The position numbers and the translations under genes were made by a program. The notes under the pieces are model-generated. The model did no database searches. It saw only the letters and a program-made list of their open reading frames with translations, and was not told where the DNA came from. From contig CBDBNP010000008.1 of the NCBI GenBank assembly GCA_965207865.1, positions 973,372 to 1,037,371 on the forward strand: a stretch of 64,000 nucleotides of DNA. Direction: 5' to 3'. This stretch comes from Dehalococcoidia bacterium (GTDB lineage: Bacteria > Chloroflexota > Dehalococcoidia > Lucifugimonadales > UBA3495). Below, one piece after another: positions 1 to 64,000 of the stretch (the first letter of the stretch is position 1; each line of letters starts with the position of its first letter).

Positions 1-480
1 GTGAAAGGCCATCACCGTATCGCACAGAGGACAGAAGGTCACCAGGACCGGGACGCCGGCGATCTCGTCGTTGACCACCTCGTGGTACACCAGCATCCGT
101 AGGGGGTACACGTGGACCTCATCGTCCAAAGCCAGTACACCCACCGGATCGTCATCGTCCAGCCAGGAGCCAGCGGACTTCACCGACTCGAACTGAGGCC
201 GGTAGATGGGAGGGATGGCGTCCCGGTTATTGCCTGGGCCCAGAGTTGCCGGGTCTAGGATGTACCTGTCCCGGTTGGTGCGCCAAGTGCCGCCCACCAC
301 CGGCGTGGGGAAATGCAGAGAGTGCTCGGCCTCTACACGCGCGATGGGCGAAAGAGCGAACGAGTTCTCGGGCCCTGACTGGGGAGGAGTGGCTCCCGGG
401 GTTGCCGCAGTGCAGGCGATGACCGTGACTACGGCGCTGGCAATGACCAGCCCCGGAAGGCCGCTGAGGATGTTGCTCAG
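1..480 (-). CDS. DUF3179 domain-containing protein, partial (C-terminal part lies beyond the left window edge; start codon unresolved)
   Basis: The minus-strand frame reads LSNILSGLPGLVIASAVVTVIAC (signal/lipobox-like), then DAIPPIYRPQFESV and YPLRMLVYHEVVNDEIAGVPVLVTFCPLCDT, which is the conserved DUF3179 core. There is no in-frame ATG or GTG below the upstream permease stop at 477-479, so the start is uncertain. Confidence 0.6.
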   Translation of the reverse strand, partial: MSNILSGLPGLVIASAVVTVIACTAATPGATPPQSGPENSFALSPIARVEAEHSLHFPTPVVGGTWRTNRDRYILDPATLGPGNNRDAIPPIYRPQFESVKSAGSWLDDDDPVGVLALDDEVHVYPLRMLVYHEVVNDEIAGVPVLVTFCPLCDTVMAFH

Positions 481-1385
481 CCAGTCCCCCGCAGTCGCGG
501 GTCCAGCACGTCTCGCAGGGCGTCTCCAAGCAGGTTGAACCCGAACACCGCAATGCCCAGAAATAGGCTAGGGAATACGATCAGCCACCAATAATTCGAC
601 ATCTCCGTCAGGCTCAGCCCGGACAGCATGCCGCCCCAGGTTGGCACGTTCGGCGGTACGCCCACGCCAAGGAAGCTCAGGGAAGCCTCCACAAGGATGG
701 CATAGCCCAAATTGATGGTGGCCAGAATTATGAAGAGGGCAAGGCAGTTGGGCACGATGTGGCGGATAATGATTCGCGCGTCGCCGGCGCCCACCGCCCG
801 GGCTGCCAGCACATAGTCCATCTCCTTGAGGGCCAGCGCCTGGGAGCGCACGGTCCGGATGGCGCTGGGGGCCAAAACGGCGACCAGTGCAATGATGATA
901 TTGAACACCGACGAGCCAAGGGCGGCCATGAGGGCCAACGCCAGGATTATTCCCGGAAAGGCTATGAAAGCATCCACAAAACGCTGGATGATGAGATCGA
1001 ATTTCCCCCCATAGTAGGCGCTGATAGCGCCCATCAAGGCGCCTGCGGTAATACCTATTGCTATGCTGACGAAGCCAACGAACAGAGAGATGCGGCCCCC
1101 ATAGAAGAGCCTGCTCAGGACATCCTGCCCCGCGAAATTTCCGCCCAGAGGCATGGTTGTTCCGGGGGATGCAAATGAAAATTCGGCGTTGATCTGGTTG
1201 GGTTCAAAGGGTGATATGAGCGGCGCAAATATCGCAATCAGAATCAGGAGAAATACCATTGCGCCGCCGACGGCTCCCGAGGGTTTTCTCCTGCAAAAAT
1301 TAGCCAGCGCAAGCGCAAAGCCCTGCGTTGCCCGGATGCCTCTGACGATCGGGGGCACAGCTATCGCAGCTGGATCACTCGACAT
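477..1385 (-). CDS. ABC transporter permease, peptide/nickel type (DppC/OppC-like)
   Basis: This 302-aa ORF is multi-TM and carries the permease loop motif LAARAVGAGDARIIIRHIVPN. It lies directly downstream of a second permease gene and the substrate-binding protein gene. Confidence 0.88.
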   Translation of the reverse strand: MSSDPAAIAVPPIVRGIRATQGFALALANFCRRKPSGAVGGAMVFLLILIAIFAPLISPFEPNQINAEFSFASPGTTMPLGGNFAGQDVLSRLFYGGRISLFVGFVSIAIGITAGALMGAISAYYGGKFDLIIQRFVDAFIAFPGIILALALMAALGSSVFNIIIALVAVLAPSAIRTVRSQALALKEMDYVLAARAVGAGDARIIIRHIVPNCLALFIILATINLGYAILVEASLSFLGVGVPPNVPTWGGMLSGLSLTEMSNYWWLIVFPSLFLGIAVFGFNLLGDALRDVLDPRLRGTG

Positions 1386-1418
1386 GACTCTACTCTTCCC
1401 GTTGGTCTGGAAAATCCA

Positions 1419-2378
1419 TTAACCGTAGCGGATTCTGGGGTTGAGCCAGCCGTAGGCCAGATCAACGATCAGATTCAGGACCAGTACCACGACGGCTATC
1501 AGCATGACCGTGGACTGAACGATGGGGTAATCCCTGATCAGGACGCTTCTCACCAACATCTCGCCGATGCCTGGAACCACGAAGATAACCTCAATTATCA
1601 CCGCTCCACCGATCAGGCGGCTCAATTGGAAGCCGGCCACGGTCAGCACGGGCAAAAAGGCGTTCTTCAGGGCATGGCGGGCGATGACAATCAGTTCATG
1701 GAGGCCCTTGGACCTTGCAGTCCTGATGTAGTCCTCCCGCAGGACCTCCAGCATGGCGGAGCGGGTGACCCTGGTGGCAAATGCCATGTTGAAATAACCC
1801 AGGACCAGGGCCGGGAAGATCAACTGTTGCAAATTCGTCAGCGGGTCAGTCCAGAGCTGGGCATAGCCTAATGGAGGAAGCCATTGGAAAAAGCGGGCGA
1901 GGACGAATATCGTCAGCAAGCCCACCACGAAGGGCGGTAACGCAATGCCCCCGACGGTGAATATTCTGGAAACACCATCAAACCAGCTGTCCTGCTTCAC
2001 CGCCGATAGAACCCCCAAGGGCACGGCAACCACATAGGAGAGAATCAGGGCAAGCAGGGCCAACTCTACGCTGAGGGGGAACCTGGTCTCCAGCATGTCG
2101 GACACTGGGACTCCGGTAAATTCAAAGGACTCGCCGAGGTCCCACGTGACCAGGCCCTGTATGAATTCCGCGTACTGTACGTGGAACTGCTTGTCGGTCC
2201 CCAGCCGCTCCCGCATCCTTTGAACGTCTTCCTCGGTATAGCTCCCCACGCCTCCCTGGCTGAGCAGCGCTATAGCCGGGTCCCCCGGAAGAAACCGCAT
2301 GATCGCGAAGACCAGGAAGGAGACCAGTATCAGCGTTGGCACGAAGAGCGCAAGCCTCTGGAAGAAATACGCGGTCAT
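1419..2378 (-). CDS. ABC transporter permease, peptide/nickel type (DppB/OppB-like)
   Basis: This 319-aa ORF has the DppB-type N-terminus MTAYFFQRLALFVPTLILVSFLVF and the loop motif YIRTARSKGLHELIVIARHALKNAFLPVLT. Confidence 0.88.
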   Translation of the reverse strand: MTAYFFQRLALFVPTLILVSFLVFAIMRFLPGDPAIALLSQGGVGSYTEEDVQRMRERLGTDKQFHVQYAEFIQGLVTWDLGESFEFTGVPVSDMLETRFPLSVELALLALILSYVVAVPLGVLSAVKQDSWFDGVSRIFTVGGIALPPFVVGLLTIFVLARFFQWLPPLGYAQLWTDPLTNLQQLIFPALVLGYFNMAFATRVTRSAMLEVLREDYIRTARSKGLHELIVIARHALKNAFLPVLTVAGFQLSRLIGGAVIIEVIFVVPGIGEMLVRSVLIRDYPIVQSTVMLIAVVVLVLNLIVDLAYGWLNPRIRYG

Positions 2379-2558
2379 GCTCGCTCCTGAGGAGTAGTTG
2401 GAAGTAAATTAGTACCAGCGGTCAAGATGGGCCCGCCGGGCCCTTGGGGCTTGAGATCGTCGGGTCGAAACCTTGATGCCGAACTTAGGTTGCTGACGAC
2501 TAAGAAACTATCTCAAGTCAGGTGAGTAGCAGTACAGCGCAATAGCGGCACAGCGTTT

Positions 2559-2612
2559 TCACCCCCCACCCTGACCCTCCCCCTTCAAGGGGGAGGGAAC
2601 CTTTGAGATAGT
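2559..2612. repeat. REP-like palindromic element (family 1: CACCCC..CCCT..CCCTCCCCC loop GGGGGAGGG AACCTTT)
   Basis: A perfect 9-bp GC stem, ccctccccc (2575-2583) pairing with gggggaggg (2589-2597), encloses a 5-nt loop. The same consensus recurs at 21111-21234 and 22831-22925. Confidence 0.8.
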
Positions 2613-2639
2613 TTCCAGGTCCTGGAGGCGTGCCCGCGG

Positions 2640-4415
2640 TTACTGTTCCATCCAGACGTGTTCCTTCTGGTAACCGTACTGGACGGTAAACGGCGCAGTG
2701 TTCATGTTCTTGACGTGGTTCAGATGGATCAATTGCTCCATCGGGTGCCAGAACATGGGGCGGCCGTGGCCCTCGCCCTGGCGGAGAATGTCCTCGGCGT
2801 CCTTGATGAGCGCACGCCGTGCCGCCTGGTCAGGCTCGCTCTTTTGTGTTTCAAAGATCTCACTGACCTGGGAGTCCTCGTACTTCAGTGCATTCCTTGG
2901 CCCGCCAGGCATGTATACACCCAGGAACACGTCATCCGGGTCAATGATGTTGGTTCCATGGCCAAAGCCGAGCATGTGCTTGTAGTCCCCCGCCTGCTCA
3001 GCGTTGGCTGCCGTGGTGGTGTCCCTCGGCAGCAGGTTCAGCTCGACACCTATCTCCTTCATATTCTCCTTGAGGATAATGGCTTCCTCTTCGAATATGT
3101 CGGCGTACAGGTAGTCGAGGGTCAACCCGTCGGGGAACCCGGCCTCGGCCAGCAGGTCCCTGGCCATTTGCAGGTCTGCAGGGTCTTTCTTCAGGCCCGG
3201 CACGCCCACCGGGTCACCGATGTACAGTTCGCCGCTCTCATCAACGTACCGGAAGCCGGGCCACTCGGATATCTCCTCTGGAGTCGCCGACATCCAGGTA
3301 TCCGGGAAGAAGGGTATTCCTAGGCTGCCGTTGCCGAGGCGGTTAATTTCCACCTGCTCCTTGCTGTCAAAGCCCAGGTAGATCGCTCTCCTAACCCGGG
3401 GGTCGTCCACCGGAGGGTTGTTGAAGTTGAACTCGTAGTAGCGGAATACGTTTGTGACGGGAGTGTAAAGGATCCTGCCTTTACCCTCGAGCGCACTTGC
3501 AAGGTCTTTCAACTGTGGTTCGGTCCAGGCAGCTCCGGGAGCCCAATCGACCTGACCCACCTCCAGGGCTGCCGCGAGCCTGCTCTTGTCATTGATGACG
3601 AAGACCTTGACTCCGTCAAGGAAGGGCAACCCCTCCTTGAAATAGTTGGGATTCTTCTCTATCTCCATGCTGCTGCCCAGTTCCCTGGTCTTGAACATGA
3701 AGGCGCCCGAGCCCACCAGGTTATTGGGGTCGGCGAAGAAATCGGCCACGTCAGCCGGCTTGCCTTCCAGCACGTGCTTGGGGTGCATGACCATGAAGTC
3801 CACGGTCAGGAAGGGGAGCAGGGCCGCAGGGTTGGCGAACTTGGTGTTCACCTTCACCGTGTGAGTGTCTATGGCCTCGGAGCTCGCGTAGTAGGGCTCG
3901 ACGTTCCTGGTCCGCGGCCTCACCTGGTCCAGGTCCGTCATATTATCCAGGCTGTACACCGCATCTTCGGCGGTGACAGGCTCGCCATCGAACCATGTTG
4001 CATTCTGCGCGAGATGGAAGTTGATGCTCTTACCATCCTCGGCCCATTCCCAGCTCTCGGCCAGGTCACCGACTATGGTGTTCTGGTCAGCCGGGTCGCG
4101 CATCACCAGCAGGTTGTAGGGGTTGCGGGCTATAAATACCGACCTGTTGCAGCACCCGACCCAGGGGCTCCAGTGGTCATTCTCGTAGATGTGACCCTCC
4201 CGAAGGATCCCACCGTACACCCCCTGGTCCACAAACCTTTTCCAGTACCCCTCCGAGCTGACCATTGCGGTCTCGGCAGTGGGCGCTGCTGCGGTGGTCG
4301 CCGCCGGCGCGGAATCATCACCATCATCGCTACCACAGGCAACGATAATCATGAGCAACAGGGCACACAGAAGCGGGAAAATTACCCTGATGCTTGACGG
4401 CAGAATCTTGTTCAT
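2640..4415 (-). CDS. ABC transporter substrate-binding lipoprotein, family 5 (DppA/OppA-like)
   Basis: This 591-aa ORF has a lipoprotein signal ending LLMIIVACGSDDG and a GGAGG RBS about 8 nt upstream of the ATG. Its size and sequence pattern (NPNYFKEGLPFLDGVKV, DPRVRRAIYLGFD) are typical of family-5 solute-binding proteins. Confidence 0.85.
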   Translation of the reverse strand: MNKILPSSIRVIFPLLCALLLMIIVACGSDDGDDSAPAATTAAAPTAETAMVSSEGYWKRFVDQGVYGGILREGHIYENDHWSPWVGCCNRSVFIARNPYNLLVMRDPADQNTIVGDLAESWEWAEDGKSINFHLAQNATWFDGEPVTAEDAVYSLDNMTDLDQVRPRTRNVEPYYASSEAIDTHTVKVNTKFANPAALLPFLTVDFMVMHPKHVLEGKPADVADFFADPNNLVGSGAFMFKTRELGSSMEIEKNPNYFKEGLPFLDGVKVFVINDKSRLAAALEVGQVDWAPGAAWTEPQLKDLASALEGKGRILYTPVTNVFRYYEFNFNNPPVDDPRVRRAIYLGFDSKEQVEINRLGNGSLGIPFFPDTWMSATPEEISEWPGFRYVDESGELYIGDPVGVPGLKKDPADLQMARDLLAEAGFPDGLTLDYLYADIFEEEAIILKENMKEIGVELNLLPRDTTTAANAEQAGDYKHMLGFGHGTNIIDPDDVFLGVYMPGGPRNALKYEDSQVSEIFETQKSEPDQAARRALIKDAEDILRQGEGHGRPMFWHPMEQLIHLNHVKNMNTAPFTVQYGYQKEHVWMEQ

Positions 4416-4559
4416 CGCAATGCCTCCACTAACGTTTAGCCTACAATGGCTGGCCTGGCGCCAAGTCTACTCGCCGGTAGCTGGCCGCCGAAGGCCTGAA
4501 ACGGCAATTTACATCCAGAGGCCTACCTGCTGTCAGCCTTTTGTTCTTACGTGCTCTCT

Positions 4560-5035
4560 CTGGTGGTGCTTTCCTGACGCGGATGTCACCAACTGGGCGG
4601 TATTTAGGTTGAATCCTTTGCGCCCAAAGACGATGACTGGCCCCGCTTACCGGGCCATATTCATCCCTTCAAGTGTGTCTGGCAATTTGTCAGGCTCCCT
4701 CCGAGAGTTACCTCCACTGGTAATCAGGTCGGCCTGGCCTGTCCCCCAAGGCGATCGAGGTCCCACATTTGTCGGAATTGGTTGAGACCTTGATAGCGTC
4801 CAATAAGGGCAACCTCCTTGAGGAAATATGGTTCCTCTCCACCTCCGCAGTACTGAACTCCGACCCTATGGAAGTGAGGGCGTCCGAGACCACTGCGGTC
4901 TCGGCGTCGCCCTAGATATCGCTCCCGTCGCCTTGCTTACCTTCACCCTTTCTCAAGGGTGCATAACCATTAGGTCGACGGTCATAAACGGGGCAGCGCC
5001 CCGTGGTTAGGAGGGACCTCGATGCAAAACCAGAA
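4560..5035 (-). pseudogene. Decayed fragment of a family-5 solute-binding protein gene (paralogue of 2640-4415)
   Basis: The minus-strand translation is broken by stops and frameshifts but aligns by eye with the intact neighbour. Examples are NHGALPRL vs NPAALLPFL, EVERNHISSRRLPLLDAIKVSTNSDK vs EIEKNPNYFKEGLPFLDGVKVFVINDK, and FNLN..GDIRVRKA vs FNFN..DDPRVRRA. Confidence 0.55.
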
Positions 5036-5707
5036 GATGCCGACTGTAGCCTGTTGAATGAAGTCAGGCGGGCGCCGATCCTCCTGATTCTGAGATTCGT
5101 TGCATAATACTTACATTACTTTTAAGTGTCAATCGAAAGATAACACTCGACAATAAGCAATCTTTGTGTCGTATTGTTGCCTGAATCGCGACGAATTACG
5201 TAGAGAGGATGTTGGCCGTGAATTTCGTTGAAGAATATCGGCTAGCTGTGGTCCAAGCACTCAGCGTCGTGGTCTTGCGTTGATGCCCTGCGAGAATGTC
5301 AGGTCAACTGATCTGCACTATTGTCCATGCGGTGTGCTTACCCTCTTTGGCTGTCGGATCCTGGTGGCGCCTATTTCCTGAGGGGCGGGCTGTCCGCCAA
5401 GGAATAGCGGCGCATAGTGTTTCGATGGACGCCCTGCTCACTACCTTACTGATGCGAAGCCACTCTCACGGCCATAAAGAGAAATGGGCGTCCAGCGAGA
5501 CTTGGCAATCTCCGTATCACGGCCGTGGATTAAGAACCATTGGGATCGCGTCTGTAGCGGTCAACATAGTGTCGCTTGAGGTTGAAACAATTTAGACACC
5601 TGGATGTTCCGGTCTTTAAGTGTCGGCACCATCGCTCCGACTGCAGTTGGGGCATCTGTCGGCGACGCCACGGGCGACCCGAATGCTGTTGGCTGGCGCG
5701 GAGCAGC

Positions 5708-8700
5708 CTACCTCATAACGACGTAATTCCAGCCGGGGTACAGGGTGCGCCCTCGGAACTCCGTCCGACGGTCCACGCTGACTGCCAGGACGACCGGCGG
5801 GTTGGCGGCGAGGTCAACCGTCGTCAGCGTGTTGAACGCCGCGAGTTCCGGGTCAGGGTCGTAGAATTTCCACTGTTGGGACCGGCTGTCCAGCCACCAG
5901 ACCCTCTGCAATGCCCCGCTGGCAGCAAGCGCGCCGAAAATTTGCTGGACTGACTGGACACCGCTCCCCGGCTGTGGCGTGAGCGGGTCCTCCGTTAGCG
6001 GCACGAGGTTCCAGCCGGCGTAAAGTGGAAGGCCGCGGAATCGCTGGTTCCTGGTGACGTTAATGGCGACGACAGCCGGCGTATCCGATGCCAGGTTGAC
6101 CGTCCTCAGCGAGTTAAATGGCACCAACCGGGGCTCCGGATCATAGAACAGCCAGCTCTGATACCTCTCCACCAACCGCCAAACCCGGCCCAGTGTTCCG
6201 TTTGCCGAGAGTGGCTGGAACACCTGCTCAGCACGCTGAGTCGCAAGCGCCGGACGTGGCGGTGCCTGGGGAGCCGGGGGTACGATGAACCTTCCGCCCC
6301 CGCCACCAGTATTTCGCGGTGGTGGGGGTGGCGGAGGAGCCGCACTTGTGGTGCCTCTTCCGGTCGATGACCATCCTCCAGGGCCTGCAGAGTTTCTGGC
6401 ACGCACCTGGACCTCATACGTGGTGCTCGCGGAAAGGCCAGTAACTGTGTAGCTGCGACTGTTGCCAACGCTGACGGGTGACGGCCAGGAGATGCTGCCG
6501 TTCCGACGATAGCGTAGCTCGTAGCTCGTGGGCGAGGGCCCTCCCGACGGTGCCGACCACGTGATCCGCAGGCTGTTGGCAGACGCTGCGGTAACCGTCG
6601 GTGTCGAGGGCGTTCGTGGTATTACTGGGGGAGGCGGAGGCCCACCCTCGTCATCGTTGGTGATGGTGACTGTTGCGGTTGCCGCGCCACCAGTCAGGTA
6701 TGGAAGCCCTGAACTGGCGTAAGACAGTCTTACCGTAAAGCTTTCGTCCCCCTCGTCGTAGACGTCGTCCTGGACATCTACGATTATCTGTCTTTCAGCT
6801 CGATACCTCACTTCACCGCTAACGACCGTCGATGTGAAATCTGTGTGCAATATGGTTTCGGTTGCGCTCAAATGGGAGTAATCTGAGCCCTGCCGGGCAC
6901 TGCCCGCGCTCGTCGTAGCCCTTACGCTGAAGGAGACATCCGACAGCGGCGCCCCTTCCTCTGTAGTGGTGGCTTGGGCGTACATGATGACGCTCCCAGC
7001 GTCCTCGCTAACCGAATAGTCCGGCTGTTCCCAGCTCAAGGCTATCGGAACGAAATCGTCATCGGCGATCTTGACGGTGGCGATGGCCGAACCTCCCTGC
7101 AGGTGGAGTGGGCCGGGGTTGGCGTACTCAATCGTAACCGAGAGGTCCTCCTCGATTTCATCGGTGGTGTCGTCCACGATGGATACCGAGACCTGCTTTG
7201 CGGCGCGGTACCGGGGCTGGCCGTTGACGGTTGTGCGGCTAAAGTCGTTTCTGTCGAAGGTGATGGTATCGTCTACCTGCGTGTAATCGCCGGGCTGCGA
7301 CGCGGCGCCGTTTGCAGTGGAGACCGAAGCGTCGAAGGTGAAGCCGTCTTCCGGGCGCTTGTCCACGGTGGTGACAGCAAGAGCGCGCAGTGTGGCGCTG
7401 CCGTCGTCCTCGTCTACGGTAACGTCGGTCTGGTCCCAGCTGAGGGTCACCGGCACGTGCTCGTCGTCGTTGATTGTGATCGTCGCCGATTGCGGTCCTC
7501 CCCGGAGATGCGATAGCCCGGGAGTCTGGTAGTTCATTGTCACCCGGAAGTTTTCATCGGATTCGTCAGTAGTGTCGTCGTTGATGTCTATGGTGAAATC
7601 CCTGGTCGCTTGGTATAGCTGCTGCCCGTTAACGTCTGTCTGGCTGAAATCGCTGGCGACGAAGCTGGCCGAGGAGGGTGGAGGGGTGTAGTCGTCGGTC
7701 ACTGTCGTGCCGAGATCGGTGGTTGATAACACGAGCTCAAATTCAAAGTCGGCTTCGGGCGGCGCGTTAAGGGTGGTTGTGAACACCGCCGTCAGCTCCA
7801 CGCTGCCTACGTCCTCGTCTACTTCCAGCGTAGTCTCCTCCCACTGCATGGTGATGGGTATGTCGTCCGGCAGAGGGGTGCCGGTCCGGGTGCCGGACCA
7901 CTCCCCGTCGCCGGCGGAATTCACGGCCCGCACCTGCACGTCGTACTCCACGGCGTTGGTGAGGCTCCTGATTGTGTATTCCAGGTTGCCGCTTCTCCAG
8001 GCGTTATCCTGCACCGTCCAGTTGGAGTCCACCGTCTCGTCGGCGCTGGTCTCGATATACCGCACGTCGTAGGCGGTAATTCTCCCGCCTCCATTGTCGG
8101 AAGGCTCGGTCCAGGCAACGGCTAGTTCCCCGTCCCCACGAGTTACGTTGGTTATCGCTGGCGTCGACGGCTCGACAATGGTGGGCATGGCGGTCGTTAC
8201 CTCGGACCAAATGCCGATTCCCTCCGAATTGCGGGCCCGTACCTGAATTTCGTACTCGACGTTTCCTGAGAGACCCGTGATGCTGTGACTCCGGTTGCTG
8301 AGCGTTCCCACGCTGGTCTCTTCGGTCCAGTTGGCGTCACTCTTGTCTGTTGCATCCTTGCGTATGTAGCGCAGGTCGTAGGAGGTGACAGCGGACTTCC
8401 CGATGTCGGTAGGCTCCTTCCACTCGATGGTCAGGGTGCCCCCACTGGGCGTAACGTCATCAAAATCCGGCGCAGCCGGTTGGTAGCCATGGCCGTAGAT
8501 GGTGAGACCCCAGGACCTGAGACTTCCCGTCGTGCCTCTTTCCTCATCCCTTATACGCAGCGTCCACTCTCCGGCCGCAGCCTCGCCCAGAAATCGGGCG
8601 GAGCCGAAACGGAACTCTGAGGTCAAGCGGGCGTCGAGGGGGGCTGATGGAACCAGGGTGGAGACCTCTCCGGAGGGTGACTCCAACTCAACGTGTAGGT

Positions 8701-11632
8701 CGCGAAAACTGGAATGGTTGAAGTGGGTGTTGACCTCTACGAACTCGACGAAATCCACAAAGGAGCCTACGGTGAGGTTTGCCGTCACAGCGGTGGGCAT
8801 TCCCGATGTCGGGGCGTCCGGAATCGAAAGGTTGATGGCGCCTGATCCGGACGTTGTCTCCCGGAGAGGGGAGACGTTGTTCCAGCCCACGGCCAGGTCC
8901 GTGGCGGCCTTGGCGTCCACCATGCCGAAGCCGTACTCGTGGTTGAAGTCGTAGTGGTCCGTGGTGGAGCCGTACTTCAGCGCCCCCTGCTCCCAGCCGG
9001 TGTTGGCCGCGTCGTTCTTGCGGGCGGAGGCGGCCAGGATTAGCTTGACGTCCCGCCAGGTGAGGGCGGTGTTGGCCTCCCGCACCAGTGCAACTACGCC
9101 TGAGACGATGGGAGCGGCGGCGCTGGTGCCTCCCATCCGACCCCAGTACCTGTTGCCGTTGTCCGTGGTCGTTATTCTGGGCTGGCCGACTCTTCCGCTG
9201 CTGGAGGGGCCGCAGACCCACAGGTTGACGCCGGGCTCCGAGTAGTCGGCGCGCTTGTCGTCGTGGCCCACGGCGCAGACGGCAACGATGGCGTAGTAGT
9301 TGGCGATCTCGTCCAGGTTCGAGTCATCGTCATATTCGGCCCCGTTGCCAGCGGACCAGACGTAGACCACGCCTTTCCCGCCGTACCCGTTGGTTACGCC
9401 GTCCGTTACGGCCATTTCCCATGTTGAGACGACAGGGTTCGGCTCGCCGAAGTCCCTGGGCCCCCAGCTGTTGTTGGAAACGGCTGTGGTCTCGGAGTTG
9501 CGGGTCATGGCGTCTGCCCTGTTGGCGTCGCTCACTGCCTCAAGGTAGTTGTACCCGTAAATCGTGGCCTCGGGTGCCACGCCCCGCACTCCCTTGTCGT
9601 TGTCCTTTGCCGCGATAAGACCGGCCACCGCGGTGCCGTGCCATTCGAAATAGTCGTAAATGTCGGTATCGTCGGTGTTGTAGTTGTGATTCAGGGTGGT
9701 GTTCACATTGTCCTTGAGGTCCTCGTGGGTGTAGTGCATCCCGTCGTCCACCACCACCACGTTGATGCCGTCGCCGGTGTAGGTGGGCCACACATCCTCG
9801 ACCCCGATATCGAAACCGGCGCTGTTGCGGAACTGGTCGCTGTTGTTCAGGTGCCACTGGCATCCGTACAGGGGATCGTTGATGCCGGCGCTCCGGGAGA
9901 TGTTGCTGCAGCGGTCTTCGAAGTAGGTATACGAACCCTCCCGGATGGCCCTGACGGTGTAACGTCCGGTATCGGTGGCATCCTTGCCCTTCACCTTCAG
10001 GGTGTATGTGCCCGCGTCCAGCGTTCCCTGGAATACGAACCGGTCGCTGAAGTGAATCGAATCGACCGGGGCGTCGAAGTCGTTGGAATCTATGAGCTCG
10101 GCGCTGATATCGAGCCCCAGGCCCCGGCTCGTCCCTCCGATGATCACGTGGGTGGTCTCGTCCAGGGTCAGACTGAAATAGTCCTCATCCCCGGCAGGGC
10201 CGATCATGCCGCCAGCCACGTCGCCAAGGGTCAACTCCTGGGCATCGGCCTTCCTGCTGCCCGGCTCGGTGATGGTGTGGAGGTACACACTGAACGGCCC
10301 TTCGTATCTTTCGTCGAAGGAGCTGACGTTCAGATAGTAGGTCCCCGCCGCCAAGCTTCGCCGGATGAGAAAATTCCTGCTGCCGCCAGGAAGATAGCCG
10401 TCGTCATTGGATGCAACCAATTGGGAATTCCTGGTGTACAGCTTGCCCACGGTGTCCGGAAATCCGGACGACCGAATGGCAACCTCTGTAGTCTCTGCCA
10501 GAACTATTTTGAAGGAATCGGTTTCATCTTCAGGGTCAATGGTGCGACTGGCAGAGCCGTTTATAGGAATGGTGGGAGATTCGGTCCAACCTACGGGGTC
10601 CGGAAATGCCCGGACCCTGAGGGTGTATGGTTCGTCAGTGGCTCCGAACCCGGTGACCTTTACGTAATACGTGCCGGAATTGAGTTTGCGCCAAAGGAAG
10701 AAAGCTTCCGGGTTGGGTAAAACCCGGCCATAGTCGTTGCTCTTGATGAAATTGCCGTCGCTGTCCTGCAACTCACCCACCGTGTCGAGGTCTCCCTGGG
10801 TGTAAATCCAGTAGTCGGCAGTTTCTGACACGGTGAAGCTGACGTAGTCCTCGTCGTCACTGGGGTCGATAACGCCCCACACTCTGTCCCCTGCGGAGAT
10901 GCTGGTGGCGTTGGTGCGGTCGGCGCCATGATCGCCAGGGGTAGCGGCGGTGGTGGCCGACCATGCGCCGTCAACGTCGTCCTCATCGACGGCCCGCACC
11001 TGCACGTCGTAGCCAGTTTCGTTGGTCAGGCCGGTGATGGCGTGAAAGAGGCTGCCGTCTCCGTCCTCCCAGGCGTCCTCCTCCACGGTCCAGTTGGAAT
11101 CCACCGTTTCGTCGGAGCTGGTCTCGATGTGGCGCACGTCATAGGCCTTGACGCCGGTGGTGATGCCGGCAGGCGCACTCCAGGCGACGTAAACGGCGCG
11201 GTCATCGCCGCGCACGGTATCCAGGGAGGGCGCAGGGAGGGCCGGCGTCCCGACCGTCGTTGCGGACCATGCTCCGTCGCCGTTGGCGTTGACGGCCCGG
11301 ACCTGCACGTCGTATTGGGTGCCGTTGTCCAGACCGGTGATGGTGTACTCCAGCGCCCCGGAGGTCCAGGCGTTGTCGACCACGGTCCAGTTGGCGTCGG
11401 CTTTGTCTGTGGCATCGCTGTTAATGTGTCGCACGTCGTAGGCGGTGATGCCCGTTTCGCCGGTAGGAGCGGTCCACTCGACTTTGAGCTGCTTGTCATC
11501 CGAGGTTACGGAGTCAATGGTGGGCGCAGCGGGAGTCGTCTGAGCCCTGGCGTAGCCCAAGACCAGAATGAGGCATAGCAGAGCGCCCCCTGCCACGGCA
11601 GCAAGTCTTACCGGGCTGAGCCACGCGTTCAT
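5708..11632 (-). CDS. Giant secreted kexin-like subtilase (S8 + P-domain) with FN3, PPC-like and Calx-beta domains and a duplicated C-terminal module
   Basis: This is a 1974-aa ORF. In order it contains:
- an N-terminal signal (LLCLILVLGYARAQT)
- 2 FN3 domains
- 3 PPC-like jelly rolls (DEDY.., GTYY.KV)
- an S8 triad (VVVVDDG, WHGTAVAG, GGTSAAAPIVSG) with the kexin-type GCQWHLNN motif
- a P-domain (GEWTLRIRDEERGTTGSLRSWGLTIYGH)
- 2 FN3 domains
- 3 Calx-beta domains (DDTTDE..E.F)
- 1 FN3 domain
- a Pro/Gly linker
- two copies of a roughly 80-aa C-terminal module. Confidence 0.9.
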   Translation of the reverse strand: MNAWLSPVRLAAVAGGALLCLILVLGYARAQTTPAAPTIDSVTSDDKQLKVEWTAPTGETGITAYDVRHINSDATDKADANWTVVDNAWTSGALEYTITGLDNGTQYDVQVRAVNANGDGAWSATTVGTPALPAPSLDTVRGDDRAVYVAWSAPAGITTGVKAYDVRHIETSSDETVDSNWTVEEDAWEDGDGSLFHAITGLTNETGYDVQVRAVDEDDVDGAWSATTAATPGDHGADRTNATSISAGDRVWGVIDPSDDEDYVSFTVSETADYWIYTQGDLDTVGELQDSDGNFIKSNDYGRVLPNPEAFFLWRKLNSGTYYVKVTGFGATDEPYTLRVRAFPDPVGWTESPTIPINGSASRTIDPEDETDSFKIVLAETTEVAIRSSGFPDTVGKLYTRNSQLVASNDDGYLPGGSRNFLIRRSLAAGTYYLNVSSFDERYEGPFSVYLHTITEPGSRKADAQELTLGDVAGGMIGPAGDEDYFSLTLDETTHVIIGGTSRGLGLDISAELIDSNDFDAPVDSIHFSDRFVFQGTLDAGTYTLKVKGKDATDTGRYTVRAIREGSYTYFEDRCSNISRSAGINDPLYGCQWHLNNSDQFRNSAGFDIGVEDVWPTYTGDGINVVVVDDGMHYTHEDLKDNVNTTLNHNYNTDDTDIYDYFEWHGTAVAGLIAAKDNDKGVRGVAPEATIYGYNYLEAVSDANRADAMTRNSETTAVSNNSWGPRDFGEPNPVVSTWEMAVTDGVTNGYGGKGVVYVWSAGNGAEYDDDSNLDEIANYYAIVAVCAVGHDDKRADYSEPGVNLWVCGPSSSGRVGQPRITTTDNGNRYWGRMGGTSAAAPIVSGVVALVREANTALTWRDVKLILAASARKNDAANTGWEQGALKYGSTTDHYDFNHEYGFGMVDAKAATDLAVGWNNVSPLRETTSGSGAINLSIPDAPTSGMPTAVTANLTVGSFVDFVEFVEVNTHFNHSSFRDLHVELESPSGEVSTLVPSAPLDARLTSEFRFGSARFLGEAAAGEWTLRIRDEERGTTGSLRSWGLTIYGHGYQPAAPDFDDVTPSGGTLTIEWKEPTDIGKSAVTSYDLRYIRKDATDKSDANWTEETSVGTLSNRSHSITGLSGNVEYEIQVRARNSEGIGIWSEVTTAMPTIVEPSTPAITNVTRGDGELAVAWTEPSDNGGGRITAYDVRYIETSADETVDSNWTVQDNAWRSGNLEYTIRSLTNAVEYDVQVRAVNSAGDGEWSGTRTGTPLPDDIPITMQWEETTLEVDEDVGSVELTAVFTTTLNAPPEADFEFELVLSTTDLGTTVTDDYTPPPSSASFVASDFSQTDVNGQQLYQATRDFTIDINDDTTDESDENFRVTMNYQTPGLSHLRGGPQSATITINDDEHVPVTLSWDQTDVTVDEDDGSATLRALAVTTVDKRPEDGFTFDASVSTANGAASQPGDYTQVDDTITFDRNDFSRTTVNGQPRYRAAKQVSVSIVDDTTDEIEEDLSVTIEYANPGPLHLQGGSAIATVKIADDDFVPIALSWEQPDYSVSEDAGSVIMYAQATTTEEGAPLSDVSFSVRATTSAGSARQGSDYSHLSATETILHTDFTSTVVSGEVRYRAERQIIVDVQDDVYDEGDESFTVRLSYASSGLPYLTGGAATATVTITNDDEGGPPPPPVIPRTPSTPTVTAASANSLRITWSAPSGGPSPTSYELRYRRNGSISWPSPVSVGNSRSYTVTGLSASTTYEVQVRARNSAGPGGWSSTGRGTTSAAPPPPPPPRNTGGGGGRFIVPPAPQAPPRPALATQRAEQVFQPLSANGTLGRVWRLVERYQSWLFYDPEPRLVPFNSLRTVNLASDTPAVVAINVTRNQRFRGLPLYAGWNLVPLTEDPLTPQPGSGVQSVQQIFGALAASGALQRVWWLDSRSQQWKFYDPDPELAAFNTLTTVDLAANPPVVLAVSVDRRTEFRGRTLYPGWNYVVMR
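8484..9850 (-). other. S8 catalytic domain plus proprotein-convertase P-domain within the 5708-11632 gene
   Basis: The catalytic codons read directly as Asp 9746-9748 (first D of DDG), His 9638-9640 (WHGTA) and Ser 9122-9124 (GTSAA). The P-domain ends at LTIYGHGY, around 8484-8507. Confidence 0.8.
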
Positions 11633-11850
11633 GCGGTTATTAACTCGGCGGAAAGATTAGCGCTCACAAAACAATTGGGGTACTACGGATGAGGTTACCT
11701 ACAGGGCAACGGTCATTTCGGGACTTCCTCTCTCGCCCAGTTGGGGCTGGCCACTTCCACGCCATCCAGGACCGCCAGCGTGTTGGCCAACTCCAGCGAG
11801 GGGAAACCCGGCTCCGTCTGGATAAAGAAGCCGTTGACGGCATAACTCAA

Positions 11851-12549
11851 TTAAGAAACGCGGTCCATCTTGATACTGTTGGTCGAGAAAAAGGCGTCCG
11901 TTTCTGCCTCGCTCCACTCGGAATCAAGAATCAGGAGCACGCCGCCGGGCAACGTCATGAGTTCACCGTACTCCGAGCGAAATACAGGCAGCGCATCGTC
12001 TTGCGGCTGTCCTCCCACACCCCTGGCCACTCTGTTCTCAACTCCATCAGCCGCCACTACGTCGCGAGGCAACCCGTCAGAACCCTGGTCCACTGCGAGG
12101 TCGGTCTGGAGATATACGGTGAGAGTCCTGTCCCCGTCTTCCCACGTATAGCTGCGGCCCTGCACGTCACCCTCAGGCGACCCGCCCTCCTTGGAGGGAT
12201 CATGGCCTTCGGCGGTTATGCCTCCATCCCGGGCTGATGATACTGGAGGATCAGACGACTCAAACTCTAGCCCATCGTCGATTGTTGGGTTTGGAGTGGG
12301 CGTGGGAGCAGCCGAGGGTGTCGCCGGGTATGCTGCGGTGATGGCAGTCACGGTTGGGGGCGCCGTGACGGCGGCCGGTGCAGGGCTACCCGCGTGCGTT
12401 GGGGAGGCGGTTGGCGCCTGCAGTACTGCCGCAGTGTTGGCGGGTGGGGCAACTTGCTCCGTCGGCGAGGGCGACCCGCATCCCGCCAGGAGGGCAGACA
12501 TACTTGGCACAATGACAACGAAAGTCAGCAAGACCGCAAGTTTTCTCAT
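11851..12549 (-). CDS. Secreted lipoprotein with a Pro/Ala/Thr-rich linker; the ORF is ended by an in-frame TAA after which the reading frame stays open
   Basis: This 232-aa ORF has the lipobox MSALLAGCGS. After the TAA at 11851-11853, another 45 sense codons follow in the same frame (LSYAVNGFFIQTEPGFPSLELANTLAVLDGVEVASPNWAREEVPK) up to the TGA at 11713-11715. Confidence 0.6.
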   Translation of the reverse strand: MRKLAVLLTFVVIVPSMSALLAGCGSPSPTEQVAPPANTAAVLQAPTASPTHAGSPAPAAVTAPPTVTAITAAYPATPSAAPTPTPNPTIDDGLEFESSDPPVSSARDGGITAEGHDPSKEGGSPEGDVQGRSYTWEDGDRTLTVYLQTDLAVDQGSDGLPRDVVAADGVENRVARGVGGQPQDDALPVFRSEYGELMTLPGGVLLILDSEWSEAETDAFFSTNSIKMDRVS

Positions 12550-12879
12550 CTCGCCTCTCCGCTCCTGATTGCTCCGCGTCCCTACGGCTTATGTCGCACC
12601 CACTGATGGGATACCCTCTGCACCGAGGGCAGGCTCAATGGCATATCCGGCCAATGCCCAGACTCGGTCGGGGACCCCAGCAAGACTGCGTTAGGTAATG
12701 ATGGTATCACCACACGCCATGATATCGGACCTGTTCCACCAACTGGAAATGACTCAAAAATTCATGGAGCAGAGCAGCACGTGCAAAAGAGGCCTCGGCA
12801 CACTCGCCAGAGCCCCAAAATGGGCATACGCACCCGTGGCACACCAACCAGTGAGTACGAAATGATAGAGCCACGGACA

Positions 12880-12998
12880 TGGACATAGCCAGGGCCACTG
12901 GGCAAGCCTGCACCCTCACCTCGGACGATCAGGAGAACACCGTCAAGATGAGCGTCGGCTTCACCGACGACGGGGCCACCGCGGAACACAATGACTGA
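12880..12998 (+). pseudogene. Isolated fragment of a repeat-protein module (ATG..TLT..D....VKV.V.FTDD type)
   Basis: The plus-strand frame reads ARATGQACTLTSDDQENTVKMSVGFTDDGATAEHND then a stop. This resembles the module GATGSTYTLT..D.GKTIKV.VSFTDD.GN.E seen in giant bacterial surface proteins. No start codon or gene context is present. Confidence 0.35.
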
Positions 12999-13065
12999 GA
13001 AAGGTATGCCGACACCGACGCCAGTTCCCCACGTTGCCCAGTAGGTCACCCCATCGCCGTGGGCC

Positions 13066-13262
13066 GCTATTCAGTGATGGTAGGTCCTGCCGCAGGACCG
13101 CCCGGTGTAGTGTACGTCGCGCCGGGCACGTTCTCCGAGACCCTTTCATAGAACGCGGGCAGCCCCAAACCGGACGGGAGTCAGCGGTACACACCAAAGT
13201 GAGAGGCCTCGGCCAGCGGCGTCCACGACAGTGCGATGCTGTTGGCCCCGAAGGCCGTAGCC
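13066..13262 (-). pseudogene. Frameshifted FN3 domain remnant
   Basis: The minus strand reads PLGLTATAFGANSIALSWTPLAEASHFGVYR then a stop. After a frameshift it continues FYERVSENVPGATYTTPGGPAAGPTITE then a stop. Both pieces match the GLTATA..I.LSW FN3 pattern used in the two giant genes, and the remnant abuts the stop of the 13264-14127 ORF in another frame. Confidence 0.45.
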
Positions 13263-13263
13263 G

Positions 13264-14127
13264 TCAGTCCCAATGGGGCGGTGGATACGGCGTGTCGGTG
13301 GCGGTTGGTTCCTGTGTCGGCGTAGACAGGACAGGAGCAGTAATTACGTTGGGTTCACCCCAGCCTGAGTAAGAATGTAGCGTTTCCAGCCTTGTGTTGG
13401 GAGGTTGTACAATCGTCCTTTTGATTTGCACAAATCTCCCGGTAGTTGGGTCAATCCAAAAATCCTCTCTGCTATAGTTTTCCTCTGGCTGCGACTTTGA
13501 GGCGATTAAGTAGAAGTAATGCTTGGTATTCGTGCCGTTTATAATCTCTTCCCCAATGTACCCAGATGTTGTATCCGACACGTCATCGCTTAGCAAAGGG
13601 CGCCCACAGAAAGAAGCAGGAATTTCTTCAGAATCGGATTCGCCAGCTGCTCCAGACATATCAGCGAAGGGTGCTATATTATTCACGTCTGTTTTCCATT
13701 CGCCCCAAGTGCCTGTAGCGTCGGCACCGCGGTAGTATCTGGTTCTACTACCTGCACCACTACTCCCGCTGGCACCATCGGTATTATCGTTCCGGGTTGC
13801 TATTTCAATATGTTCAGCTTGGATCGACACACCTTCCTTTGTGGCAGTCAAAAGTCTATAGATATTTTCGCCTTGAATGCGCCAATTTTCATTACCAGTC
13901 ATGGATTCAGTGCCAAATGTAACAGTTCCCTGAATTGTGATGTCATAAGATGCCGTGTAGTTAGCGAACCCCAGGCAGGCATCCTCCACAGCTTCTTGTG
14001 CATCGATATAATCATCTTTTGAAGCCATCTGCCAAATAATTATGGCTATTACAGGCAATGTCACGACAAGCAGGGCACCTGCGAGTTGATGACGCTTTTG
14101 CCACATGTAAGGAATTAGCATATACAC
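13264..14127 (-). CDS. Hypothetical membrane-anchored protein (single N-terminal TM), low-GC gene; the C-terminus probably decayed
   Basis: This 287-aa ORF has a TM segment LAGALLVVTLPVIAIIIWQMA. It is visibly more AT-rich than its flanks. I recognised no family motif. Confidence 0.5.
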   Translation of the reverse strand: MYMLIPYMWQKRHQLAGALLVVTLPVIAIIIWQMASKDDYIDAQEAVEDACLGFANYTASYDITIQGTVTFGTESMTGNENWRIQGENIYRLLTATKEGVSIQAEHIEIATRNDNTDGASGSSGAGSRTRYYRGADATGTWGEWKTDVNNIAPFADMSGAAGESDSEEIPASFCGRPLLSDDVSDTTSGYIGEEIINGTNTKHYFYLIASKSQPEENYSREDFWIDPTTGRFVQIKRTIVQPPNTRLETLHSYSGWGEPNVITAPVLSTPTQEPTATDTPYPPPHWD

Positions 14128-14268
14128 ACTCTCTTATCCACTGGATGGGGTCCTATAATAGATCGTTGGACCTTTTAGTTCGGCCCCAGCACGTACGGAC
14201 CCGTATCGTGTATTGCCATTGGAATCTACCCTGTACGTACCTACCACATATATTTTGCTGTTGCCCAC

Positions 14269-14421
14269 CTCACTGAGAACCGGACCCACAGGATGGGACA
14301 GACGGCCAAGATCAACGTGATCAAGTATTCCTGCACCGATACCACTGAGGAACGCATAGACGCCATCCTGATCGGGAAGCAGGACCTGTTCGACAGGCTG
14401 GTCGACGACGCTTCCATGGAC
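14269..14421 (+). pseudogene. SNF2-family helicase C-terminal remnant (motif VI region)
   Basis: The frame reads LTENRTHRMGQTAKINVIKYSCTDTTEERIDAILIGKQDLFDRLVDD. This matches the SNF2 motif VI and tail pattern Q..DR.HRIGQ.k.V.V.r.i...TiEE.I......K..L. There is no upstream helicase core, and downstream the frame turns into noise antisense to the next gene. Confidence 0.55.
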
Positions 14422-14589
14422 CCGTCGCCACGGTTGATCTGCGAGGGGATGTTCGTTTGCCGGATGCTGGAAATCTGGCCTCGAGTTTCGTGTCAGGGTC
14501 CCGGCCGTTGGAAAGGAACATGCCGATTTTCATGGTATCTCGATCCTCCGCCGGGTATTCTCGGGCCGGAAGAGGAGAATTATGGGATG

Positions 14590-17502
14590 TCATTGCAACT
14601 CGGAGGGCGGCCGGTACGCGGGCCTCTTACTCTGATAGCCCCAGCAGGCCACGCGGCCGTTGGTTCTCACTGCACAAGAAGCAATGTTGCCGGCGCTAAC
14701 ATCCACGAAGTCTGTGTTCGACGGCGTAGTGGAACGATCCTGGTACCCCCAGCAGTATGCTCGTCCGTCCGTTTTTATCCCACAGGTAGACGCAATCTCC
14801 GCTCGTTCTGCCACAACGGTGACTGCTACGAAGTCGGCATTTTCTTCTTCACTGGGCTTCTTGATGCTGGCTTCAACGCCCCAGCAGAGCATACTTCCGT
14901 CGGTTTTCACCCCACAGGCATAATGTTCGCCCACGCCTATGTCCCGGAAGCCGGTATTATCCTGCGGGAATCCATTTGTCACCCCCTGGCTGCCCCAGCA
15001 AAAGAGGGAGCTGTCCTGCTTCAACCCACAGAAATTGTCATCGCTGGACGATATGGCGGTGAAGGTCTTTGCTACTTTATCGGCCCCGGTGATCTCAGTT
15101 GGGAGATCGTCAATGGTTGATTGAAGGCCCCAACAGACCATGTTGCCGCTTATCTTCACTCCGCAGCTGACGCGGCTGCCGGCGACGACCAGGCGATAGT
15201 CGGTATTGGGGTTGGTCGCGTCGTCCGGAACCGTGGCCTCGCCTACATTGGTGTCGTATTCAGCCCCCCAGCAGGCAATGCTGCTATCCCGCCGCACGCC
15301 GCAGGCGTGATAACTCTGAGGGCCCATGCTGATGCTGGTGAAGGAGCCGGTTGCCACTTTGTCAACACCGTAGCCGTCACCATCCCAGCAGAGGACAGCG
15401 CCGTGGGGCTTCAGCACGCAAGCGGAGCCATAGCCGACGACAATGGTGTGTTCGGCGGTGGTCAGCGGCAGGGGCGGCGCCAGCGCCAGGACGGTATCCT
15501 TCCCCCAACAACTCACGCCGCCGTCCAGTTTGATTCCACAGGTATAGAAATCTCCTGCCGCGATGGAGGCGAAAGCGCCGTCCGGGGCCTGTAGCTTCTC
15601 GTCGGCAGTGTCGCCCCAACAAGTCACCTCACGGCTGCCCTCGACAATGCCGCAGGCGTGGGTCTTCGCCACCACCAGGTAGGCGAACACCGCATCCTCC
15701 GTGACCTGTAGCTTCTCGTCGGCAGTGTCGCCCCAACACATCACCTCGCGGCTGCCCTCGACAATGCCGCAGGCGTGGGTCTTCGCCACCACCAGGGAGG
15801 CGAACACCGCATCCTCAGTGACCTCGGTCCTGGGATTCATCGTGTCCCCCGACACGTTGCCCCAGCAGACCACACGTCCGCTGGCGTCCCGGGAGCAGGC
15901 AAAGTCCTCCCCCACTCCGAGGTCGTACGCCGGAATCAGTTCGGACGGCGGTGCGGACGCATCGCCTGGGTCGGCGTTCATATCGTCGGGGGGAGGACCA
16001 CCCCAGCAGACAACCAACCCGTCGGTCTTTCGCCCGCAGGCGTGATAATCGCCCACGGCGAAAGCGATGAACGTAGCGTCGGGGACGGCCAGTTTGTCCT
16101 GGCCGGCATCGCCCCAGCAAACTACCGTGCCGTCGCTCTTGCTTCCGCAGGCGTGACCGGCGCCGGCCGCCACAGTGGAGAAGTCCGTGTTGCTCGACGG
16201 CGTGCTGGTGAACGCGCCCCAGCACGATACTGCACCCCCAGAAGCCTTAACGGCGCAGGAAAAGTTCTTGCCGGCGGCCACCGTACCGAAGCCGGAATTG
16301 GACGCGGGAAGAGTGGTTTCTCTTTCCGTATTGTCGCCCCAGCAATCCAGGATCCCGTCGGTTTTTGCGCCGCATGCATGGTCGTGGCCAACACTGACCG
16401 TGGCGAAACCGCTGGTGTCGGTGGGCGTATCGGAACGGGCGCCCCAGCAGACCAGGGTTCCATCGTCCTTGACCCCGCAGGCATGGTCGTTTCCCACACT
16501 CAGCATGTCGAACTCGGAGTTGCTGGCCGGGGTGTCCACACGACTGCCCCAGCAGACCACGCTGTCGTCGGTTTTGAGGCCGCACGCATGGCTGCCGGCG
16601 CTCACCGCCTCGAATAAATGACCCGATGGGGCAATGACCGGTGAGTCGGCTGCTCCGCCCCAGCATTGCACGGCCCGATCGGGAGTGATGGCGCAGGAGA
16701 AGTTGCTGCCGGCGGCTACCGACTGGCCCTGGGCAGGAGTGACCATCGGCAGCAATGAACCTGCTTCGCCTCGCGGGCCAGCTTCCCCCTGTGGGCCGGA
16801 GGGACCGGCAGGCCCCGGTGGACCGGCAACGCCGGGCGGGCCAGGCTCCCCTTTTGGCCCGGGGGAACCGGGCGGTCCGGCAGGCCCTCGTGGGCCGGGC
16901 TCCCCCTGTGGCCCGGGTGAACCAGGAGGCCCAGGAGGCCCCGCAGAGCCACTTCCGCCACCGCTGGGGCCTTGAGGCCCCTGTGGACCGGCGGGTCCGG
17001 TAGAGCCACCGCCACCGCCACCGCCGCCGCTGGGTCCTTGTGGCCCCTGTGGCCCAGTAGGCCCGACGGGGCCGGTGTCTCCTGGCGGACCAGACGGGCC
17101 GCGTTCTCCGGCTATTCCGGGAACTCCTGTTGGGCCAGGAAGACCGTCCAAGCCGGCGGGGCCCTCAGGCCCTGAGCGACCACGATCTCCCCTGTCGCCC
17201 TTCTCTCCCTTCGGCCCCGGTACCCCGGTGGCTCCGGGCGGGCCCGGTGGCCCAGCAGAACCTGGAACTCCCGCTGAGCCGGTGAGTCCACGTGGGCCGG
17301 GTGGGCCCTCGGGCCCCATAAGACCGGGAGCACCCGTATCGCCCTTTTGTCCCGTCGGGCCGGGCACCCCCGTAGCCCCGGGCGGTGAGTCCGGAAACGC
17401 GTCGGTAGAATCCTCGCCGAGAAGGCCACATCCTGAGACGAACAACGCTACAGCAAGTATTAGCAGCCTAGGAACTACGCGGCGTGGGGGGGGAAATTTC
17501 AC
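14590..17502 (-). CDS. Lipoprotein with a collagen-like triple-helix region and about 18 RCC1-like beta-propeller repeats
   Basis: This 970-aa ORF has the lipobox [10 protein letters not shown]. About 205 aa of uninterrupted G-X-Y repeats follow, apart from two Gly runs. After that come 18 repeats of the form h.aG..HACG.K.DG.vvCWG. Confidence 0.85.
15589..15822. repeat. 117-bp tandem duplication (2 copies, a few mismatches) inside the RCC1-like region
   Basis: Copy 1 (15589-15705) and copy 2 (15706-15822) both start ctgtagcttctcgtcggcagtgtcgcccc. They encode VTEDAVFA[S/Y][18 protein letters not shown][M/T][11 protein letters not shown] twice. Confidence 0.9.
16759..17379 (-). other. Collagen-like G-X-Y region of the 14590-17502 gene
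   Basis: Residues 42-248 read [19 protein letters not shown]...[13 protein letters not shown]. This region produces the Pro/Gly-rich shadow ORFs listed on both strands there. Confidence 0.85.
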
Positions 17503-18345
17503 TTATGCCAGACCTACGATCAGGAAGGGGTGGGTTTTACCAGCAATATGGAGAGGGCGTCGGCGTAGGACGGCATCAGTACAAGCAATTCGAGCTGTTC
17601 ATGGCGATGGCTATGGCGGTCAGGTTGGCGAAGCTGTCTGAATCGCTGGTTATTCCGGTCAGGAAGTCGGTACGTAATATCGAGCCGGCCAGCCTGAAGA
17701 ATCGGTCGTGCCGAGCAGGGGCGAGAAGGCAGAGATAAGCCGTACTTAACGGTGGCGAGAGACGGGCGGCGAGGGCTGGGACGGCACAAAGTCACGCTGG
17801 CAGGCTGAGCGAGGCCCTGACATATTGGTCTCACTGTATCGCTAACCACAGAATCTTAGGTCGAATCGAATCGATGTATGTGCATACTCGCTGGGTGACT
17901 ATAGCACTAATATCATCAATTTAGTGTATTATTCGAGGGTATTATAGTATCCTTGATGTCATATTCAGCGTCTTGACAGGGCGGCCTTTTCCAGGAACGA
18001 ACCGGCGAGGGCCGCCCGTTTCCCGGCGGAGGGCATCGTGGCGGTGCCCTCGGGTGTGCGCAGGCCCACCCGACAGTCATATCTCGTGTCCGGAGCCGCA
18101 TAGCGCAAGTGGACCGCATGGGACGGCTCCACAACTGCGTCGTTCCTGTCTGTCGACACTTCCAACGAACCCGGCTCAGATTCGAGGCTCGACTCGGCGA
18201 GCCTGGTACTCAGTAATACATTCATCAATTCAGAATATCCAAATTTCCAACTATGATATCCTTATCGTAACTGCTACCCTGAATAGGGCTGATATTTCGG
18301 AGCGCACCTGGGTGGGACGTTGAGGGGCCCAGGAGGAGAAGCCAA

Positions 18346-20700
18346 GTGAGCAGCAACAGCCAACCGGAGCGGGAGATCGAGGCTCTGCGGGAGCGGATCG
18401 CCGCCCTCTCCAATGCCATCCTGCGGGTGAACGCCAGCCTGGACGTCGACACCGTACTGCACGAGATCGCCGAGTCTGCCCGCGCGCTGACAGGGGCCCG
18501 CTTAGCCGTCATAGCCACCATTGACGAGGCCCGGGCACTGGAGCACATCGTCCTCTCTGGCTTGACCCCGGAAGAGACGCGGCAGGTTGAGGGGTGGACC
18601 GACGCTCTGCGAGTCTTCGAGGTTCTGCGGGACGTGCCGTCGCCCTTGCGGGTGGCGGACATGCCCACTTATATCGCGTACATGGGCTTCAATCCCGATG
18701 GCGTAATCATCAATTCCTTCTTGGGAGCGCCCATACACCACCGGGGCGTACAGGTGGGCAACTTCTTTCTGGGGGAGAAGCAGACCGGTCCTGAGTTCAC
18801 CGACGAGGACGAGGAGGTGCTGGTGCTGTTCGCGGCGCAGGCGGCCTCGGCGGTGGCCAACGCCCGCACCCACCGGGCCGAGCAGGGGGCGCGAGCGGAC
18901 CTGGAGGCCCTGATCGAGACCTCGCCAGTGGGCGTGGTGGTGTTCGACGCCCGCAGCGGGCGGCCGGTGTCGATGAACCGGGAGGCGCGGCGCCTGGCCG
19001 CGCGCCTGCTCCCGGCTGGCGGCCCAGCGGAGGAGGTGGTACAGGTGGCCACCTGCCGCTTCTCCGACGGGACCGAAATCTTGGTCAGCGAGTTGACAAA
19101 TCCCCGAGCACTGGCTAAAGCCCGGACGCTGCGGGCCGAGGAGATAGTGACCTCGGTCCCCGATGGGCGGAGCTTCACCACGCTGGTCAACGTGACTCCC
19201 ATCTATTATGGGACTGGGGATGAGGTCAAATCAGTGGTGGTGACGCTGCAGGACCTGGCGCCGCTCCAGGAACTGGAACGGTTGCGGGCGGACTTCCTGG
19301 GTATGGTGAGCCACGAGTTGCGTGGCCCGCTCACCGCCATCAAGGGCTCGGCCGCCACCCTGATGGAGGAATCCGACCGGCTGGACCCGGCGGAACAGCA
19401 CGAGTTCCATCGCATTATCCAGGAGCAGGCCGACCACATGCGGGGGCTCATCGGCGACCTGCTGGATGCCGGGCGCATCGAGGCGGGCACACTGTCGGTG
19501 GCTCCCGAGCCCTCCGAGGTGGCCGCGCTGGTGGAGGGCTCGCGCAGCACCTTCCTGTCCGCTGGCGGACGGCATACCGTGATCATCGACCTGCCACCGG
19601 ACCTGCCCCGCGTGATGGCCGACCGGCGGCGCATAGTGCAGGTGCTGAACAACCTGCTCTTCAACGCCGCCCGGCACTCGCCCGACTCTGCCCCCATTCG
19701 GGTTGAAGCCGTGCGCGACGGCTCGCAAGTTGCCATCTCCGTCCGGGACGAGGGGCGGGGTGTGGCCCCGGAGCAGCTGCCCCACCTGTTCCGCAGGTAC
19801 GCCCTCGACGACGAGGACGGCGGCCGGGCGATGGCTGGCATGGGCCTGGGTCTCATCATATGCCGGGGGCTGGTTGAGGCCCACGGCGGCCGCATCCGGG
19901 CCGAGAGTGGCGGGACCGGTCAGGGCGCCCGGTTCACCTTCACCTTGCCCGTGGCCGAGGATGCCCGGCAGAGCGAGCCCTCAGCCTTGGCACAGTCGCC
20001 CGGCACACCTCCGGCGAGCGAGACTGCCCGCATCCTGGTGGTGGACGACGACCCGCAGACCCTGCGCTACGTGCGCCACACGCTCACCGAGGCGGGCTAT
20101 GCCGTGGCAGTGACGGGCGACCACGAGCACCTCTCCCGCACCGTCCGCGCCGAGAGGCCGCACCTGGTCCTGCTCGACCTGGTGCTGCACGGCGCCGACG
20201 GCATCGAGCTGCTGAGAAGCGTCCCCGAGCTGGCCGGTCTGCCGGTGGTATTCATCTCCGGCTACGGACGGGACGAGACCGTCGCCGAGGCCCTGAGGGC
20301 CGGGGCCGCCGACTACCTGGTCAAGCCCTTCTCGTCCACCGAGCTGACCGCTCGCGTGGGGGCGGCGCTGCGCCGGGCCACCCGCCCCGAGCCCTTCGCC
20401 CTGGGAGAGTTGGCCATCTACTACGAGGATCGGCGGGTGACAGTGGCCGGTCGCCCGGTCGAGCTGACCGCGACGGAATTCGCGCTTCTGCGCCTGCTCT
20501 CGCAGAATGCGGGACGTGTGGTGGATTACGAAACCCTGCTAGGCCAGGTGTGGAGCGGACGCAAGGAGGGGCAGGTCAACCTGGTGCGCAACTTCGTCAG
20601 GAAGCTTCGCGCCAAGCTGGGCGACGACGCCCAGAGCCCGGCCTGGATATTCAGTGTGCGCGGCATCGGTTACCGCATGCCCGACCCCCGCGACCCCTGA
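18346..20700 (+). CDS. Fused sensor histidine kinase, receiver and OmpR/PhoB-type winged-helix DNA-binding domain (GAF-PAS-HisKA-HATPase-REC-wHTH)
   Basis: This 784-aa ORF starts at a GTG. Motifs read by eye are:
- a GAF-like N-terminus
- the H-box FLGMVSHELRGPLTAI
- N/G boxes VLNNLLFNAARHS and GMGLGLIICRGLVEAHGG
- the receiver ILVVDDDP..LVLLDLVL..KPF
- the C-terminal LTATEFALLRLLSQNAGRVV...VRGIGYRM. Confidence 0.85.
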   Translation: MSSNSQPEREIEALRERIAALSNAILRVNASLDVDTVLHEIAESARALTGARLAVIATIDEARALEHIVLSGLTPEETRQVEGWTDALRVFEVLRDVPSPLRVADMPTYIAYMGFNPDGVIINSFLGAPIHHRGVQVGNFFLGEKQTGPEFTDEDEEVLVLFAAQAASAVANARTHRAEQGARADLEALIETSPVGVVVFDARSGRPVSMNREARRLAARLLPAGGPAEEVVQVATCRFSDGTEILVSELTNPRALAKARTLRAEEIVTSVPDGRSFTTLVNVTPIYYGTGDEVKSVVVTLQDLAPLQELERLRADFLGMVSHELRGPLTAIKGSAATLMEESDRLDPAEQHEFHRIIQEQADHMRGLIGDLLDAGRIEAGTLSVAPEPSEVAALVEGSRSTFLSAGGRHTVIIDLPPDLPRVMADRRRIVQVLNNLLFNAARHSPDSAPIRVEAVRDGSQVAISVRDEGRGVAPEQLPHLFRRYALDDEDGGRAMAGMGLGLIICRGLVEAHGGRIRAESGGTGQGARFTFTLPVAEDARQSEPSALAQSPGTPPASETARILVVDDDPQTLRYVRHTLTEAGYAVAVTGDHEHLSRTVRAERPHLVLLDLVLHGADGIELLRSVPELAGLPVVFISGYGRDETVAEALRAGAADYLVKPFSSTELTARVGAALRRATRPEPFALGELAIYYEDRRVTVAGRPVELTATEFALLRLLSQNAGRVVDYETLLGQVWSGRKEGQVNLVRNFVRKLRAKLGDDAQSPAWIFSVRGIGYRMPDPRDP

Positions 20701-20782
20701 TGGGCCGGCGCTTGCTGGTTGGACCCAAACAAGGCCGCGCCGAATGCGAACGAGGCAGGCGCCGTCCCGATCGGGAAAATAT

Positions 20783-21098
20783 ATCTACCGCGTTAACCTG
20801 GCTCCTCGCGTCGACAATGCCCTGTTTCTCAATCAACCCGGATTCAACCTGCTGGTCATCGACGAGCTGGGCTTCGTCCCCCTGTCCCGCACTGGGACGG
20901 AGTTGCTCTTCGAGGTCTTCAGCCAGCGCTACGAGCGGGGCTCCCTCATGGTAGCTACCAACCTGCCCCTTGATGGGTGGACCGTGGTCGTCGGCTCGGA
21001 ACGGCTCATCGGGGCCCTGTTGGACCGCCTCACCCAATACGTCCACTTCCCGGAAATGAACGGTGAAAGCTATCGCCTCAAACACAGCAGGGAGAATG
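20783..21098 (+). pseudogene. IS21-family IstB helper ATPase, C-terminal remnant
   Basis: The frame reads NLLVIDELGFVPLSRTGTELLFEVFSQRYERGSLMVATNLPLDGWTVVVGSERLIGALLDRLTQYVHFPEMNGESYRLK, which covers IstB Walker B through the C-terminus. There is no Walker A region, no istA gene and no inverted repeats. Confidence 0.75.
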
Positions 21099-21110
21099 AC
21101 GCTTTCCAAA

Positions 21111-21234
21111 CCCCAGTCCCTCTGAGGGGGAGGGAATCCTGCAACTCCTGTGGCAGTACGCCCTCACCCCAGCCCTCTCCCGAAGGGAGAGGGAACCTTT
21201 TGGCGAAACGGGAATCTTTTCGCCAGTACAGGAC
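21111..21234. repeat. REP-like palindromic elements (family 1, two hairpins) between convergent genes
   Basis: The region contains ccctctgagggggaggg and a perfect hairpin, ccctctccc (21173-21181) pairing with gggagaggg (21185-21193). The shared tail GGGAACCTTTT follows. Confidence 0.75.
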
Positions 21235-21236
21235 GA

Positions 21237-22436
21237 CTAGGCGGCCTCGTAGGGCTGCAGTTGGATCTCCTTGAGGGCCGGGATGACCTCTTTGCCCAGC
21301 AGCTCGATGGAGCGCATGCAGTCCTCGTGGGGCATGGGGCCCTCGTTGCCGTAGATCAGCAGGTAGCCGGGATTGAGCTTCTCCACGACCCATTGCAGCT
21401 GCTCGATTACAGAGTCGGGCGAACCGACGATGATGGTGCGGTGGTCCTTCTGCAGATCGTAGGACTGGGGGTCGCCGGCGTTGCCGGCAAATGCGCCGGA
21501 GGGTCGGCTGCGCTTGATCTGGAGGGCCTGGCGGGACTGGTATCCGGGCGGGTCGACGTGCTCCCGGGGACCGCGCTGGCGATGCCCCTCGGTCCACACG
21601 AAGTTGCGTCCGATTTCATCGGCCTTCTCGTCAGTATCGGCGACAAAGACCTTGAGCAGGTAGCCGAAGTGCTCGGGGCCGGGCTGATAGCCCGCTTCAA
21701 GTGCGGTGTCGATGTAGATGCTCTTGAGCCACTCGGTGGTCTCCATGACTGCGCCGAGGTTCATGTACGGGTGGCCGTGCTGCGCCGCCCAGACCACGCT
21801 CTCCGGGCTGCCGGTGCCTGGGAACCAGATGTCGGGCCGTGGCTGCTGCATGGGCAGCACCCAGGGATTGACGGCCCGGTACTGGTAGTACTTGCCTTCG
21901 TAGCGGAAGGGACCTGGCGTGGTCCAGCATTTCACGATCAGGTCGTGGGCTTCCTCGAACCGCTCCCGGTTCTGCGTCGGGTCGATGCCGGCCTGCAGGG
22001 TCTCCACGGCGCCGCCACGCACGAAGCCGGAGATGATCCGACCGCCGGAGTAGCAGTCCAGCATGGCGATCTCTTCGGCCATGCGGATGGGATCGTTGAC
22101 GGCGATGACGTTGCCCAGGATGGCTATCTTGGCCCGCTTGGTCACTTTGGCGATGACGGCGGCGTCCAGGTTCACCGCTGGCTTGCCGCACCAGTAGGCG
22201 GCGTGGTGCTCGTTGGTCATGATCCCGTCGAATCCGACCTCGTCGGCCAGGGCGTACTGGTCGTGGTACTCGTTGTACAGGATGTGGGCCTTGTCGGGAT
22301 CGAAAAACGTGTTGGGGAAACCCAGGCGTCCCGAGTCGAACTGCTCCAGCTGGGCGTCGCCTACGTAGCCCTGGGGCTGCTCGGAGAACCAGTAGACCTC
22401 CACCTGGTCTTTGGGGCGGGCCAGTTGATCAACCAT
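21237..22436 (-). CDS. LLM-class (luciferase-like) flavin-dependent oxidoreductase
   Basis: This 399-aa ORF has the typical LLM pattern FDGIMTNEHHAAYW and the overall layout of that family. Confidence 0.75.
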   Translation of the reverse strand: MVDQLARPKDQVEVYWFSEQPQGYVGDAQLEQFDSGRLGFPNTFFDPDKAHILYNEYHDQYALADEVGFDGIMTNEHHAAYWCGKPAVNLDAAVIAKVTKRAKIAILGNVIAVNDPIRMAEEIAMLDCYSGGRIISGFVRGGAVETLQAGIDPTQNRERFEEAHDLIVKCWTTPGPFRYEGKYYQYRAVNPWVLPMQQPRPDIWFPGTGSPESVVWAAQHGHPYMNLGAVMETTEWLKSIYIDTALEAGYQPGPEHFGYLLKVFVADTDEKADEIGRNFVWTEGHRQRGPREHVDPPGYQSRQALQIKRSRPSGAFAGNAGDPQSYDLQKDHRTIIVGSPDSVIEQLQWVVEKLNPGYLLIYGNEGPMPHEDCMRSIELLGKEVIPALKEIQLQPYEAA

Positions 22437-22572
22437 TGTTTCCTCCTGGTTAAATTATCAGCAAGTTTTACTTTGACGAATCGGCCAGCTCTTTGGGGAT
22501 TTCCGCTAGCCGATGAATGACACGAATATCACCAATAGGTGCGTGCCAGGGACATTATATTACAGGGAATTT

Positions 22573-22925
22573 GTCTGAATCAGGATTCGCAGGATTTTAG
22601 GATGAGCAGGATATTGAACCTACTGGAAATTCGTTTAATGCAAAAATCCTGCTTCAGTTGGAGCGCGAATTACACGCCGATCCGCGTCATGGTATGCGGG
22701 CGCCCACAGCGGGCGCCTCTACGGGACGGTTCTCGGTGGCAGTAGGGGCAAACCCTTGTGGTTGCCCTATTTACGCGCGTTCGTTGCTGGCGCGAATTCT
22801 TCTGCTGTTGCGCTGGGTGCTGCGAGGAATTCACCCCCACCCTAACCCTCCCCCTGAGGGGGAGGGGATTTGGGGCGGGAGAGGGGACTTGCAATCGTCC
22901 TGCCCTTAAAGGGAGGGGATCGGAA
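22573..22925. repeat. Composite intergenic repeat cluster containing all three repeat families
   Basis: Family 3 (ctgaatcaggatt..aatcctgc) occupies 22573-22657. Family 2 (ggcgccc/gggcgcc hairpin plus gtaggggcaaacccttgtggttgccc) occupies 22697-22768. Family 1 occupies 22831-22925. Confidence 0.75.
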
Positions 22926-22930
22926 TAGCG

Positions 22931-23833
22931 CTACCGCACCTTGACGTACCTTGTTGCGAGGCCCTTGCTGGCGTCGGTGGCTCCGCCGCTGACGAGGTAG
23001 ATGTCGCCGTGGGCGTCGGGCCAGACCTGGTGGCTGCGCGGAGTCATCCAGCTGGCCAGGACGGCTCCGGACCCGTCGCGAACCGTCAGCAGGTTCTCGA
23101 CGGCGTCGCCACTTTCCCGCTCGGCGAGGTAGAACAATCCATCGCGCCCGATGTGGATGTCGGTGGGGAGCTGAACGTTGGTCCACTGGGTGACGAACTC
23201 ACCCTCCGGGTCGAACACCTGCACGCGGTTGTTGTTGCGGTCGCAGACATAGACCAGGCCTTCGCTGCTGACCCACAGGCAGTGCGGCGAGTAGAACGCG
23301 CCAGGGCCGTCGCCGCCGGGCCGGCCCCACGACGCGATGTGCTCTCCGTCGGCGGCGAAACGGTGGACGCGGCAGTTGCGATAGCCGTCGGAGGCGTACA
23401 GGTCGCCGGAGGGCGATGGCGATAGGCGCGTGGGCCGGTTGAACGGGCCGCCCGCTCTCAACACGATGCCCTCATCCTCGAAACAGCCCGTGTCCGAGGG
23501 CTGGCCCCGGTTGCCGACCTCCAACAGTACCTCGCCGGCCGTTGACAGCTTCATGGCTACGTGGGCACCCCGGTCAGCCAGGTAAATCACGTCGTCGGGG
23601 CCGATGTACATTGTGTGTGGCTCCACGACGTACCCGGTGCCCCAAGATTCGATATAGTTTCCGTCCCGGTCGAACACCAGCACCGGTGGGTCCTGCTGCT
23701 GCTGGCAGAGGTACACCCGGTCCTGCGAGTCGACCACCACGCCGGTCACGACGCCTGCAGCCATGCCGTCGGGCAAACGGCCCCATCCGGCATCAACCTC
23801 GAACCTGAAATCGCCGGCTTCGATCAGAGCCAT
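22931..23833 (-). CDS. NHL-repeat six-bladed beta-propeller protein (peptidylamidoglycolate-lyase-like)
   Basis: This 300-aa ORF has repeated blades such as LYASDGYRNCRVHRFAADGEHIASWG and VYVCDRNNNRVQVFDPEGEFVTQW. Confidence 0.7.
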   Translation of the reverse strand: MALIEAGDFRFEVDAGWGRLPDGMAAGVVTGVVVDSQDRVYLCQQQQDPPVLVFDRDGNYIESWGTGYVVEPHTMYIGPDDVIYLADRGAHVAMKLSTAGEVLLEVGNRGQPSDTGCFEDEGIVLRAGGPFNRPTRLSPSPSGDLYASDGYRNCRVHRFAADGEHIASWGRPGGDGPGAFYSPHCLWVSSEGLVYVCDRNNNRVQVFDPEGEFVTQWTNVQLPTDIHIGRDGLFYLAERESGDAVENLLTVRDGSGAVLASWMTPRSHQVWPDAHGDIYLVSGGATDASKGLATRYVKVR

Positions 23834-23839
23834 GGTCTC

Positions 23840-24613
23840 TTACCCCCTCCCGATGTAGGGCATCTTGGTGGCCATGATTGTCATGAACTGCACGTTGGTG
23901 TTGAGGGGAAGGTTGGCGATGTATACCACCTGCTCGGCCACGTGCTTGACGTCGAAACGAGGTTCGATCACGATGTCGCCAGTGGGCTGGAGAATGCCGC
24001 GCTCCATGGGCGCGGTCATTTCCGTGGCCGCGTTGCCGATGTCGATCTGGCTGCAGGCGATGTTGTACTTGCGTCCGTCCAGAGAGGTGGCCTTGGTCAG
24101 ACCCATCACTCCGTGCTTGGTGGCGGTGTAGGGCGCGCTGTTGGGACGGGGCACGTAGGCGGAAATGGAGCCGTTGTTGATTATGCGCCCGCCCATGGGG
24201 TCCTGGCCCTTCATGATCCTGATTGCCTCCTGGGTGCAGAGGAATGTGCCGGTCAGGTTGGCGTTGACCACTGTCATCCACTGCTCGAAGGTCAGGTCCT
24301 CCATGTTCACCGGCGGCGACGAGCTGCCGGCGTTGTTGAACAGGACGTCCAGCCGTCCTCCAAAGGCGTTGCGGGTACGAGCGAACAGCTGGGCCACTGA
24401 ATCAGGGCTGCCGACGTCGGTGGCCACAGCGATGGCGCGGCCCCGGTGTTCCTCGGACTCGGCGCCGGCCGCCTCCAGAGTTGTTTCCAGCGTGTCTATC
24501 CTTCGGCCGGCCAGGGCAACCGAGTAGCCGTCGCGCAGCAGGGCCAGGGCGGAAGCCCTGCCTACTCCGGAACCCGCGCCTGTGACTATGGCGACCCGTC
24601 CAAGAGACCTCAT
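23840..24613 (-). CDS. SDR-family short-chain dehydrogenase/reductase
   Basis: This 257-aa ORF has the cofactor motif [14 protein letters not shown], plus NNAG and the catalytic YTATKHG. Confidence 0.88.
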
Positions 24614-24713
24614 TTCATTTCCTCCGTTGTGGAGTGCCTGTCTTTGTGTGCCAGTTTACTCTCACTCTGCAAGAGTGTGGAATCCGGGCAGCGTCGAGGT
24701 AGTGCAGCGCATT

Positions 24714-24812
24714 GCCTGAATCAGGACCTACAAGTTTCGAGGATTAGCGGAATGGAACGGAAATCCTGTGGCGCAGCCTCAATTATGAAAATCCCTTAAT
24801 CCTGTAAATCCC
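24714..24812. repeat. Family-3 intergenic repeat (ctgaatcagga ... aatcctgtaaatcc)
   Basis: The region shares the cctgaatcagga and aaatcctgt / aatcctgtaaatcc cores with 22573-22657 and 63813-63883. Confidence 0.65.
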
Positions 24813-24879
24813 CATACAGACAATTGCCGCAGACATCGGAAAGGCTATACTTGCAAAAACAAAGGTGAAGAGGTGAACC

Positions 24880-25899
24880 ATGCGAGCAGCAGTATACAAG
24901 GGCGAACAGGTCTTGCAGGTTGAAGATGTTCCAGACCCGGTGCCGGGGCCGGGACAAGCGGTGATGAAGGTCAGGTACGCCGCCATCTGCGGCACCGACG
25001 TTCACGCTTTCATGTATGACATCGCCAAGCCGGGTACGGTACTGGGGCACGAGTTCGCGGGAACCATAGTCGACGTCGGCGAAGGGGTGTCGCGGGTCCG
25101 GAGCGGCGACCGTGTGGTCGGAGGCGGCGGGCAGGCTCCTCCCGGAACACCTCCGGGACCAAGGGCCAATCCCCGGTTTAACTATCGCACCATGGGATTC
25201 CAGCACAATGCCCGGCAGCTTGGCTACGCCGAGTACGTGCTGATGGATGAGTGGGAGTTCACCCCGGTCCCTGATGACGTGACCGACGAACAGGCGTCGC
25301 TGACCGAACCCTGTGCCGTGACCGTCCACGCCGCGCGCCTGTCGGACATCAAGCTGGGCGACGCGGTGGTGGTGCTGGGAGCGGGGCCCATCGGCCTGCT
25401 GTGCATGCAGACGGCGCGGGCGGCCGGGGCGACGACTGTGATCGTGTCGGAGCCGGCGCCGGCCCGGGCCGAGGCGGCGCGGCGACTGGGAGCGGACGCC
25501 GTGGTCAACCCGCTGCAGGACGACCTGGAAGCGCGGGTATTGGAGCTGACCGGCGGCATTGGCCCGCAGGTGGTATTCGAGTGCGCCGCTGCGCCGTCGA
25601 CCATGGAGCAGGCGCTGGATCTCTGCGCCAAGGGCGGCCAGGTGGTGATGCTGGCCATCGCGTGGGAGCCAACGGCGGTGTTGCCGCCCAACTGGATGGC
25701 GCGTGAGGTGAGGATGCAGTCATCGTTCGGCACGCAGCCACAGGACTGGCGGATCGCGCTGGACCTGATGCGGAAGGGACTGGTGTCGGTGGACCACATG
25801 CTGAGCGCCACCAACTTCGTTCCCATAGAGGGAATCCAGGGGGCGTTCGAGGCACTGTGCCGCCCGTCCTCGGAGTTGCAGGTGGTGGTGGAGTTTTAG
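24880..25899 (+). CDS. Zinc-dependent medium-chain alcohol dehydrogenase family protein
   Basis: This 339-aa ORF has GHEFAGTIVDVGEGV, the Rossmann motif VVVLGAGPIGLL, and a GAGGTG RBS upstream. Confidence 0.85.
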   Translation: MRAAVYKGEQVLQVEDVPDPVPGPGQAVMKVRYAAICGTDVHAFMYDIAKPGTVLGHEFAGTIVDVGEGVSRVRSGDRVVGGGGQAPPGTPPGPRANPRFNYRTMGFQHNARQLGYAEYVLMDEWEFTPVPDDVTDEQASLTEPCAVTVHAARLSDIKLGDAVVVLGAGPIGLLCMQTARAAGATTVIVSEPAPARAEAARRLGADAVVNPLQDDLEARVLELTGGIGPQVVFECAAAPSTMEQALDLCAKGGQVVMLAIAWEPTAVLPPNWMAREVRMQSSFGTQPQDWRIALDLMRKGLVSVDHMLSATNFVPIEGIQGAFEALCRPSSELQVVVEF

Positions 25900-25971
25900 A
25901 GGAGGCCCGCTGTTCCTGGCTTCGGCTGGTTAATATGGGGATCGGGACCCTGTAACTCTACGGCGATAGGT

Positions 25972-26691
25972 ATGAGCGACTGCCCGAACTGCGGTGCGCC
26001 CTCCGAAGGTGCGGCCAACTACTGTGTGCGATGCGGCAGCCGGATGGGCGTTGGCTGTCCAGCTTGTGGCACCGTCAACCGGCCCGAAAGCCAGTACTGC
26101 CACGCCTGCGGTTCTGCTTTGGTGTCGGCGCCGCCCGCCGCCCCTCCCGTTTCCATCCCATGCCCGCGCTGCCAGTCCCTGAACGCACCGCGCACAACGT
26201 TTTGCTACTCCTGTGGCCTGCCCCTGGATGAATTTGGCGGCGCCCCGAGGTCAACGGCGATGGGCGTCGGGGTGCTGGTGGGAACGCCTGCGGGGTTCTG
26301 GATAAGGCTGCTGGCGTGGCTCATCGACGCGATTGTCCTGGTTATCGTTCAGCTGATCCTACTCACCCTGATGCCGGGAACATCCATCGAGGCCTATTAC
26401 TCCAGCGACGCTTTATGGACTGCTGCAGACAGCATCATGACCATCGTCGGCGCGATCTATTACACCGTAGGGGTTTCCGTGTTTTCGACTACAGTCGGCA
26501 AACGATCTCTGGGCCTTTACGTTCTGAGACCGGACGGGTCGAAGGTGAGCGGCCTGCGTGCCTTCGGCAGGCACGTGGCCAGCGGCCTCTCAGCCCTGAT
26601 ACTGTTCATCGGGTACCTGATGATAGCGTTCAGCAGTGACAAACGGGGGCTGCACGATCATATCTGCGATACCGTAGTGGTCAGAAAATAG
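25972..26691 (+). CDS. Triple zinc-ribbon / RDD-family membrane protein
   Basis: Three CxxC..CxxC ribbons are present (CPNCGA..CVRCGS, CPACGT..CHACGS, CPRCQS..CYSCGL). A membrane domain follows with WIRLLAWLIDAIVL and the GKRSLGLYVLRPDG pattern of RDD proteins. Confidence 0.75.
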   Translation: MSDCPNCGAPSEGAANYCVRCGSRMGVGCPACGTVNRPESQYCHACGSALVSAPPAAPPVSIPCPRCQSLNAPRTTFCYSCGLPLDEFGGAPRSTAMGVGVLVGTPAGFWIRLLAWLIDAIVLVIVQLILLTLMPGTSIEAYYSSDALWTAADSIMTIVGAIYYTVGVSVFSTTVGKRSLGLYVLRPDGSKVSGLRAFGRHVASGLSALILFIGYLMIAFSSDKRGLHDHICDTVVVRK

Positions 26692-26709
26692 CTGCAGGGC
26701 CCGTGTGGA

Positions 26710-27591
26710 ATGGAACTGCTGGGATACGCCGTCCTCGCCTTCGCCCCGGGGCTTTTCTGGCTCTGGTTTTTCGTGCGGGGCCGCGCTTACCGCCCCAAGC
26801 CGAGGCGGTTGCTGGTCTTTGCGTTCCTGCTGGGAATGGTATCAACGATTCCGGCTGGCGGCGCTGAGTACCTCCTCCTCAGGGACGACGACTTGCGGGT
26901 CGGCGATGGCGTCGTTGGTGCGATGGCCGCGATGCTTTTCGTGGTTGGTCCGGCGGAGGAGCTGAGCAAATTCCTGGCCGTGCGCCTGGGGCCGTACCGT
27001 TCGCTCTACTTCGACGAACCCCGCGATGGCCTGGTGTATGCCGTGGCGGCGAGCCTGGGATTTGCGTCGCTGGAGAACCTGGTCTACATCCTGTCCTTCG
27101 GGCCCGAGGTAATGGTGGGGCGGGCCCTCTTCAGCACCTTGGCCCACGTCATTTTCGGAAGTTTCTGGGGCATAGCCCTGGGGGTCCAGATGCAGAGGCA
27201 CAGGAGGGGGCGAGGCTTCTGGCTGGTGGGCGGTCTGGCTGTGGCGGCAGTTGTGCACGGAGTGTTCAATATTCTGGTGCTGACCTTGTCTCCCCTGGCC
27301 CTGCTATCGCTGCTGTTTCTGATGGGACTGGGGCTGTGGTGGACGCTCAGCCGGTTCCGCTGGGCGCAGCGCGTCTCCCCCTTCCGGCTGCGTCGCAACT
27401 ATCCGAGGGCTGCCTGCAGGCGGTGCGGACAGTTGAACATTGTCAGCAGTCGTTTCTGCCAGCACTGCGGGTTGGCGAGGCCGTCTCCCAGTCCGTCGAG
27501 CCTGGTGTGCAGTCACTGCATAACGCCGGTCAGGCCTGACGCGACTTTCTGCACAAGCTGCGGCGACATCCTGCTGCGATGGTCGAACTGA
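26710..27591 (+). CDS. PrsW-family intramembrane protease with a C-terminal double zinc ribbon
   Basis: This 293-aa ORF has PAEELSKFLAV (EExxK), LAHVIFGSFWG and VVHGVFN motifs. The C-terminus carries CRRCGQ..CQHCG and CSHC..CTSCG. Confidence 0.75.
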   Translation: MELLGYAVLAFAPGLFWLWFFVRGRAYRPKPRRLLVFAFLLGMVSTIPAGGAEYLLLRDDDLRVGDGVVGAMAAMLFVVGPAEELSKFLAVRLGPYRSLYFDEPRDGLVYAVAASLGFASLENLVYILSFGPEVMVGRALFSTLAHVIFGSFWGIALGVQMQRHRRGRGFWLVGGLAVAAVVHGVFNILVLTLSPLALLSLLFLMGLGLWWTLSRFRWAQRVSPFRLRRNYPRAACRRCGQLNIVSSRFCQHCGLARPSPSPSSLVCSHCITPVRPDATFCTSCGDILLRWSN

Positions 27592-27679
27592 CGGCACAGG
27601 TTCGAGAGGGAATGGGGTGCTTTTGTGGTGAGGTTATCAGGCCGTGAGGAAACAGAAAAGGGAGAACACGGTAAACAAG

Positions 27680-27754
<75 letters not shown>

Positions 27755-28086
27755 TCGTTCCACCGCCGGAGGCAGCGACCAAGGCAAAGACTAGATCACT
27801 ATTATAGCAAACATTGGTCGAGATGTGACAATACTCATGGCGACCCAATTGCGCGCCCGATTTGCCGGACGGAGACCTGCTCCGGTGCTGGTGGGCAGCC
27901 GAGTTTTCTCTTACCCGCTGGCAGCGTGTCCCAGCCTCGTAGTCTGTCGGGCAGTGTTCAAACCGGGAGGGCGGGACCGGACGGACATCGCGATTTGGTT
28001 TCTCCGATGTACGAGTTGACTCACGTTGCAGGCCTTTCGCCCCAGGGCCGGAGCGGGATAAAATGGAGGCAGGCGCCGCACCCTGC

Positions 28087-28176
28087 GGAGGGATGGCCGA
28101 GTGGACGATGGCGGCGGTCTTGAAAACCGTTATGCAGGCGACTGTATCGTGGGTTCGAATCCCACTCCCTCCGCCA
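28087..28176 (+). tRNA. tRNA-Ser (anticodon UGA), long variable arm, CCA encoded
   Basis: The sequence is GGAGGGATGGCCGAGTGG...GGTCTTGAAAACC...GGGTTCGAATCCCACTCCCTCCGCCA. It is 90 nt long with anticodon loop CTTGAAA. Confidence 0.92.
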
Positions 28177-28210
28177 TCAGATAGTGATTAGGGTTCAGAT
28201 TAGCTACACA

Positions 28211-28244
28211 GGGGAGTTGTCTAGCAGGCAACTCTCCCTTTTTT
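28211..28244 (+). terminator. Hairpin plus T-run downstream of tRNA-Ser
   Basis: An imperfect stem, ggggagttg (28211-28219) pairing with caactctccc (28229-28238), is followed by tttttt (28239-28244). Confidence 0.45.
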
Positions 28245-28309
28245 GTTCACGCGATCCGTATACAATGTAGACAACTCCCCTGCGTGTACAAAAAAGAGCG
28301 GGCGTAGCG

Positions 28310-28741
28310 ATGCCAAAGAGGTTGCACAACGCCCTGAACCCGAAGCAGGTCACGACCCTTGGCCCCGGCACCCACTCGGACGGCGGCGGGTTGGCGCTCC
28401 GGGTGGACGACCGAGAGAACCCGCGTTAGAGGTGTTGCGGGACGCCTGGACACTTGGGAGCGGCGAGGGACTGGTATTCCCTGCCAAAGAGGGCGGGGCA
28501 ATGAGCGATATGGTCTTCACCGCCCTGTTGCGCCGCCTGAAGCTCGATTCAGTCCCCCACGGGTTCCGCTCTTCATTCTAGGGATTGGTGCGCAGAACAC
28601 GGGATAGCCCGGGATCTGGTAGACGCCAGCCTGTCGCACTCCTTGGGGGCGACCACGGTCGAAAACGTCTACCTGCGCTCCGACCTGCTGGGCCAGAGGC
28701 GGGGGCTGATGCAGGATTGGGCGGACTACTGCGCCGGGTAA
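28310..28741 (+). pseudogene. P4-type (DUF4102 arm-binding) tyrosine integrase, internally deleted and frameshifted
   Basis: - N-terminal piece: MPKRLHNALNPKQVTTLGPGTHSDGGGLALRV, ending at a stop at 28427.
- Middle piece, in another frame: GLVFPAKEGGAMSD..LLRRLKLDSVPHGFRSSF.
- After a 1-nt insertion: RDWCAEHGIARDLVDASLSHSLG..YLRSDLLGQRRGLMQDWADY.
- In total about 140 codons survive, whereas I would expect roughly 400 for this family (a recalled typical size, not measured here). Confidence 0.8.
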
Positions 28742-28882
28742 GGGCAATATCCCAATAGCATACTACTACTCCTAGGCCGCGAAGTCTGACCTAAATCAAA
28801 GCCCCCGCAGTCGCTGACGGGGGCCTCTTGTCGCCCGTGCTACTGAAGCAAGGCGGGCTATCTTGATTGCGCCTTTCATTTC

Positions 28883-28912
28883 GTATACTATTTTGTAAAC
28901 AAAATACTATAC
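28883..28912. promoter_or_regulatory. 30-bp near-perfect palindrome (candidate operator) immediately upstream of the 28927 ORF
   Basis: The sequence is GTATACTATTTTGT AA ACAAAATACTATAC, with 13 of 14 arm positions complementary. It sits 15 nt upstream of the ATG, with the AAGGA RBS in between, in an AT-rich leader. Confidence 0.6.
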
Positions 28913-28926
28913 AAAAGGAATAACGA

Positions 28927-29220
28927 ATGCAGTACTACATTGAAATACCTTTCGGAGCGGGCCGAGTCCAGTACACCACACCCAACCAGGCCACCGCTAT
29001 CAGCGACGACCTGCTCCACGTAAATGGTCTGACATTCATGCGAATTAGCGGACGCACGTTCCAGCGCATCACCACAGCGTTTCAGCGGAACGGTTGGGCC
29101 TACCAGGTGACAGGCTTCGGAGATTCCGGAGACGGAAACAGATCTGAAGCTCTCGCCACAGTGCTCATGGGCCTGCACGGAGATTTCCCAGGTTTGATCC
29201 ACCCTGGAGGGCAGACATGA
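28927..29220 (+). CDS. Hypothetical protein (97 aa), no recognisable family
   Basis: An ATG with an AAGGA RBS lies directly downstream of the palindromic operator. I prefer this ORF to the overlapping Cys-rich minus-strand ORF 28888-29226. Confidence 0.45.
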   Translation: MQYYIEIPFGAGRVQYTTPNQATAISDDLLHVNGLTFMRISGRTFQRITTAFQRNGWAYQVTGFGDSGDGNRSEALATVLMGLHGDFPGLIHPGGQT

Positions 29221-29287
29221 TGGCAACCATCACCAAAAATCATCAACCCTGAAACCGGATACCTGTGGGAGGTAACGCCCCTCTGAA

Positions 29288-29821
29288 TTGGCACGGCGAG
29301 ACCACCCTACGCCAGAAGAGCACAAGGAACTCGCCCGACTACGATTCACCCGGTTTAGGTACGGAGGTGTTGGATTGTCGGAGTCCGGCCCAACCATCAA
29401 CGGTTTCAAAGTGGCTGCTAGGAATATGACACAGTTGGGAATCATCAGAAATCTGAAGAACGGTGTGCAACACTTCACAAGGGTGATTCCTCTGGAGAAC
29501 GGGACTCCATTGAGGCCCCTGTGCGCTGTCAAGGGCAGTAACCGAATCAGCAAGTACGATATTGTCGGCCAGCTATTCGATATGGATGAGTCGTTGAAGG
29601 AGTTAAGAATCCACCACGAAGGGGATTTCTGCCAACCCTGCAAGAGGGCTTTCCGTCGATTGTTCAATGTAGACCTTACGAGCTCAATCTTCACCGTTAC
29701 CCTGCCCGAGGCGTATCCGGGTCAACCGCTGGAGGATCGCTTTATGTTTTGCGGTTCCAGTTTTAGGGACGGGAGAGACGCCCCGTCGGCGGCGTTAGAT
29801 GCGACCGACGTTGCCAATTAG
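29288..29821 (+). CDS. Hypothetical protein (177 aa from a TTG start; an alternative ATG lies at 29426), no recognisable family
   Basis: This is an open frame with ordinary amino-acid composition. It contains the motif RIHHEGDFCQPCKRAF. The start codon is uncertain. Confidence 0.45.
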   Translation: MARRDHPTPEEHKELARLRFTRFRYGGVGLSESGPTINGFKVAARNMTQLGIIRNLKNGVQHFTRVIPLENGTPLRPLCAVKGSNRISKYDIVGQLFDMDESLKELRIHHEGDFCQPCKRAFRRLFNVDLTSSIFTVTLPEAYPGQPLEDRFMFCGSSFRDGRDAPSAALDATDVAN

Positions 29822-29889
29822 GGCGGTAGTGCATTTTTTGCTGTGGTGTCAGGTTAAAGAAGATCTTGTCCGAAGTCGGGAGGTTGGCA

Positions 29890-30225
29890 GTGGCCAGAGG
29901 CATATCGAAGGAGCTGGAGAACGAGATTCGGGGCCAACTAACACAACTGGTAAATGCGGAACCGGGCCGTTTCCTCATAACCGGTCAGGGTGCTGACTCG
30001 TTGGAATTGGATGCAATGCACTACCTCGAGGACATTGGTGCCTTCGAGCGGAGAGGGTCAGGCAGTTACCGGATGACGGCCTATGGACGGGAATACTGGG
30101 AGAAACTGAATGCTCCTCGCTGGTACTGGTTCCGTCAAAACTGGTTCGCTGCTTCGGTGGCCGGGGCGACCATTCTAGCGGCATCTGTCTCAGCGGCTGC
30201 CAACATCGTCAACCTGATCGTATAG
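29890..30225 (+). CDS. Hypothetical small protein with a possible winged-helix-like N-terminus and a C-terminal TM helix
   Basis: A GTG at 29890 lies 6 nt after a GGGAGG RBS (29878-29883); the ORF track starts this ORF at a TTG at 29866. The C-terminal hydrophobic helix reads FAASVAGATILAASVSAAANIVNLIV. Confidence 0.5.
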   Translation: MARGISKELENEIRGQLTQLVNAEPGRFLITGQGADSLELDAMHYLEDIGAFERRGSGSYRMTAYGREYWEKLNAPRWYWFRQNWFAASVAGATILAASVSAAANIVNLIV

Positions 30226-30493
30226 AAGCCCCTCGGCACCAATCCGCCACATAGAACCCACACCTCAGCTCAGGCCACCTGTGCTGGTACAGGGACAGGA
30301 ACGCCCTTCCGGTGCCCCTGCCGGGCAGATAGAGCATCATCATCGCCCCTGCGGCTCCTGAACCAGCACCAGTCGGCGCTCGGGGCCCCGGCCCTGGAAT
30401 CGCTCCTCGACAATACTCAGTCAGTTGCATCCGCAATTCCAGGAGGGGTGCAAAGGAACCTTTTTGCGCGGCCAGAGGACGGGTAGTGTAGGG

Positions 30494-31721
30494 CAGGGTC
30501 ATTCGATTATTGATCGAAAATGGGGATGGGGTGTCTTGGGGATGATGATGAGGGAGTAGTAAGGTAGGGGGAGTGAGTGTGAGAGGGGTGTGTGGAATGG
30601 GCAATGAAAGGGAGAATATCGGGGGCCTGTCGTTACTGGAGGTCATGGGGAGATTGCCGGACCCTCGGAGCGGGCATGGCCGGCGCCATCCTCTGGGGGC
30701 GGTTCTTGGGTTGGCGGTGTGCGCCATGCTGTGTGGCGCCCGCAGCCTGTATGCCATCAGCCAGTGGGGCCGGGATCAGGGCCGGGAGGTATCGGAGGCA
30801 CTGGGCTTCACCCGGAGTCGTACTCCCTGCGTATCCACGTTGCATCAGGTATTCAGCCGGCTGGACCGGGAGGCCTTCGAGCTGCTGTTGGGTCAATGGC
30901 TAAAGGAGCGGGGACTGGAGGCTGGGGAGGCACTGGCCATAGACGGAAAGAGATTGCGTGGAATTCACGGAGAGCAATTGCCTGGGGTCCACTTGGTGGC
31001 GGCCTATGCCCACCGGTCGGGTATCGTGGTGGGTCAACAGGCAGTGGCGCACAAGAGGAATGAACTGGAGGCGGTACACCGGCTCTTGGATCGGTTGGAC
31101 CTGCAAGGCCAGGTGGTGACGGGAGACGCCCAGTTCACCCAGCGGAAGGTGTGCCGCAGTATCGTGGCAAAAGGGGGCACTACCTCCTCTCGGTAAAGGA
31201 CAATCAACCCACCTTGAAACAGGACATTGCCGACCTCTGGGAGGAGGCTATGGCACCGCAGGCAGAGCAGGTAGGCCGGCACGGGGACCGGGTGGAGGTG
31301 CGGCGCATCTGGGTGTCGGATGAACTGGCAGGCTACAGCGACTGGCCCCACCTGGCCCAGGTGTGTCGTGTGGAACGTATCGTCCACCACAAAGGCAAGA
31401 CCCGCCGGGAACTCGCGTATGCCGTAACCAGCCTCGGTCCCAATGAGGCTGACCCTGCCAGGCTGCTGCAACTGTGGCGGGGTCATTGGGGGATCGAAAA
31501 CCGGGTGTTCTGGGTACGGGATGTGACCATGGATGAGGACCGCTGCCAGGTAAGATCGGGTTCAGCCCCTCAAGTGATGGCCGGACTGCGCAATCTGGTC
31601 ATCAGTCTCTTGAGAATGGAAAAGGTGCCCAACATCGCCGCCGCACTCCGTCGCTGCGCCACCAGACCCTCCTATCCCTTGTCTCTCGTCGGCGCCCCTA
31701 CCCAATAATCGAAAGACCCTG
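30494..31721 (+). mobile_element. ISAs1-family insertion sequence (1228 bp) with 19-bp terminal inverted repeats and a 10-bp target-site duplication
   Basis: The left IR is cagggtcattcgattattg (30494-30512). The right IR is caataatcgaaagaccctg (31703-31721), giving 18 of 19 complementary positions. The direct repeat tagtgtaggg is found at 30484-30493 and 31722-31731. Confidence 0.88.
30573..31708 (+). pseudogene. ISAs1-family transposase, split by a 1-nt frameshift at an A4G5 run
   Basis: The N-terminal part reads LLEVMGRLPDPRSGHGRRHPLGAVLGL...DGKRLRG...VTGDAQFTQRKVCRSIVAKGG. The frame then changes at gcaaaagggggcac (about 31165-31178) into HYLLSVKDNQPTL...LWRGHWGIENRVFWVRDVTMDEDRCQVRSG. Confidence 0.8.
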
Positions 31722-32311
31722 TAGTGTAGGGCAAGCTGCTTGCGAGCATCAGTACTGAGGTGCCACGGCATTCCCTCCCACGGCACCGGACGCATCATGT
31801 CAACAATCGAAAGCTCGCCACGATGGCGATTCAATGGACGATCGAGAATACACTGGAATCTGCTGCTTCTGGAGTGGCTTTATCAGTGGTAGTTTTCTCG
31901 CAGACAGATGCCCCGCCTCGCGCTTCTCGATTCACCTTTCTGAAAGGGCTTCTATGGTACAGTCCGCCTCTGAGAAACTCGACAAGGCCTGAGTGCCACT
32001 TGCCTGAGATGGAAGCTAGTCGATTTACGGGGCTGGACAAACTTACATGCTCACCACGCTCCGGAGGGTAGGGCGCCAATCACCAATTTTGGAGACGCCT
32101 TTATCTGAGTGGTAGGTGAAACTGGAGTGCCATTCCAGAGGGGCAAAATGTAACGCCTTTCAGCGAGTGGCAAGGATGACTTCAGAGAAACCGATTTACC
32201 TGCACACTCCAAGTTTTCGAGCGAACAGATGCACGTGGAACAGTTGGCATTGACAAACGATTTGATCAATGAAATATAGTTTGTGAGTAATTGAAGGAGC
32301 CTGCAATTGAC

Positions 32312-33307
32312 ATGTCGACCCTAGCTGGCTTTCGACAGATAAACGATCTGGTGGAAAAGGAGGCGCGGTTCGTCCAGGTGCTGGACGCCGAGATCCGCAA
32401 GGCGATAATCGGCCAGGACCGTCTGGTGGAGCGTGCCCTGGTAGCCCTGCTTGCTGACGGGCACATTCTGCTGGAGGGCGTGCCGGGACTGGCAAAGACA
32501 TTGCTGGTCAAGACCATCGGGCAGGCGATCCAGGCCGGGTTCTCCCGCATCCAGTTCACTCCCGACCTGCTTCCTTCCGATCTTATCGGCACGCGGATAT
32601 ACAACCCCCGAACGGGGGAGTTCAGCGTCCAGAAAGGACCGGTCTTCTCCAACCTGATCCTGGCAGACGAGGTGAACCGGGCGCCGGCCAAGGTGCAAAG
32701 CGCGTTGCTGGAAGCGATGCAGGAGGGACAGGTTACGATCGGGGACGAAACCTTCCCGATCGATGCTCCGTTCCTGGTGCTGGCGACCCAGAACCCCATT
32801 GAGCAGGAGGGTACCTACCCGCTCCCTGAGGCGCAGGTGGACCGTTTTATGCTCAAGGTGATCGTGGATTACCCGTCGCGTTCCGAGGAAAGGGAGATCA
32901 TCGACCGCATGACGTCGGGCGCGCCGCTGAACGTGCAGCCCGTGGTGGACGCCCATTACATCATGAGCGCCCGGGAAATCGTCCGCCAGGTGTACGTGGA
33001 CGAAAAGATCAAGGATTATGTGCTCGACCTTGTGATTGCGACCAGGAACCCCGCGGCGGTAGGCCTCGACAACCTGGTGAACCTGATCTCATTCGGCGCG
33101 TCTCCCCGGGCCGGCATCTTCCTGATAGCCGCCGCCCGGGCCTATGCCTTCGTCAAGGGGCGAGGCTATGTCGTGCCCGACGACATCAAGCAGCTCGCGC
33201 CAGACGTGCTGCGACACCGGGTCATAACGACCTTCGAGGCCGAGGCCCAGGATGTGACAAGCGAGCAAATAGTCCAGCGCATACTGGACAACGTCGAAGT
33301 GCCGTAG
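32312..33307 (+). CDS. MoxR-family AAA+ ATPase
   Basis: The motifs are Walker A LLEGVPGLAKT, Walker B NLILADEVNRA, and VLATQNPIEQEGTYPLPEAQVDRF. I place the start at ATG 32312; the ORF track starts at a TTG at 32291. Confidence 0.9.
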   Translation: MSTLAGFRQINDLVEKEARFVQVLDAEIRKAIIGQDRLVERALVALLADGHILLEGVPGLAKTLLVKTIGQAIQAGFSRIQFTPDLLPSDLIGTRIYNPRTGEFSVQKGPVFSNLILADEVNRAPAKVQSALLEAMQEGQVTIGDETFPIDAPFLVLATQNPIEQEGTYPLPEAQVDRFMLKVIVDYPSRSEEREIIDRMTSGAPLNVQPVVDAHYIMSAREIVRQVYVDEKIKDYVLDLVIATRNPAAVGLDNLVNLISFGASPRAGIFLIAAARAYAFVKGRGYVVPDDIKQLAPDVLRHRVITTFEAEAQDVTSEQIVQRILDNVEVP

Positions 33308-34195
33308 ATGCTTACCGACGACCTGATTGCCAGGATTCGCCGGATTGAGATTACAACCCGCAAGCTGGTCGACGAAAGTTTCGCCGGGGAGTACCAGTCG
33401 GTGTTCAAGGGACGCGGAATGGAGTTCGACGAGGTGCGGCAGTACCACCCCGGCGACGACGTGCGCTCCATCGACTGGAACGTGACCGCCAGGACCGGCG
33501 AGCCCCACGTCAAGAGCTACATCGAAGAGCGGGAACTTACCGTGATGCTGGTGGTGGACGTCAGCGCCTCAGGGGACTTTGGCACCCGCAACCGCTTCAA
33601 GCGGGAGCTGGCGGTTGAGCTGGCAGCGGTCATGTCCTTTGCTGCCACCACCAACAACGACAAGGTAGGGCTGCTGCTGTTCACCGACCGGGTGGAATCG
33701 CTGGTGCCACCGAGGAAGGGGCGAAGTCACGTCCTCAGGATGGTGCGGGACCTGCTGCTGTTCCAAGCTGAAGGCACTGGCACCGACATTACGCTGGCGC
33801 TGAACACCGTTCACCGGATGCTGAAGCGGCGCAGCATAGTCTTCCTGGTTTCCGACTTTCTGGCCGACCCGGAATCGTACAGGCAGGCCATGCTGGTCGC
33901 CAATCGGCGGCACGACGTGGTGGCCTTCGACCTCAGCGACCCGCTGGAACACGAGATCAGCAACGTGGGTGTAATTGCGCTGCAAGATGCCGAGAGCGGA
34001 CAGATGCGCCTGGTGGACACCGGCAGCAGGGAGTGGCGAGAGGAGTTCAGCGGCAGGGTATCCCGGATGGAGGAGGGCAAGCGCGAGGTCCTTATGGCTG
34101 CGGGCGTGGACCGCGTGGGAGTCACCACTGAAAGGGACTATGTGGCCGAGGTCGGTGCGTTTTTCAAGACCCGGCTGCAAAGGCTAGGGCGATGA
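33308..34195 (+). CDS. DUF58 domain protein (vWA-like partner of MoxR)
   Basis: The motifs GEYQSVFKGRGMEFDEVRQYHPGDDVRSIDWNVTAR and LVVDVSASG are typical of DUF58. The gene starts immediately after the moxR-like stop. Confidence 0.88.
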   Translation: MLTDDLIARIRRIEITTRKLVDESFAGEYQSVFKGRGMEFDEVRQYHPGDDVRSIDWNVTARTGEPHVKSYIEERELTVMLVVDVSASGDFGTRNRFKRELAVELAAVMSFAATTNNDKVGLLLFTDRVESLVPPRKGRSHVLRMVRDLLLFQAEGTGTDITLALNTVHRMLKRRSIVFLVSDFLADPESYRQAMLVANRRHDVVAFDLSDPLEHEISNVGVIALQDAESGQMRLVDTGSREWREEFSGRVSRMEEGKREVLMAAGVDRVGVTTERDYVAEVGAFFKTRLQRLGR

Positions 34196-35265
34196 AATTG
34201 CCAACCTCTATTGGCCGAGTGTCCTGCTCCTCCCGACGTGGATGGCGCGAAACGGGTTCTTGGGGGTGGTCATCGCTGCTGGTTGCCGTGGCGCTGTCCG
34301 TCATGGCCGTTGCAGCCACGCATGCCCAGACTGGCCCGCCGCCCGGTGTGCGGGCGGCCCTGGTGGCAGACTCTTCGGAGTTGACTGTTGGCGATCCGGC
34401 AACCATCAGTCTCATCGTTTCACACCCCGAGGACTTCACCGTGTTTATTCCCCGTCTGGAGCGCGATTGGGGCCCCTTCGAGATCCAGGCGCAGACGTCT
34501 GTGCAGACGGTCTCCCTCGCCGACGGCGTTCGGACTGTGGCAAAGCAGTTCCGGGTGACGTTGTTTGCTCCCGGCACTTTCGAGACGCCGGACATCCCCG
34601 TCTCAGTTCGCGGTCCGGATGGAACTGTGGCGCAGGTCTCTCCCAACCCGCTCCAACTGACCGTGAACTCCGTACTGGCGTCGCCTGACGAGGAACTGAA
34701 GGACCTGCGCCCCCCTGCAGACCTTGCAACTCCGTTCTGGGAGCGGACGATTGTACTCGTCCTGGTTGCGGTTGTAGTTCTGGCATCAGCGGGAGGAACC
34801 ACGTTCTTCCTCATCCGCCGTTCGCGCCGTGCGGACCGGCCAGCCGCGGCCGTGCCGGACCTGCGAACTCCCTGGGAGGTTGCCACCCAGGAACTGGACC
34901 GCATTGCCCGCCTCAACCTGCCAGCGAGCGGCGCCATGAAGGAGCACTACACCCTCGTGGGGGCGGCTCTCCGCACCTACCTGGGAGCCACGTACCTGCG
35001 AGATGTCGGAGGCCGCAATGTCGAAGATATGTCAACGGAGGAAATTGCGGGTGAAATCTCGCGGTCTGTCCTCGATCATGGTAACGCCGGGCTGGTCATA
35101 GAACTGCTTCAGGAGGCGGACCTGGTGAAGTTCGCCAACTATGAGCCCACCGAGGTTGTGGCGAACGAAGCGGTCGTCCGTGCGCGAGGCATCATCGAGG
35201 CTACGCGAGCAACAGTCTCCACAGCGCCAGCCGCCATACCGGGCGTGCACGGAGCAGCGCCGTGA
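34192..35265 (+). CDS. Membrane protein with a BatD-like N-terminal region, a TM helix and a DUF4381-like C-terminal region
   Basis: The start overlaps the upstream stop as ATGA. The protein has a signal peptide, a central TM segment IVLVLVAVVVLASAGG, and a C-terminal pattern PWEVATQELDRI..YLRD..LLQEADLVKFANYEP. Confidence 0.6.
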   Translation: MKLPTSIGRVSCSSRRGWRETGSWGWSSLLVAVALSVMAVAATHAQTGPPPGVRAALVADSSELTVGDPATISLIVSHPEDFTVFIPRLERDWGPFEIQAQTSVQTVSLADGVRTVAKQFRVTLFAPGTFETPDIPVSVRGPDGTVAQVSPNPLQLTVNSVLASPDEELKDLRPPADLATPFWERTIVLVLVAVVVLASAGGTTFFLIRRSRRADRPAAAVPDLRTPWEVATQELDRIARLNLPASGAMKEHYTLVGAALRTYLGATYLRDVGGRNVEDMSTEEIAGEISRSVLDHGNAGLVIELLQEADLVKFANYEPTEVVANEAVVRARGIIEATRATVSTAPAAIPGVHGAAP

Positions 35266-36233
35266 CCGATATAACATTCGAGTCGCCGTGGCTGCTGTTC
35301 GTGCTGCTCGCCGTTCCGCTGCTTGCGGCGGTTCCCCATCTTTGGAGGCGCCGGATGGGGTCTCCGGCAATGAGGTACGCCGACACCGGCCTTGTCTCCA
35401 CGGGCGGGCGGTCGCTAAGGCTGCGGCTGATGCCCTTCGTCCCTGCCTTGCGATTCGTTGCCCTGGCGCTGGTCATTGTCGCCGCCGCCCGCCCACAGAT
35501 AGCGGACGCCCGGGAGGTCATCCGGGGCGAAGGTGTGGACATCGCCATTGCGGTGGACATATCGGGCAGCATGGGGCAGACGGACTTTGCCCCGCACCGG
35601 CTGGGAGCCGCCAAGCAGATTATCGCCGAATTCATCGAGGAGCGAGAGTACGACCGCATCGGGCTGGTCGTTTTCTCCCAGGAGGCTTTCATCCAGAGTC
35701 CACCCACCCTGGACCACGATGTGTTGCTACGGCTGCTGAGCGACGTGCACCTGGCTGACCAGCTGGGCATCGAAGACGGCACGGCCATCGGCAGCGGCCT
35801 GGCGACGGCCGCCAACATGCTGAAGGACTCCGGCTCCGAGAGCAGGCTGGTTACCCTGCTCACCGACGGTGTCAACAATTCGGGCCAGTTGGACCCGATT
35901 ACTGTCGCTACCGCAGCAGAGGCCCTCGACATCAAGCTGTACACCATAGGAGTGGGGACTGCTCTGAGCGGGGGAACGGCGGAAGAAAGCCCCCTTGACG
36001 AGGAGACGCTCCGTGAAATCGCCGACATCACCGACGCCAAGTACTACCGGGCCACGGACGCCGAGGGTCTGAGGGACATCTACTCGGAGATTAACGCGCT
36101 GGAGAAAACGGAGGTTGAGGTCCTGATATTCACCCGATACCGGGAGGTCCTGGCCTGGTTTCTTGTGCCGGCCCTGTTGTTGATCCTGCTGGAAGTGCTG
36201 CTCTCCCGGACCTTGTTCAGGAGGATACCGTAG
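35262..36233 (+). CDS. vWA domain membrane protein (BatA-like)
   Basis: The N-terminus FESPWLLFVLLAVPLLA is followed by the MIDAS-type motif IAIAVDISGSM, then LLTDGVNNSG, and a C-terminal TM helix. Confidence 0.85.
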   Translation: MTDITFESPWLLFVLLAVPLLAAVPHLWRRRMGSPAMRYADTGLVSTGGRSLRLRLMPFVPALRFVALALVIVAAARPQIADAREVIRGEGVDIAIAVDISGSMGQTDFAPHRLGAAKQIIAEFIEEREYDRIGLVVFSQEAFIQSPPTLDHDVLLRLLSDVHLADQLGIEDGTAIGSGLATAANMLKDSGSESRLVTLLTDGVNNSGQLDPITVATAAEALDIKLYTIGVGTALSGGTAEESPLDEETLREIADITDAKYYRATDAEGLRDIYSEINALEKTEVEVLIFTRYREVLAWFLVPALLLILLEVLLSRTLFRRIP

Positions 36234-36238
36234 CCGCC

Positions 36239-37276
36239 ATGTCCTTCGGAGTGCCGCAATTCCTGATCCTGCTGGCCGCGCTGCCCGCGCTGGCTATCTT
36301 CCTGTGGTGGGCATGGGCGCGACGTGCCGCCGCGCTGCGACGGATCGGCGACTCCGCCCTCTTCGAACGCTTGGGGCTGACCGCTGGCCGCGGGGTGCGT
36401 CGCGTCCGGCTGGCCCTCTGGTTCATCGGCGTAGCACTGCTGATAGTGTCCCTGGCCCGGCCCCAGTGGGGGAGCGACATCGAAATCGTCGTGCAGGGTG
36501 GGGTCCAGGTCATGGTGGCCCTGGACGTCTCCCGCAGCATGCTGGCCGAGGACCTGAAGCCCACTCGCCTTGACCGCGCCAAGCTGGAGATTTCCGACCT
36601 GATTTCGAGGCTAGAGGGAGACGAGGTCGGCATCGTGCTGTTCTCAGGGGCCAGCTTCGTCCAGTTTCCGCTGACTTCCGACTATGCGACAGCCCGGACC
36701 TACCTGAACCACGCCAGCCCTAACGTCATCACCCGCCAGGGCACGGTCATCGCCGAGGCCATAGACACCGCGATGGGGGGATTCAGCACCGAACGTGAGC
36801 ACCAGAAGGTCATCGTCATAATGACCGACGGCGAAAACCACGAGGGCGATCCCATTACCGCCGCCCGGGAGGCAGCGGAACAGGGAGCCGTGATCTACGC
36901 CGTCGGCCTCGGCTCGCCCGACGGGGCCCCGGTGCCCGAATACGATGAACGTGGGGAAGTCACTGGATACAGCCAGAATGCCGAGGGCCAGGTGCTTATC
37001 TCCAGAATCGATGAGGCCGGGCTGCAACAGATCGCTGAGAGCGGTGGCGGCCGGTACTTCCGGGCAACTGACGGCGGCGCCATCGCCGGGCTGGCCGACG
37101 AGATTGGATCGTTCCAGGACCAGAGCCTCCAGAGCGAATTCAGCCAGAGGAAGGTGGAGCGGTTCCAGCTGTTCCTGCTGGCGGGCGCCCTATGCCTGTC
37201 CCTGGCCGAGCTGACGACCGACCGGCTGTTTATTCCCAGGCGAACAAGGCGGCAAGCACACTCGGAGGGTGCCTGA
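36239..37276 (+). CDS. vWA domain membrane protein (BatB-like)
   Basis: The N-terminal region FGVPQFLILLAALPALAIF is followed by VMVALDVSRSM, then IVIMTDGENHEG, and a C-terminal TM helix. Confidence 0.85.
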   Translation: MSFGVPQFLILLAALPALAIFLWWAWARRAAALRRIGDSALFERLGLTAGRGVRRVRLALWFIGVALLIVSLARPQWGSDIEIVVQGGVQVMVALDVSRSMLAEDLKPTRLDRAKLEISDLISRLEGDEVGIVLFSGASFVQFPLTSDYATARTYLNHASPNVITRQGTVIAEAIDTAMGGFSTEREHQKVIVIMTDGENHEGDPITAAREAAEQGAVIYAVGLGSPDGAPVPEYDERGEVTGYSQNAEGQVLISRIDEAGLQQIAESGGGRYFRATDGGAIAGLADEIGSFQDQSLQSEFSQRKVERFQLFLLAGALCLSLAELTTDRLFIPRRTRRQAHSEGA

Positions 37277-37277
37277 A

Positions 37278-37937
37278 ATGATTGACCTCAGAGTTCTGGT
37301 CGCTGCGATGCTCCTTGCCGCTTGCCTGCTGGCCTGTGGGCCCACACCGGCTCAGGTCAACAATGCGGGCCATGATGCGTACCTGACCGATGACTATGCC
37401 ACAGCCCTGGAGTCCTATCAGGCCGCGCAGCTTCGCGCTCCCGAGTCCGGTGAGCCCTATTACAACTCAGGCAACGCGCTGTACCGAACGGAGGATTACG
37501 AGGAGGCGTTGCAAAGCTACGACGAGTCGCTGCGGCACGCCGGCGGAGAGTTGCGGTCGCGTGGGTTTTTCAACCGCGGCAACGCCGCCTTCCGGCAGGA
37601 AAATTATCCCGACGCCGTGGAGGCATACGAAGAGGTGTTGCGAATGAACCCGGACGACCTCGACGCCAAACACAACCTGGAACTTGCCTTGCGGCGGATG
37701 TCCCCAGAGGACGAGCAACAGCAGGAGGAACAACAGGACGAGGAGGAGCAAGAGCAGCAAGAGGAAGAGGAGCAAGAAGAGGAACAGGACGCAGAATCGC
37801 AGGAACAGGATCAGCCCATAACAGAGACCCAAGCCCGTCAGATCCTGGAATCAGTGGGCGAAGCCGCACAGACCCTTCAGGAACGCCGGGATCAGGTGCT
37901 GGTCTCCCCCAAGCCTCCCAGCGAATTCGACTGGTAG
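37278..37937 (+). CDS. TPR-repeat lipoprotein with an acidic Glu/Gln-rich tail (BatC-like)
   Basis: An ATG at 37278 lies 8 nt after GGAGGG. The protein has the lipobox LLACG, TPR motifs (YNSGNALYRTEDYEEALQSY, FNRGNAAFRQENYPDAVEAY), and the run EDEQQQEEQQDEEEQEQQEEEEQEEEQD. Confidence 0.8.
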   Translation: MIDLRVLVAAMLLAACLLACGPTPAQVNNAGHDAYLTDDYATALESYQAAQLRAPESGEPYYNSGNALYRTEDYEEALQSYDESLRHAGGELRSRGFFNRGNAAFRQENYPDAVEAYEEVLRMNPDDLDAKHNLELALRRMSPEDEQQQEEQQDEEEQEQQEEEEQEEEQDAESQEQDQPITETQARQILESVGEAAQTLQERRDQVLVSPKPPSEFDW

Positions 37938-37945
37938 CCGAATAC

Positions 37946-39346
37946 ATGGCAAGGCCAACGCACATACGCCTATTCCTGACTGTCGTCTCCATTGCCATCC
38001 TGGCGATGGCGGCGGTAGCCGTCCCGTCCGCCAACGCCCAGTCGCCCCCCGGCGAGGCGCTGTTCCTCAGGGCGTCGGTGGACAATGACCACCCCTACTT
38101 GGGACAGCAAATTACCTACAGCCTGAAGATCTACCAAAACAGGGACGCCAACCTGTCTTCCGTGCGGGTGACGTACAACGCGCCGGACTTTGCCGGTTTC
38201 TGGAACAGCCAGGAGACGAGACAGGAAGAGTACGACGAAACCGTAGGCACCAGCAACTACCGGGTTGTCGAGGTGCGAACCGTGCTGTTCGCCAGCATCG
38301 TGGGAGCCGGGGAGATCCAGCCCGCAATGTTAGAGGTCTCGACCGGAGCGCCAGGTGCCCCAGGCCAACTGCAGAGCGGTGCCGTAGCGGTGGAAGTGCG
38401 CCCCCTGCCCGTCCCGGAGCCAGCGGGGTTCACGGGGGCCGTGGGCAGCTTCGAGGTATCCACGTCCGCGGATGCCACCGAGGGCAATCTCAACGAGCCT
38501 GTGCTGCTCACGTTCGGGATTTCGGGAGAGGGGAATATCGAGGCGCTTCCCGATCCCGAATGGCCAGAGTACGCCGGTTGGCGAGTCATCGAATCGCCTG
38601 TGAGTGTTGAAAGCCAGGTGGTGGCGGGGCAGATCACCGGGGGCCGCACTTACGAGATTGTCCTGATGCCGGAACAGGCCGGGGGGCTGACTATTCCCGC
38701 GATTCGTTATCCCTATTTCGACCCGGTGCTGGAGCAGTATGTTGAACTTTCCACTGCCCCGATCACAGTGAGTATCGGAGACGTGGCGGGTGCCCCGGCG
38801 GTCCCTTCACTGCCGGCGGTTGAGGAAACCAGGGAGCAAGCCTTGGAAATGCGGCCGATCAAGTCCGTGCCTTCTTCACTGCGTCAACCCGGAACAGAAC
38901 TGCCGGATAGCCCGGCGTACTGGGCTGCATGGGCCATCCCCGCGCTCGTCATTGCCGGGGCGCTGGTATGGCGGAGGCGAAGTGCCTCGCAGGAGGCCTC
39001 GCGCGCCGAGGTCCTGCGCAACAACGCCCTGCCCGACGCCCGGGCGGCGTTGGCCCGAGCGGCGGCTTCCGGCAGTGACCCCACGGTGGCCGCCTCCGAA
39101 GCAATGCTGTCCTACCTCTCCGCACGGCTGCAAACGCAGGTGAACGGGGTGACCCGCGAGGCGCTCCTCCACAGCCTGCGAGAGGCAGGGGGATCGCCTG
39201 ATCTGGAAGAGAGGGTTGGGGAAGTCCTGACTGCTGGCGAGTCGGCCAGGTACACCCCTCCGGATGTTGGCTCCGCGAGCACTGGCGGCCTAGTTGAGCG
39301 AGTCTCGGAGATGTTGGGCGAACTTGAAGAGGAACTGACGCCATGA
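37946..39346 (+). CDS. BatD-like (oxygen-tolerance family) membrane protein
   Basis: This 466-aa ORF has a signal peptide, beta-rich repeats (ITYSLKIY, GAVGSFEVS, RTYEIVLMP) and a late TM helix AYWAAWAIPALVIAGALVW. It sits at the expected operon position. Confidence 0.7.
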   Translation: MARPTHIRLFLTVVSIAILAMAAVAVPSANAQSPPGEALFLRASVDNDHPYLGQQITYSLKIYQNRDANLSSVRVTYNAPDFAGFWNSQETRQEEYDETVGTSNYRVVEVRTVLFASIVGAGEIQPAMLEVSTGAPGAPGQLQSGAVAVEVRPLPVPEPAGFTGAVGSFEVSTSADATEGNLNEPVLLTFGISGEGNIEALPDPEWPEYAGWRVIESPVSVESQVVAGQITGGRTYEIVLMPEQAGGLTIPAIRYPYFDPVLEQYVELSTAPITVSIGDVAGAPAVPSLPAVEETREQALEMRPIKSVPSSLRQPGTELPDSPAYWAAWAIPALVIAGALVWRRRSASQEASRAEVLRNNALPDARAALARAAASGSDPTVAASEAMLSYLSARLQTQVNGVTREALLHSLREAGGSPDLEERVGEVLTAGESARYTPPDVGSASTGGLVERVSEMLGELEEELTP

Positions 39347-40146
39347 TCCGGCGGCTTGCCCTCCCCGTGGGACTGATGCTGGCTATTGCCGTATTTGCGG
39401 TGCTGGCCAGCGATGTCATGGCCCAGGAACCATCGGCGCAGGACATGATGGCCGAGGCCAACCGGCGATTCGAGCGGGGGGAGTACGCCGAGGCCGCCCA
39501 GCAGTACGAGGTCCTGATTGGCCTGGGGTATCGGGACCCTGCTGTCTACTTCAACCTTGGCAACGCCTACCTGGAGAACGGCGACCTGGGGCGGGCCATC
39601 CTCAACTATCTGCGGGCCGAGGAGCTGTCGCCCCGCGACCCGGACATCATCGCCAACCTGGACCTTGCACGCAGCCGGACGGTGGACCAGTTGCAGGCCG
39701 AGGGAGACTCCCTGGTCGCCAGCGTCGCCGACTTCGGGAGAAGCTGGGCCACGATCACGGAATTCTCAATCGCCGCGCTGCTGCTGTGGGCCGTGGCCGG
39801 GGTCGCCATAAGCTCTGTGATCCTACGCCCGTCCATTCGCGGTAGGGATATTATCCGCGGCGGAGCAGTTGCTGCATTCGTTGTTATGCTCATCCCGCTG
39901 GTGTTGCTGCTGAGCATGATCCTTTCCAATCCCTACGAGAACACCGGCGTGGTCACTGCCAGGACGGTTGAGGTGCGGAGCGGACCAGGGCCGCAGTACG
40001 GCGAGGAGTTCGCCCTGCACAGCGGCGCGCAGGTTCGCCTGGTGGACTCGCGCCACGGCTGGCTGCAGGTCGCCCTGCCAGGCGGTGAACTACAGGGCTG
40101 GCTCCCTGCGCACGCCATCGAGGCCGTGGGGCGGGAAGGGAAATAG
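39343..40146 (+). CDS. TPR plus SH3-domain membrane protein (BatE-like)
   Basis: The start overlaps the upstream stop as ATGA. TPR motifs (YFNLGNAYLENGDLGRAILNY) are followed by two TM helices and a C-terminal bacterial SH3-like segment VEVRSGPGPQYGEEFALHSGAQVRLVDSRHGWLQV. Confidence 0.75.
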   Translation: MIRRLALPVGLMLAIAVFAVLASDVMAQEPSAQDMMAEANRRFERGEYAEAAQQYEVLIGLGYRDPAVYFNLGNAYLENGDLGRAILNYLRAEELSPRDPDIIANLDLARSRTVDQLQAEGDSLVASVADFGRSWATITEFSIAALLLWAVAGVAISSVILRPSIRGRDIIRGGAVAAFVVMLIPLVLLLSMILSNPYENTGVVTARTVEVRSGPGPQYGEEFALHSGAQVRLVDSRHGWLQVALPGGELQGWLPAHAIEAVGREGK

Positions 40147-40306
40147 GATATCCGTTTAGCTTAGGCGCCCGACACATCGAGAATCCAGAGGACTCTTCAA
40201 ATAATAGTCGCGGCATACTGCAGCCCCACTCTTTTCTTCGGCGTAAAACCGCGGGCAATTCTGTACAGTAGGCACGCTTCTGCCAATTGCTAGCGTACCG
40301 TATACA

Positions 40307-41392
40307 TCATCTCGCTCCTGCGTCTACCAGAACTTTCACGAGGTCGGGAAGTTCATCCTTGATCGCTTGCTCAAGAGGTGAAACTCCACTGGCGGATATT
40401 GCATTAACGTCTGCGCCTTCTCCGATCAGGATACGAAGGGTATCGGTGCTGGGTGGGCGACCATGAAATCTGAGACTGTCCTCTTGATTAATGACCACGT
40501 AAAGGATGGGATTGCCAATGGCGGTCTTCGCGTTTACGTCTGCCCCAGCCGCAAGCAGAGCCTCCAAAACCGCAGTGTATGACTCTCGGCCATGGAAACG
40601 GTTGGAATGCTCCTCATCAATCGCCACATAGAGGAGGGGGTTGCCTCTTGCATCAGTTGCGCTATGGTCTGCCCCTGCTGCTAATAGAGTCTGCACAACT
40701 TCCAAGTCGTCATGTAAATTCCTCCCGTGAAAGCGATTGGAAAACAGACCCTTAATGGCATGATAAAGAGGCGGATTGCCACCGGGGCATACCACGTTAA
40801 CGTCCCATTTGGCTTCAATAAGGATCTTCAAACTGGCGGGGTTCCCCGAATTAACCGCATCGCAAACAGCCTTCGAATTGCCCGAGGGTGAAGTACCCGG
40901 TTCGATGGTATTCACGGGCGCAGGAGCACTCGTCGGCCTTGGCGTCGGTTGAGGCGTAGCTGTGGGCTCCGGCGTGGCCGTTGGGTCGGGTGTAGGTGTT
41001 GGCTCAGGTGTACCTGTCGGCTCTGGCGTAACCGCGGGCTCCGGCGTGGCCGTTTGGGTGGGTGTAGGTGTTGGCTCTGGCGTCGGCTCCGGCGTGGCTG
41101 ACGGCAGGGGTGTGAACGTGGGCACCGGCGTGTAGGTTGGGTTTGGGGTGGGAGTTGGCTGCGGAGTGAAGGTGGGTTCTGGCGTGTTCAGCTCGATGGT
41201 GGGCGGCTGGTCCCCTGCCACTGGGGACTCGGTGGTGGGCAGAGTCGAGAACATGCCAGGGGGCGCCGTGGGGGACCCTCCCGGCTCACTGCTATCATTG
41301 CCGCACGCCATTATTGTGAGCAGAGTCAGCGCTGCAACCGCAAATGTCGATGACACCCTGAATAAAGTCCAGATTTCAATCTTGCTGAGCAT
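40307..41392 (-). CDS. Ankyrin-repeat lipoprotein with a long Pro/Thr linker
   Basis: The lipobox is LLTIMACGNDSS. A PT-rich linker (TPEPTPEPTPTPTQTATPEP...) follows, then about 5 ankyrin-like repeats (GNPLLYVAI...LEALLAAGADVNA). I prefer the ATG at 41392 to the GTG at 41425. Confidence 0.8.
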   Translation of the reverse strand: MLSKIEIWTLFRVSSTFAVAALTLLTIMACGNDSSEPGGSPTAPPGMFSTLPTTESPVAGDQPPTIELNTPEPTFTPQPTPTPNPTYTPVPTFTPLPSATPEPTPEPTPTPTQTATPEPAVTPEPTGTPEPTPTPDPTATPEPTATPQPTPRPTSAPAPVNTIEPGTSPSGNSKAVCDAVNSGNPASLKILIEAKWDVNVVCPGGNPPLYHAIKGLFSNRFHGRNLHDDLEVVQTLLAAGADHSATDARGNPLLYVAIDEEHSNRFHGRESYTAVLEALLAAGADVNAKTAIGNPILYVVINQEDSLRFHGRPPSTDTLRILIGEGADVNAISASGVSPLEQAIKDELPDLVKVLVDAGAR

Positions 41393-41464
41393 TCTCCGGG
41401 TTACTCCAAGTCGTATTTGCGTCACCCTTCAAACCCTGTGCCCGGATCAGAGGCCCAGGGCAGT

Positions 41465-42052
41465 CTAGCCACCGTCCATGTCGAGGAGAACCCGAAGTAT
41501 CTCCTCATTCCCCACGGAGACCGCCCGCTCAAGGGCCGAGTCTCCGAAGGCGTTGCGTAAGTCGGCGTCTGCTCCGGCCTCGACCAAGGTGCGCACAATT
41601 TCTACATCGCCCTTGAAAATAGCACGGTGGAGGGCTGGGTCTCCGAAGGCGTTCTTTGCATTCACATCGGCCCCAAGCTCCACGAGGAGACTCACCATGC
41701 TCCCGTGGTCCTTGTCAATGGCCTCATGAAGGGGCGAATCCCCGAAGACGTCCTTTGCATTGACGTCAGCGCCTCCTTCGACAAGGACCCTCACCAGCGC
41801 ATGATCGTTCTTGTCAACGGCCGCGTGCAGCGCCCGACCGCCGGATGGCAACGCCGGTTCATCGTTGGGGCCCGGGCTGGAGGACACTACCCCGTTGGAG
41901 GCGGGGTTTGTCGAGGAATCCTGACTCGGTTCGTTGGTCAGTAAGCCGGCAGTCAGCACGGCGAGCAGGGCCAGCGCCAGCAGGGACACTCCACCCGCAA
42001 CCAGTTTCATTGACCGTCCGGAAACCAGGCGTCTGGCGGACATCTCGCTCAT
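41465..42052 (-). CDS. Ankyrin-repeat membrane-anchored or secreted protein
   Basis: I prefer the internal start MSEMSARR at 42052 because the longer ORF overlaps the upstream gene. The TM/signal segment is LVAGGVSLLALALLAVLTAGLL. Four repeats follow (ALHAAVDKNDHALVRVLVEGGADVNAKD, SPLHEAI..). Confidence 0.8.
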   Translation of the reverse strand: MSEMSARRLVSGRSMKLVAGGVSLLALALLAVLTAGLLTNEPSQDSSTNPASNGVVSSSPGPNDEPALPSGGRALHAAVDKNDHALVRVLVEGGADVNAKDVFGDSPLHEAIDKDHGSMVSLLVELGADVNAKNAFGDPALHRAIFKGDVEIVRTLVEAGADADLRNAFGDSALERAVSVGNEEILRVLLDMDGG

Positions 42053-42116
42053 CTCGAAGCCTCTCCGGGACACATTTGAGATCGGCTTTGGTTGTTTGCC
42101 AGGCTCCGGCCTGCCA

Positions 42117-43208
42117 TTATTCCGTCGCCCCCGCAGCCAGAAGTATATCCTCGATTTCGGTGTGCCCTCGCCAGCGCGCAACATGCAGCAGCGATTCTCC
42201 GTTGTCCCTCTTCGCATTGAGGTCGGCTCCGGCTTCCACGAGGATTCTGAGTGCCTCCGGTTCGTTTCGCCATACTGCGGTGTAAAGCAGGTGATCGCCA
42301 TCTGAGTCTCTGGAGTCGGCCATTGCGCCAGCAGCGATCAGAATCTTGAGCGCCTCCGATTTGTCTCGCCAGATGGCAGTGTACAGGAGGGGATTGTCCT
42401 CGGAATCCACCGCATTGACGTTGGCTCCCGCCTCGACAAGAATATTCAGTGCCTCGAGTTTGCCCTGCCAGATGGTGGTGTACAGAAGCGGGTCGCCGTC
42501 GTCGTCTCTGGCATCAACGTCCGCCCCGGCATCCACGAGGATCTTCAGCGCCTCCAGTTTGTCCCGCCAGATGGCAGTGTACAGCAGGGGGTCTCCGTCC
42601 GAGTCCCTGGCGTCAACGTCTGCCCCTGCGTCGACGAGGATCTGCACCTTTTCCGGTTCGGCCCGCCAGACAGCGGTGTACAGGAGCGGGTCCCCGTCGC
42701 CGTCTCTGGCGTTTACGTCGGCTCCCGCCGCAACGAGACTTCGTACCTCGTCGACGGTGCCCGCCCAGATTGCTCGGTAAAGGGGCGGGTCCCCGTCGCC
42801 GTCTGTAGCGTTGACGTCTGCTCCCGCGTCGACGAGGATCTGCACCTTTTCCGGTTCGGCCCGCCAGACAGCGGTGTACAGGAGCGGGTCCCCGTCGCCG
42901 TCTGTGGCGTTGACGTCTGCTCCCGCCGCAACGAGACTTCGTGCCTCGTCGACGGTGCCTGCCCAGATTGCTTGGTAGAGGGGCGGGTCTTCTTGGGGCA
43001 TCGGCGTGCCAGCCGAATCTGAGGCCGCCCTTGGTACCTGCTCAGGGACGGCCGTCGGGTTGGGGACAGAGGTGGGGACCGGCGTCGCGGCTTCCTTGGG
43101 GGACGAGCCTCTGATGCCGCATGCCCATATCAGCAACACTACCAGCAGAACGACGACGCCTGCAGCAAGCGCCTTGAACCCGTTGCTCCTGAAAAAAGAG
43201 AGTCTCAT
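42117..43208 (-). CDS. Ankyrin-repeat lipoprotein (about 9 tandem 33-aa repeats)
   Basis: An ATG at 43208 lies 5 nt after AGGAG. The lipobox is LLIWACG. The repeats read DGDPLLYTAVWRAEPEKVQILVDAGADVNA. Confidence 0.85.
   Translation of the reverse strand: MRLSFFRSNGFKALAAGVVVLLVVLLIWACGIRGSSPKEAATPVPTSVPNPTAVPEQVPRAASDSAGTPMPQEDPPLYQAIWAGTVDEARSLVAAGADVNATDGDGDPLLYTAVWRAEPEKVQILVDAGADVNATDGDGDPPLYRAIWAGTVDEVRSLVAAGADVNARDGDGDPLLYTAVWRAEPEKVQILVDAGADVDARDSDGDPLLYTAIWRDKLEALKILVDAGADVDARDDDGDPLLYTTIWQGKLEALNILVEAGANVNAVDSEDNPLLYTAIWRDKSEALKILIAAGAMADSRDSDGDHLLYTAVWRNEPEALRILVEAGADLNAKRDNGESLLHVARWRGHTEIEDILLAAGATE
42621..42990. repeat. 198-bp (two-ankyrin-repeat) tandem duplication, about 1.9 copies, few mismatches
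   Basis: The string gcgtcgacgaggatctgcaccttttccggttcggcccgccagacagcggtgtacaggagcgggtccccgtcgccgtct recurs at an offset of 198 nt (copies starting at 42621 and 42819). Confidence 0.85.
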
Positions 43209-43309
43209 ATTCACTCCTGCACGGGCCCCGTACCGACCCAGCCAGTGCGAGTTAGTCACGAATGGGAGCCATAGTGGCTCTTGGGGCTAACAGGCTCCCT
43301 CCGCCTGGT

Positions 43310-58990: not shown

Positions 58991-60556
58991 TCAGAACCAC
59001 ACCGCCGCGCGCTCCGCGATCATGATCGCCGTTGCGTTGGTGTTGGCCCGCACCACGTTGGGCGCCACCGACAGGTCCACCACGCGCAGGCCCTCGACGC
59101 CGCGCACCCGGCAGTACTGGTCCACAACCGCCATCGGGTCGCCGTCCGGCCCCATCCGCGCCGAGCCGCAGGTGTGGAACGTCGTGCTGATGTTCTCGTG
59201 CAGCCACGCGTCCAGCGCTTCGTCCGTCTCCAGATCATCCGGCCCCGGCGCCGCCAGCCCGTGTACCAAGGGACGGAACGACTCGTGCTCCGTCAGTTCG
59301 GCGCAGAGGCGAATGGCCTCTCGCAGTCGACGCACGTCGAACTCATCCTCCAAGTACCGATAGTCGATGTTCGGCCCCGCCGTCGGGTCCGTCGACGCCA
59401 GCGTAAGTTCCCCTGCACTCTCGGCCAACTCCAGGATCACGGTGAAGTGCAGCGTCTTGCCGTTCCTGCTCTGGCTGGCGCCGGCGATGGGGTCGCCGCC
59501 GCCAGTGCCGGAATACGACGTTAACGTGATCTGCATGTCGTTACGCAGGTGGGATCCCTCGGCGGTATAGCGCACTCCCGTCTGGATTCGCGGAACGTCC
59601 TCCGACAGCGCCACTCCATCCCGCGGCTCCAGGTCCACCAGCACCATGGGGTGGTCGCGCAGGTTCTGGCCCACGCCCGGCGAATCCAGGACAACCGGGA
59701 TGCCCATCTCCTGCAGATGTGCCGACGGGCCCACGCCCGACAGCAGCAGTAGCTGTGGCGACGCCAGCCCACCGGCGCAAAGTACAATATCCTCGCCCTC
59801 GACGGTGAACACCTCGCCGCCGCTCTCCACCTCGACCCCCACGGCGCGTGGTGAGCCTGTCGGACCACCCTCAAACACCACCCGCCGCGCCTGAACGCCG
59901 CCCCGCACCGTCAGGTTCAGGCGGTGGCGTGCCGGATTCAGGTACGACAGTGCCGCACTCATCCGGATGTTGCCGGGGTTGTTCATGGGCACCGCGCCCG
60001 TCCCGGAGGTCTCCGGGTTGTTCATATCCGGGTCGTAGGGGAACCCCTCGTCCAGCGTCGACTGGTGGAACGCCTCGTAGACCGGCAGCCACTCCTGCCG
60101 CGGCACCCGCCGCACCGGGATCGGCCCCTCCGTGCCGTGGAAGTCGTCGCGCACGTCCATGTCGGTTTCCAGCTTGCGGAAGAACGGCAGGACATTGACA
60201 TAACTCCACTCGGTGTTGCCCTGCTCGGCCCAGGAGTCGTAGTCCTCGGGCAGACCCCGCAGGAAAACCTGACCGTTCACCGACCCCGAGCCGCCGATGA
60301 CTTTGCCCCTCGCGATGTCCATCGGCTGCGACGCCCGAGCGCTGCCGGTGGCCTGGTACTTCCAGTTGAAGGGCGAGTCCAGCTCCGACGCGCCGTTGTT
60401 GTAGCCGTACTTGATCTCGTCAGGCAGTTGCTCAAACTCCGGGTAGTCCGGTCCGGCCTCCAGCAGCAGCACCGAGCGGCTCGGGTCCTCCGACAGCCGC
60501 GCCGCCAGCGTGCACCCCGCCGACCCCCCGCCAACTATGATCACGTCATATTTCAT
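58991..60556 (-). CDS. GMC-family FAD-dependent oxidoreductase (choline dehydrogenase-like)
   Basis: An ATG at 60556 lies 6 nt after GGAG. The motifs are MKYDVIIVGGGSAGCTLAARLSED, GKVIGGSGSVNGQVFLRG, and the C-terminal HTCGSARMGP..VVDLSVAPNV. Confidence 0.88.
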   Translation of the reverse strand: MKYDVIIVGGGSAGCTLAARLSEDPSRSVLLLEAGPDYPEFEQLPDEIKYGYNNGASELDSPFNWKYQATGSARASQPMDIARGKVIGGSGSVNGQVFLRGLPEDYDSWAEQGNTEWSYVNVLPFFRKLETDMDVRDDFHGTEGPIPVRRVPRQEWLPVYEAFHQSTLDEGFPYDPDMNNPETSGTGAVPMNNPGNIRMSAALSYLNPARHRLNLTVRGGVQARRVVFEGGPTGSPRAVGVEVESGGEVFTVEGEDIVLCAGGLASPQLLLLSGVGPSAHLQEMGIPVVLDSPGVGQNLRDHPMVLVDLEPRDGVALSEDVPRIQTGVRYTAEGSHLRNDMQITLTSYSGTGGGDPIAGASQSRNGKTLHFTVILELAESAGELTLASTDPTAGPNIDYRYLEDEFDVRRLREAIRLCAELTEHESFRPLVHGLAAPGPDDLETDEALDAWLHENISTTFHTCGSARMGPDGDPMAVVDQYCRVRGVEGLRVVDLSVAPNVVRANTNATAIMIAERAAVWF

Positions 60557-60885
60557 GGAAATCTCCGTAAATAGAGAAAAGCCCAGTTTCTCGTCCATCT
60601 TCAAGGTCATATTAATGAGCGTGGGGCATGAATGGCAAACGCGGCAATTGTTTTCCACTCCATAGCAAAAGGGAGCTTCACACCATGGTTCTCAGGATCT
60701 ACGTGGATCCTGGCGTTTGGCCATCCCTGTGCTGCCGGTGTGTGGTTGAAATAGCGTCGGCAATTTGGGCAGCAATGGCAGACAAAGACGGAGTGTGGTA
60801 AATCCCTTATCCGTTGAGAGGACGGTTGGAGGGCATACCCCGTTTTTGATGGAGTGACATGCCCTGGCTGAACGGAGGGAGGCAG

Positions 60886-61272
60886 TCAGGCGGTTGGCAC
60901 GTCGGTCAGTTCGAAGTCACGGCCCTTGAATAGGAGAGGTTCTTGTGTGGCTATTGCCAGAGCATAAGCGAAGCAGTCTCCGAAATTCAGTCCTGCAGGA
61001 TGGTTGCCCTTTCCGAATCTCCGCCACGCCTGTCGCGCTGTCTGGGCCAGCTCGGTAGTTACGGGCTCCAGTTCGATTTGCGCCCTTCGCAGAAACGCAT
61101 CCAGTTCGTGGCCTGCTGCAGGTCCGGAGCGGCTTTCGAGGACGATTGTAGTTTCCAGGAGCGTGGCGGTGGATATGCGACGGGAGGAATCTGCTGCTAT
61201 GGCACTTAGGAAGTGGTCTGCGTCCGGTTCTTCGAACAGGATGGCGAGGATGGCCGAGGTGTCGATGATCAC
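60886..61272 (-). CDS. vapC: Type II toxin VapC (PIN-domain ribonuclease)
   Basis: This 128-aa ORF starts MIIDTSAILAILFEEPDA (N-terminal Asp). It also has the LLET acidic residue and the NFGDCFAYALA Asp. It overlaps the upstream antitoxin gene by 4 nt. Confidence 0.88.
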   Translation of the reverse strand: MIIDTSAILAILFEEPDADHFLSAIAADSSRRISTATLLETTIVLESRSGPAAGHELDAFLRRAQIELEPVTTELAQTARQAWRRFGKGNHPAGLNFGDCFAYALAIATQEPLLFKGRDFELTDVPTA

Positions 61273-61526
61273 TTGGGGAGTCCCCGCTTGTCATAGAGGA
61301 AATCGCCGTGTTCTGTTGCGGACGGGCCGTCGCGGAGGGTGGCTGCGCACCGGTGGGCTATGGCCTTCAGATCCTGTATCAGGGTCTCCGCGTCACGGGC
61401 CTTCCTCTCCCGTTCCAGCCGCTCCCGGAGGGCCACTGTGATGGCGCCGGTCATTGTCTCGCCGGTCAGCTGCGCCAGTTCACTGGCGAGTTGGCACGTC
61501 TCCTCATTCTTGATGTTGAGACTCAA
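61269..61526 (-). CDS. vapB: Type II antitoxin, VapB family
   Basis: This 85-aa ORF starts MSLNIKNEETCQLASELAQLTGETMTGAITVALRERLER. It lies immediately upstream of, and overlapping, the PIN toxin gene. Confidence 0.8.
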   Translation of the reverse strand: MSLNIKNEETCQLASELAQLTGETMTGAITVALRERLERERKARDAETLIQDLKAIAHRCAATLRDGPSATEHGDFLYDKRGLPK

Positions 61527-61722
61527 GTCTGACTCCTAAATGGAGGTAGATTGCCAAGGCACTATTCTACCAAAGGAAACTCGTATAAGGTCAATTCTGA
61601 AATCAACTGAACTAAGCAGCACTCTGACATATGCAGTTGATGTTGAAAGTAGCATGATCCATCTCGGGCGAGGGGCGCACCACCGTACGCCCCCACGAAC
61701 ACTCCAGCCTGGCAGTCCGCCT

Positions 61723-62670
61723 CTACCCCTGCGCGGCGGCCGCCTGTCCCAGCATGCGCATGGTGCGGTCCACCGACGCCGCCGCGTCCGGCCCGGCGCT
61801 GATGGGCGACGCCAGCACCTCCGTCGCGCCCAGGTCGAACAGGCGCTGCACACCCTCGGCGCATTTCTCCTCGTCGCCCCAGATCACCGCGCCGTCGATC
61901 ATCCCGTTGCTCCAGGTGCCCTCCGTCGCCTCGGGGTAGCCCGCGTCCACCAGCATGCGCTGGTAGTAGGGAAGCCGAGGGTTCATCACCTGCGCCCGCA
62001 CCGCCTCCCGCACCTCGTCGGCGTTGTCGTGTACGCACACCGGCGCATGGGCGATCAGCGGCGGGGTCTCCCTTCCGGCCCGCTGCGCCCCGGCCTGCAT
62101 GGCCGGCAGCGCCACGTCCCGCAGGTAGTTGAAGGGACAAATCCAGCTGATCGCGCCGTCCGACTCCGCGCCGCACAGCTCGAACGACCCCTTGCGCAGG
62201 GCCGAGCCCATGATCTCGATGTCCAGCGGCTCCGCGATGCCATCGTGCGCAGTGTAGTGTTCGCCGTCGAAGTCCACCCGCCCCTGCTGCAGGATCGCCT
62301 TGAGTATCTGCAGGTACTCTCGAAGGTGGCCCAGCGGCGCGTTGAACTCGATGCCCATGGCCTCGATGGTCGGGCGGTGGCTCGGCCCGACGCCCAGCCG
62401 GAACCGGCCCGGCGCCAGCTGCGCCACGATCTGCGCCTGCTGCACCATCACCAGCGGATGGCGCGGGTAGGTCGGCACGATGGACGTCCCCAGCTTGATG
62501 CGCTCGGTAAGCCCGGCCGACGCCGCGAAGGCCGTGATGCTGTCGGGACGTGCGCCGCCGGTGGTCATCCACGCCGCGTGAATCCCCAACTCCTCAGCCC
62601 GCACGATCATCCTCTGGATGTCCTGGATCCTGGCTCCGCTTACCGCTACTCCAACCAGCCTCTCAGCCAT
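61723..62670 (-). CDS. LLM-class F420-dependent oxidoreductase
   Basis: This 315-aa ORF has KLGTSIVPTYPRHPLVMVQQAQIVAQLAPGRFRLGVGPSH and a layout typical of the small LLM/F420 subgroup. Confidence 0.75.
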   Translation of the reverse strand: MAERLVGVAVSGARIQDIQRMIVRAEELGIHAAWMTTGGARPDSITAFAASAGLTERIKLGTSIVPTYPRHPLVMVQQAQIVAQLAPGRFRLGVGPSHRPTIEAMGIEFNAPLGHLREYLQILKAILQQGRVDFDGEHYTAHDGIAEPLDIEIMGSALRKGSFELCGAESDGAISWICPFNYLRDVALPAMQAGAQRAGRETPPLIAHAPVCVHDNADEVREAVRAQVMNPRLPYYQRMLVDAGYPEATEGTWSNGMIDGAVIWGDEEKCAEGVQRLFDLGATEVLASPISAGPDAAASVDRTMRMLGQAAAAQG

Positions 62671-62788
62671 TGCTGCTCTCCTCTAATCATCGTTGTCTTT
62701 GGCCCTTATCGCAGCCAAAGAAAAACACGCCCCAACAGGCGTGTCAAGCAAGGAATAAATGTGGCAGCACTTCAGTTTGCCGAGAAGG

Positions 62789-62872
62789 GCAGGGCAACCA
62801 CAAGGGTTGCCCCTACATTGCGGCGCCATCTTGGCTGTAGGGGCGCCCCAGGCGGGCGCCTTGGGTCAATCG
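62789..62872. repeat. Family-2 intergenic palindromic repeat (inverted copy of 22697-22768)
   Basis: The sequence is gggcaaccacaagggttgcccctac ... gtaggggcgccccaggcgggcgcc. Its reverse complement matches the gggcgcc hairpin and gtaggggcaa..ttgccc hairpin at 22.7 kb. Confidence 0.75.
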
Positions 62873-62965
62873 AGATTCTATCAACAACGTCCAGGCACCC
62901 GGAACAGGAAAAGAATTACCTCTTCGGCGCAATCCCATCCTGTATATCCTGTCCATCCATGTCAA

Positions 62966-63736
62966 TTAAGGCTCCTCCTCCTCGTCCCCTACCTCGCCCA
63001 GGAACACGCGGGTCAGGATGTCCGAGTCGCGAATGTTGTCCGGCGTTCCCTCGTAGACCACGCGGCCCTTGTCCAGCACGTAGCCCCGGTCCGCGATCGC
63101 CAGAACGCCGCGGATGTTGTGCTCCACCACCATGATTGTTGTTCCCAGCGTGTCGCCGATCTCCGACACTTTTTCGAACACTTCCTTGACAATGATCGGC
63201 GCCAGCCCCAGCGTAGGCTCGTCCAGCAGGAGCACGTCCGGGTTGGCCATCAGCCCCCGGCCCAGCGCCAGCATCTGCTGCTGCCCGCCCGACATCTGGC
63301 TGCCGAGATCCCTGCGTTTTTCATACAGTACCGGAAACAGCTCCATAACCGAGTCGAGGCGACGCTGCTTTTCTGTCCGGTCGTTCAGGTGCAGGCACCC
63401 CATCTCCAGGTTCTCTGTGATGGAAAGGTGGGTGAAAACCCGGCGGCCCTGCGGCACGAAGGAGATGCCCTCCCGCACGATCTCGTGAGTCGCGGCGTGC
63501 AGCGGCTTCTGTCGCCAGCAGACCGTCCCGTCCACCACCGGCGCCAGGCCCATGATCGCCTTTAGCACCGTCGATTTGCCCGCGCCGTTGGGCCCCATCA
63601 CCGCGACCAGTTCACCCGGCGCCACCCCCAGCGACACCTCGCTCAGCGCCGACACCACGCCGTACCGCACCGACACGTCCGTCAGCTCCAGCAGGCTGTC
63701 GTCGGGTATGTAGTGGGTGCCATCCGTCGTTGCCAT
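62966..63736 (-). CDS. Branched-chain amino acid-type ABC transporter ATP-binding protein (LivF-like)
   Basis: The motifs are Walker A GPNGAGKST, the signature LSGGQQQMLALGRGL, and Walker B VLLLDEPTLGLAP. I prefer the ATG at 63736 to the TTG at 63751. Confidence 0.85.
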   Translation of the reverse strand: MATTDGTHYIPDDSLLELTDVSVRYGVVSALSEVSLGVAPGELVAVMGPNGAGKSTVLKAIMGLAPVVDGTVCWRQKPLHAATHEIVREGISFVPQGRRVFTHLSITENLEMGCLHLNDRTEKQRRLDSVMELFPVLYEKRRDLGSQMSGGQQQMLALGRGLMANPDVLLLDEPTLGLAPIIVKEVFEKVSEIGDTLGTTIMVVEHNIRGVLAIADRGYVLDKGRVVYEGTPDNIRDSDILTRVFLGEVGDEEEEP

Positions 63737-63812
63737 ATCTGCATCCCGCAATCATCTTGCCAATGAGCGGCAATCTCGGGAACCCCAGGACCTTTCGATC
63801 GTCACGGTAGAT

Positions 63813-63883
63813 GTCAGAATCAGGATTTACAGAATTGGGGTCAATCAGCGAAATCCTGCAATCAAACGAATCACAGTTCTGAC
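63813..63883. repeat. Family-3 MITE-like intergenic repeat with 7-bp terminal inverted repeats
   Basis: The sequence is gtcagaatcaggatttacag...aaatcctgcaatc...cacagttctgac. The terminal repeats gtcagaa and ttctgac are complementary. Confidence 0.65.
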
Positions 63884-63896
63884 AGTCTCTTCGCGA

Positions 63897-64000
63897 TCAC
63901 GCTCCCAGGTACGCCTCGATCACCTCTCGGCGGCCCAGCACCTCGTCGGGCTCGCCCTCTCCCAGCAGCCTGCCGCTGTCCAGCACTATCAGGTGGTCCG
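63897..64000 (-). CDS. ABC transporter ATP-binding protein (LivG-like), partial, C-terminal end only
   Basis: The minus-strand frame reads ...DHLIVLDSGRLLGEGEPDEVLGRREVIEAYLGA then a stop (TGA at 63897-63899). The N-terminus lies beyond the right edge of the window. Confidence 0.7.
   Translation of the reverse strand, partial: DHLIVLDSGRLLGEGEPDEVLGRREVIEAYLGA

Follow-up and report, generated by a model that had tools for sequence, protein, structure and literature searches.

A small upstream lipoprotein gene as the candidate detached pro-domain of a modular kexin-type protease in Dehalococcoidia

Subtilases and pro-protein convertases fold with the help of a pro-domain, a textbook case of an intramolecular chaperone, and structural classification places subtilase pro-peptides in a beta-alpha-beta-beta-alpha-beta fold class. 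Other secreted hydrolases are served by membrane-tethered helpers. Lactococcus PrtM is a PrsA-type lipoprotein that assists the S8 cell-envelope proteinase PrtP, and the Pseudomonas lipase-specific foldase Lif is a membrane-anchored, all-helical steric chaperone; to our knowledge, neither has been described as putting its C-terminal residue into an active site. The only natural trans-encoded helper of a kexin-like enzyme known to us is ORF2, the partner of the protease ASP, and we know of no natural cis-fused versions of it; a literature search returned no further example. Aeromonas sobria ASP is a kexin-like protease that lacks a pro-peptide and is matured by this external chaperone (PMC5638518; PDB 3WQB). 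ORF2 is also a temporary inhibitor, with its C-terminal ...Q-P-K tail located at the ASP catalytic site (PMC5638518).

The locus analyzed here comes from a Dehalococcoidia bacterium and lies in a 64,000-nucleotide stretch of DNA, referred to as the window. It consists of a large protease gene and a small gene upstream of it, here called UP, both on the minus strand, as are all features given below. The protease is probably a Ca-dependent endoprotease of the kexin/furin (S8B-like) type that leaves the cell by Sec export, and UP is probably its detached pro-domain, serving as foldase and inhibitor; we put the probability of this joint reading at roughly 55%. A search of the literature on this protease or UP in Dehalococcoidia or sponge symbionts found nothing relevant.

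The protease gene is a single ORF of 1974 aa (5708-11632, stop included), assigned from the ORF list and its translation, Pfam and phmmer searches against PDB; an exact match to the protein was absent from the public gene index. A signal peptide read from the sequence (residues 1-30, MNAWLSPVRLAAVAGGALLCLILVLGYARA, followed by Q; 11543-11632) opens the protein and is kept at 13 of 14 related loci. It is followed by FN3 domains 1-2 (residues 32-232; 10937-11539), three PPC-like beta-sandwich modules (233-565; 9938-10936), the S8 catalytic domain (586-950; 8783-9877), the P-domain (951-1052; 8477-8782), FN3 domains 3-4 (1054-1255; 7868-8473), three Calx-beta domains (1256-1662; 6647-7867), FN3 domain 5 (1674-1762, best fn3 stretch 1674-1756; 6347-6613) and a duplicated C-terminal module (1800-1885 and 1886-1974; 5711-6235). 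Poly-Pro/Gly linkers flank FN3 domain 5. Neither sequence inspection nor Pfam identified a membrane or cell-wall anchor in the protease itself.

On the whole protein, Pfam places five fn3 stretches above threshold (PF00041; E 4e-55, 184 bits in total), Peptidase_S8 at 620-879 (E 5e-43), P_proprotein at 963-1045 (PF01483; E 7.5e-19; 68 bits, cutoff 21) and three Calx-beta domains (PF03160; E 6.7e-18), the last scoring 35.7, 37.2 and 35.0 bits as separate segments against a cutoff of 27. The PPC assignments are weaker. The whole protein gives 22.3 bits for PF04151, under the 25.9 cutoff; as separate segments, PPC2 passes it (26.6 bits) and PPC1 does not (23.0 bits), and PPC3 lacks a Pfam match and is recognized only by 33% identity to PPC1 over 109 aa (E 2e-12). 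Each of the three modules carries a D-x-D-Y/S-F motif, which recurs as D-x-D-Y-F in the related proteins P0295, P0359 and P0392. The two C-terminal repeats share 53% identity in self-comparison (E 2e-28) and gave no Pfam match in a segment scan. This module is found in 10 of the 120 best homologues, each time at the extreme C-terminus, and no second copies were found elsewhere in the window. PF28033 is annotated for most homologues of the protease. The domain order given in a preliminary description of this DNA, with two FN3 and three PPC-like domains before the S8 domain and three FN3, three Calx-beta and a duplicated module after it, is thus upheld by these HMMER/Pfam searches and self-comparisons, with PPC2 the only PPC module above cutoff.

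The catalytic core belongs to the kexin branch, again as the preliminary description had proposed. Searched against PDB with phmmer, residues 560-1080 match Kex2 (1.3e-50) and furin (4e-46) best, with the catalytic and P-domains both covered in one continuous alignment, followed by ASP as the third-best group (4e-32) and by subtilisins (~1e-18). The P-domain directly follows the S8 domain and aligns with that of Kex2. The catalytic triad and oxyanion residues are D (VVDDG), H (WHGT), N (SAGNG) and S (GGTSAAAP), equivalent to Kex2 D175, H213, N314 and S385; H, N and S are invariant in the 120 best homologues and the triad D is present in 119. The reported GCQWHLNN motif is also found, and the N-terminal ...DPL(F/Y)xxQWHL motif is shared with the kexin/furin convertases (MEROPS S8B). 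Kex2 and furin also match the structure that AF2 predicts for the relative P0392 (E 1e-41, TM 0.88-0.91). The label “eukaryote-like” given there to the S8 subtype is too specific for S8 proteases that bear a P-domain. The present one is part of a large family in Dehalococcoidia genomes and uncultured metagenome assemblies, and all 120 best homologues carry S8 and P; 14 related genomes were used here.

Equivalents of Kex2 D277, D320, D325 and E350, which form the acidic Ca-linked S1 pocket, are all present and are kept in 103, 115, 109 and 116 of the 120 best homologues, respectively. The acidic S2/S4 subsites differ from those of the convertases: Kex2 D176 is kept, but D210 is replaced by Phe, D211 by Glu and E255 by Arg. 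This incomplete set makes a strict dibasic or R-X-K/R-R requirement unlikely; the predicted preference is for a basic residue at P1 only, with cutting most likely after Lys or Arg. Further departures from the convertases are the bacterial origin of the enzyme, its predicted extracellular location and its adhesion-type modules.

The convertases carry an S8_pro-domain in cis, whereas the window protease does not. Pfam scans of the whole protein and of its segments with E up to 0.1-1 gave no match to I9 or S8_pro-domain, and the signal peptide, two FN3 and three PPC modules occupy the entire N-terminus, leaving about 20 residues between PPC3 and the start of the kexin-like core. The absence of a cis pro-peptide noted in the preliminary description therefore stands, and with a significant P-domain and kexin assignment and no conventional propeptide detected, neither outcome named there as evidence against its reading was found. 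How such an enzyme folds was posed there as an open question, which it is not wholly, given the precedent of ASP and ORF2 (PMC5638518). The upstream gene product, mentioned there only in passing, probably holds the answer.

UP spans 11713-12549, 80 nt upstream of the protease on the same strand. As read in the window it is a protein of 232 aa (11851-12549) that comprises a lipoprotein signal, a Pro/Thr/Ala linker and a conserved domain cut short after two thirds of its length by a premature TAA (11851-11853). The frame continues past the TAA for 45 codons, LSYAVNGFFIQTEPGFPSLELANTLAVLDGVEVASPNWAREEVPK, to a TGA stop (11713-11850), and this stretch belongs to an intact UP gene in 13 of 14 related genomes. 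The conserved 150-aa domain (11716-12165), the candidate detached pro-domain, thus runs across the premature stop and is 90% identical over all 150 residues to that of the closest relative, L001. The signal sequence MRKLAVLL...LLAGC contains a lipobox Cys (Cys24) that is invariant in an alignment of 14 sequences, and a long flexible Pro/Thr linker is present at all 14 loci, predicting a membrane-tethered lipoprotein.

The C-terminus of UP is constrained. The protein ends exactly seven residues past the Trp of an SPNW motif, and its last residue is nearly always Lys or Arg. Among representative family members, 129 of 134 stop exactly seven residues after this Trp, 105 of the 129 with a terminal Lys or Arg; close homologues have a C-terminal Lys in 117 of 120 cases. 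The family comprises more than 800 clusters at 50% identity and more than 1000 unnamed small proteins, essentially without Pfam annotation; further copies were not found in the window.

Searches detected no resemblance of UP to a known pro-peptide or chaperone. A Pfam scan of 14 members identified no families, and a PDB profile search with E up to 10 returned lipoprotein signal peptides only and not 3WQB_B, the ORF2 chain. Comparison by hhalign gave probabilities of 0.3-0.6% with the furin and PC1 pro-domains and 0.03% with the I9 pro-peptides of BPN', subtilisin E and proteinase K. An AF2 model of the domain, with a pLDDT of only 63, is mainly beta and shows a beta-alpha-beta-beta-alpha-beta half followed by a disordered tail, beside an N-terminal beta-meander of about 65 residues. 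Foldseek with this low-confidence model gave nothing significant, the best matches being generic ferredoxin-like domains (E >= 0.18), and ORF2 was absent among the matches listed. The beta-alpha-beta-beta-alpha-beta half is modeled with greater confidence (pLDDT 84-95) in P0392, in which a UP domain is fused to a PPC-S8(-P) protease and for which the model has an overall pLDDT of 80, falling below 50 at the predicted cleavage junction.

Comparison with the described systems shows both parallels and differences. Like the ASP/ORF2 pair (PDB 3HJR, 3WQB), the locus combines a bacterial kexin-like S8 and P-domain enzyme that lacks a cis pro-peptide with a small adjacent gene, whose product, like ORF2, ends in Pro-Lys (...V-P-K in UP). 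However, orf2 lies downstream of asp and UP upstream of the protease, and the searches above detected no similarity of UP to ORF2 in sequence or fold. UP also has a lipoprotein signal, a long linker and natural cis-fused versions, and its Dehalococcoidia partner, with FN3, PPC and Calx-beta modules, is about three times the size of ASP. With the I9 pro-peptides of subtilisin BPN'/E, proteinase K and Tk-subtilisin, UP would share the beta-alpha-beta-beta-alpha-beta unit predicted for it and a short tail whose last residue would fill S1, and in cis-fused relatives it has a position N-terminal to the protease; it differs in its additional beta-meander, its own gene and signal peptide, and the PPC modules that part it from the catalytic domain in the fusions. 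The Pro at P2 of the candidate tail distinguishes it from the kexin/furin convertases. UP would resemble PrtM and Lif as a membrane-tethered helper that is required beyond the cytoplasm and whose gene adjoins that of a large secreted hydrolase, but neither family is among the UP Pfam matches, and the model of UP is mainly beta with a beta-alpha-beta-beta-alpha-beta unit.

The UP domain is also joined to proteases in natural fusions. At least 10 proteins, including P0392, P0295, P0396-P0400 and P0359, carry it in cis, N-terminal to PPC-S8(-P). Here position +7, counted from the SPNW Trp, is a Lys or Arg, with DDHGD and PPC next in order, and the PPC1 region of the window protease opens with a DHG motif, as after the fusion junction. 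The split UP proteins would therefore end at the predicted processing site of the fusions. Two or three PPC modules separate the candidate pro-domain of the fusions from their catalytic domain, which does not support the suggestion in the preliminary description that a PPC domain occupies the pro-peptide position. One relative complicates this picture: P0415 has a UP domain N-terminal to a protein annotated in precomputed Pfam as PF00144, which we take to be the beta-lactamase family, and the UP domain may accordingly not be specific to S8 partners.

The terminal residue also varies with the S1 pocket. Asp occupies the Kex2 D320 position in each of the 22 pairs or fusions whose terminal or +7 residue is Lys or Arg, and most of these have all three Asp residues. 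In seven others, where that residue is Tyr, Thr, Ala or Gly, position 277 is never Asp and position 320 is Asp in one; the sample is phylogenetically clustered. The co-variation is imperfect, as L011 and P0392 end in Lys yet retain only Asp320.

UP is the only neighbor conserved at all 14 species-level related Dehalococcoidia loci, always on the same strand and, at the 13 loci with an intact start reading, 45-83 nt upstream of the protease start. The same order is seen in three distant pairs (L015, L016 and L017), and no terminator-like site was found between the two genes. Other neighbors were considered as partners and set aside. The 1.3 kb downstream of the protease, up to an SBP gene, holds no credible ORF that could be an ORF2-like gene and no Rfam family. 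The downstream Opp-type ABC transporter was dropped from the system because its synteny is confined to L001.

In the window the pair may be impaired, because a single G-to-T change (GAA to TAA) deprives UP of its last 45 residues, tail included. A rather unlikely interpretation is that the locus in this genome is a decaying, non-functional remnant in which the nonsense change disables maturation and the protease ORF has not yet degraded. Independent lesions at related loci fit this view: in L006 UP is broken by a TAG and the protease by a frameshift, L013 has a frameshift in the protease and L009 an in-frame stop in it. On the other hand, the window retains an undamaged protease ORF of 5.9 kb and undamaged codons, 45 in number, beyond the stop, the domain has kept its high identity to L001, and the TAA could reflect a polymorphism among strains or an error of assembly or consensus calling. 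A truncated UP beside an intact protease suggests that decay is recent or that UP is dispensable. Decay would in any case bear on the state of the window copy and not on the nature of the system.

We infer that UP binds the protease and serves as its foldase and inhibitor, and a mechanism for the intact pair can be proposed by analogy with cleaved pro-peptides. The protease would be exported without a pro-peptide of its own, and UP, tethered to the membrane as a lipoprotein, would present its C-terminal domain of about 150 aa on the flexible Pro/Thr linker. Outside the cell this domain would bind the emerging catalytic domain as folding template and temporary inhibitor. Its seven-residue tail (...R-E-E-V-P-K-COOH) would occupy the substrate cleft and place the terminal Lys in the acidic S1 pocket. 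The active enzyme would be freed once UP is released or degraded, its catalytic and P-domain core carried by the FN3, PPC and Calx-beta modules as a long stalk.

Alternatively, UP may be mainly a surface tether and latency factor that holds an already folded protease inhibited at the membrane until its release, with folding needing no helper or relying on general chaperones. Several features suit such a role, namely the invariant lipobox Cys and long linker at 14 of 14 loci, the lack of a recognizable anchor in the protease, and a tail whose free-carboxylate Lys is appropriate for product-type inhibition. We nonetheless consider it unlikely. In a regex screen of representatives under 700 aa that begin with Met, only 36 of 143 UP family members have a lipobox-like N-terminus; the UP domain of the cis-fused forms occupies the place expected of a pro-peptide; and kexin-branch subtilases generally depend on a pro-domain, as is established and as ASP exemplifies. 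It is quite improbable that the PPC (or FN3) modules are the intramolecular chaperone while UP does something else, such as serving as an adhesin or a substrate: PPC3 does end just ahead of the catalytic core, and PPC-like modules occur in every inspected family member, split or fused (with PF04151 listed for many homologues), but PPC is a beta-sandwich without a tail reaching the P1 position, a basic residue or processing motif is absent between PPC3 and the core, strict pairing, the fixed tail length and S1 co-variation would be left unexplained, and the PPC modules do not replace UP, because cis-fused relatives retain the UP domain N-terminal to them.

Taken together, the kexin identity of the protease, gene pairing, fusions, the site of the split, the tail, co-variation, predicted topology, the ASP/ORF2 precedent and the joint decay of both genes in L006 favor the detached pro-domain; the absence of UP homology to known pro-peptides or chaperones, the imperfect co-variation, P0415 and the TAA in the window copy weigh against it. 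A broader proposal is more tentative. UP might represent a large unannotated family of detached subtilase pro-domains, fused and split, in which a seven-residue “ruler” tail of fixed length brings into S1 a terminal residue that co-evolves with this pocket, and the lipoprotein forms combine extracellular foldase, inhibitor and reversible membrane anchor of a giant surface protease.

If the detached pro-domain reading is correct, the UP family would be a second trans-encoded example of a helper for kexin-like enzymes, unrelated to ORF2 and much larger. In it, cis and trans forms that arose naturally could be compared, some with additional domains between pro-domain and catalytic domain, and specificity would be encoded readably, since the terminal residue of UP tracks the S1 pocket. 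Annotators would gain a reason to name more than 1000 small proteins, and the pair is a natural test case for the folding and restraint of kexin-type proteases. The union of foldase, inhibitor and anchor in one UP molecule would be a mechanism of maturation and retention not described for subtilases. The family would also provide a testable link between protease maturation and surface tethering in uncultured marine Chloroflexota.

The protease gene is a single ORF of 1974 amino acids (window positions 5708-11632, minus strand), whose domain layout was read chiefly from Pfam scans of the whole protein and of its segments. The whole-protein scan returned five fn3 domains, three Calx-beta domains, a weak PPC signal, a Peptidase_S8 match at residues 620-879 (E = 5e-43) and a pro-protein-convertase P-domain of the PF01483 type at residues 963-1045 (E = 7.5e-19). 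A signal peptide (residues 1-30) precedes two FN3 domains (32-232), three PPC domains (233-565), a Cys-containing linker of ~20 residues, the catalytic domain (~586-950), the P-domain (951-1052), two further FN3 domains (1054-1255), three Calx-beta domains (1256-1662), a last FN3 domain (1674-1762) leading into a Pro/Gly linker, and an unknown module of ~87 residues that is present twice (1800-1974; 53% identical, E = 2e-28). In the segment-wise scan PPC2 scores 26.6 bits, above the Pfam threshold of 25.9, PPC1 lies slightly under it at 23.0 bits, and PPC3 has no Pfam match and is recognized by its 33% identity to PPC1 (E = 2e-12); each Calx-beta domain scores 35-37 bits. The domains listed in the preliminary description were right in every item. 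The FN3, PPC and Calx-beta modules are probably spacers and Ca-dependent binding modules.

Over the catalytic and P domains, residues 560-1080 align without a break to the eukaryotic enzymes Kex2 (E = 1.3e-50) and furin (4e-46), with the Aeromonas sobria kexin-like protease ASP (4e-32) and S8A subtilisins (~1e-18) behind both. Residue mapping through the Kex2 alignment, with the numbering verified on D175 and H213, places the catalytic triad and oxyanion Asn in the window protease, along with all of the S1-pocket/Ca-site residues D277, D320, D325 and E350 (present in 103, 115, 109 and 116 of the 120 best homologues, respectively). The kexin subtype and the P-domain following S8, both claimed from sequence alone, are borne out by these scores, the retained S1 pocket and the continuity of the alignment. 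Among the acidic S2/S4 residues, D176 alone is retained, with Phe, Glu and Arg in place of D210, D211 and E255. Because the acidic S1 pocket is kept and S2/S4 are mostly lost, we infer from the subsite residues that the enzyme would cut after Lys or Arg but lack both the classical dibasic and the furin-type specificity. Bacterial kexin-like subtilases are already a known kind, and the protease adds a new member to them.

Every one of the best 120 homologues (44-93% identity) has fn3, S8, P and further fn3 domains; PPC and Calx-beta are present in most, and the C-termini vary (DUF11, cadherin and others). The duplicated C-terminal module occurs in 10 of these 120 and, in the related locus L013 (16856-19246, plus strand), forms the C-terminus of a 796-aa protein bearing a PPDK_N (ATP-grasp-like) domain, marking it as a portable C-terminal unit rather than a protease-specific one; it is an optional add-on. 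Orthologues of the protease occur in 14 species-level genomes, each annotated "MAG: Dehalococcoidia bacterium".

Neither an I9 nor an S8_pro-domain was detected by Pfam in the protease ORF, whole or in segments, and the space between PPC3 and the catalytic core is too small for a pro-domain. The absence of a recognisable N-terminal I9-type pro-peptide, asserted in the preliminary description, therefore stands; folding without one is not wholly the open question it was taken to be, since a precedent exists. Aeromonas sobria ASP is kexin-like and pro-peptide-deficient, and its maturation needs the adjacently encoded ORF2 (PMC5638518). ORF2 is a temporary inhibitor whose C-terminal Gln-Pro-Lys lies at the ASP catalytic site (PMC5638518; PDB 3WQB).

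When every window neighbour of the protease was compared with the 14 related Dehalococcoidia loci, the sole neighbour kept in all 14 was a 232-aa ORF directly upstream on the protease strand (11851-12549; 43-88% identity), here called UP. The Opp-type transporter, a 287-aa ORF and an RCC1 gene are common to the closest relative only. We propose, with a probability of about 0.55, that UP is a trans-acting pro-domain of the protease. All 15 UP proteins (window plus 14 loci) begin with a lipoprotein signal (LLAGC, invariant Cys); a Pro/Thr/Ala linker, whose length varies, connects it to a conserved domain of ~150 aa. The UP stop lies 45-83 nt before the protease start in the 13 related loci where that start reads intact, and no terminator-like site was found in the window gap. 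UP has 1086 homologues (824 representative clusters at 50% identity), none of them named and only one with a Pfam domain.

In 13 of the 14 related loci UP is ~45 codons longer than in the window and ends in ...NGFFIETEPGFPSLELANTLAVLDGVEVSSPNW(A/G)RE(E/A)VPK before the stop codon. The window UP has a premature TAA (11851-11853, minus strand) through one G-to-T change at a Glu codon that is GAA or GAG in the relatives, and the 45 codons beyond it run in frame, intact and conserved, to a TGA at 11713-11715. If real, the truncated UP would be without its last beta-alpha-beta elements and tail. In the related locus L006 a TAG has arisen independently at another Glu codon (about 8152-8154). Three of the 14 related genomes also have an interrupted protease gene: L006 is frameshifted within PPC3 (about 9794-9797), L013 is frameshifted within the catalytic domain (about 10810), and L009 shows an apparent in-frame stop (about 12068-12070), which suggests either frequent locus inactivation or assembly errors. 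In L006 both genes are damaged, a co-decay that we count in favour of UP as the missing pro-domain.

Support for a detached pro-domain comes from natural fusions. In P0295, P0359, P0392, P0396-P0400, P0315 and P0318, the UP domain lies in cis, N-terminal to PPC-S8(-P); in P0295 it occupies residues 136-279, with S8 at 863-1150 and P at 1206-1284. The junction reads ...SPNWWREVEA(K/R)|(T/Q)(A)DDHGD... and then enters PPC; its basic residue is the exact end position of the split UP proteins, and the PPC1 region of the window protease opens with the same DHG motif directly after the second FN3. Given this shared boundary, the split form looks like gene fission at a processing-type site, coupled with the addition of a new signal peptide and an FN3 pair to the protease.

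The UP ending is itself constrained. Among 134 family representatives carrying SPNW, 129 stop exactly 7 residues past the Trp, and their last residue is Lys in 57, Arg in 48, Asn in 7, Glu in 6, Gln in 4, Asp in 3, and Ser or Tyr in 2 each. Close homologues are Lys-terminal in 117 of 120 cases, mostly as (T/V)-P-K, the Pro-Lys ending also seen in ORF2. This position co-varies with the S1 pocket. Where the terminal or +7 residue is Lys/Arg (22 pairs or fusions, the Lys-ending pairs coming mostly from a single clade), Asp stands at Kex2 position 320 in every case and mostly at 277 and 325 too; where it is Tyr, Thr, Ala or Gly (seven cases: L015, L016, L018, P0359, P0395, P0399, P0401), Asp277 is never present and Asp320 only once. 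For example, P0413 ends in ...TESTLY, and 48 nt on lies a 3053-aa S8+P protein with Arg, Gly and Asn at the three S1 positions. The exceptions are L011 and P0392, which are Lys-ending yet have Asp320 only.

Subtilase pro-peptides have a ferredoxin-like beta-alpha-beta-beta-alpha-beta topology. The UP domain model (pLDDT 63, pTM 0.62) has an N-terminal beta-meander, a beta-alpha-beta-beta-alpha-beta unit and a disordered tail; its fold match is generic only. In the P0392 fusion model (pLDDT 80, pTM 0.74) the corresponding half of UP reaches pLDDT 84-95, the K|T junction is below 50, and the portion covering the catalytic and P domains has TM scores of 0.88-0.91 against Kex2 and furin.

Other points fit the pro-domain reading less well. 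UP has no detectable homology to I9, kexin pro-domains or ORF2. A lipobox-like N-terminus was found by regex screen in just 36 of 143 representative members (<700 aa, starting with Met), so membrane tethering appears to be a trait of the present clade and not of the whole family. In P0415 (654 aa) the UP domain (residues 108-251) is N-terminal in a protein with a precomputed annotation of PF00144, the beta-lactamase family; the UP domain may serve hydrolases besides S8. Separately from these points, six members (P0410, P0411, P0413, P0417, P0418, P0349; 540-800 aa) have fn3 or LRR modules between signal peptide and UP domain and still end 7 residues past the SPNW Trp, as does P0416 (1326 aa), with cadherin modules and a partial UP domain.

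Elsewhere, the window carries genes for another giant S8 protein, for ankyrin-repeat proteins and for a collagen+RCC1 protein; such a eukaryote-like repeat-protein repertoire is typical of host-associated bacteria, e.g. sponge symbionts. The second secreted subtilase (43310-49465, minus strand; 2051 aa) combines S8 with five CARDB, four fn3, LRR and F5/8-type C domains; it has no P-domain, and no UP-like domain was found in its neighbourhood. A LuxR-type response regulator gene lies directly upstream and two ankyrin-repeat protein genes directly downstream (flanking genes at 41465-43259 and 49521-50195, minus strand), and a DDE transposase (DUF772 + DDE_Tnp_1; 50470-52299, plus strand) adjoins the locus. 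The eukaryote-like 970-aa protein at 14590-17502 (minus strand), with a collagen triple-helix repeat region and ~10 RCC1 repeats, is common to the closest relative, L001, only. A 784-aa protein (18346-20700, plus strand) with GAF, PAS, HisKA, HATPase, receiver and OmpR-type DNA-binding domains is a complete two-component system in one polypeptide. Neither strand of the 1.3-kb stretch at 4416-5707, between the protease and SBP_bac_5 genes, holds a credible ORF, and Rfam gives no hit there at its gathering thresholds; this stretch, of unusual length for a compact bacterial genome, is also present in L001.

For UP as a trans-acting pro-domain, we infer binding, chaperone and inhibitor activity, and localisation as follows. 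Both proteins would be exported, with the lipid anchor and linker tethering UP to the membrane's outer face. The C-terminal domain of UP would bind the catalytic domain while the latter is unfolded or only partly folded and would template folding, and the 7-residue tail would occupy subsites S6-S1, placing the Lys carboxylate in the acidic S1 pocket in mimicry of a cleaved pro-peptide. The protease would thus be kept latent, and in the present clade also surface-bound, until release or degradation of UP. The proposed arrangement would work like ASP/ORF2 and classical cis pro-peptides. Unlike them, the candidate helper UP belongs to an unrelated, unannotated family, lies upstream of the protease gene, carries a lipid anchor here, is found naturally both in cis and in trans and, when fused, has PPC modules between the UP domain and the catalytic domain.

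Follow-up and report, generated by a model that had tools for sequence, protein, structure and literature searches.

A collagen-like stalk joined to eighteen RCC1_2 propeller blades in a predicted Dehalococcoidia lipoprotein

Introduction

Collagen-like surface proteins are an established bacterial class. In BclA, the anchor is N-terminal, the globular head C-terminal, and the collagen stalk between them varies in length. C1q, the collectins and the ficolins carry multivalent C-terminal heads on a trimeric, kinked collagen stalk, and in MARCO and SR-A there is an N-terminal membrane tether. Collagen stalks that bear a recognition head are most familiar from innate immunity in animals and from pathogenic Gram-positive bacteria. 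Pro-rich bacterial collagens that contain no Hyp attract interest as recombinant biomaterials. When eight bacterial collagens were expressed, every one gave a stable triple helix, and did so without Hyp (PMC4066190). In Scl2, the V domain is needed for efficient folding.

For the propellers, two solved systems are closest. BLIP-II of Streptomyces exfoliatus (PDB 1jtd, 3qhy, 3qi0) binds beta-lactamase with picomolar affinity (title of PDB entry 3qhy/3qi0). In the plant receptor CRINKLY4 (ACR4 / PpCR4; PDB 7a0j, 7a0k), the C...CWG cysteine pair of ACR4 forms one disulfide per blade (bioRxiv 10.1101/2020.08.10.245050). Here we describe a Dehalococcoidia gene in which both kinds of module occur in one predicted lipoprotein. 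It lies in a 64-kb stretch of DNA that was analysed as a whole and is referred to below as the window.

Results

The gene is an open reading frame of 970 codons with a GTG start and a stop codon at 14590-14592 (Table 1), is present as a single copy within the 64-kb window, and gave no match when its protein was looked up by exact sequence. An orthologue (L002) is found in frame on the closed chromosome of a Dehalococcoidia metagenome-assembled genome (OZ247426.1) at 95% nucleotide identity, and two more distant ones (L001 and L007) keep the architecture at ~50-60% amino acid identity. The frames are intact, at 949-970 aa, in two independent assemblies, one of which is the closed chromosome, and dN/dS between the window and L002 is 0.27-0.31. 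On these comparisons, the gene is real, conserved and under selection. The copy in L007 contains one stop codon and one frameshift, and for this reason some populations may be able to do without the gene; the L001 copy (2x coverage) contains one or more frameshifts. The suspicion that the G-X-Y stretch might be an assembly artefact is largely dispelled by its presence in frame in independent assemblies (the closed chromosome of L002, L007/L008 and L001).

Table 1. Position of the gene and its predicted parts within the window, with the basis of each assignment
Feature	Residues	Coordinates	Strand	Basis
Whole gene, 970-aa lipoprotein, collagen-like stalk and 18 RCC1_2 blades		14590..17502	(-)	ORF list, Pfam, dN/dS
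Signal peptide with lipobox V-S-G-C, predicted lipidated Cys25	1-25	17428..17502	(-)	sequence pattern
Short acidic/Pro linker, lipid anchor to first triplet	26-41	17380..17427	(-)	translation
Collagen-like segment 1, 39 regular triplets then GGG GGG GGS	42-167	17002..17379	(-)	G-X-Y run, Pfam
Collagen-like segment 2, 5 triplets, between breaks T168/S184	169-183	16954..16998	(-)	G-X-Y run
Collagen-like segment 3, 22 triplets, GPP-rich, adjoins propellers	185-250	16753..16950	(-)	G-X-Y run
Propeller 1, blades 1-7	252-501	16000..16749	(-)	homologue ends, self-alignment, Foldseek (BLIP-II, ACR4)
Pro-rich linker and middle blades 8-11	502-667	15502..15999	(-)	low-pLDDT linkers both sides
Tandem 117-nt duplication, blades 9 and 10		15591..15824	(-)	TRF period 117, 2.1 copies
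Linker and propeller 3, blades 12-18, distal	668-955	14638..15501	(-)	self-alignment, BLIP-II superposition
C-terminal tail without anchor motif	956-970	14593..14637	(-)	translation

Little can be learned from the surroundings of the gene. Its neighbours encode a hybrid kinase, an unknown membrane protein and a subtilase. The candidate operon partners, a downstream 287-aa membrane protein and a divergent GAF-kinase-regulator hybrid, are kept only in L002 and are not conserved in L001 or L007, and were rejected as such; because the neighbours are conserved only in this near-identical genome, the genomic context gives no functional clue. No informative terminator or promoter signals were found around the gene, and Lgt/Lsp, Dsb/VKOR, prolyl hydroxylase and sortase were not seen among the genes of the 64-kb window.

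The N-terminus has the three elements used here to recognise a lipoprotein, namely a positive n-region, a hydrophobic core and a lipobox of the form [LVI][ASTVI][GAS]C within ~35 residues. A charged n-region and a hydrophobic core of 13 residues precede the V-S-G-C at Cys25, which bears out the lipobox (FVSGCG) proposed in the sequence-only reading. It is kept in L002, and L007 has an analogous ILGAC. Because five other open reading frames in the window also carry a lipobox (six with this gene), one of them encoding an SBP_bac_5 solute-binding protein, these signals suggest that the lipoprotein pathway is in use.

Behind a short linker, the stalk comprises 69 G-X-Y triplets over 209 aa (aa 42-250), close to the 205 residues first estimated, in runs of 42 (including GGGGGGGGS), 5 and 22 triplets. 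The runs are separated by register breaks of one residue each (T168 and S184) beside Gly-only triplets, which correspond to the two poly-Gly hinges noticed earlier and are both present in L002. Pfam Collagen (PF01391) matches with E=1.9e-24 and 85.7 bits against a cut-off of 27.2, its best stretch being aa 40-93. Proline makes up 41% and charged residues 19% of the X and Y positions, and nine triplets are GPP. TRF detected an internal repeat of 54 nt at 16838-16941, inside segment 3, and segment 3 of L002 has six triplets more than the window copy; across the orthologues the tract ranges from 69 to 80 triplets. No trimerisation or nucleation domain flanking the tract was recognisable in Pfam and NCBIfam profile searches.

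The way in which the tract has diverged is informative. Between the window and L007, which share ~50% amino acid identity, none of the glycines has changed (0/60), whereas 35/60 X and 44/61 Y positions have; in segment 1 there is no Gly substitution relative to either L002 or L007. The indels that separate the orthologues within the tract are 3, 3 and 18 aa long, all of them whole triplets. Because the Gly positions are unchanged while X and Y vary, and because the indels keep to whole triplets, this divergence favours a genuine triple helix.

The rest of the protein is an array of blades. It contains exactly 18 CW[G/D] motifs, each with a partner cysteine 10-11 residues upstream, in agreement with the eighteen CWG-type blades counted in the sequence-only reading, and together with the lipobox cysteine these 18 x 2 blade cysteines account for all 37 cysteines of the protein. 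Pfam RCC1_2 (PF13540) matches in 15 stretches with E=1.7e-68 and 225.3 bits against a cut-off of 22, so that the repeat region is indeed recognised by an RCC1-type profile. Canonical RCC1 (PF00415), with its repeat of 50-60 residues, was not reported by the Pfam search even at E<=1, and WD40_RLD (PF25390) scored 102 bits, below its cut-off of 150. The description of the blades as RCC1-like therefore holds for RCC1_2 and fails for the canonical family. Above the cut-offs, Pfam found no domains besides Collagen and RCC1_2 in the 970-aa protein, and an LPXTG motif is also absent; only 15 residues separate blade 18 from the end of the protein.

An AlphaFold2 prediction (pLDDT 79) has 18 three-stranded blades. 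BLIP-II superposes over its whole length on this predicted fold with TMt 0.74-0.76 and an rmsd of 2.7-3.0 A over ~282 columns (Foldseek), and the top Foldseek matches of the model are ACR4/CR4 and BLIP-II, with RCC1, UVR8 and HERC2 structures ranking lower. In the model, the predicted 7-blade units have the closed seven-bladed fold, and three to four middle blades are left over. The blades are of the short, three-stranded, two-cysteine BLIP-II/CRINKLY4 type of RCC1_2, and canonical RCC1 is excluded. Each of the 18 blades has both cysteines, and these line up with the disulfide cysteines of ACR4; by this analogy each blade probably contains one Cys-x10-Cys disulfide.

Several observations bear on how the blades are grouped. 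The best stretches of most homologues stop at aa ~501-504, the end of propeller 1, and blades 12-18 align in register to blades 1-7 (self-alignment, E=6e-40). An arrangement of 6+6+6 or one giant ring is disfavoured by this in-register alignment, the linkers and the BLIP-II superposition. The earlier estimate that the blades would suffice for two or three propellers accordingly becomes two 7-blade propellers with a 4-blade insert: the layout is 7 + 4 + 7 in the window and 7 + 3 + 7 in L002, L001 and L007. The fourth middle blade of the window is due to a diverged 117-nt blade duplication, of which copy 1 is identical to the single copy of L002 (117/117) and copy 2 has 5 substitutions. Since the copies differ while copy 1 matches L002, the extra blade does not look like a collapsed or expanded repeat, and an assembly artefact was rejected.

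The three groups of blades have not diverged equally. Propeller 1 is better conserved than any other part of the protein, with 67-73% identity to the orthologues, compared with 44-55% for propeller 3; against L007 the values are 67% and 44%. The middle blades, although unable to close a ring alone, are still 62-69% identical among the orthologues. By alignment, the distal propeller 3 is the fastest-evolving unit.

The head has true homologues among secreted bacterial proteins with several RCC1_2 propellers, some of them SLH-anchored, both in Chloroflexota and elsewhere; over 70-99% of the propeller region, these are 28-37% identical to it. They form arrays of 7 or 14 blades, an array of 17 or 18 being atypical, and their partner modules are SLH, fn3, Ig-like, Calx-beta and peptidase domains. 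No collagen tract was found in any of the 318 propeller homologues retrieved (0/318), and the full-length homology search, which was flooded by collagens through low-complexity words, gave no collagen-rich protein besides P0001 that also has RCC1_2. The search for this architecture, suggested in the sequence-only reading, gave one independent collagen-propeller fusion (L033). The combination of a collagen-like stalk and RCC1_2 propellers is rare. A literature search found no described function for it, as had been supposed from the outset, and nothing relevant on PF13540 in bacteria. To call the two modules eukaryote-like was an overstatement, given that RCC1_2 propellers are very common secreted bacterial modules, joined to SLH, fn3, Ig-like and peptidase domains, and that bacteria have collagen-like surface proteins of their own.

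Like Scl1/Scl2 of Streptococcus, BclA of Bacillus and Lcl of Legionella, the protein is predicted to be secreted and surface-anchored, with a Hyp-free (G-X-Y)n stalk joined to a globular domain, and its stalk differs in length among orthologues as theirs does between strains; with BclA it further shares the N-terminal anchor and the C-terminal head. It fits this known theme. The NCBIfam models for Scl2, Lcl and Scl1 match the collagen tract at 86, 74 and 62 bits, far below their equivalog cut-offs of 325, 500 and 400, and membership of these families (NF038329, NF046116 and NF038330, respectively) was rejected. Unlike Scl, BclA and Lcl, the protein is without LPXTG, a V-type trimerisation domain or a C1q-like head, its anchor is a lipobox, and an 18-blade RCC1_2 head is seen in no described member of the class.

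The head resembles BLIP-II (E=2e-15, 22-27% identity) in being a secreted bacterial seven-bladed propeller of three-stranded blades, as modelled here. However, BLIP-II is a single free propeller without the per-blade disulfide pattern, whereas the present protein has 18 blades arranged 7+4+7, two cysteines per blade, a lipid anchor and a collagen stalk. Among PDB sequences, the two CRINKLY4 structures match best (E=2e-20 and 5e-20); the protein, itself predicted to be extracellular, has the same C...CWG cysteine pair in its propellers; unlike CRINKLY4, it is bacterial, has multiple propellers, and is without a TNFR-like cysteine-rich domain, transmembrane helix or kinase (Pfam).

Discussion

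We propose, with a probability of about 0.55, that the protein forms a trimeric stalk which is tethered to the membrane and holds ligand-binding propellers out past the cell envelope, and would thus act as an adhesin or receptor. Judging from the lipobox, the chain would be exported by Sec and lipidated at Cys25, anchoring it in the outer leaflet of the cytoplasmic membrane. Three chains would then wind their ~64 regular G-X-Y triplets into a Hyp-free collagen triple helix, as the sequence and its conservation suggest. Such a helix would measure ~55-60 nm, would be flexibly kinked at the two Gly-rich register breaks of one residue each, and would keep the C-terminal head of each chain beyond the envelope. 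Each head would consist of two closed seven-bladed propellers of the BLIP-II/CRINKLY4 type with three to four blades between them, according to the predicted fold. Since there would be three chains, each with two closed propellers and a partial array, the trimer would carry six closed propellers and three partial arrays, and could serve as a multivalent binding head for a protein or glycan ligand. The topology would be like that of BclA, MARCO/SR-A and the collectins. Surface display is favoured by the homologous propellers, which are mostly joined to SLH anchors, Ig-like/fn3 domains and secreted peptidases, and it is the propeller farthest from the anchor that varies most, as a ligand-contacting tip would be expected to.

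The stalk might instead be a monomeric spacer, in which the G-X-Y tract forms an extended, protease-resistant, polyproline-II-like tether and the propellers of one chain reach through the envelope. A spacer would account for the missing trimerisation domain in the profile searches, for the Gly-only stretches and two register breaks that interrupt the helix, and for a tract length that is free to vary (69 to 80 triplets). Yet a spacer has no need for glycine at every third residue, and here no Gly has changed while ~65% of the X and Y positions have; the indels are all whole triplets, and the eight bacterial collagens tested experimentally all gave triple helices. We therefore consider a single-chain tether unlikely.

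Somewhat less probable still is a structural surface coat, in which densely packed trimers form a hair-like nap or fibrillar layer, as BclA does on the Bacillus exosporium, and bind no specific ligand. The topology matches that of BclA (N-terminal anchor, variable stalk, C-terminal head), and a collagen tract that is polymorphic in length between strains is shared with it as well. Against this, each head is a large array of several propellers whose fold is used to bind proteins, BLIP-II being an example, the fastest divergence lies in the distal propeller, which suits ligand contact better than packing, and the window holds one copy and no assembly genes nearby.

A bolder form of the trimeric adhesin or receptor would make the protein a counterpart of a collectin or C1q. 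Here the middle three to four blades of three chains would come together as an inter-chain propeller or collar, providing the missing trimerisation node; six disulfide-locked propellers would be displayed, and the fast-evolving distal copy and blade number (17 versus 18) would track a host or partner ligand. The protein could then take part in recognition between hosts and symbiotic Dehalococcoidia with many ankyrin, LRR, fn3 and NHL proteins in their genomes, a domain content that, in the window, we take to resemble that of sponge symbionts. We regard this extension as doubtful. With C1q, collectins, ficolins, MARCO and SR-A the likeness is a functional analogy alone; their heads are not homologous, and a type-II transmembrane helix contrasts with the lipid anchor here; there is no evidence for higher-order bouquets of the C1q kind, and the organism is a bacterium.

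The propellers might also act as a tethered enzyme inhibitor or decoy which, like BLIP-II, neutralises secreted hydrolases of hosts or competitors away from the membrane. BLIP-II is among the two closest solved structures (E=2e-15, TMt 0.76), but the likeness is at the level of fold and family alone at 22-27% identity, the RCC1_2 family is joined to many unrelated modules, BLIP-II is without the per-blade disulfide pattern, and the genomic context offers no sign of antagonism towards hydrolases, all of which leaves this use of the head very improbable. That the gene is a chimera made in assembly, is decaying, or belongs to the cargo of a prophage, for instance as a tail-fibre remnant, can hardly be believed: the frameshifts or stop codon in L001 (2x coverage) and L007, the PHROG tail-fibre families that match aa 18-264, and an extra blade that could in principle be an assembly error are outweighed by the two independent intact frames at omega ~0.3, by PHROG matches limited to the collagen repeats (the sole viral-contig match being collagen-only too), by neighbours that include no phage genes, and by the divergence of the blade copies at 5/117 nt with copy 1 identical to L002. 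A phage tail-fibre origin was rejected.

The function proposed for the trimeric, ligand-binding surface protein is inferential, and the finding opens no long-standing question. The locus is nevertheless a natural experiment in propeller evolution, in which one strain has added a fourth middle blade to a conserved 7+3+7 layout. If the stalk is truly triple-helical, the protein would be the first of the collagen-like surface class to be described from Chloroflexota, and the first to have a lipid anchor and a multi-propeller RCC1_2 head in place of the LPXTG/V-domain or C1q-like modules known from the examples studied. The design of a collagen stalk with a recognition head would then extend to an uncultured lineage that is environmental or possibly associated with a host.

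A conserved gene joining rarely combined domains

The collagen-propeller gene is genuine and conserved, and the domains that it combines are seldom found together. In the first 25 residues of its product, a basic n-region is followed by a hydrophobic core of 13 residues and the lipobox V-S-G-C, the last as proposed in the sequence-only reading. Glycine occupies every third residue from aa 42 to 250, in runs of 42, 5 and 22 triplets separated by single-residue register breaks (T168 and S184) that adjoin Gly-only triplets, in agreement with the earlier estimate of about 205 G-X-Y residues with two poly-Gly interruptions. The count bore out the 18 CWG-type blades of that reading: aa 252-955 contain precisely 18 units that end in CW[G/D], and in every unit another Cys lies 10-11 residues upstream. 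The 37 Cys of the protein are these 18 x 2 plus the lipobox Cys. Pfam Collagen (85.7 bits, cut-off 27.2) and RCC1_2 (PF13540; 225.3 bits in 15 stretches, cut-off 22) both scored above cut-off. The canonical RCC1 profile (PF00415) had no match in the protein, and the whole-domain RLD model fell under its Pfam threshold. Antisense ORFs overlapping the gene are by-products of its G/C-rich collagen coding sequence. Given the ORF, G-X-Y runs, blade counts and Pfam scores, all features of the sequence-only reading were found where it had placed them, and its description and interpretation were essentially right.

Coordinates, strands and content of the features discussed (window positions unless a contig is named)
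Feature	Position	Strand	Content
Collagen-propeller gene	14590..17502	-	2913-nt ORF, GTG start, 970 aa
Blade duplication (blades 9, 10)	15591-15824	-	in-frame 117-nt tandem repeat; absent from L002, L001, L007
287-aa protein	13264-14127	-	N-terminal membrane anchor; directly downstream of the gene, same strand, 462-nt gap
Hybrid regulator, 784 aa	18346-20700	+	GAF, (PAS), HisKA, HATPase, receiver, OmpR-type DNA-binding (Trans_reg_C)
Giant secreted protein, 1974 aa	5708-11632	-	S8 subtilase, proprotein-convertase P-domain, fn3 x4, Calx-beta
Giant lipoprotein, 2051 aa	43310-49465	-	CARDB x5, fn3, S8, LRR, F5/8-type-C
Three consecutive ankyrin-repeat proteins	40307-43259	-	372/278/380 aa
Bat (aerotolerance-like) cluster	32291-40146	+	MoxR AAA ATPase, DUF58, two VWA/BatA-like, TPR lipoprotein, BatD, TPR protein
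Mobile-element genes, scattered	20654-21274, 30573-31196, 50470-52299	+	IstB-like ATPase fragment, two DDE transposases
L007 orthologue	Ga0209754_1000045, 5755-9989	+	identical in L008
L033 fusion	Ga0316626_10026077, 1447-2994	+	515 aa; unrelated metagenome contig, from metagenome scan

An artefact, in the form of an assembly chimera or a one-off gene, is rejected because the same architecture recurs. Scanning one genome per GTDB species revealed an orthologue (L002) on a closed chromosome (OZ247426.1, 4.74 Mb) from a Dehalococcoidia MAG, whose 949-aa protein (95% nt and 94.5% aa identity) shares the lipobox, collagen tract, blades and neighbouring genes. The reading frame is under selection, with dN/dS between the two genes (Nei-Gojobori) of 0.31 in the collagen part and 0.27 in the propellers. 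The architecture is also found in more distant orthologues, L001 on an ENA contig (57-64% aa identity) and L007 on a 186-kb JGI contig (~50%). Thus the G-X-Y stretch, for which an assembly artefact had been considered, recurs on a closed chromosome and on other contigs. The collagen part of L001, from an assembly at 2x coverage, is broken by frameshifts. In L007 a lipobox and 80 triplets are present, and the C-terminus is extended by an fn3-containing segment. An in-frame TAG at L007:6307 falls on a Y position of its collagen tract, and the frame shifts at a T6 run near 8450-8470; this copy is either a pseudogene or a carrier of sequencing errors.

The collagen-like tract

The tract holds 64 regular triplets, nine of them GPP, and its X and Y positions are 41% Pro and 19% charged. 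Gly differs at 0/60 aligned positions between the window and L007, against 35/60 for X and 44/61 for Y; the corresponding values for L002 are 0/64, 4/64 and 6/64. Indels among these three orthologues are whole triplets only (3, 3 and 18 residues). A triple helix would be expected to impose just such a constraint. A monomeric spacer is the competing explanation, but a generic flexible spacer would need neither invariant Gly nor whole-triplet indels. Eight of eight expressed bacterial collagens formed stable triple helices without hydroxyproline, with Tm of 35-39 C (PMC4066190). At 0.286 nm per residue the predicted span is ~59 nm for the window protein, rising to 64 nm for L002 and 69 nm for L007. 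Pfam and NCBIfam profiles recognised no trimerisation domain like the Scl2 V domain; its role could possibly fall to lipid anchors that bring the chains together, or to the GPP-rich segment beside the propellers as a nucleation site. The NCBIfam Scl2, Lcl and Scl1 models match only the repeats, far under their cut-offs. Kinship with phage tail fibres was rejected, as PHROG tail-fibre families match aa 18-264 only and the sole viral-contig match is collagen-only.

Blade fold and layout

By sequence, the closest solved structures are Streptomyces BLIP-II (E=2e-15) and the ectodomain propellers of Arabidopsis ACR4 (E=2e-20) and Physcomitrella CR4 (5e-20). AlphaFold2 folded aa 252-970 into 18 blades of three strands each (pLDDT 79.5). 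Foldseek placed CR4/ACR4 first for this model, BLIP-II next and UVR8/RCC1-like domains after them. When aa 502-970 were modelled separately (pLDDT 79, pTM 0.62), full-length BLIP-II could be superposed at TMt 0.74-0.76 and an rmsd of 2.7-3.0 A. In ACR4 one disulfide locks each blade, which has been read as an adaptation to the extracellular milieu, and a cysteine pair per blade has been called unique to plant CRINKLY4 propellers (bioRxiv 10.1101/2020.08.10.245050). However, the ACR4 disulfide cysteines align with the C...CWG pair of the window blades, and the bacterial RCC1_2 homologues retrieved all keep this pair unchanged (alignment, with PDB 7a0j compared). The disulfide-locked blade may therefore, judging from these alignments, be a widespread bacterial extracellular design rather than a plant-specific one.

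Among 381 homologues, array lengths of 7 blades (113 arrays) and 14 blades (72) stand out as sharp peaks. The window layout is 7 + 4 + 7, in line with the two or three propellers foreseen: blades 1-7 (aa 252-501) align in register over their full length with blades 12-18 (aa 677-955; 32% identity, E=6e-40), most database matches align best over aa ~261-503, and low-confidence Pro-rich linkers follow blades 7 and 11 in both AlphaFold2 models. L002, L001 and L007 are 7 + 3 + 7. The extra blade is a real, already diverging duplication and not a repeat mis-assembly, because copy 1 matches the one copy in L002 at 117/117 nt while copy 2 carries five substitutions, S->Y and M->T among them; the change from 17 to 18 blades is strain-level. 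Three or four blades alone cannot close a ring. Despite this, the middle blades (62-69%) are as well conserved as propeller 1 (67-73%), whereas variation is greatest in the distal propeller (44-55%).

Rarity of the fusion

RCC1_2 propellers are customarily joined to SLH, Ig-like, fn3, Calx-beta or peptidase domains. No collagen domain occurred among the top matches when the propellers alone were searched, when 1.84 billion representatives were searched exhaustively at full length, or when the L033 fusion served as query, and none of 318 retrieved proteins with at least four CWG units had a collagen-like run. The metagenome scan did bring up one independent fusion, L033, which runs from a signal/TM segment through a ~100-aa N-terminal domain, 24 G-X-Y triplets and a short linker to one seven-blade propeller (Collagen 48.9 bits, RCC1_2 206 bits). 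The combination is therefore rare but has arisen at least twice. No description of it was found in the literature searched, consistent with the earlier remark that its function is undescribed.

Genomic neighbourhood

The hybrid regulator, a two-component system within one polypeptide, lies upstream of and divergent from the gene. Pfam, PHROG and PDB searches gave no match for the downstream 287-aa protein, which is kept at 95% in L002 and is absent beside the L001 and L007 orthologues. Since both neighbours are conserved only in L002, the collagen-propeller gene appears to stand alone. The rest of the window is rich in large secreted proteins and lipoproteins with fn3, Calx-beta, CARDB, LRR, NHL and subtilase/P-domain modules, and also encodes TPR proteins; its ankyrin, LRR, NHL, fn3, TPR and Calx-beta content is reminiscent of host-associated bacteria. 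Prolyl hydroxylase, Dsb, Lgt/Lsp and sortase genes are absent from the 64-kb window.

Proposed function

We propose that the protein would be exported by Sec and lipidated at Cys25, and that three chains would wind into a kinked collagen stalk of ~55-60 nm. Each chain would carry two closed, presumably disulfide-stabilised propellers and one partial blade array, which the stalk would hold out from the surface as a multivalent binding head for a putative ligand. Other readings are that the stalk-propeller protein forms a structural nap, or that its propellers act as a BLIP-II-like inhibitor. Neither the Collagen and RCC1_2 modules nor a 'stalk plus head' arrangement is new; the unusual details are the predicted lipid anchor, a blade layout of 7+3/4+7 and the change in blade copy number. 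The protein is best classed as a variant of the bacterial collagen-like surface protein whose head comes from the widespread RCC1_2 family of secreted propellers (BLIP-II/CRINKLY4-type).
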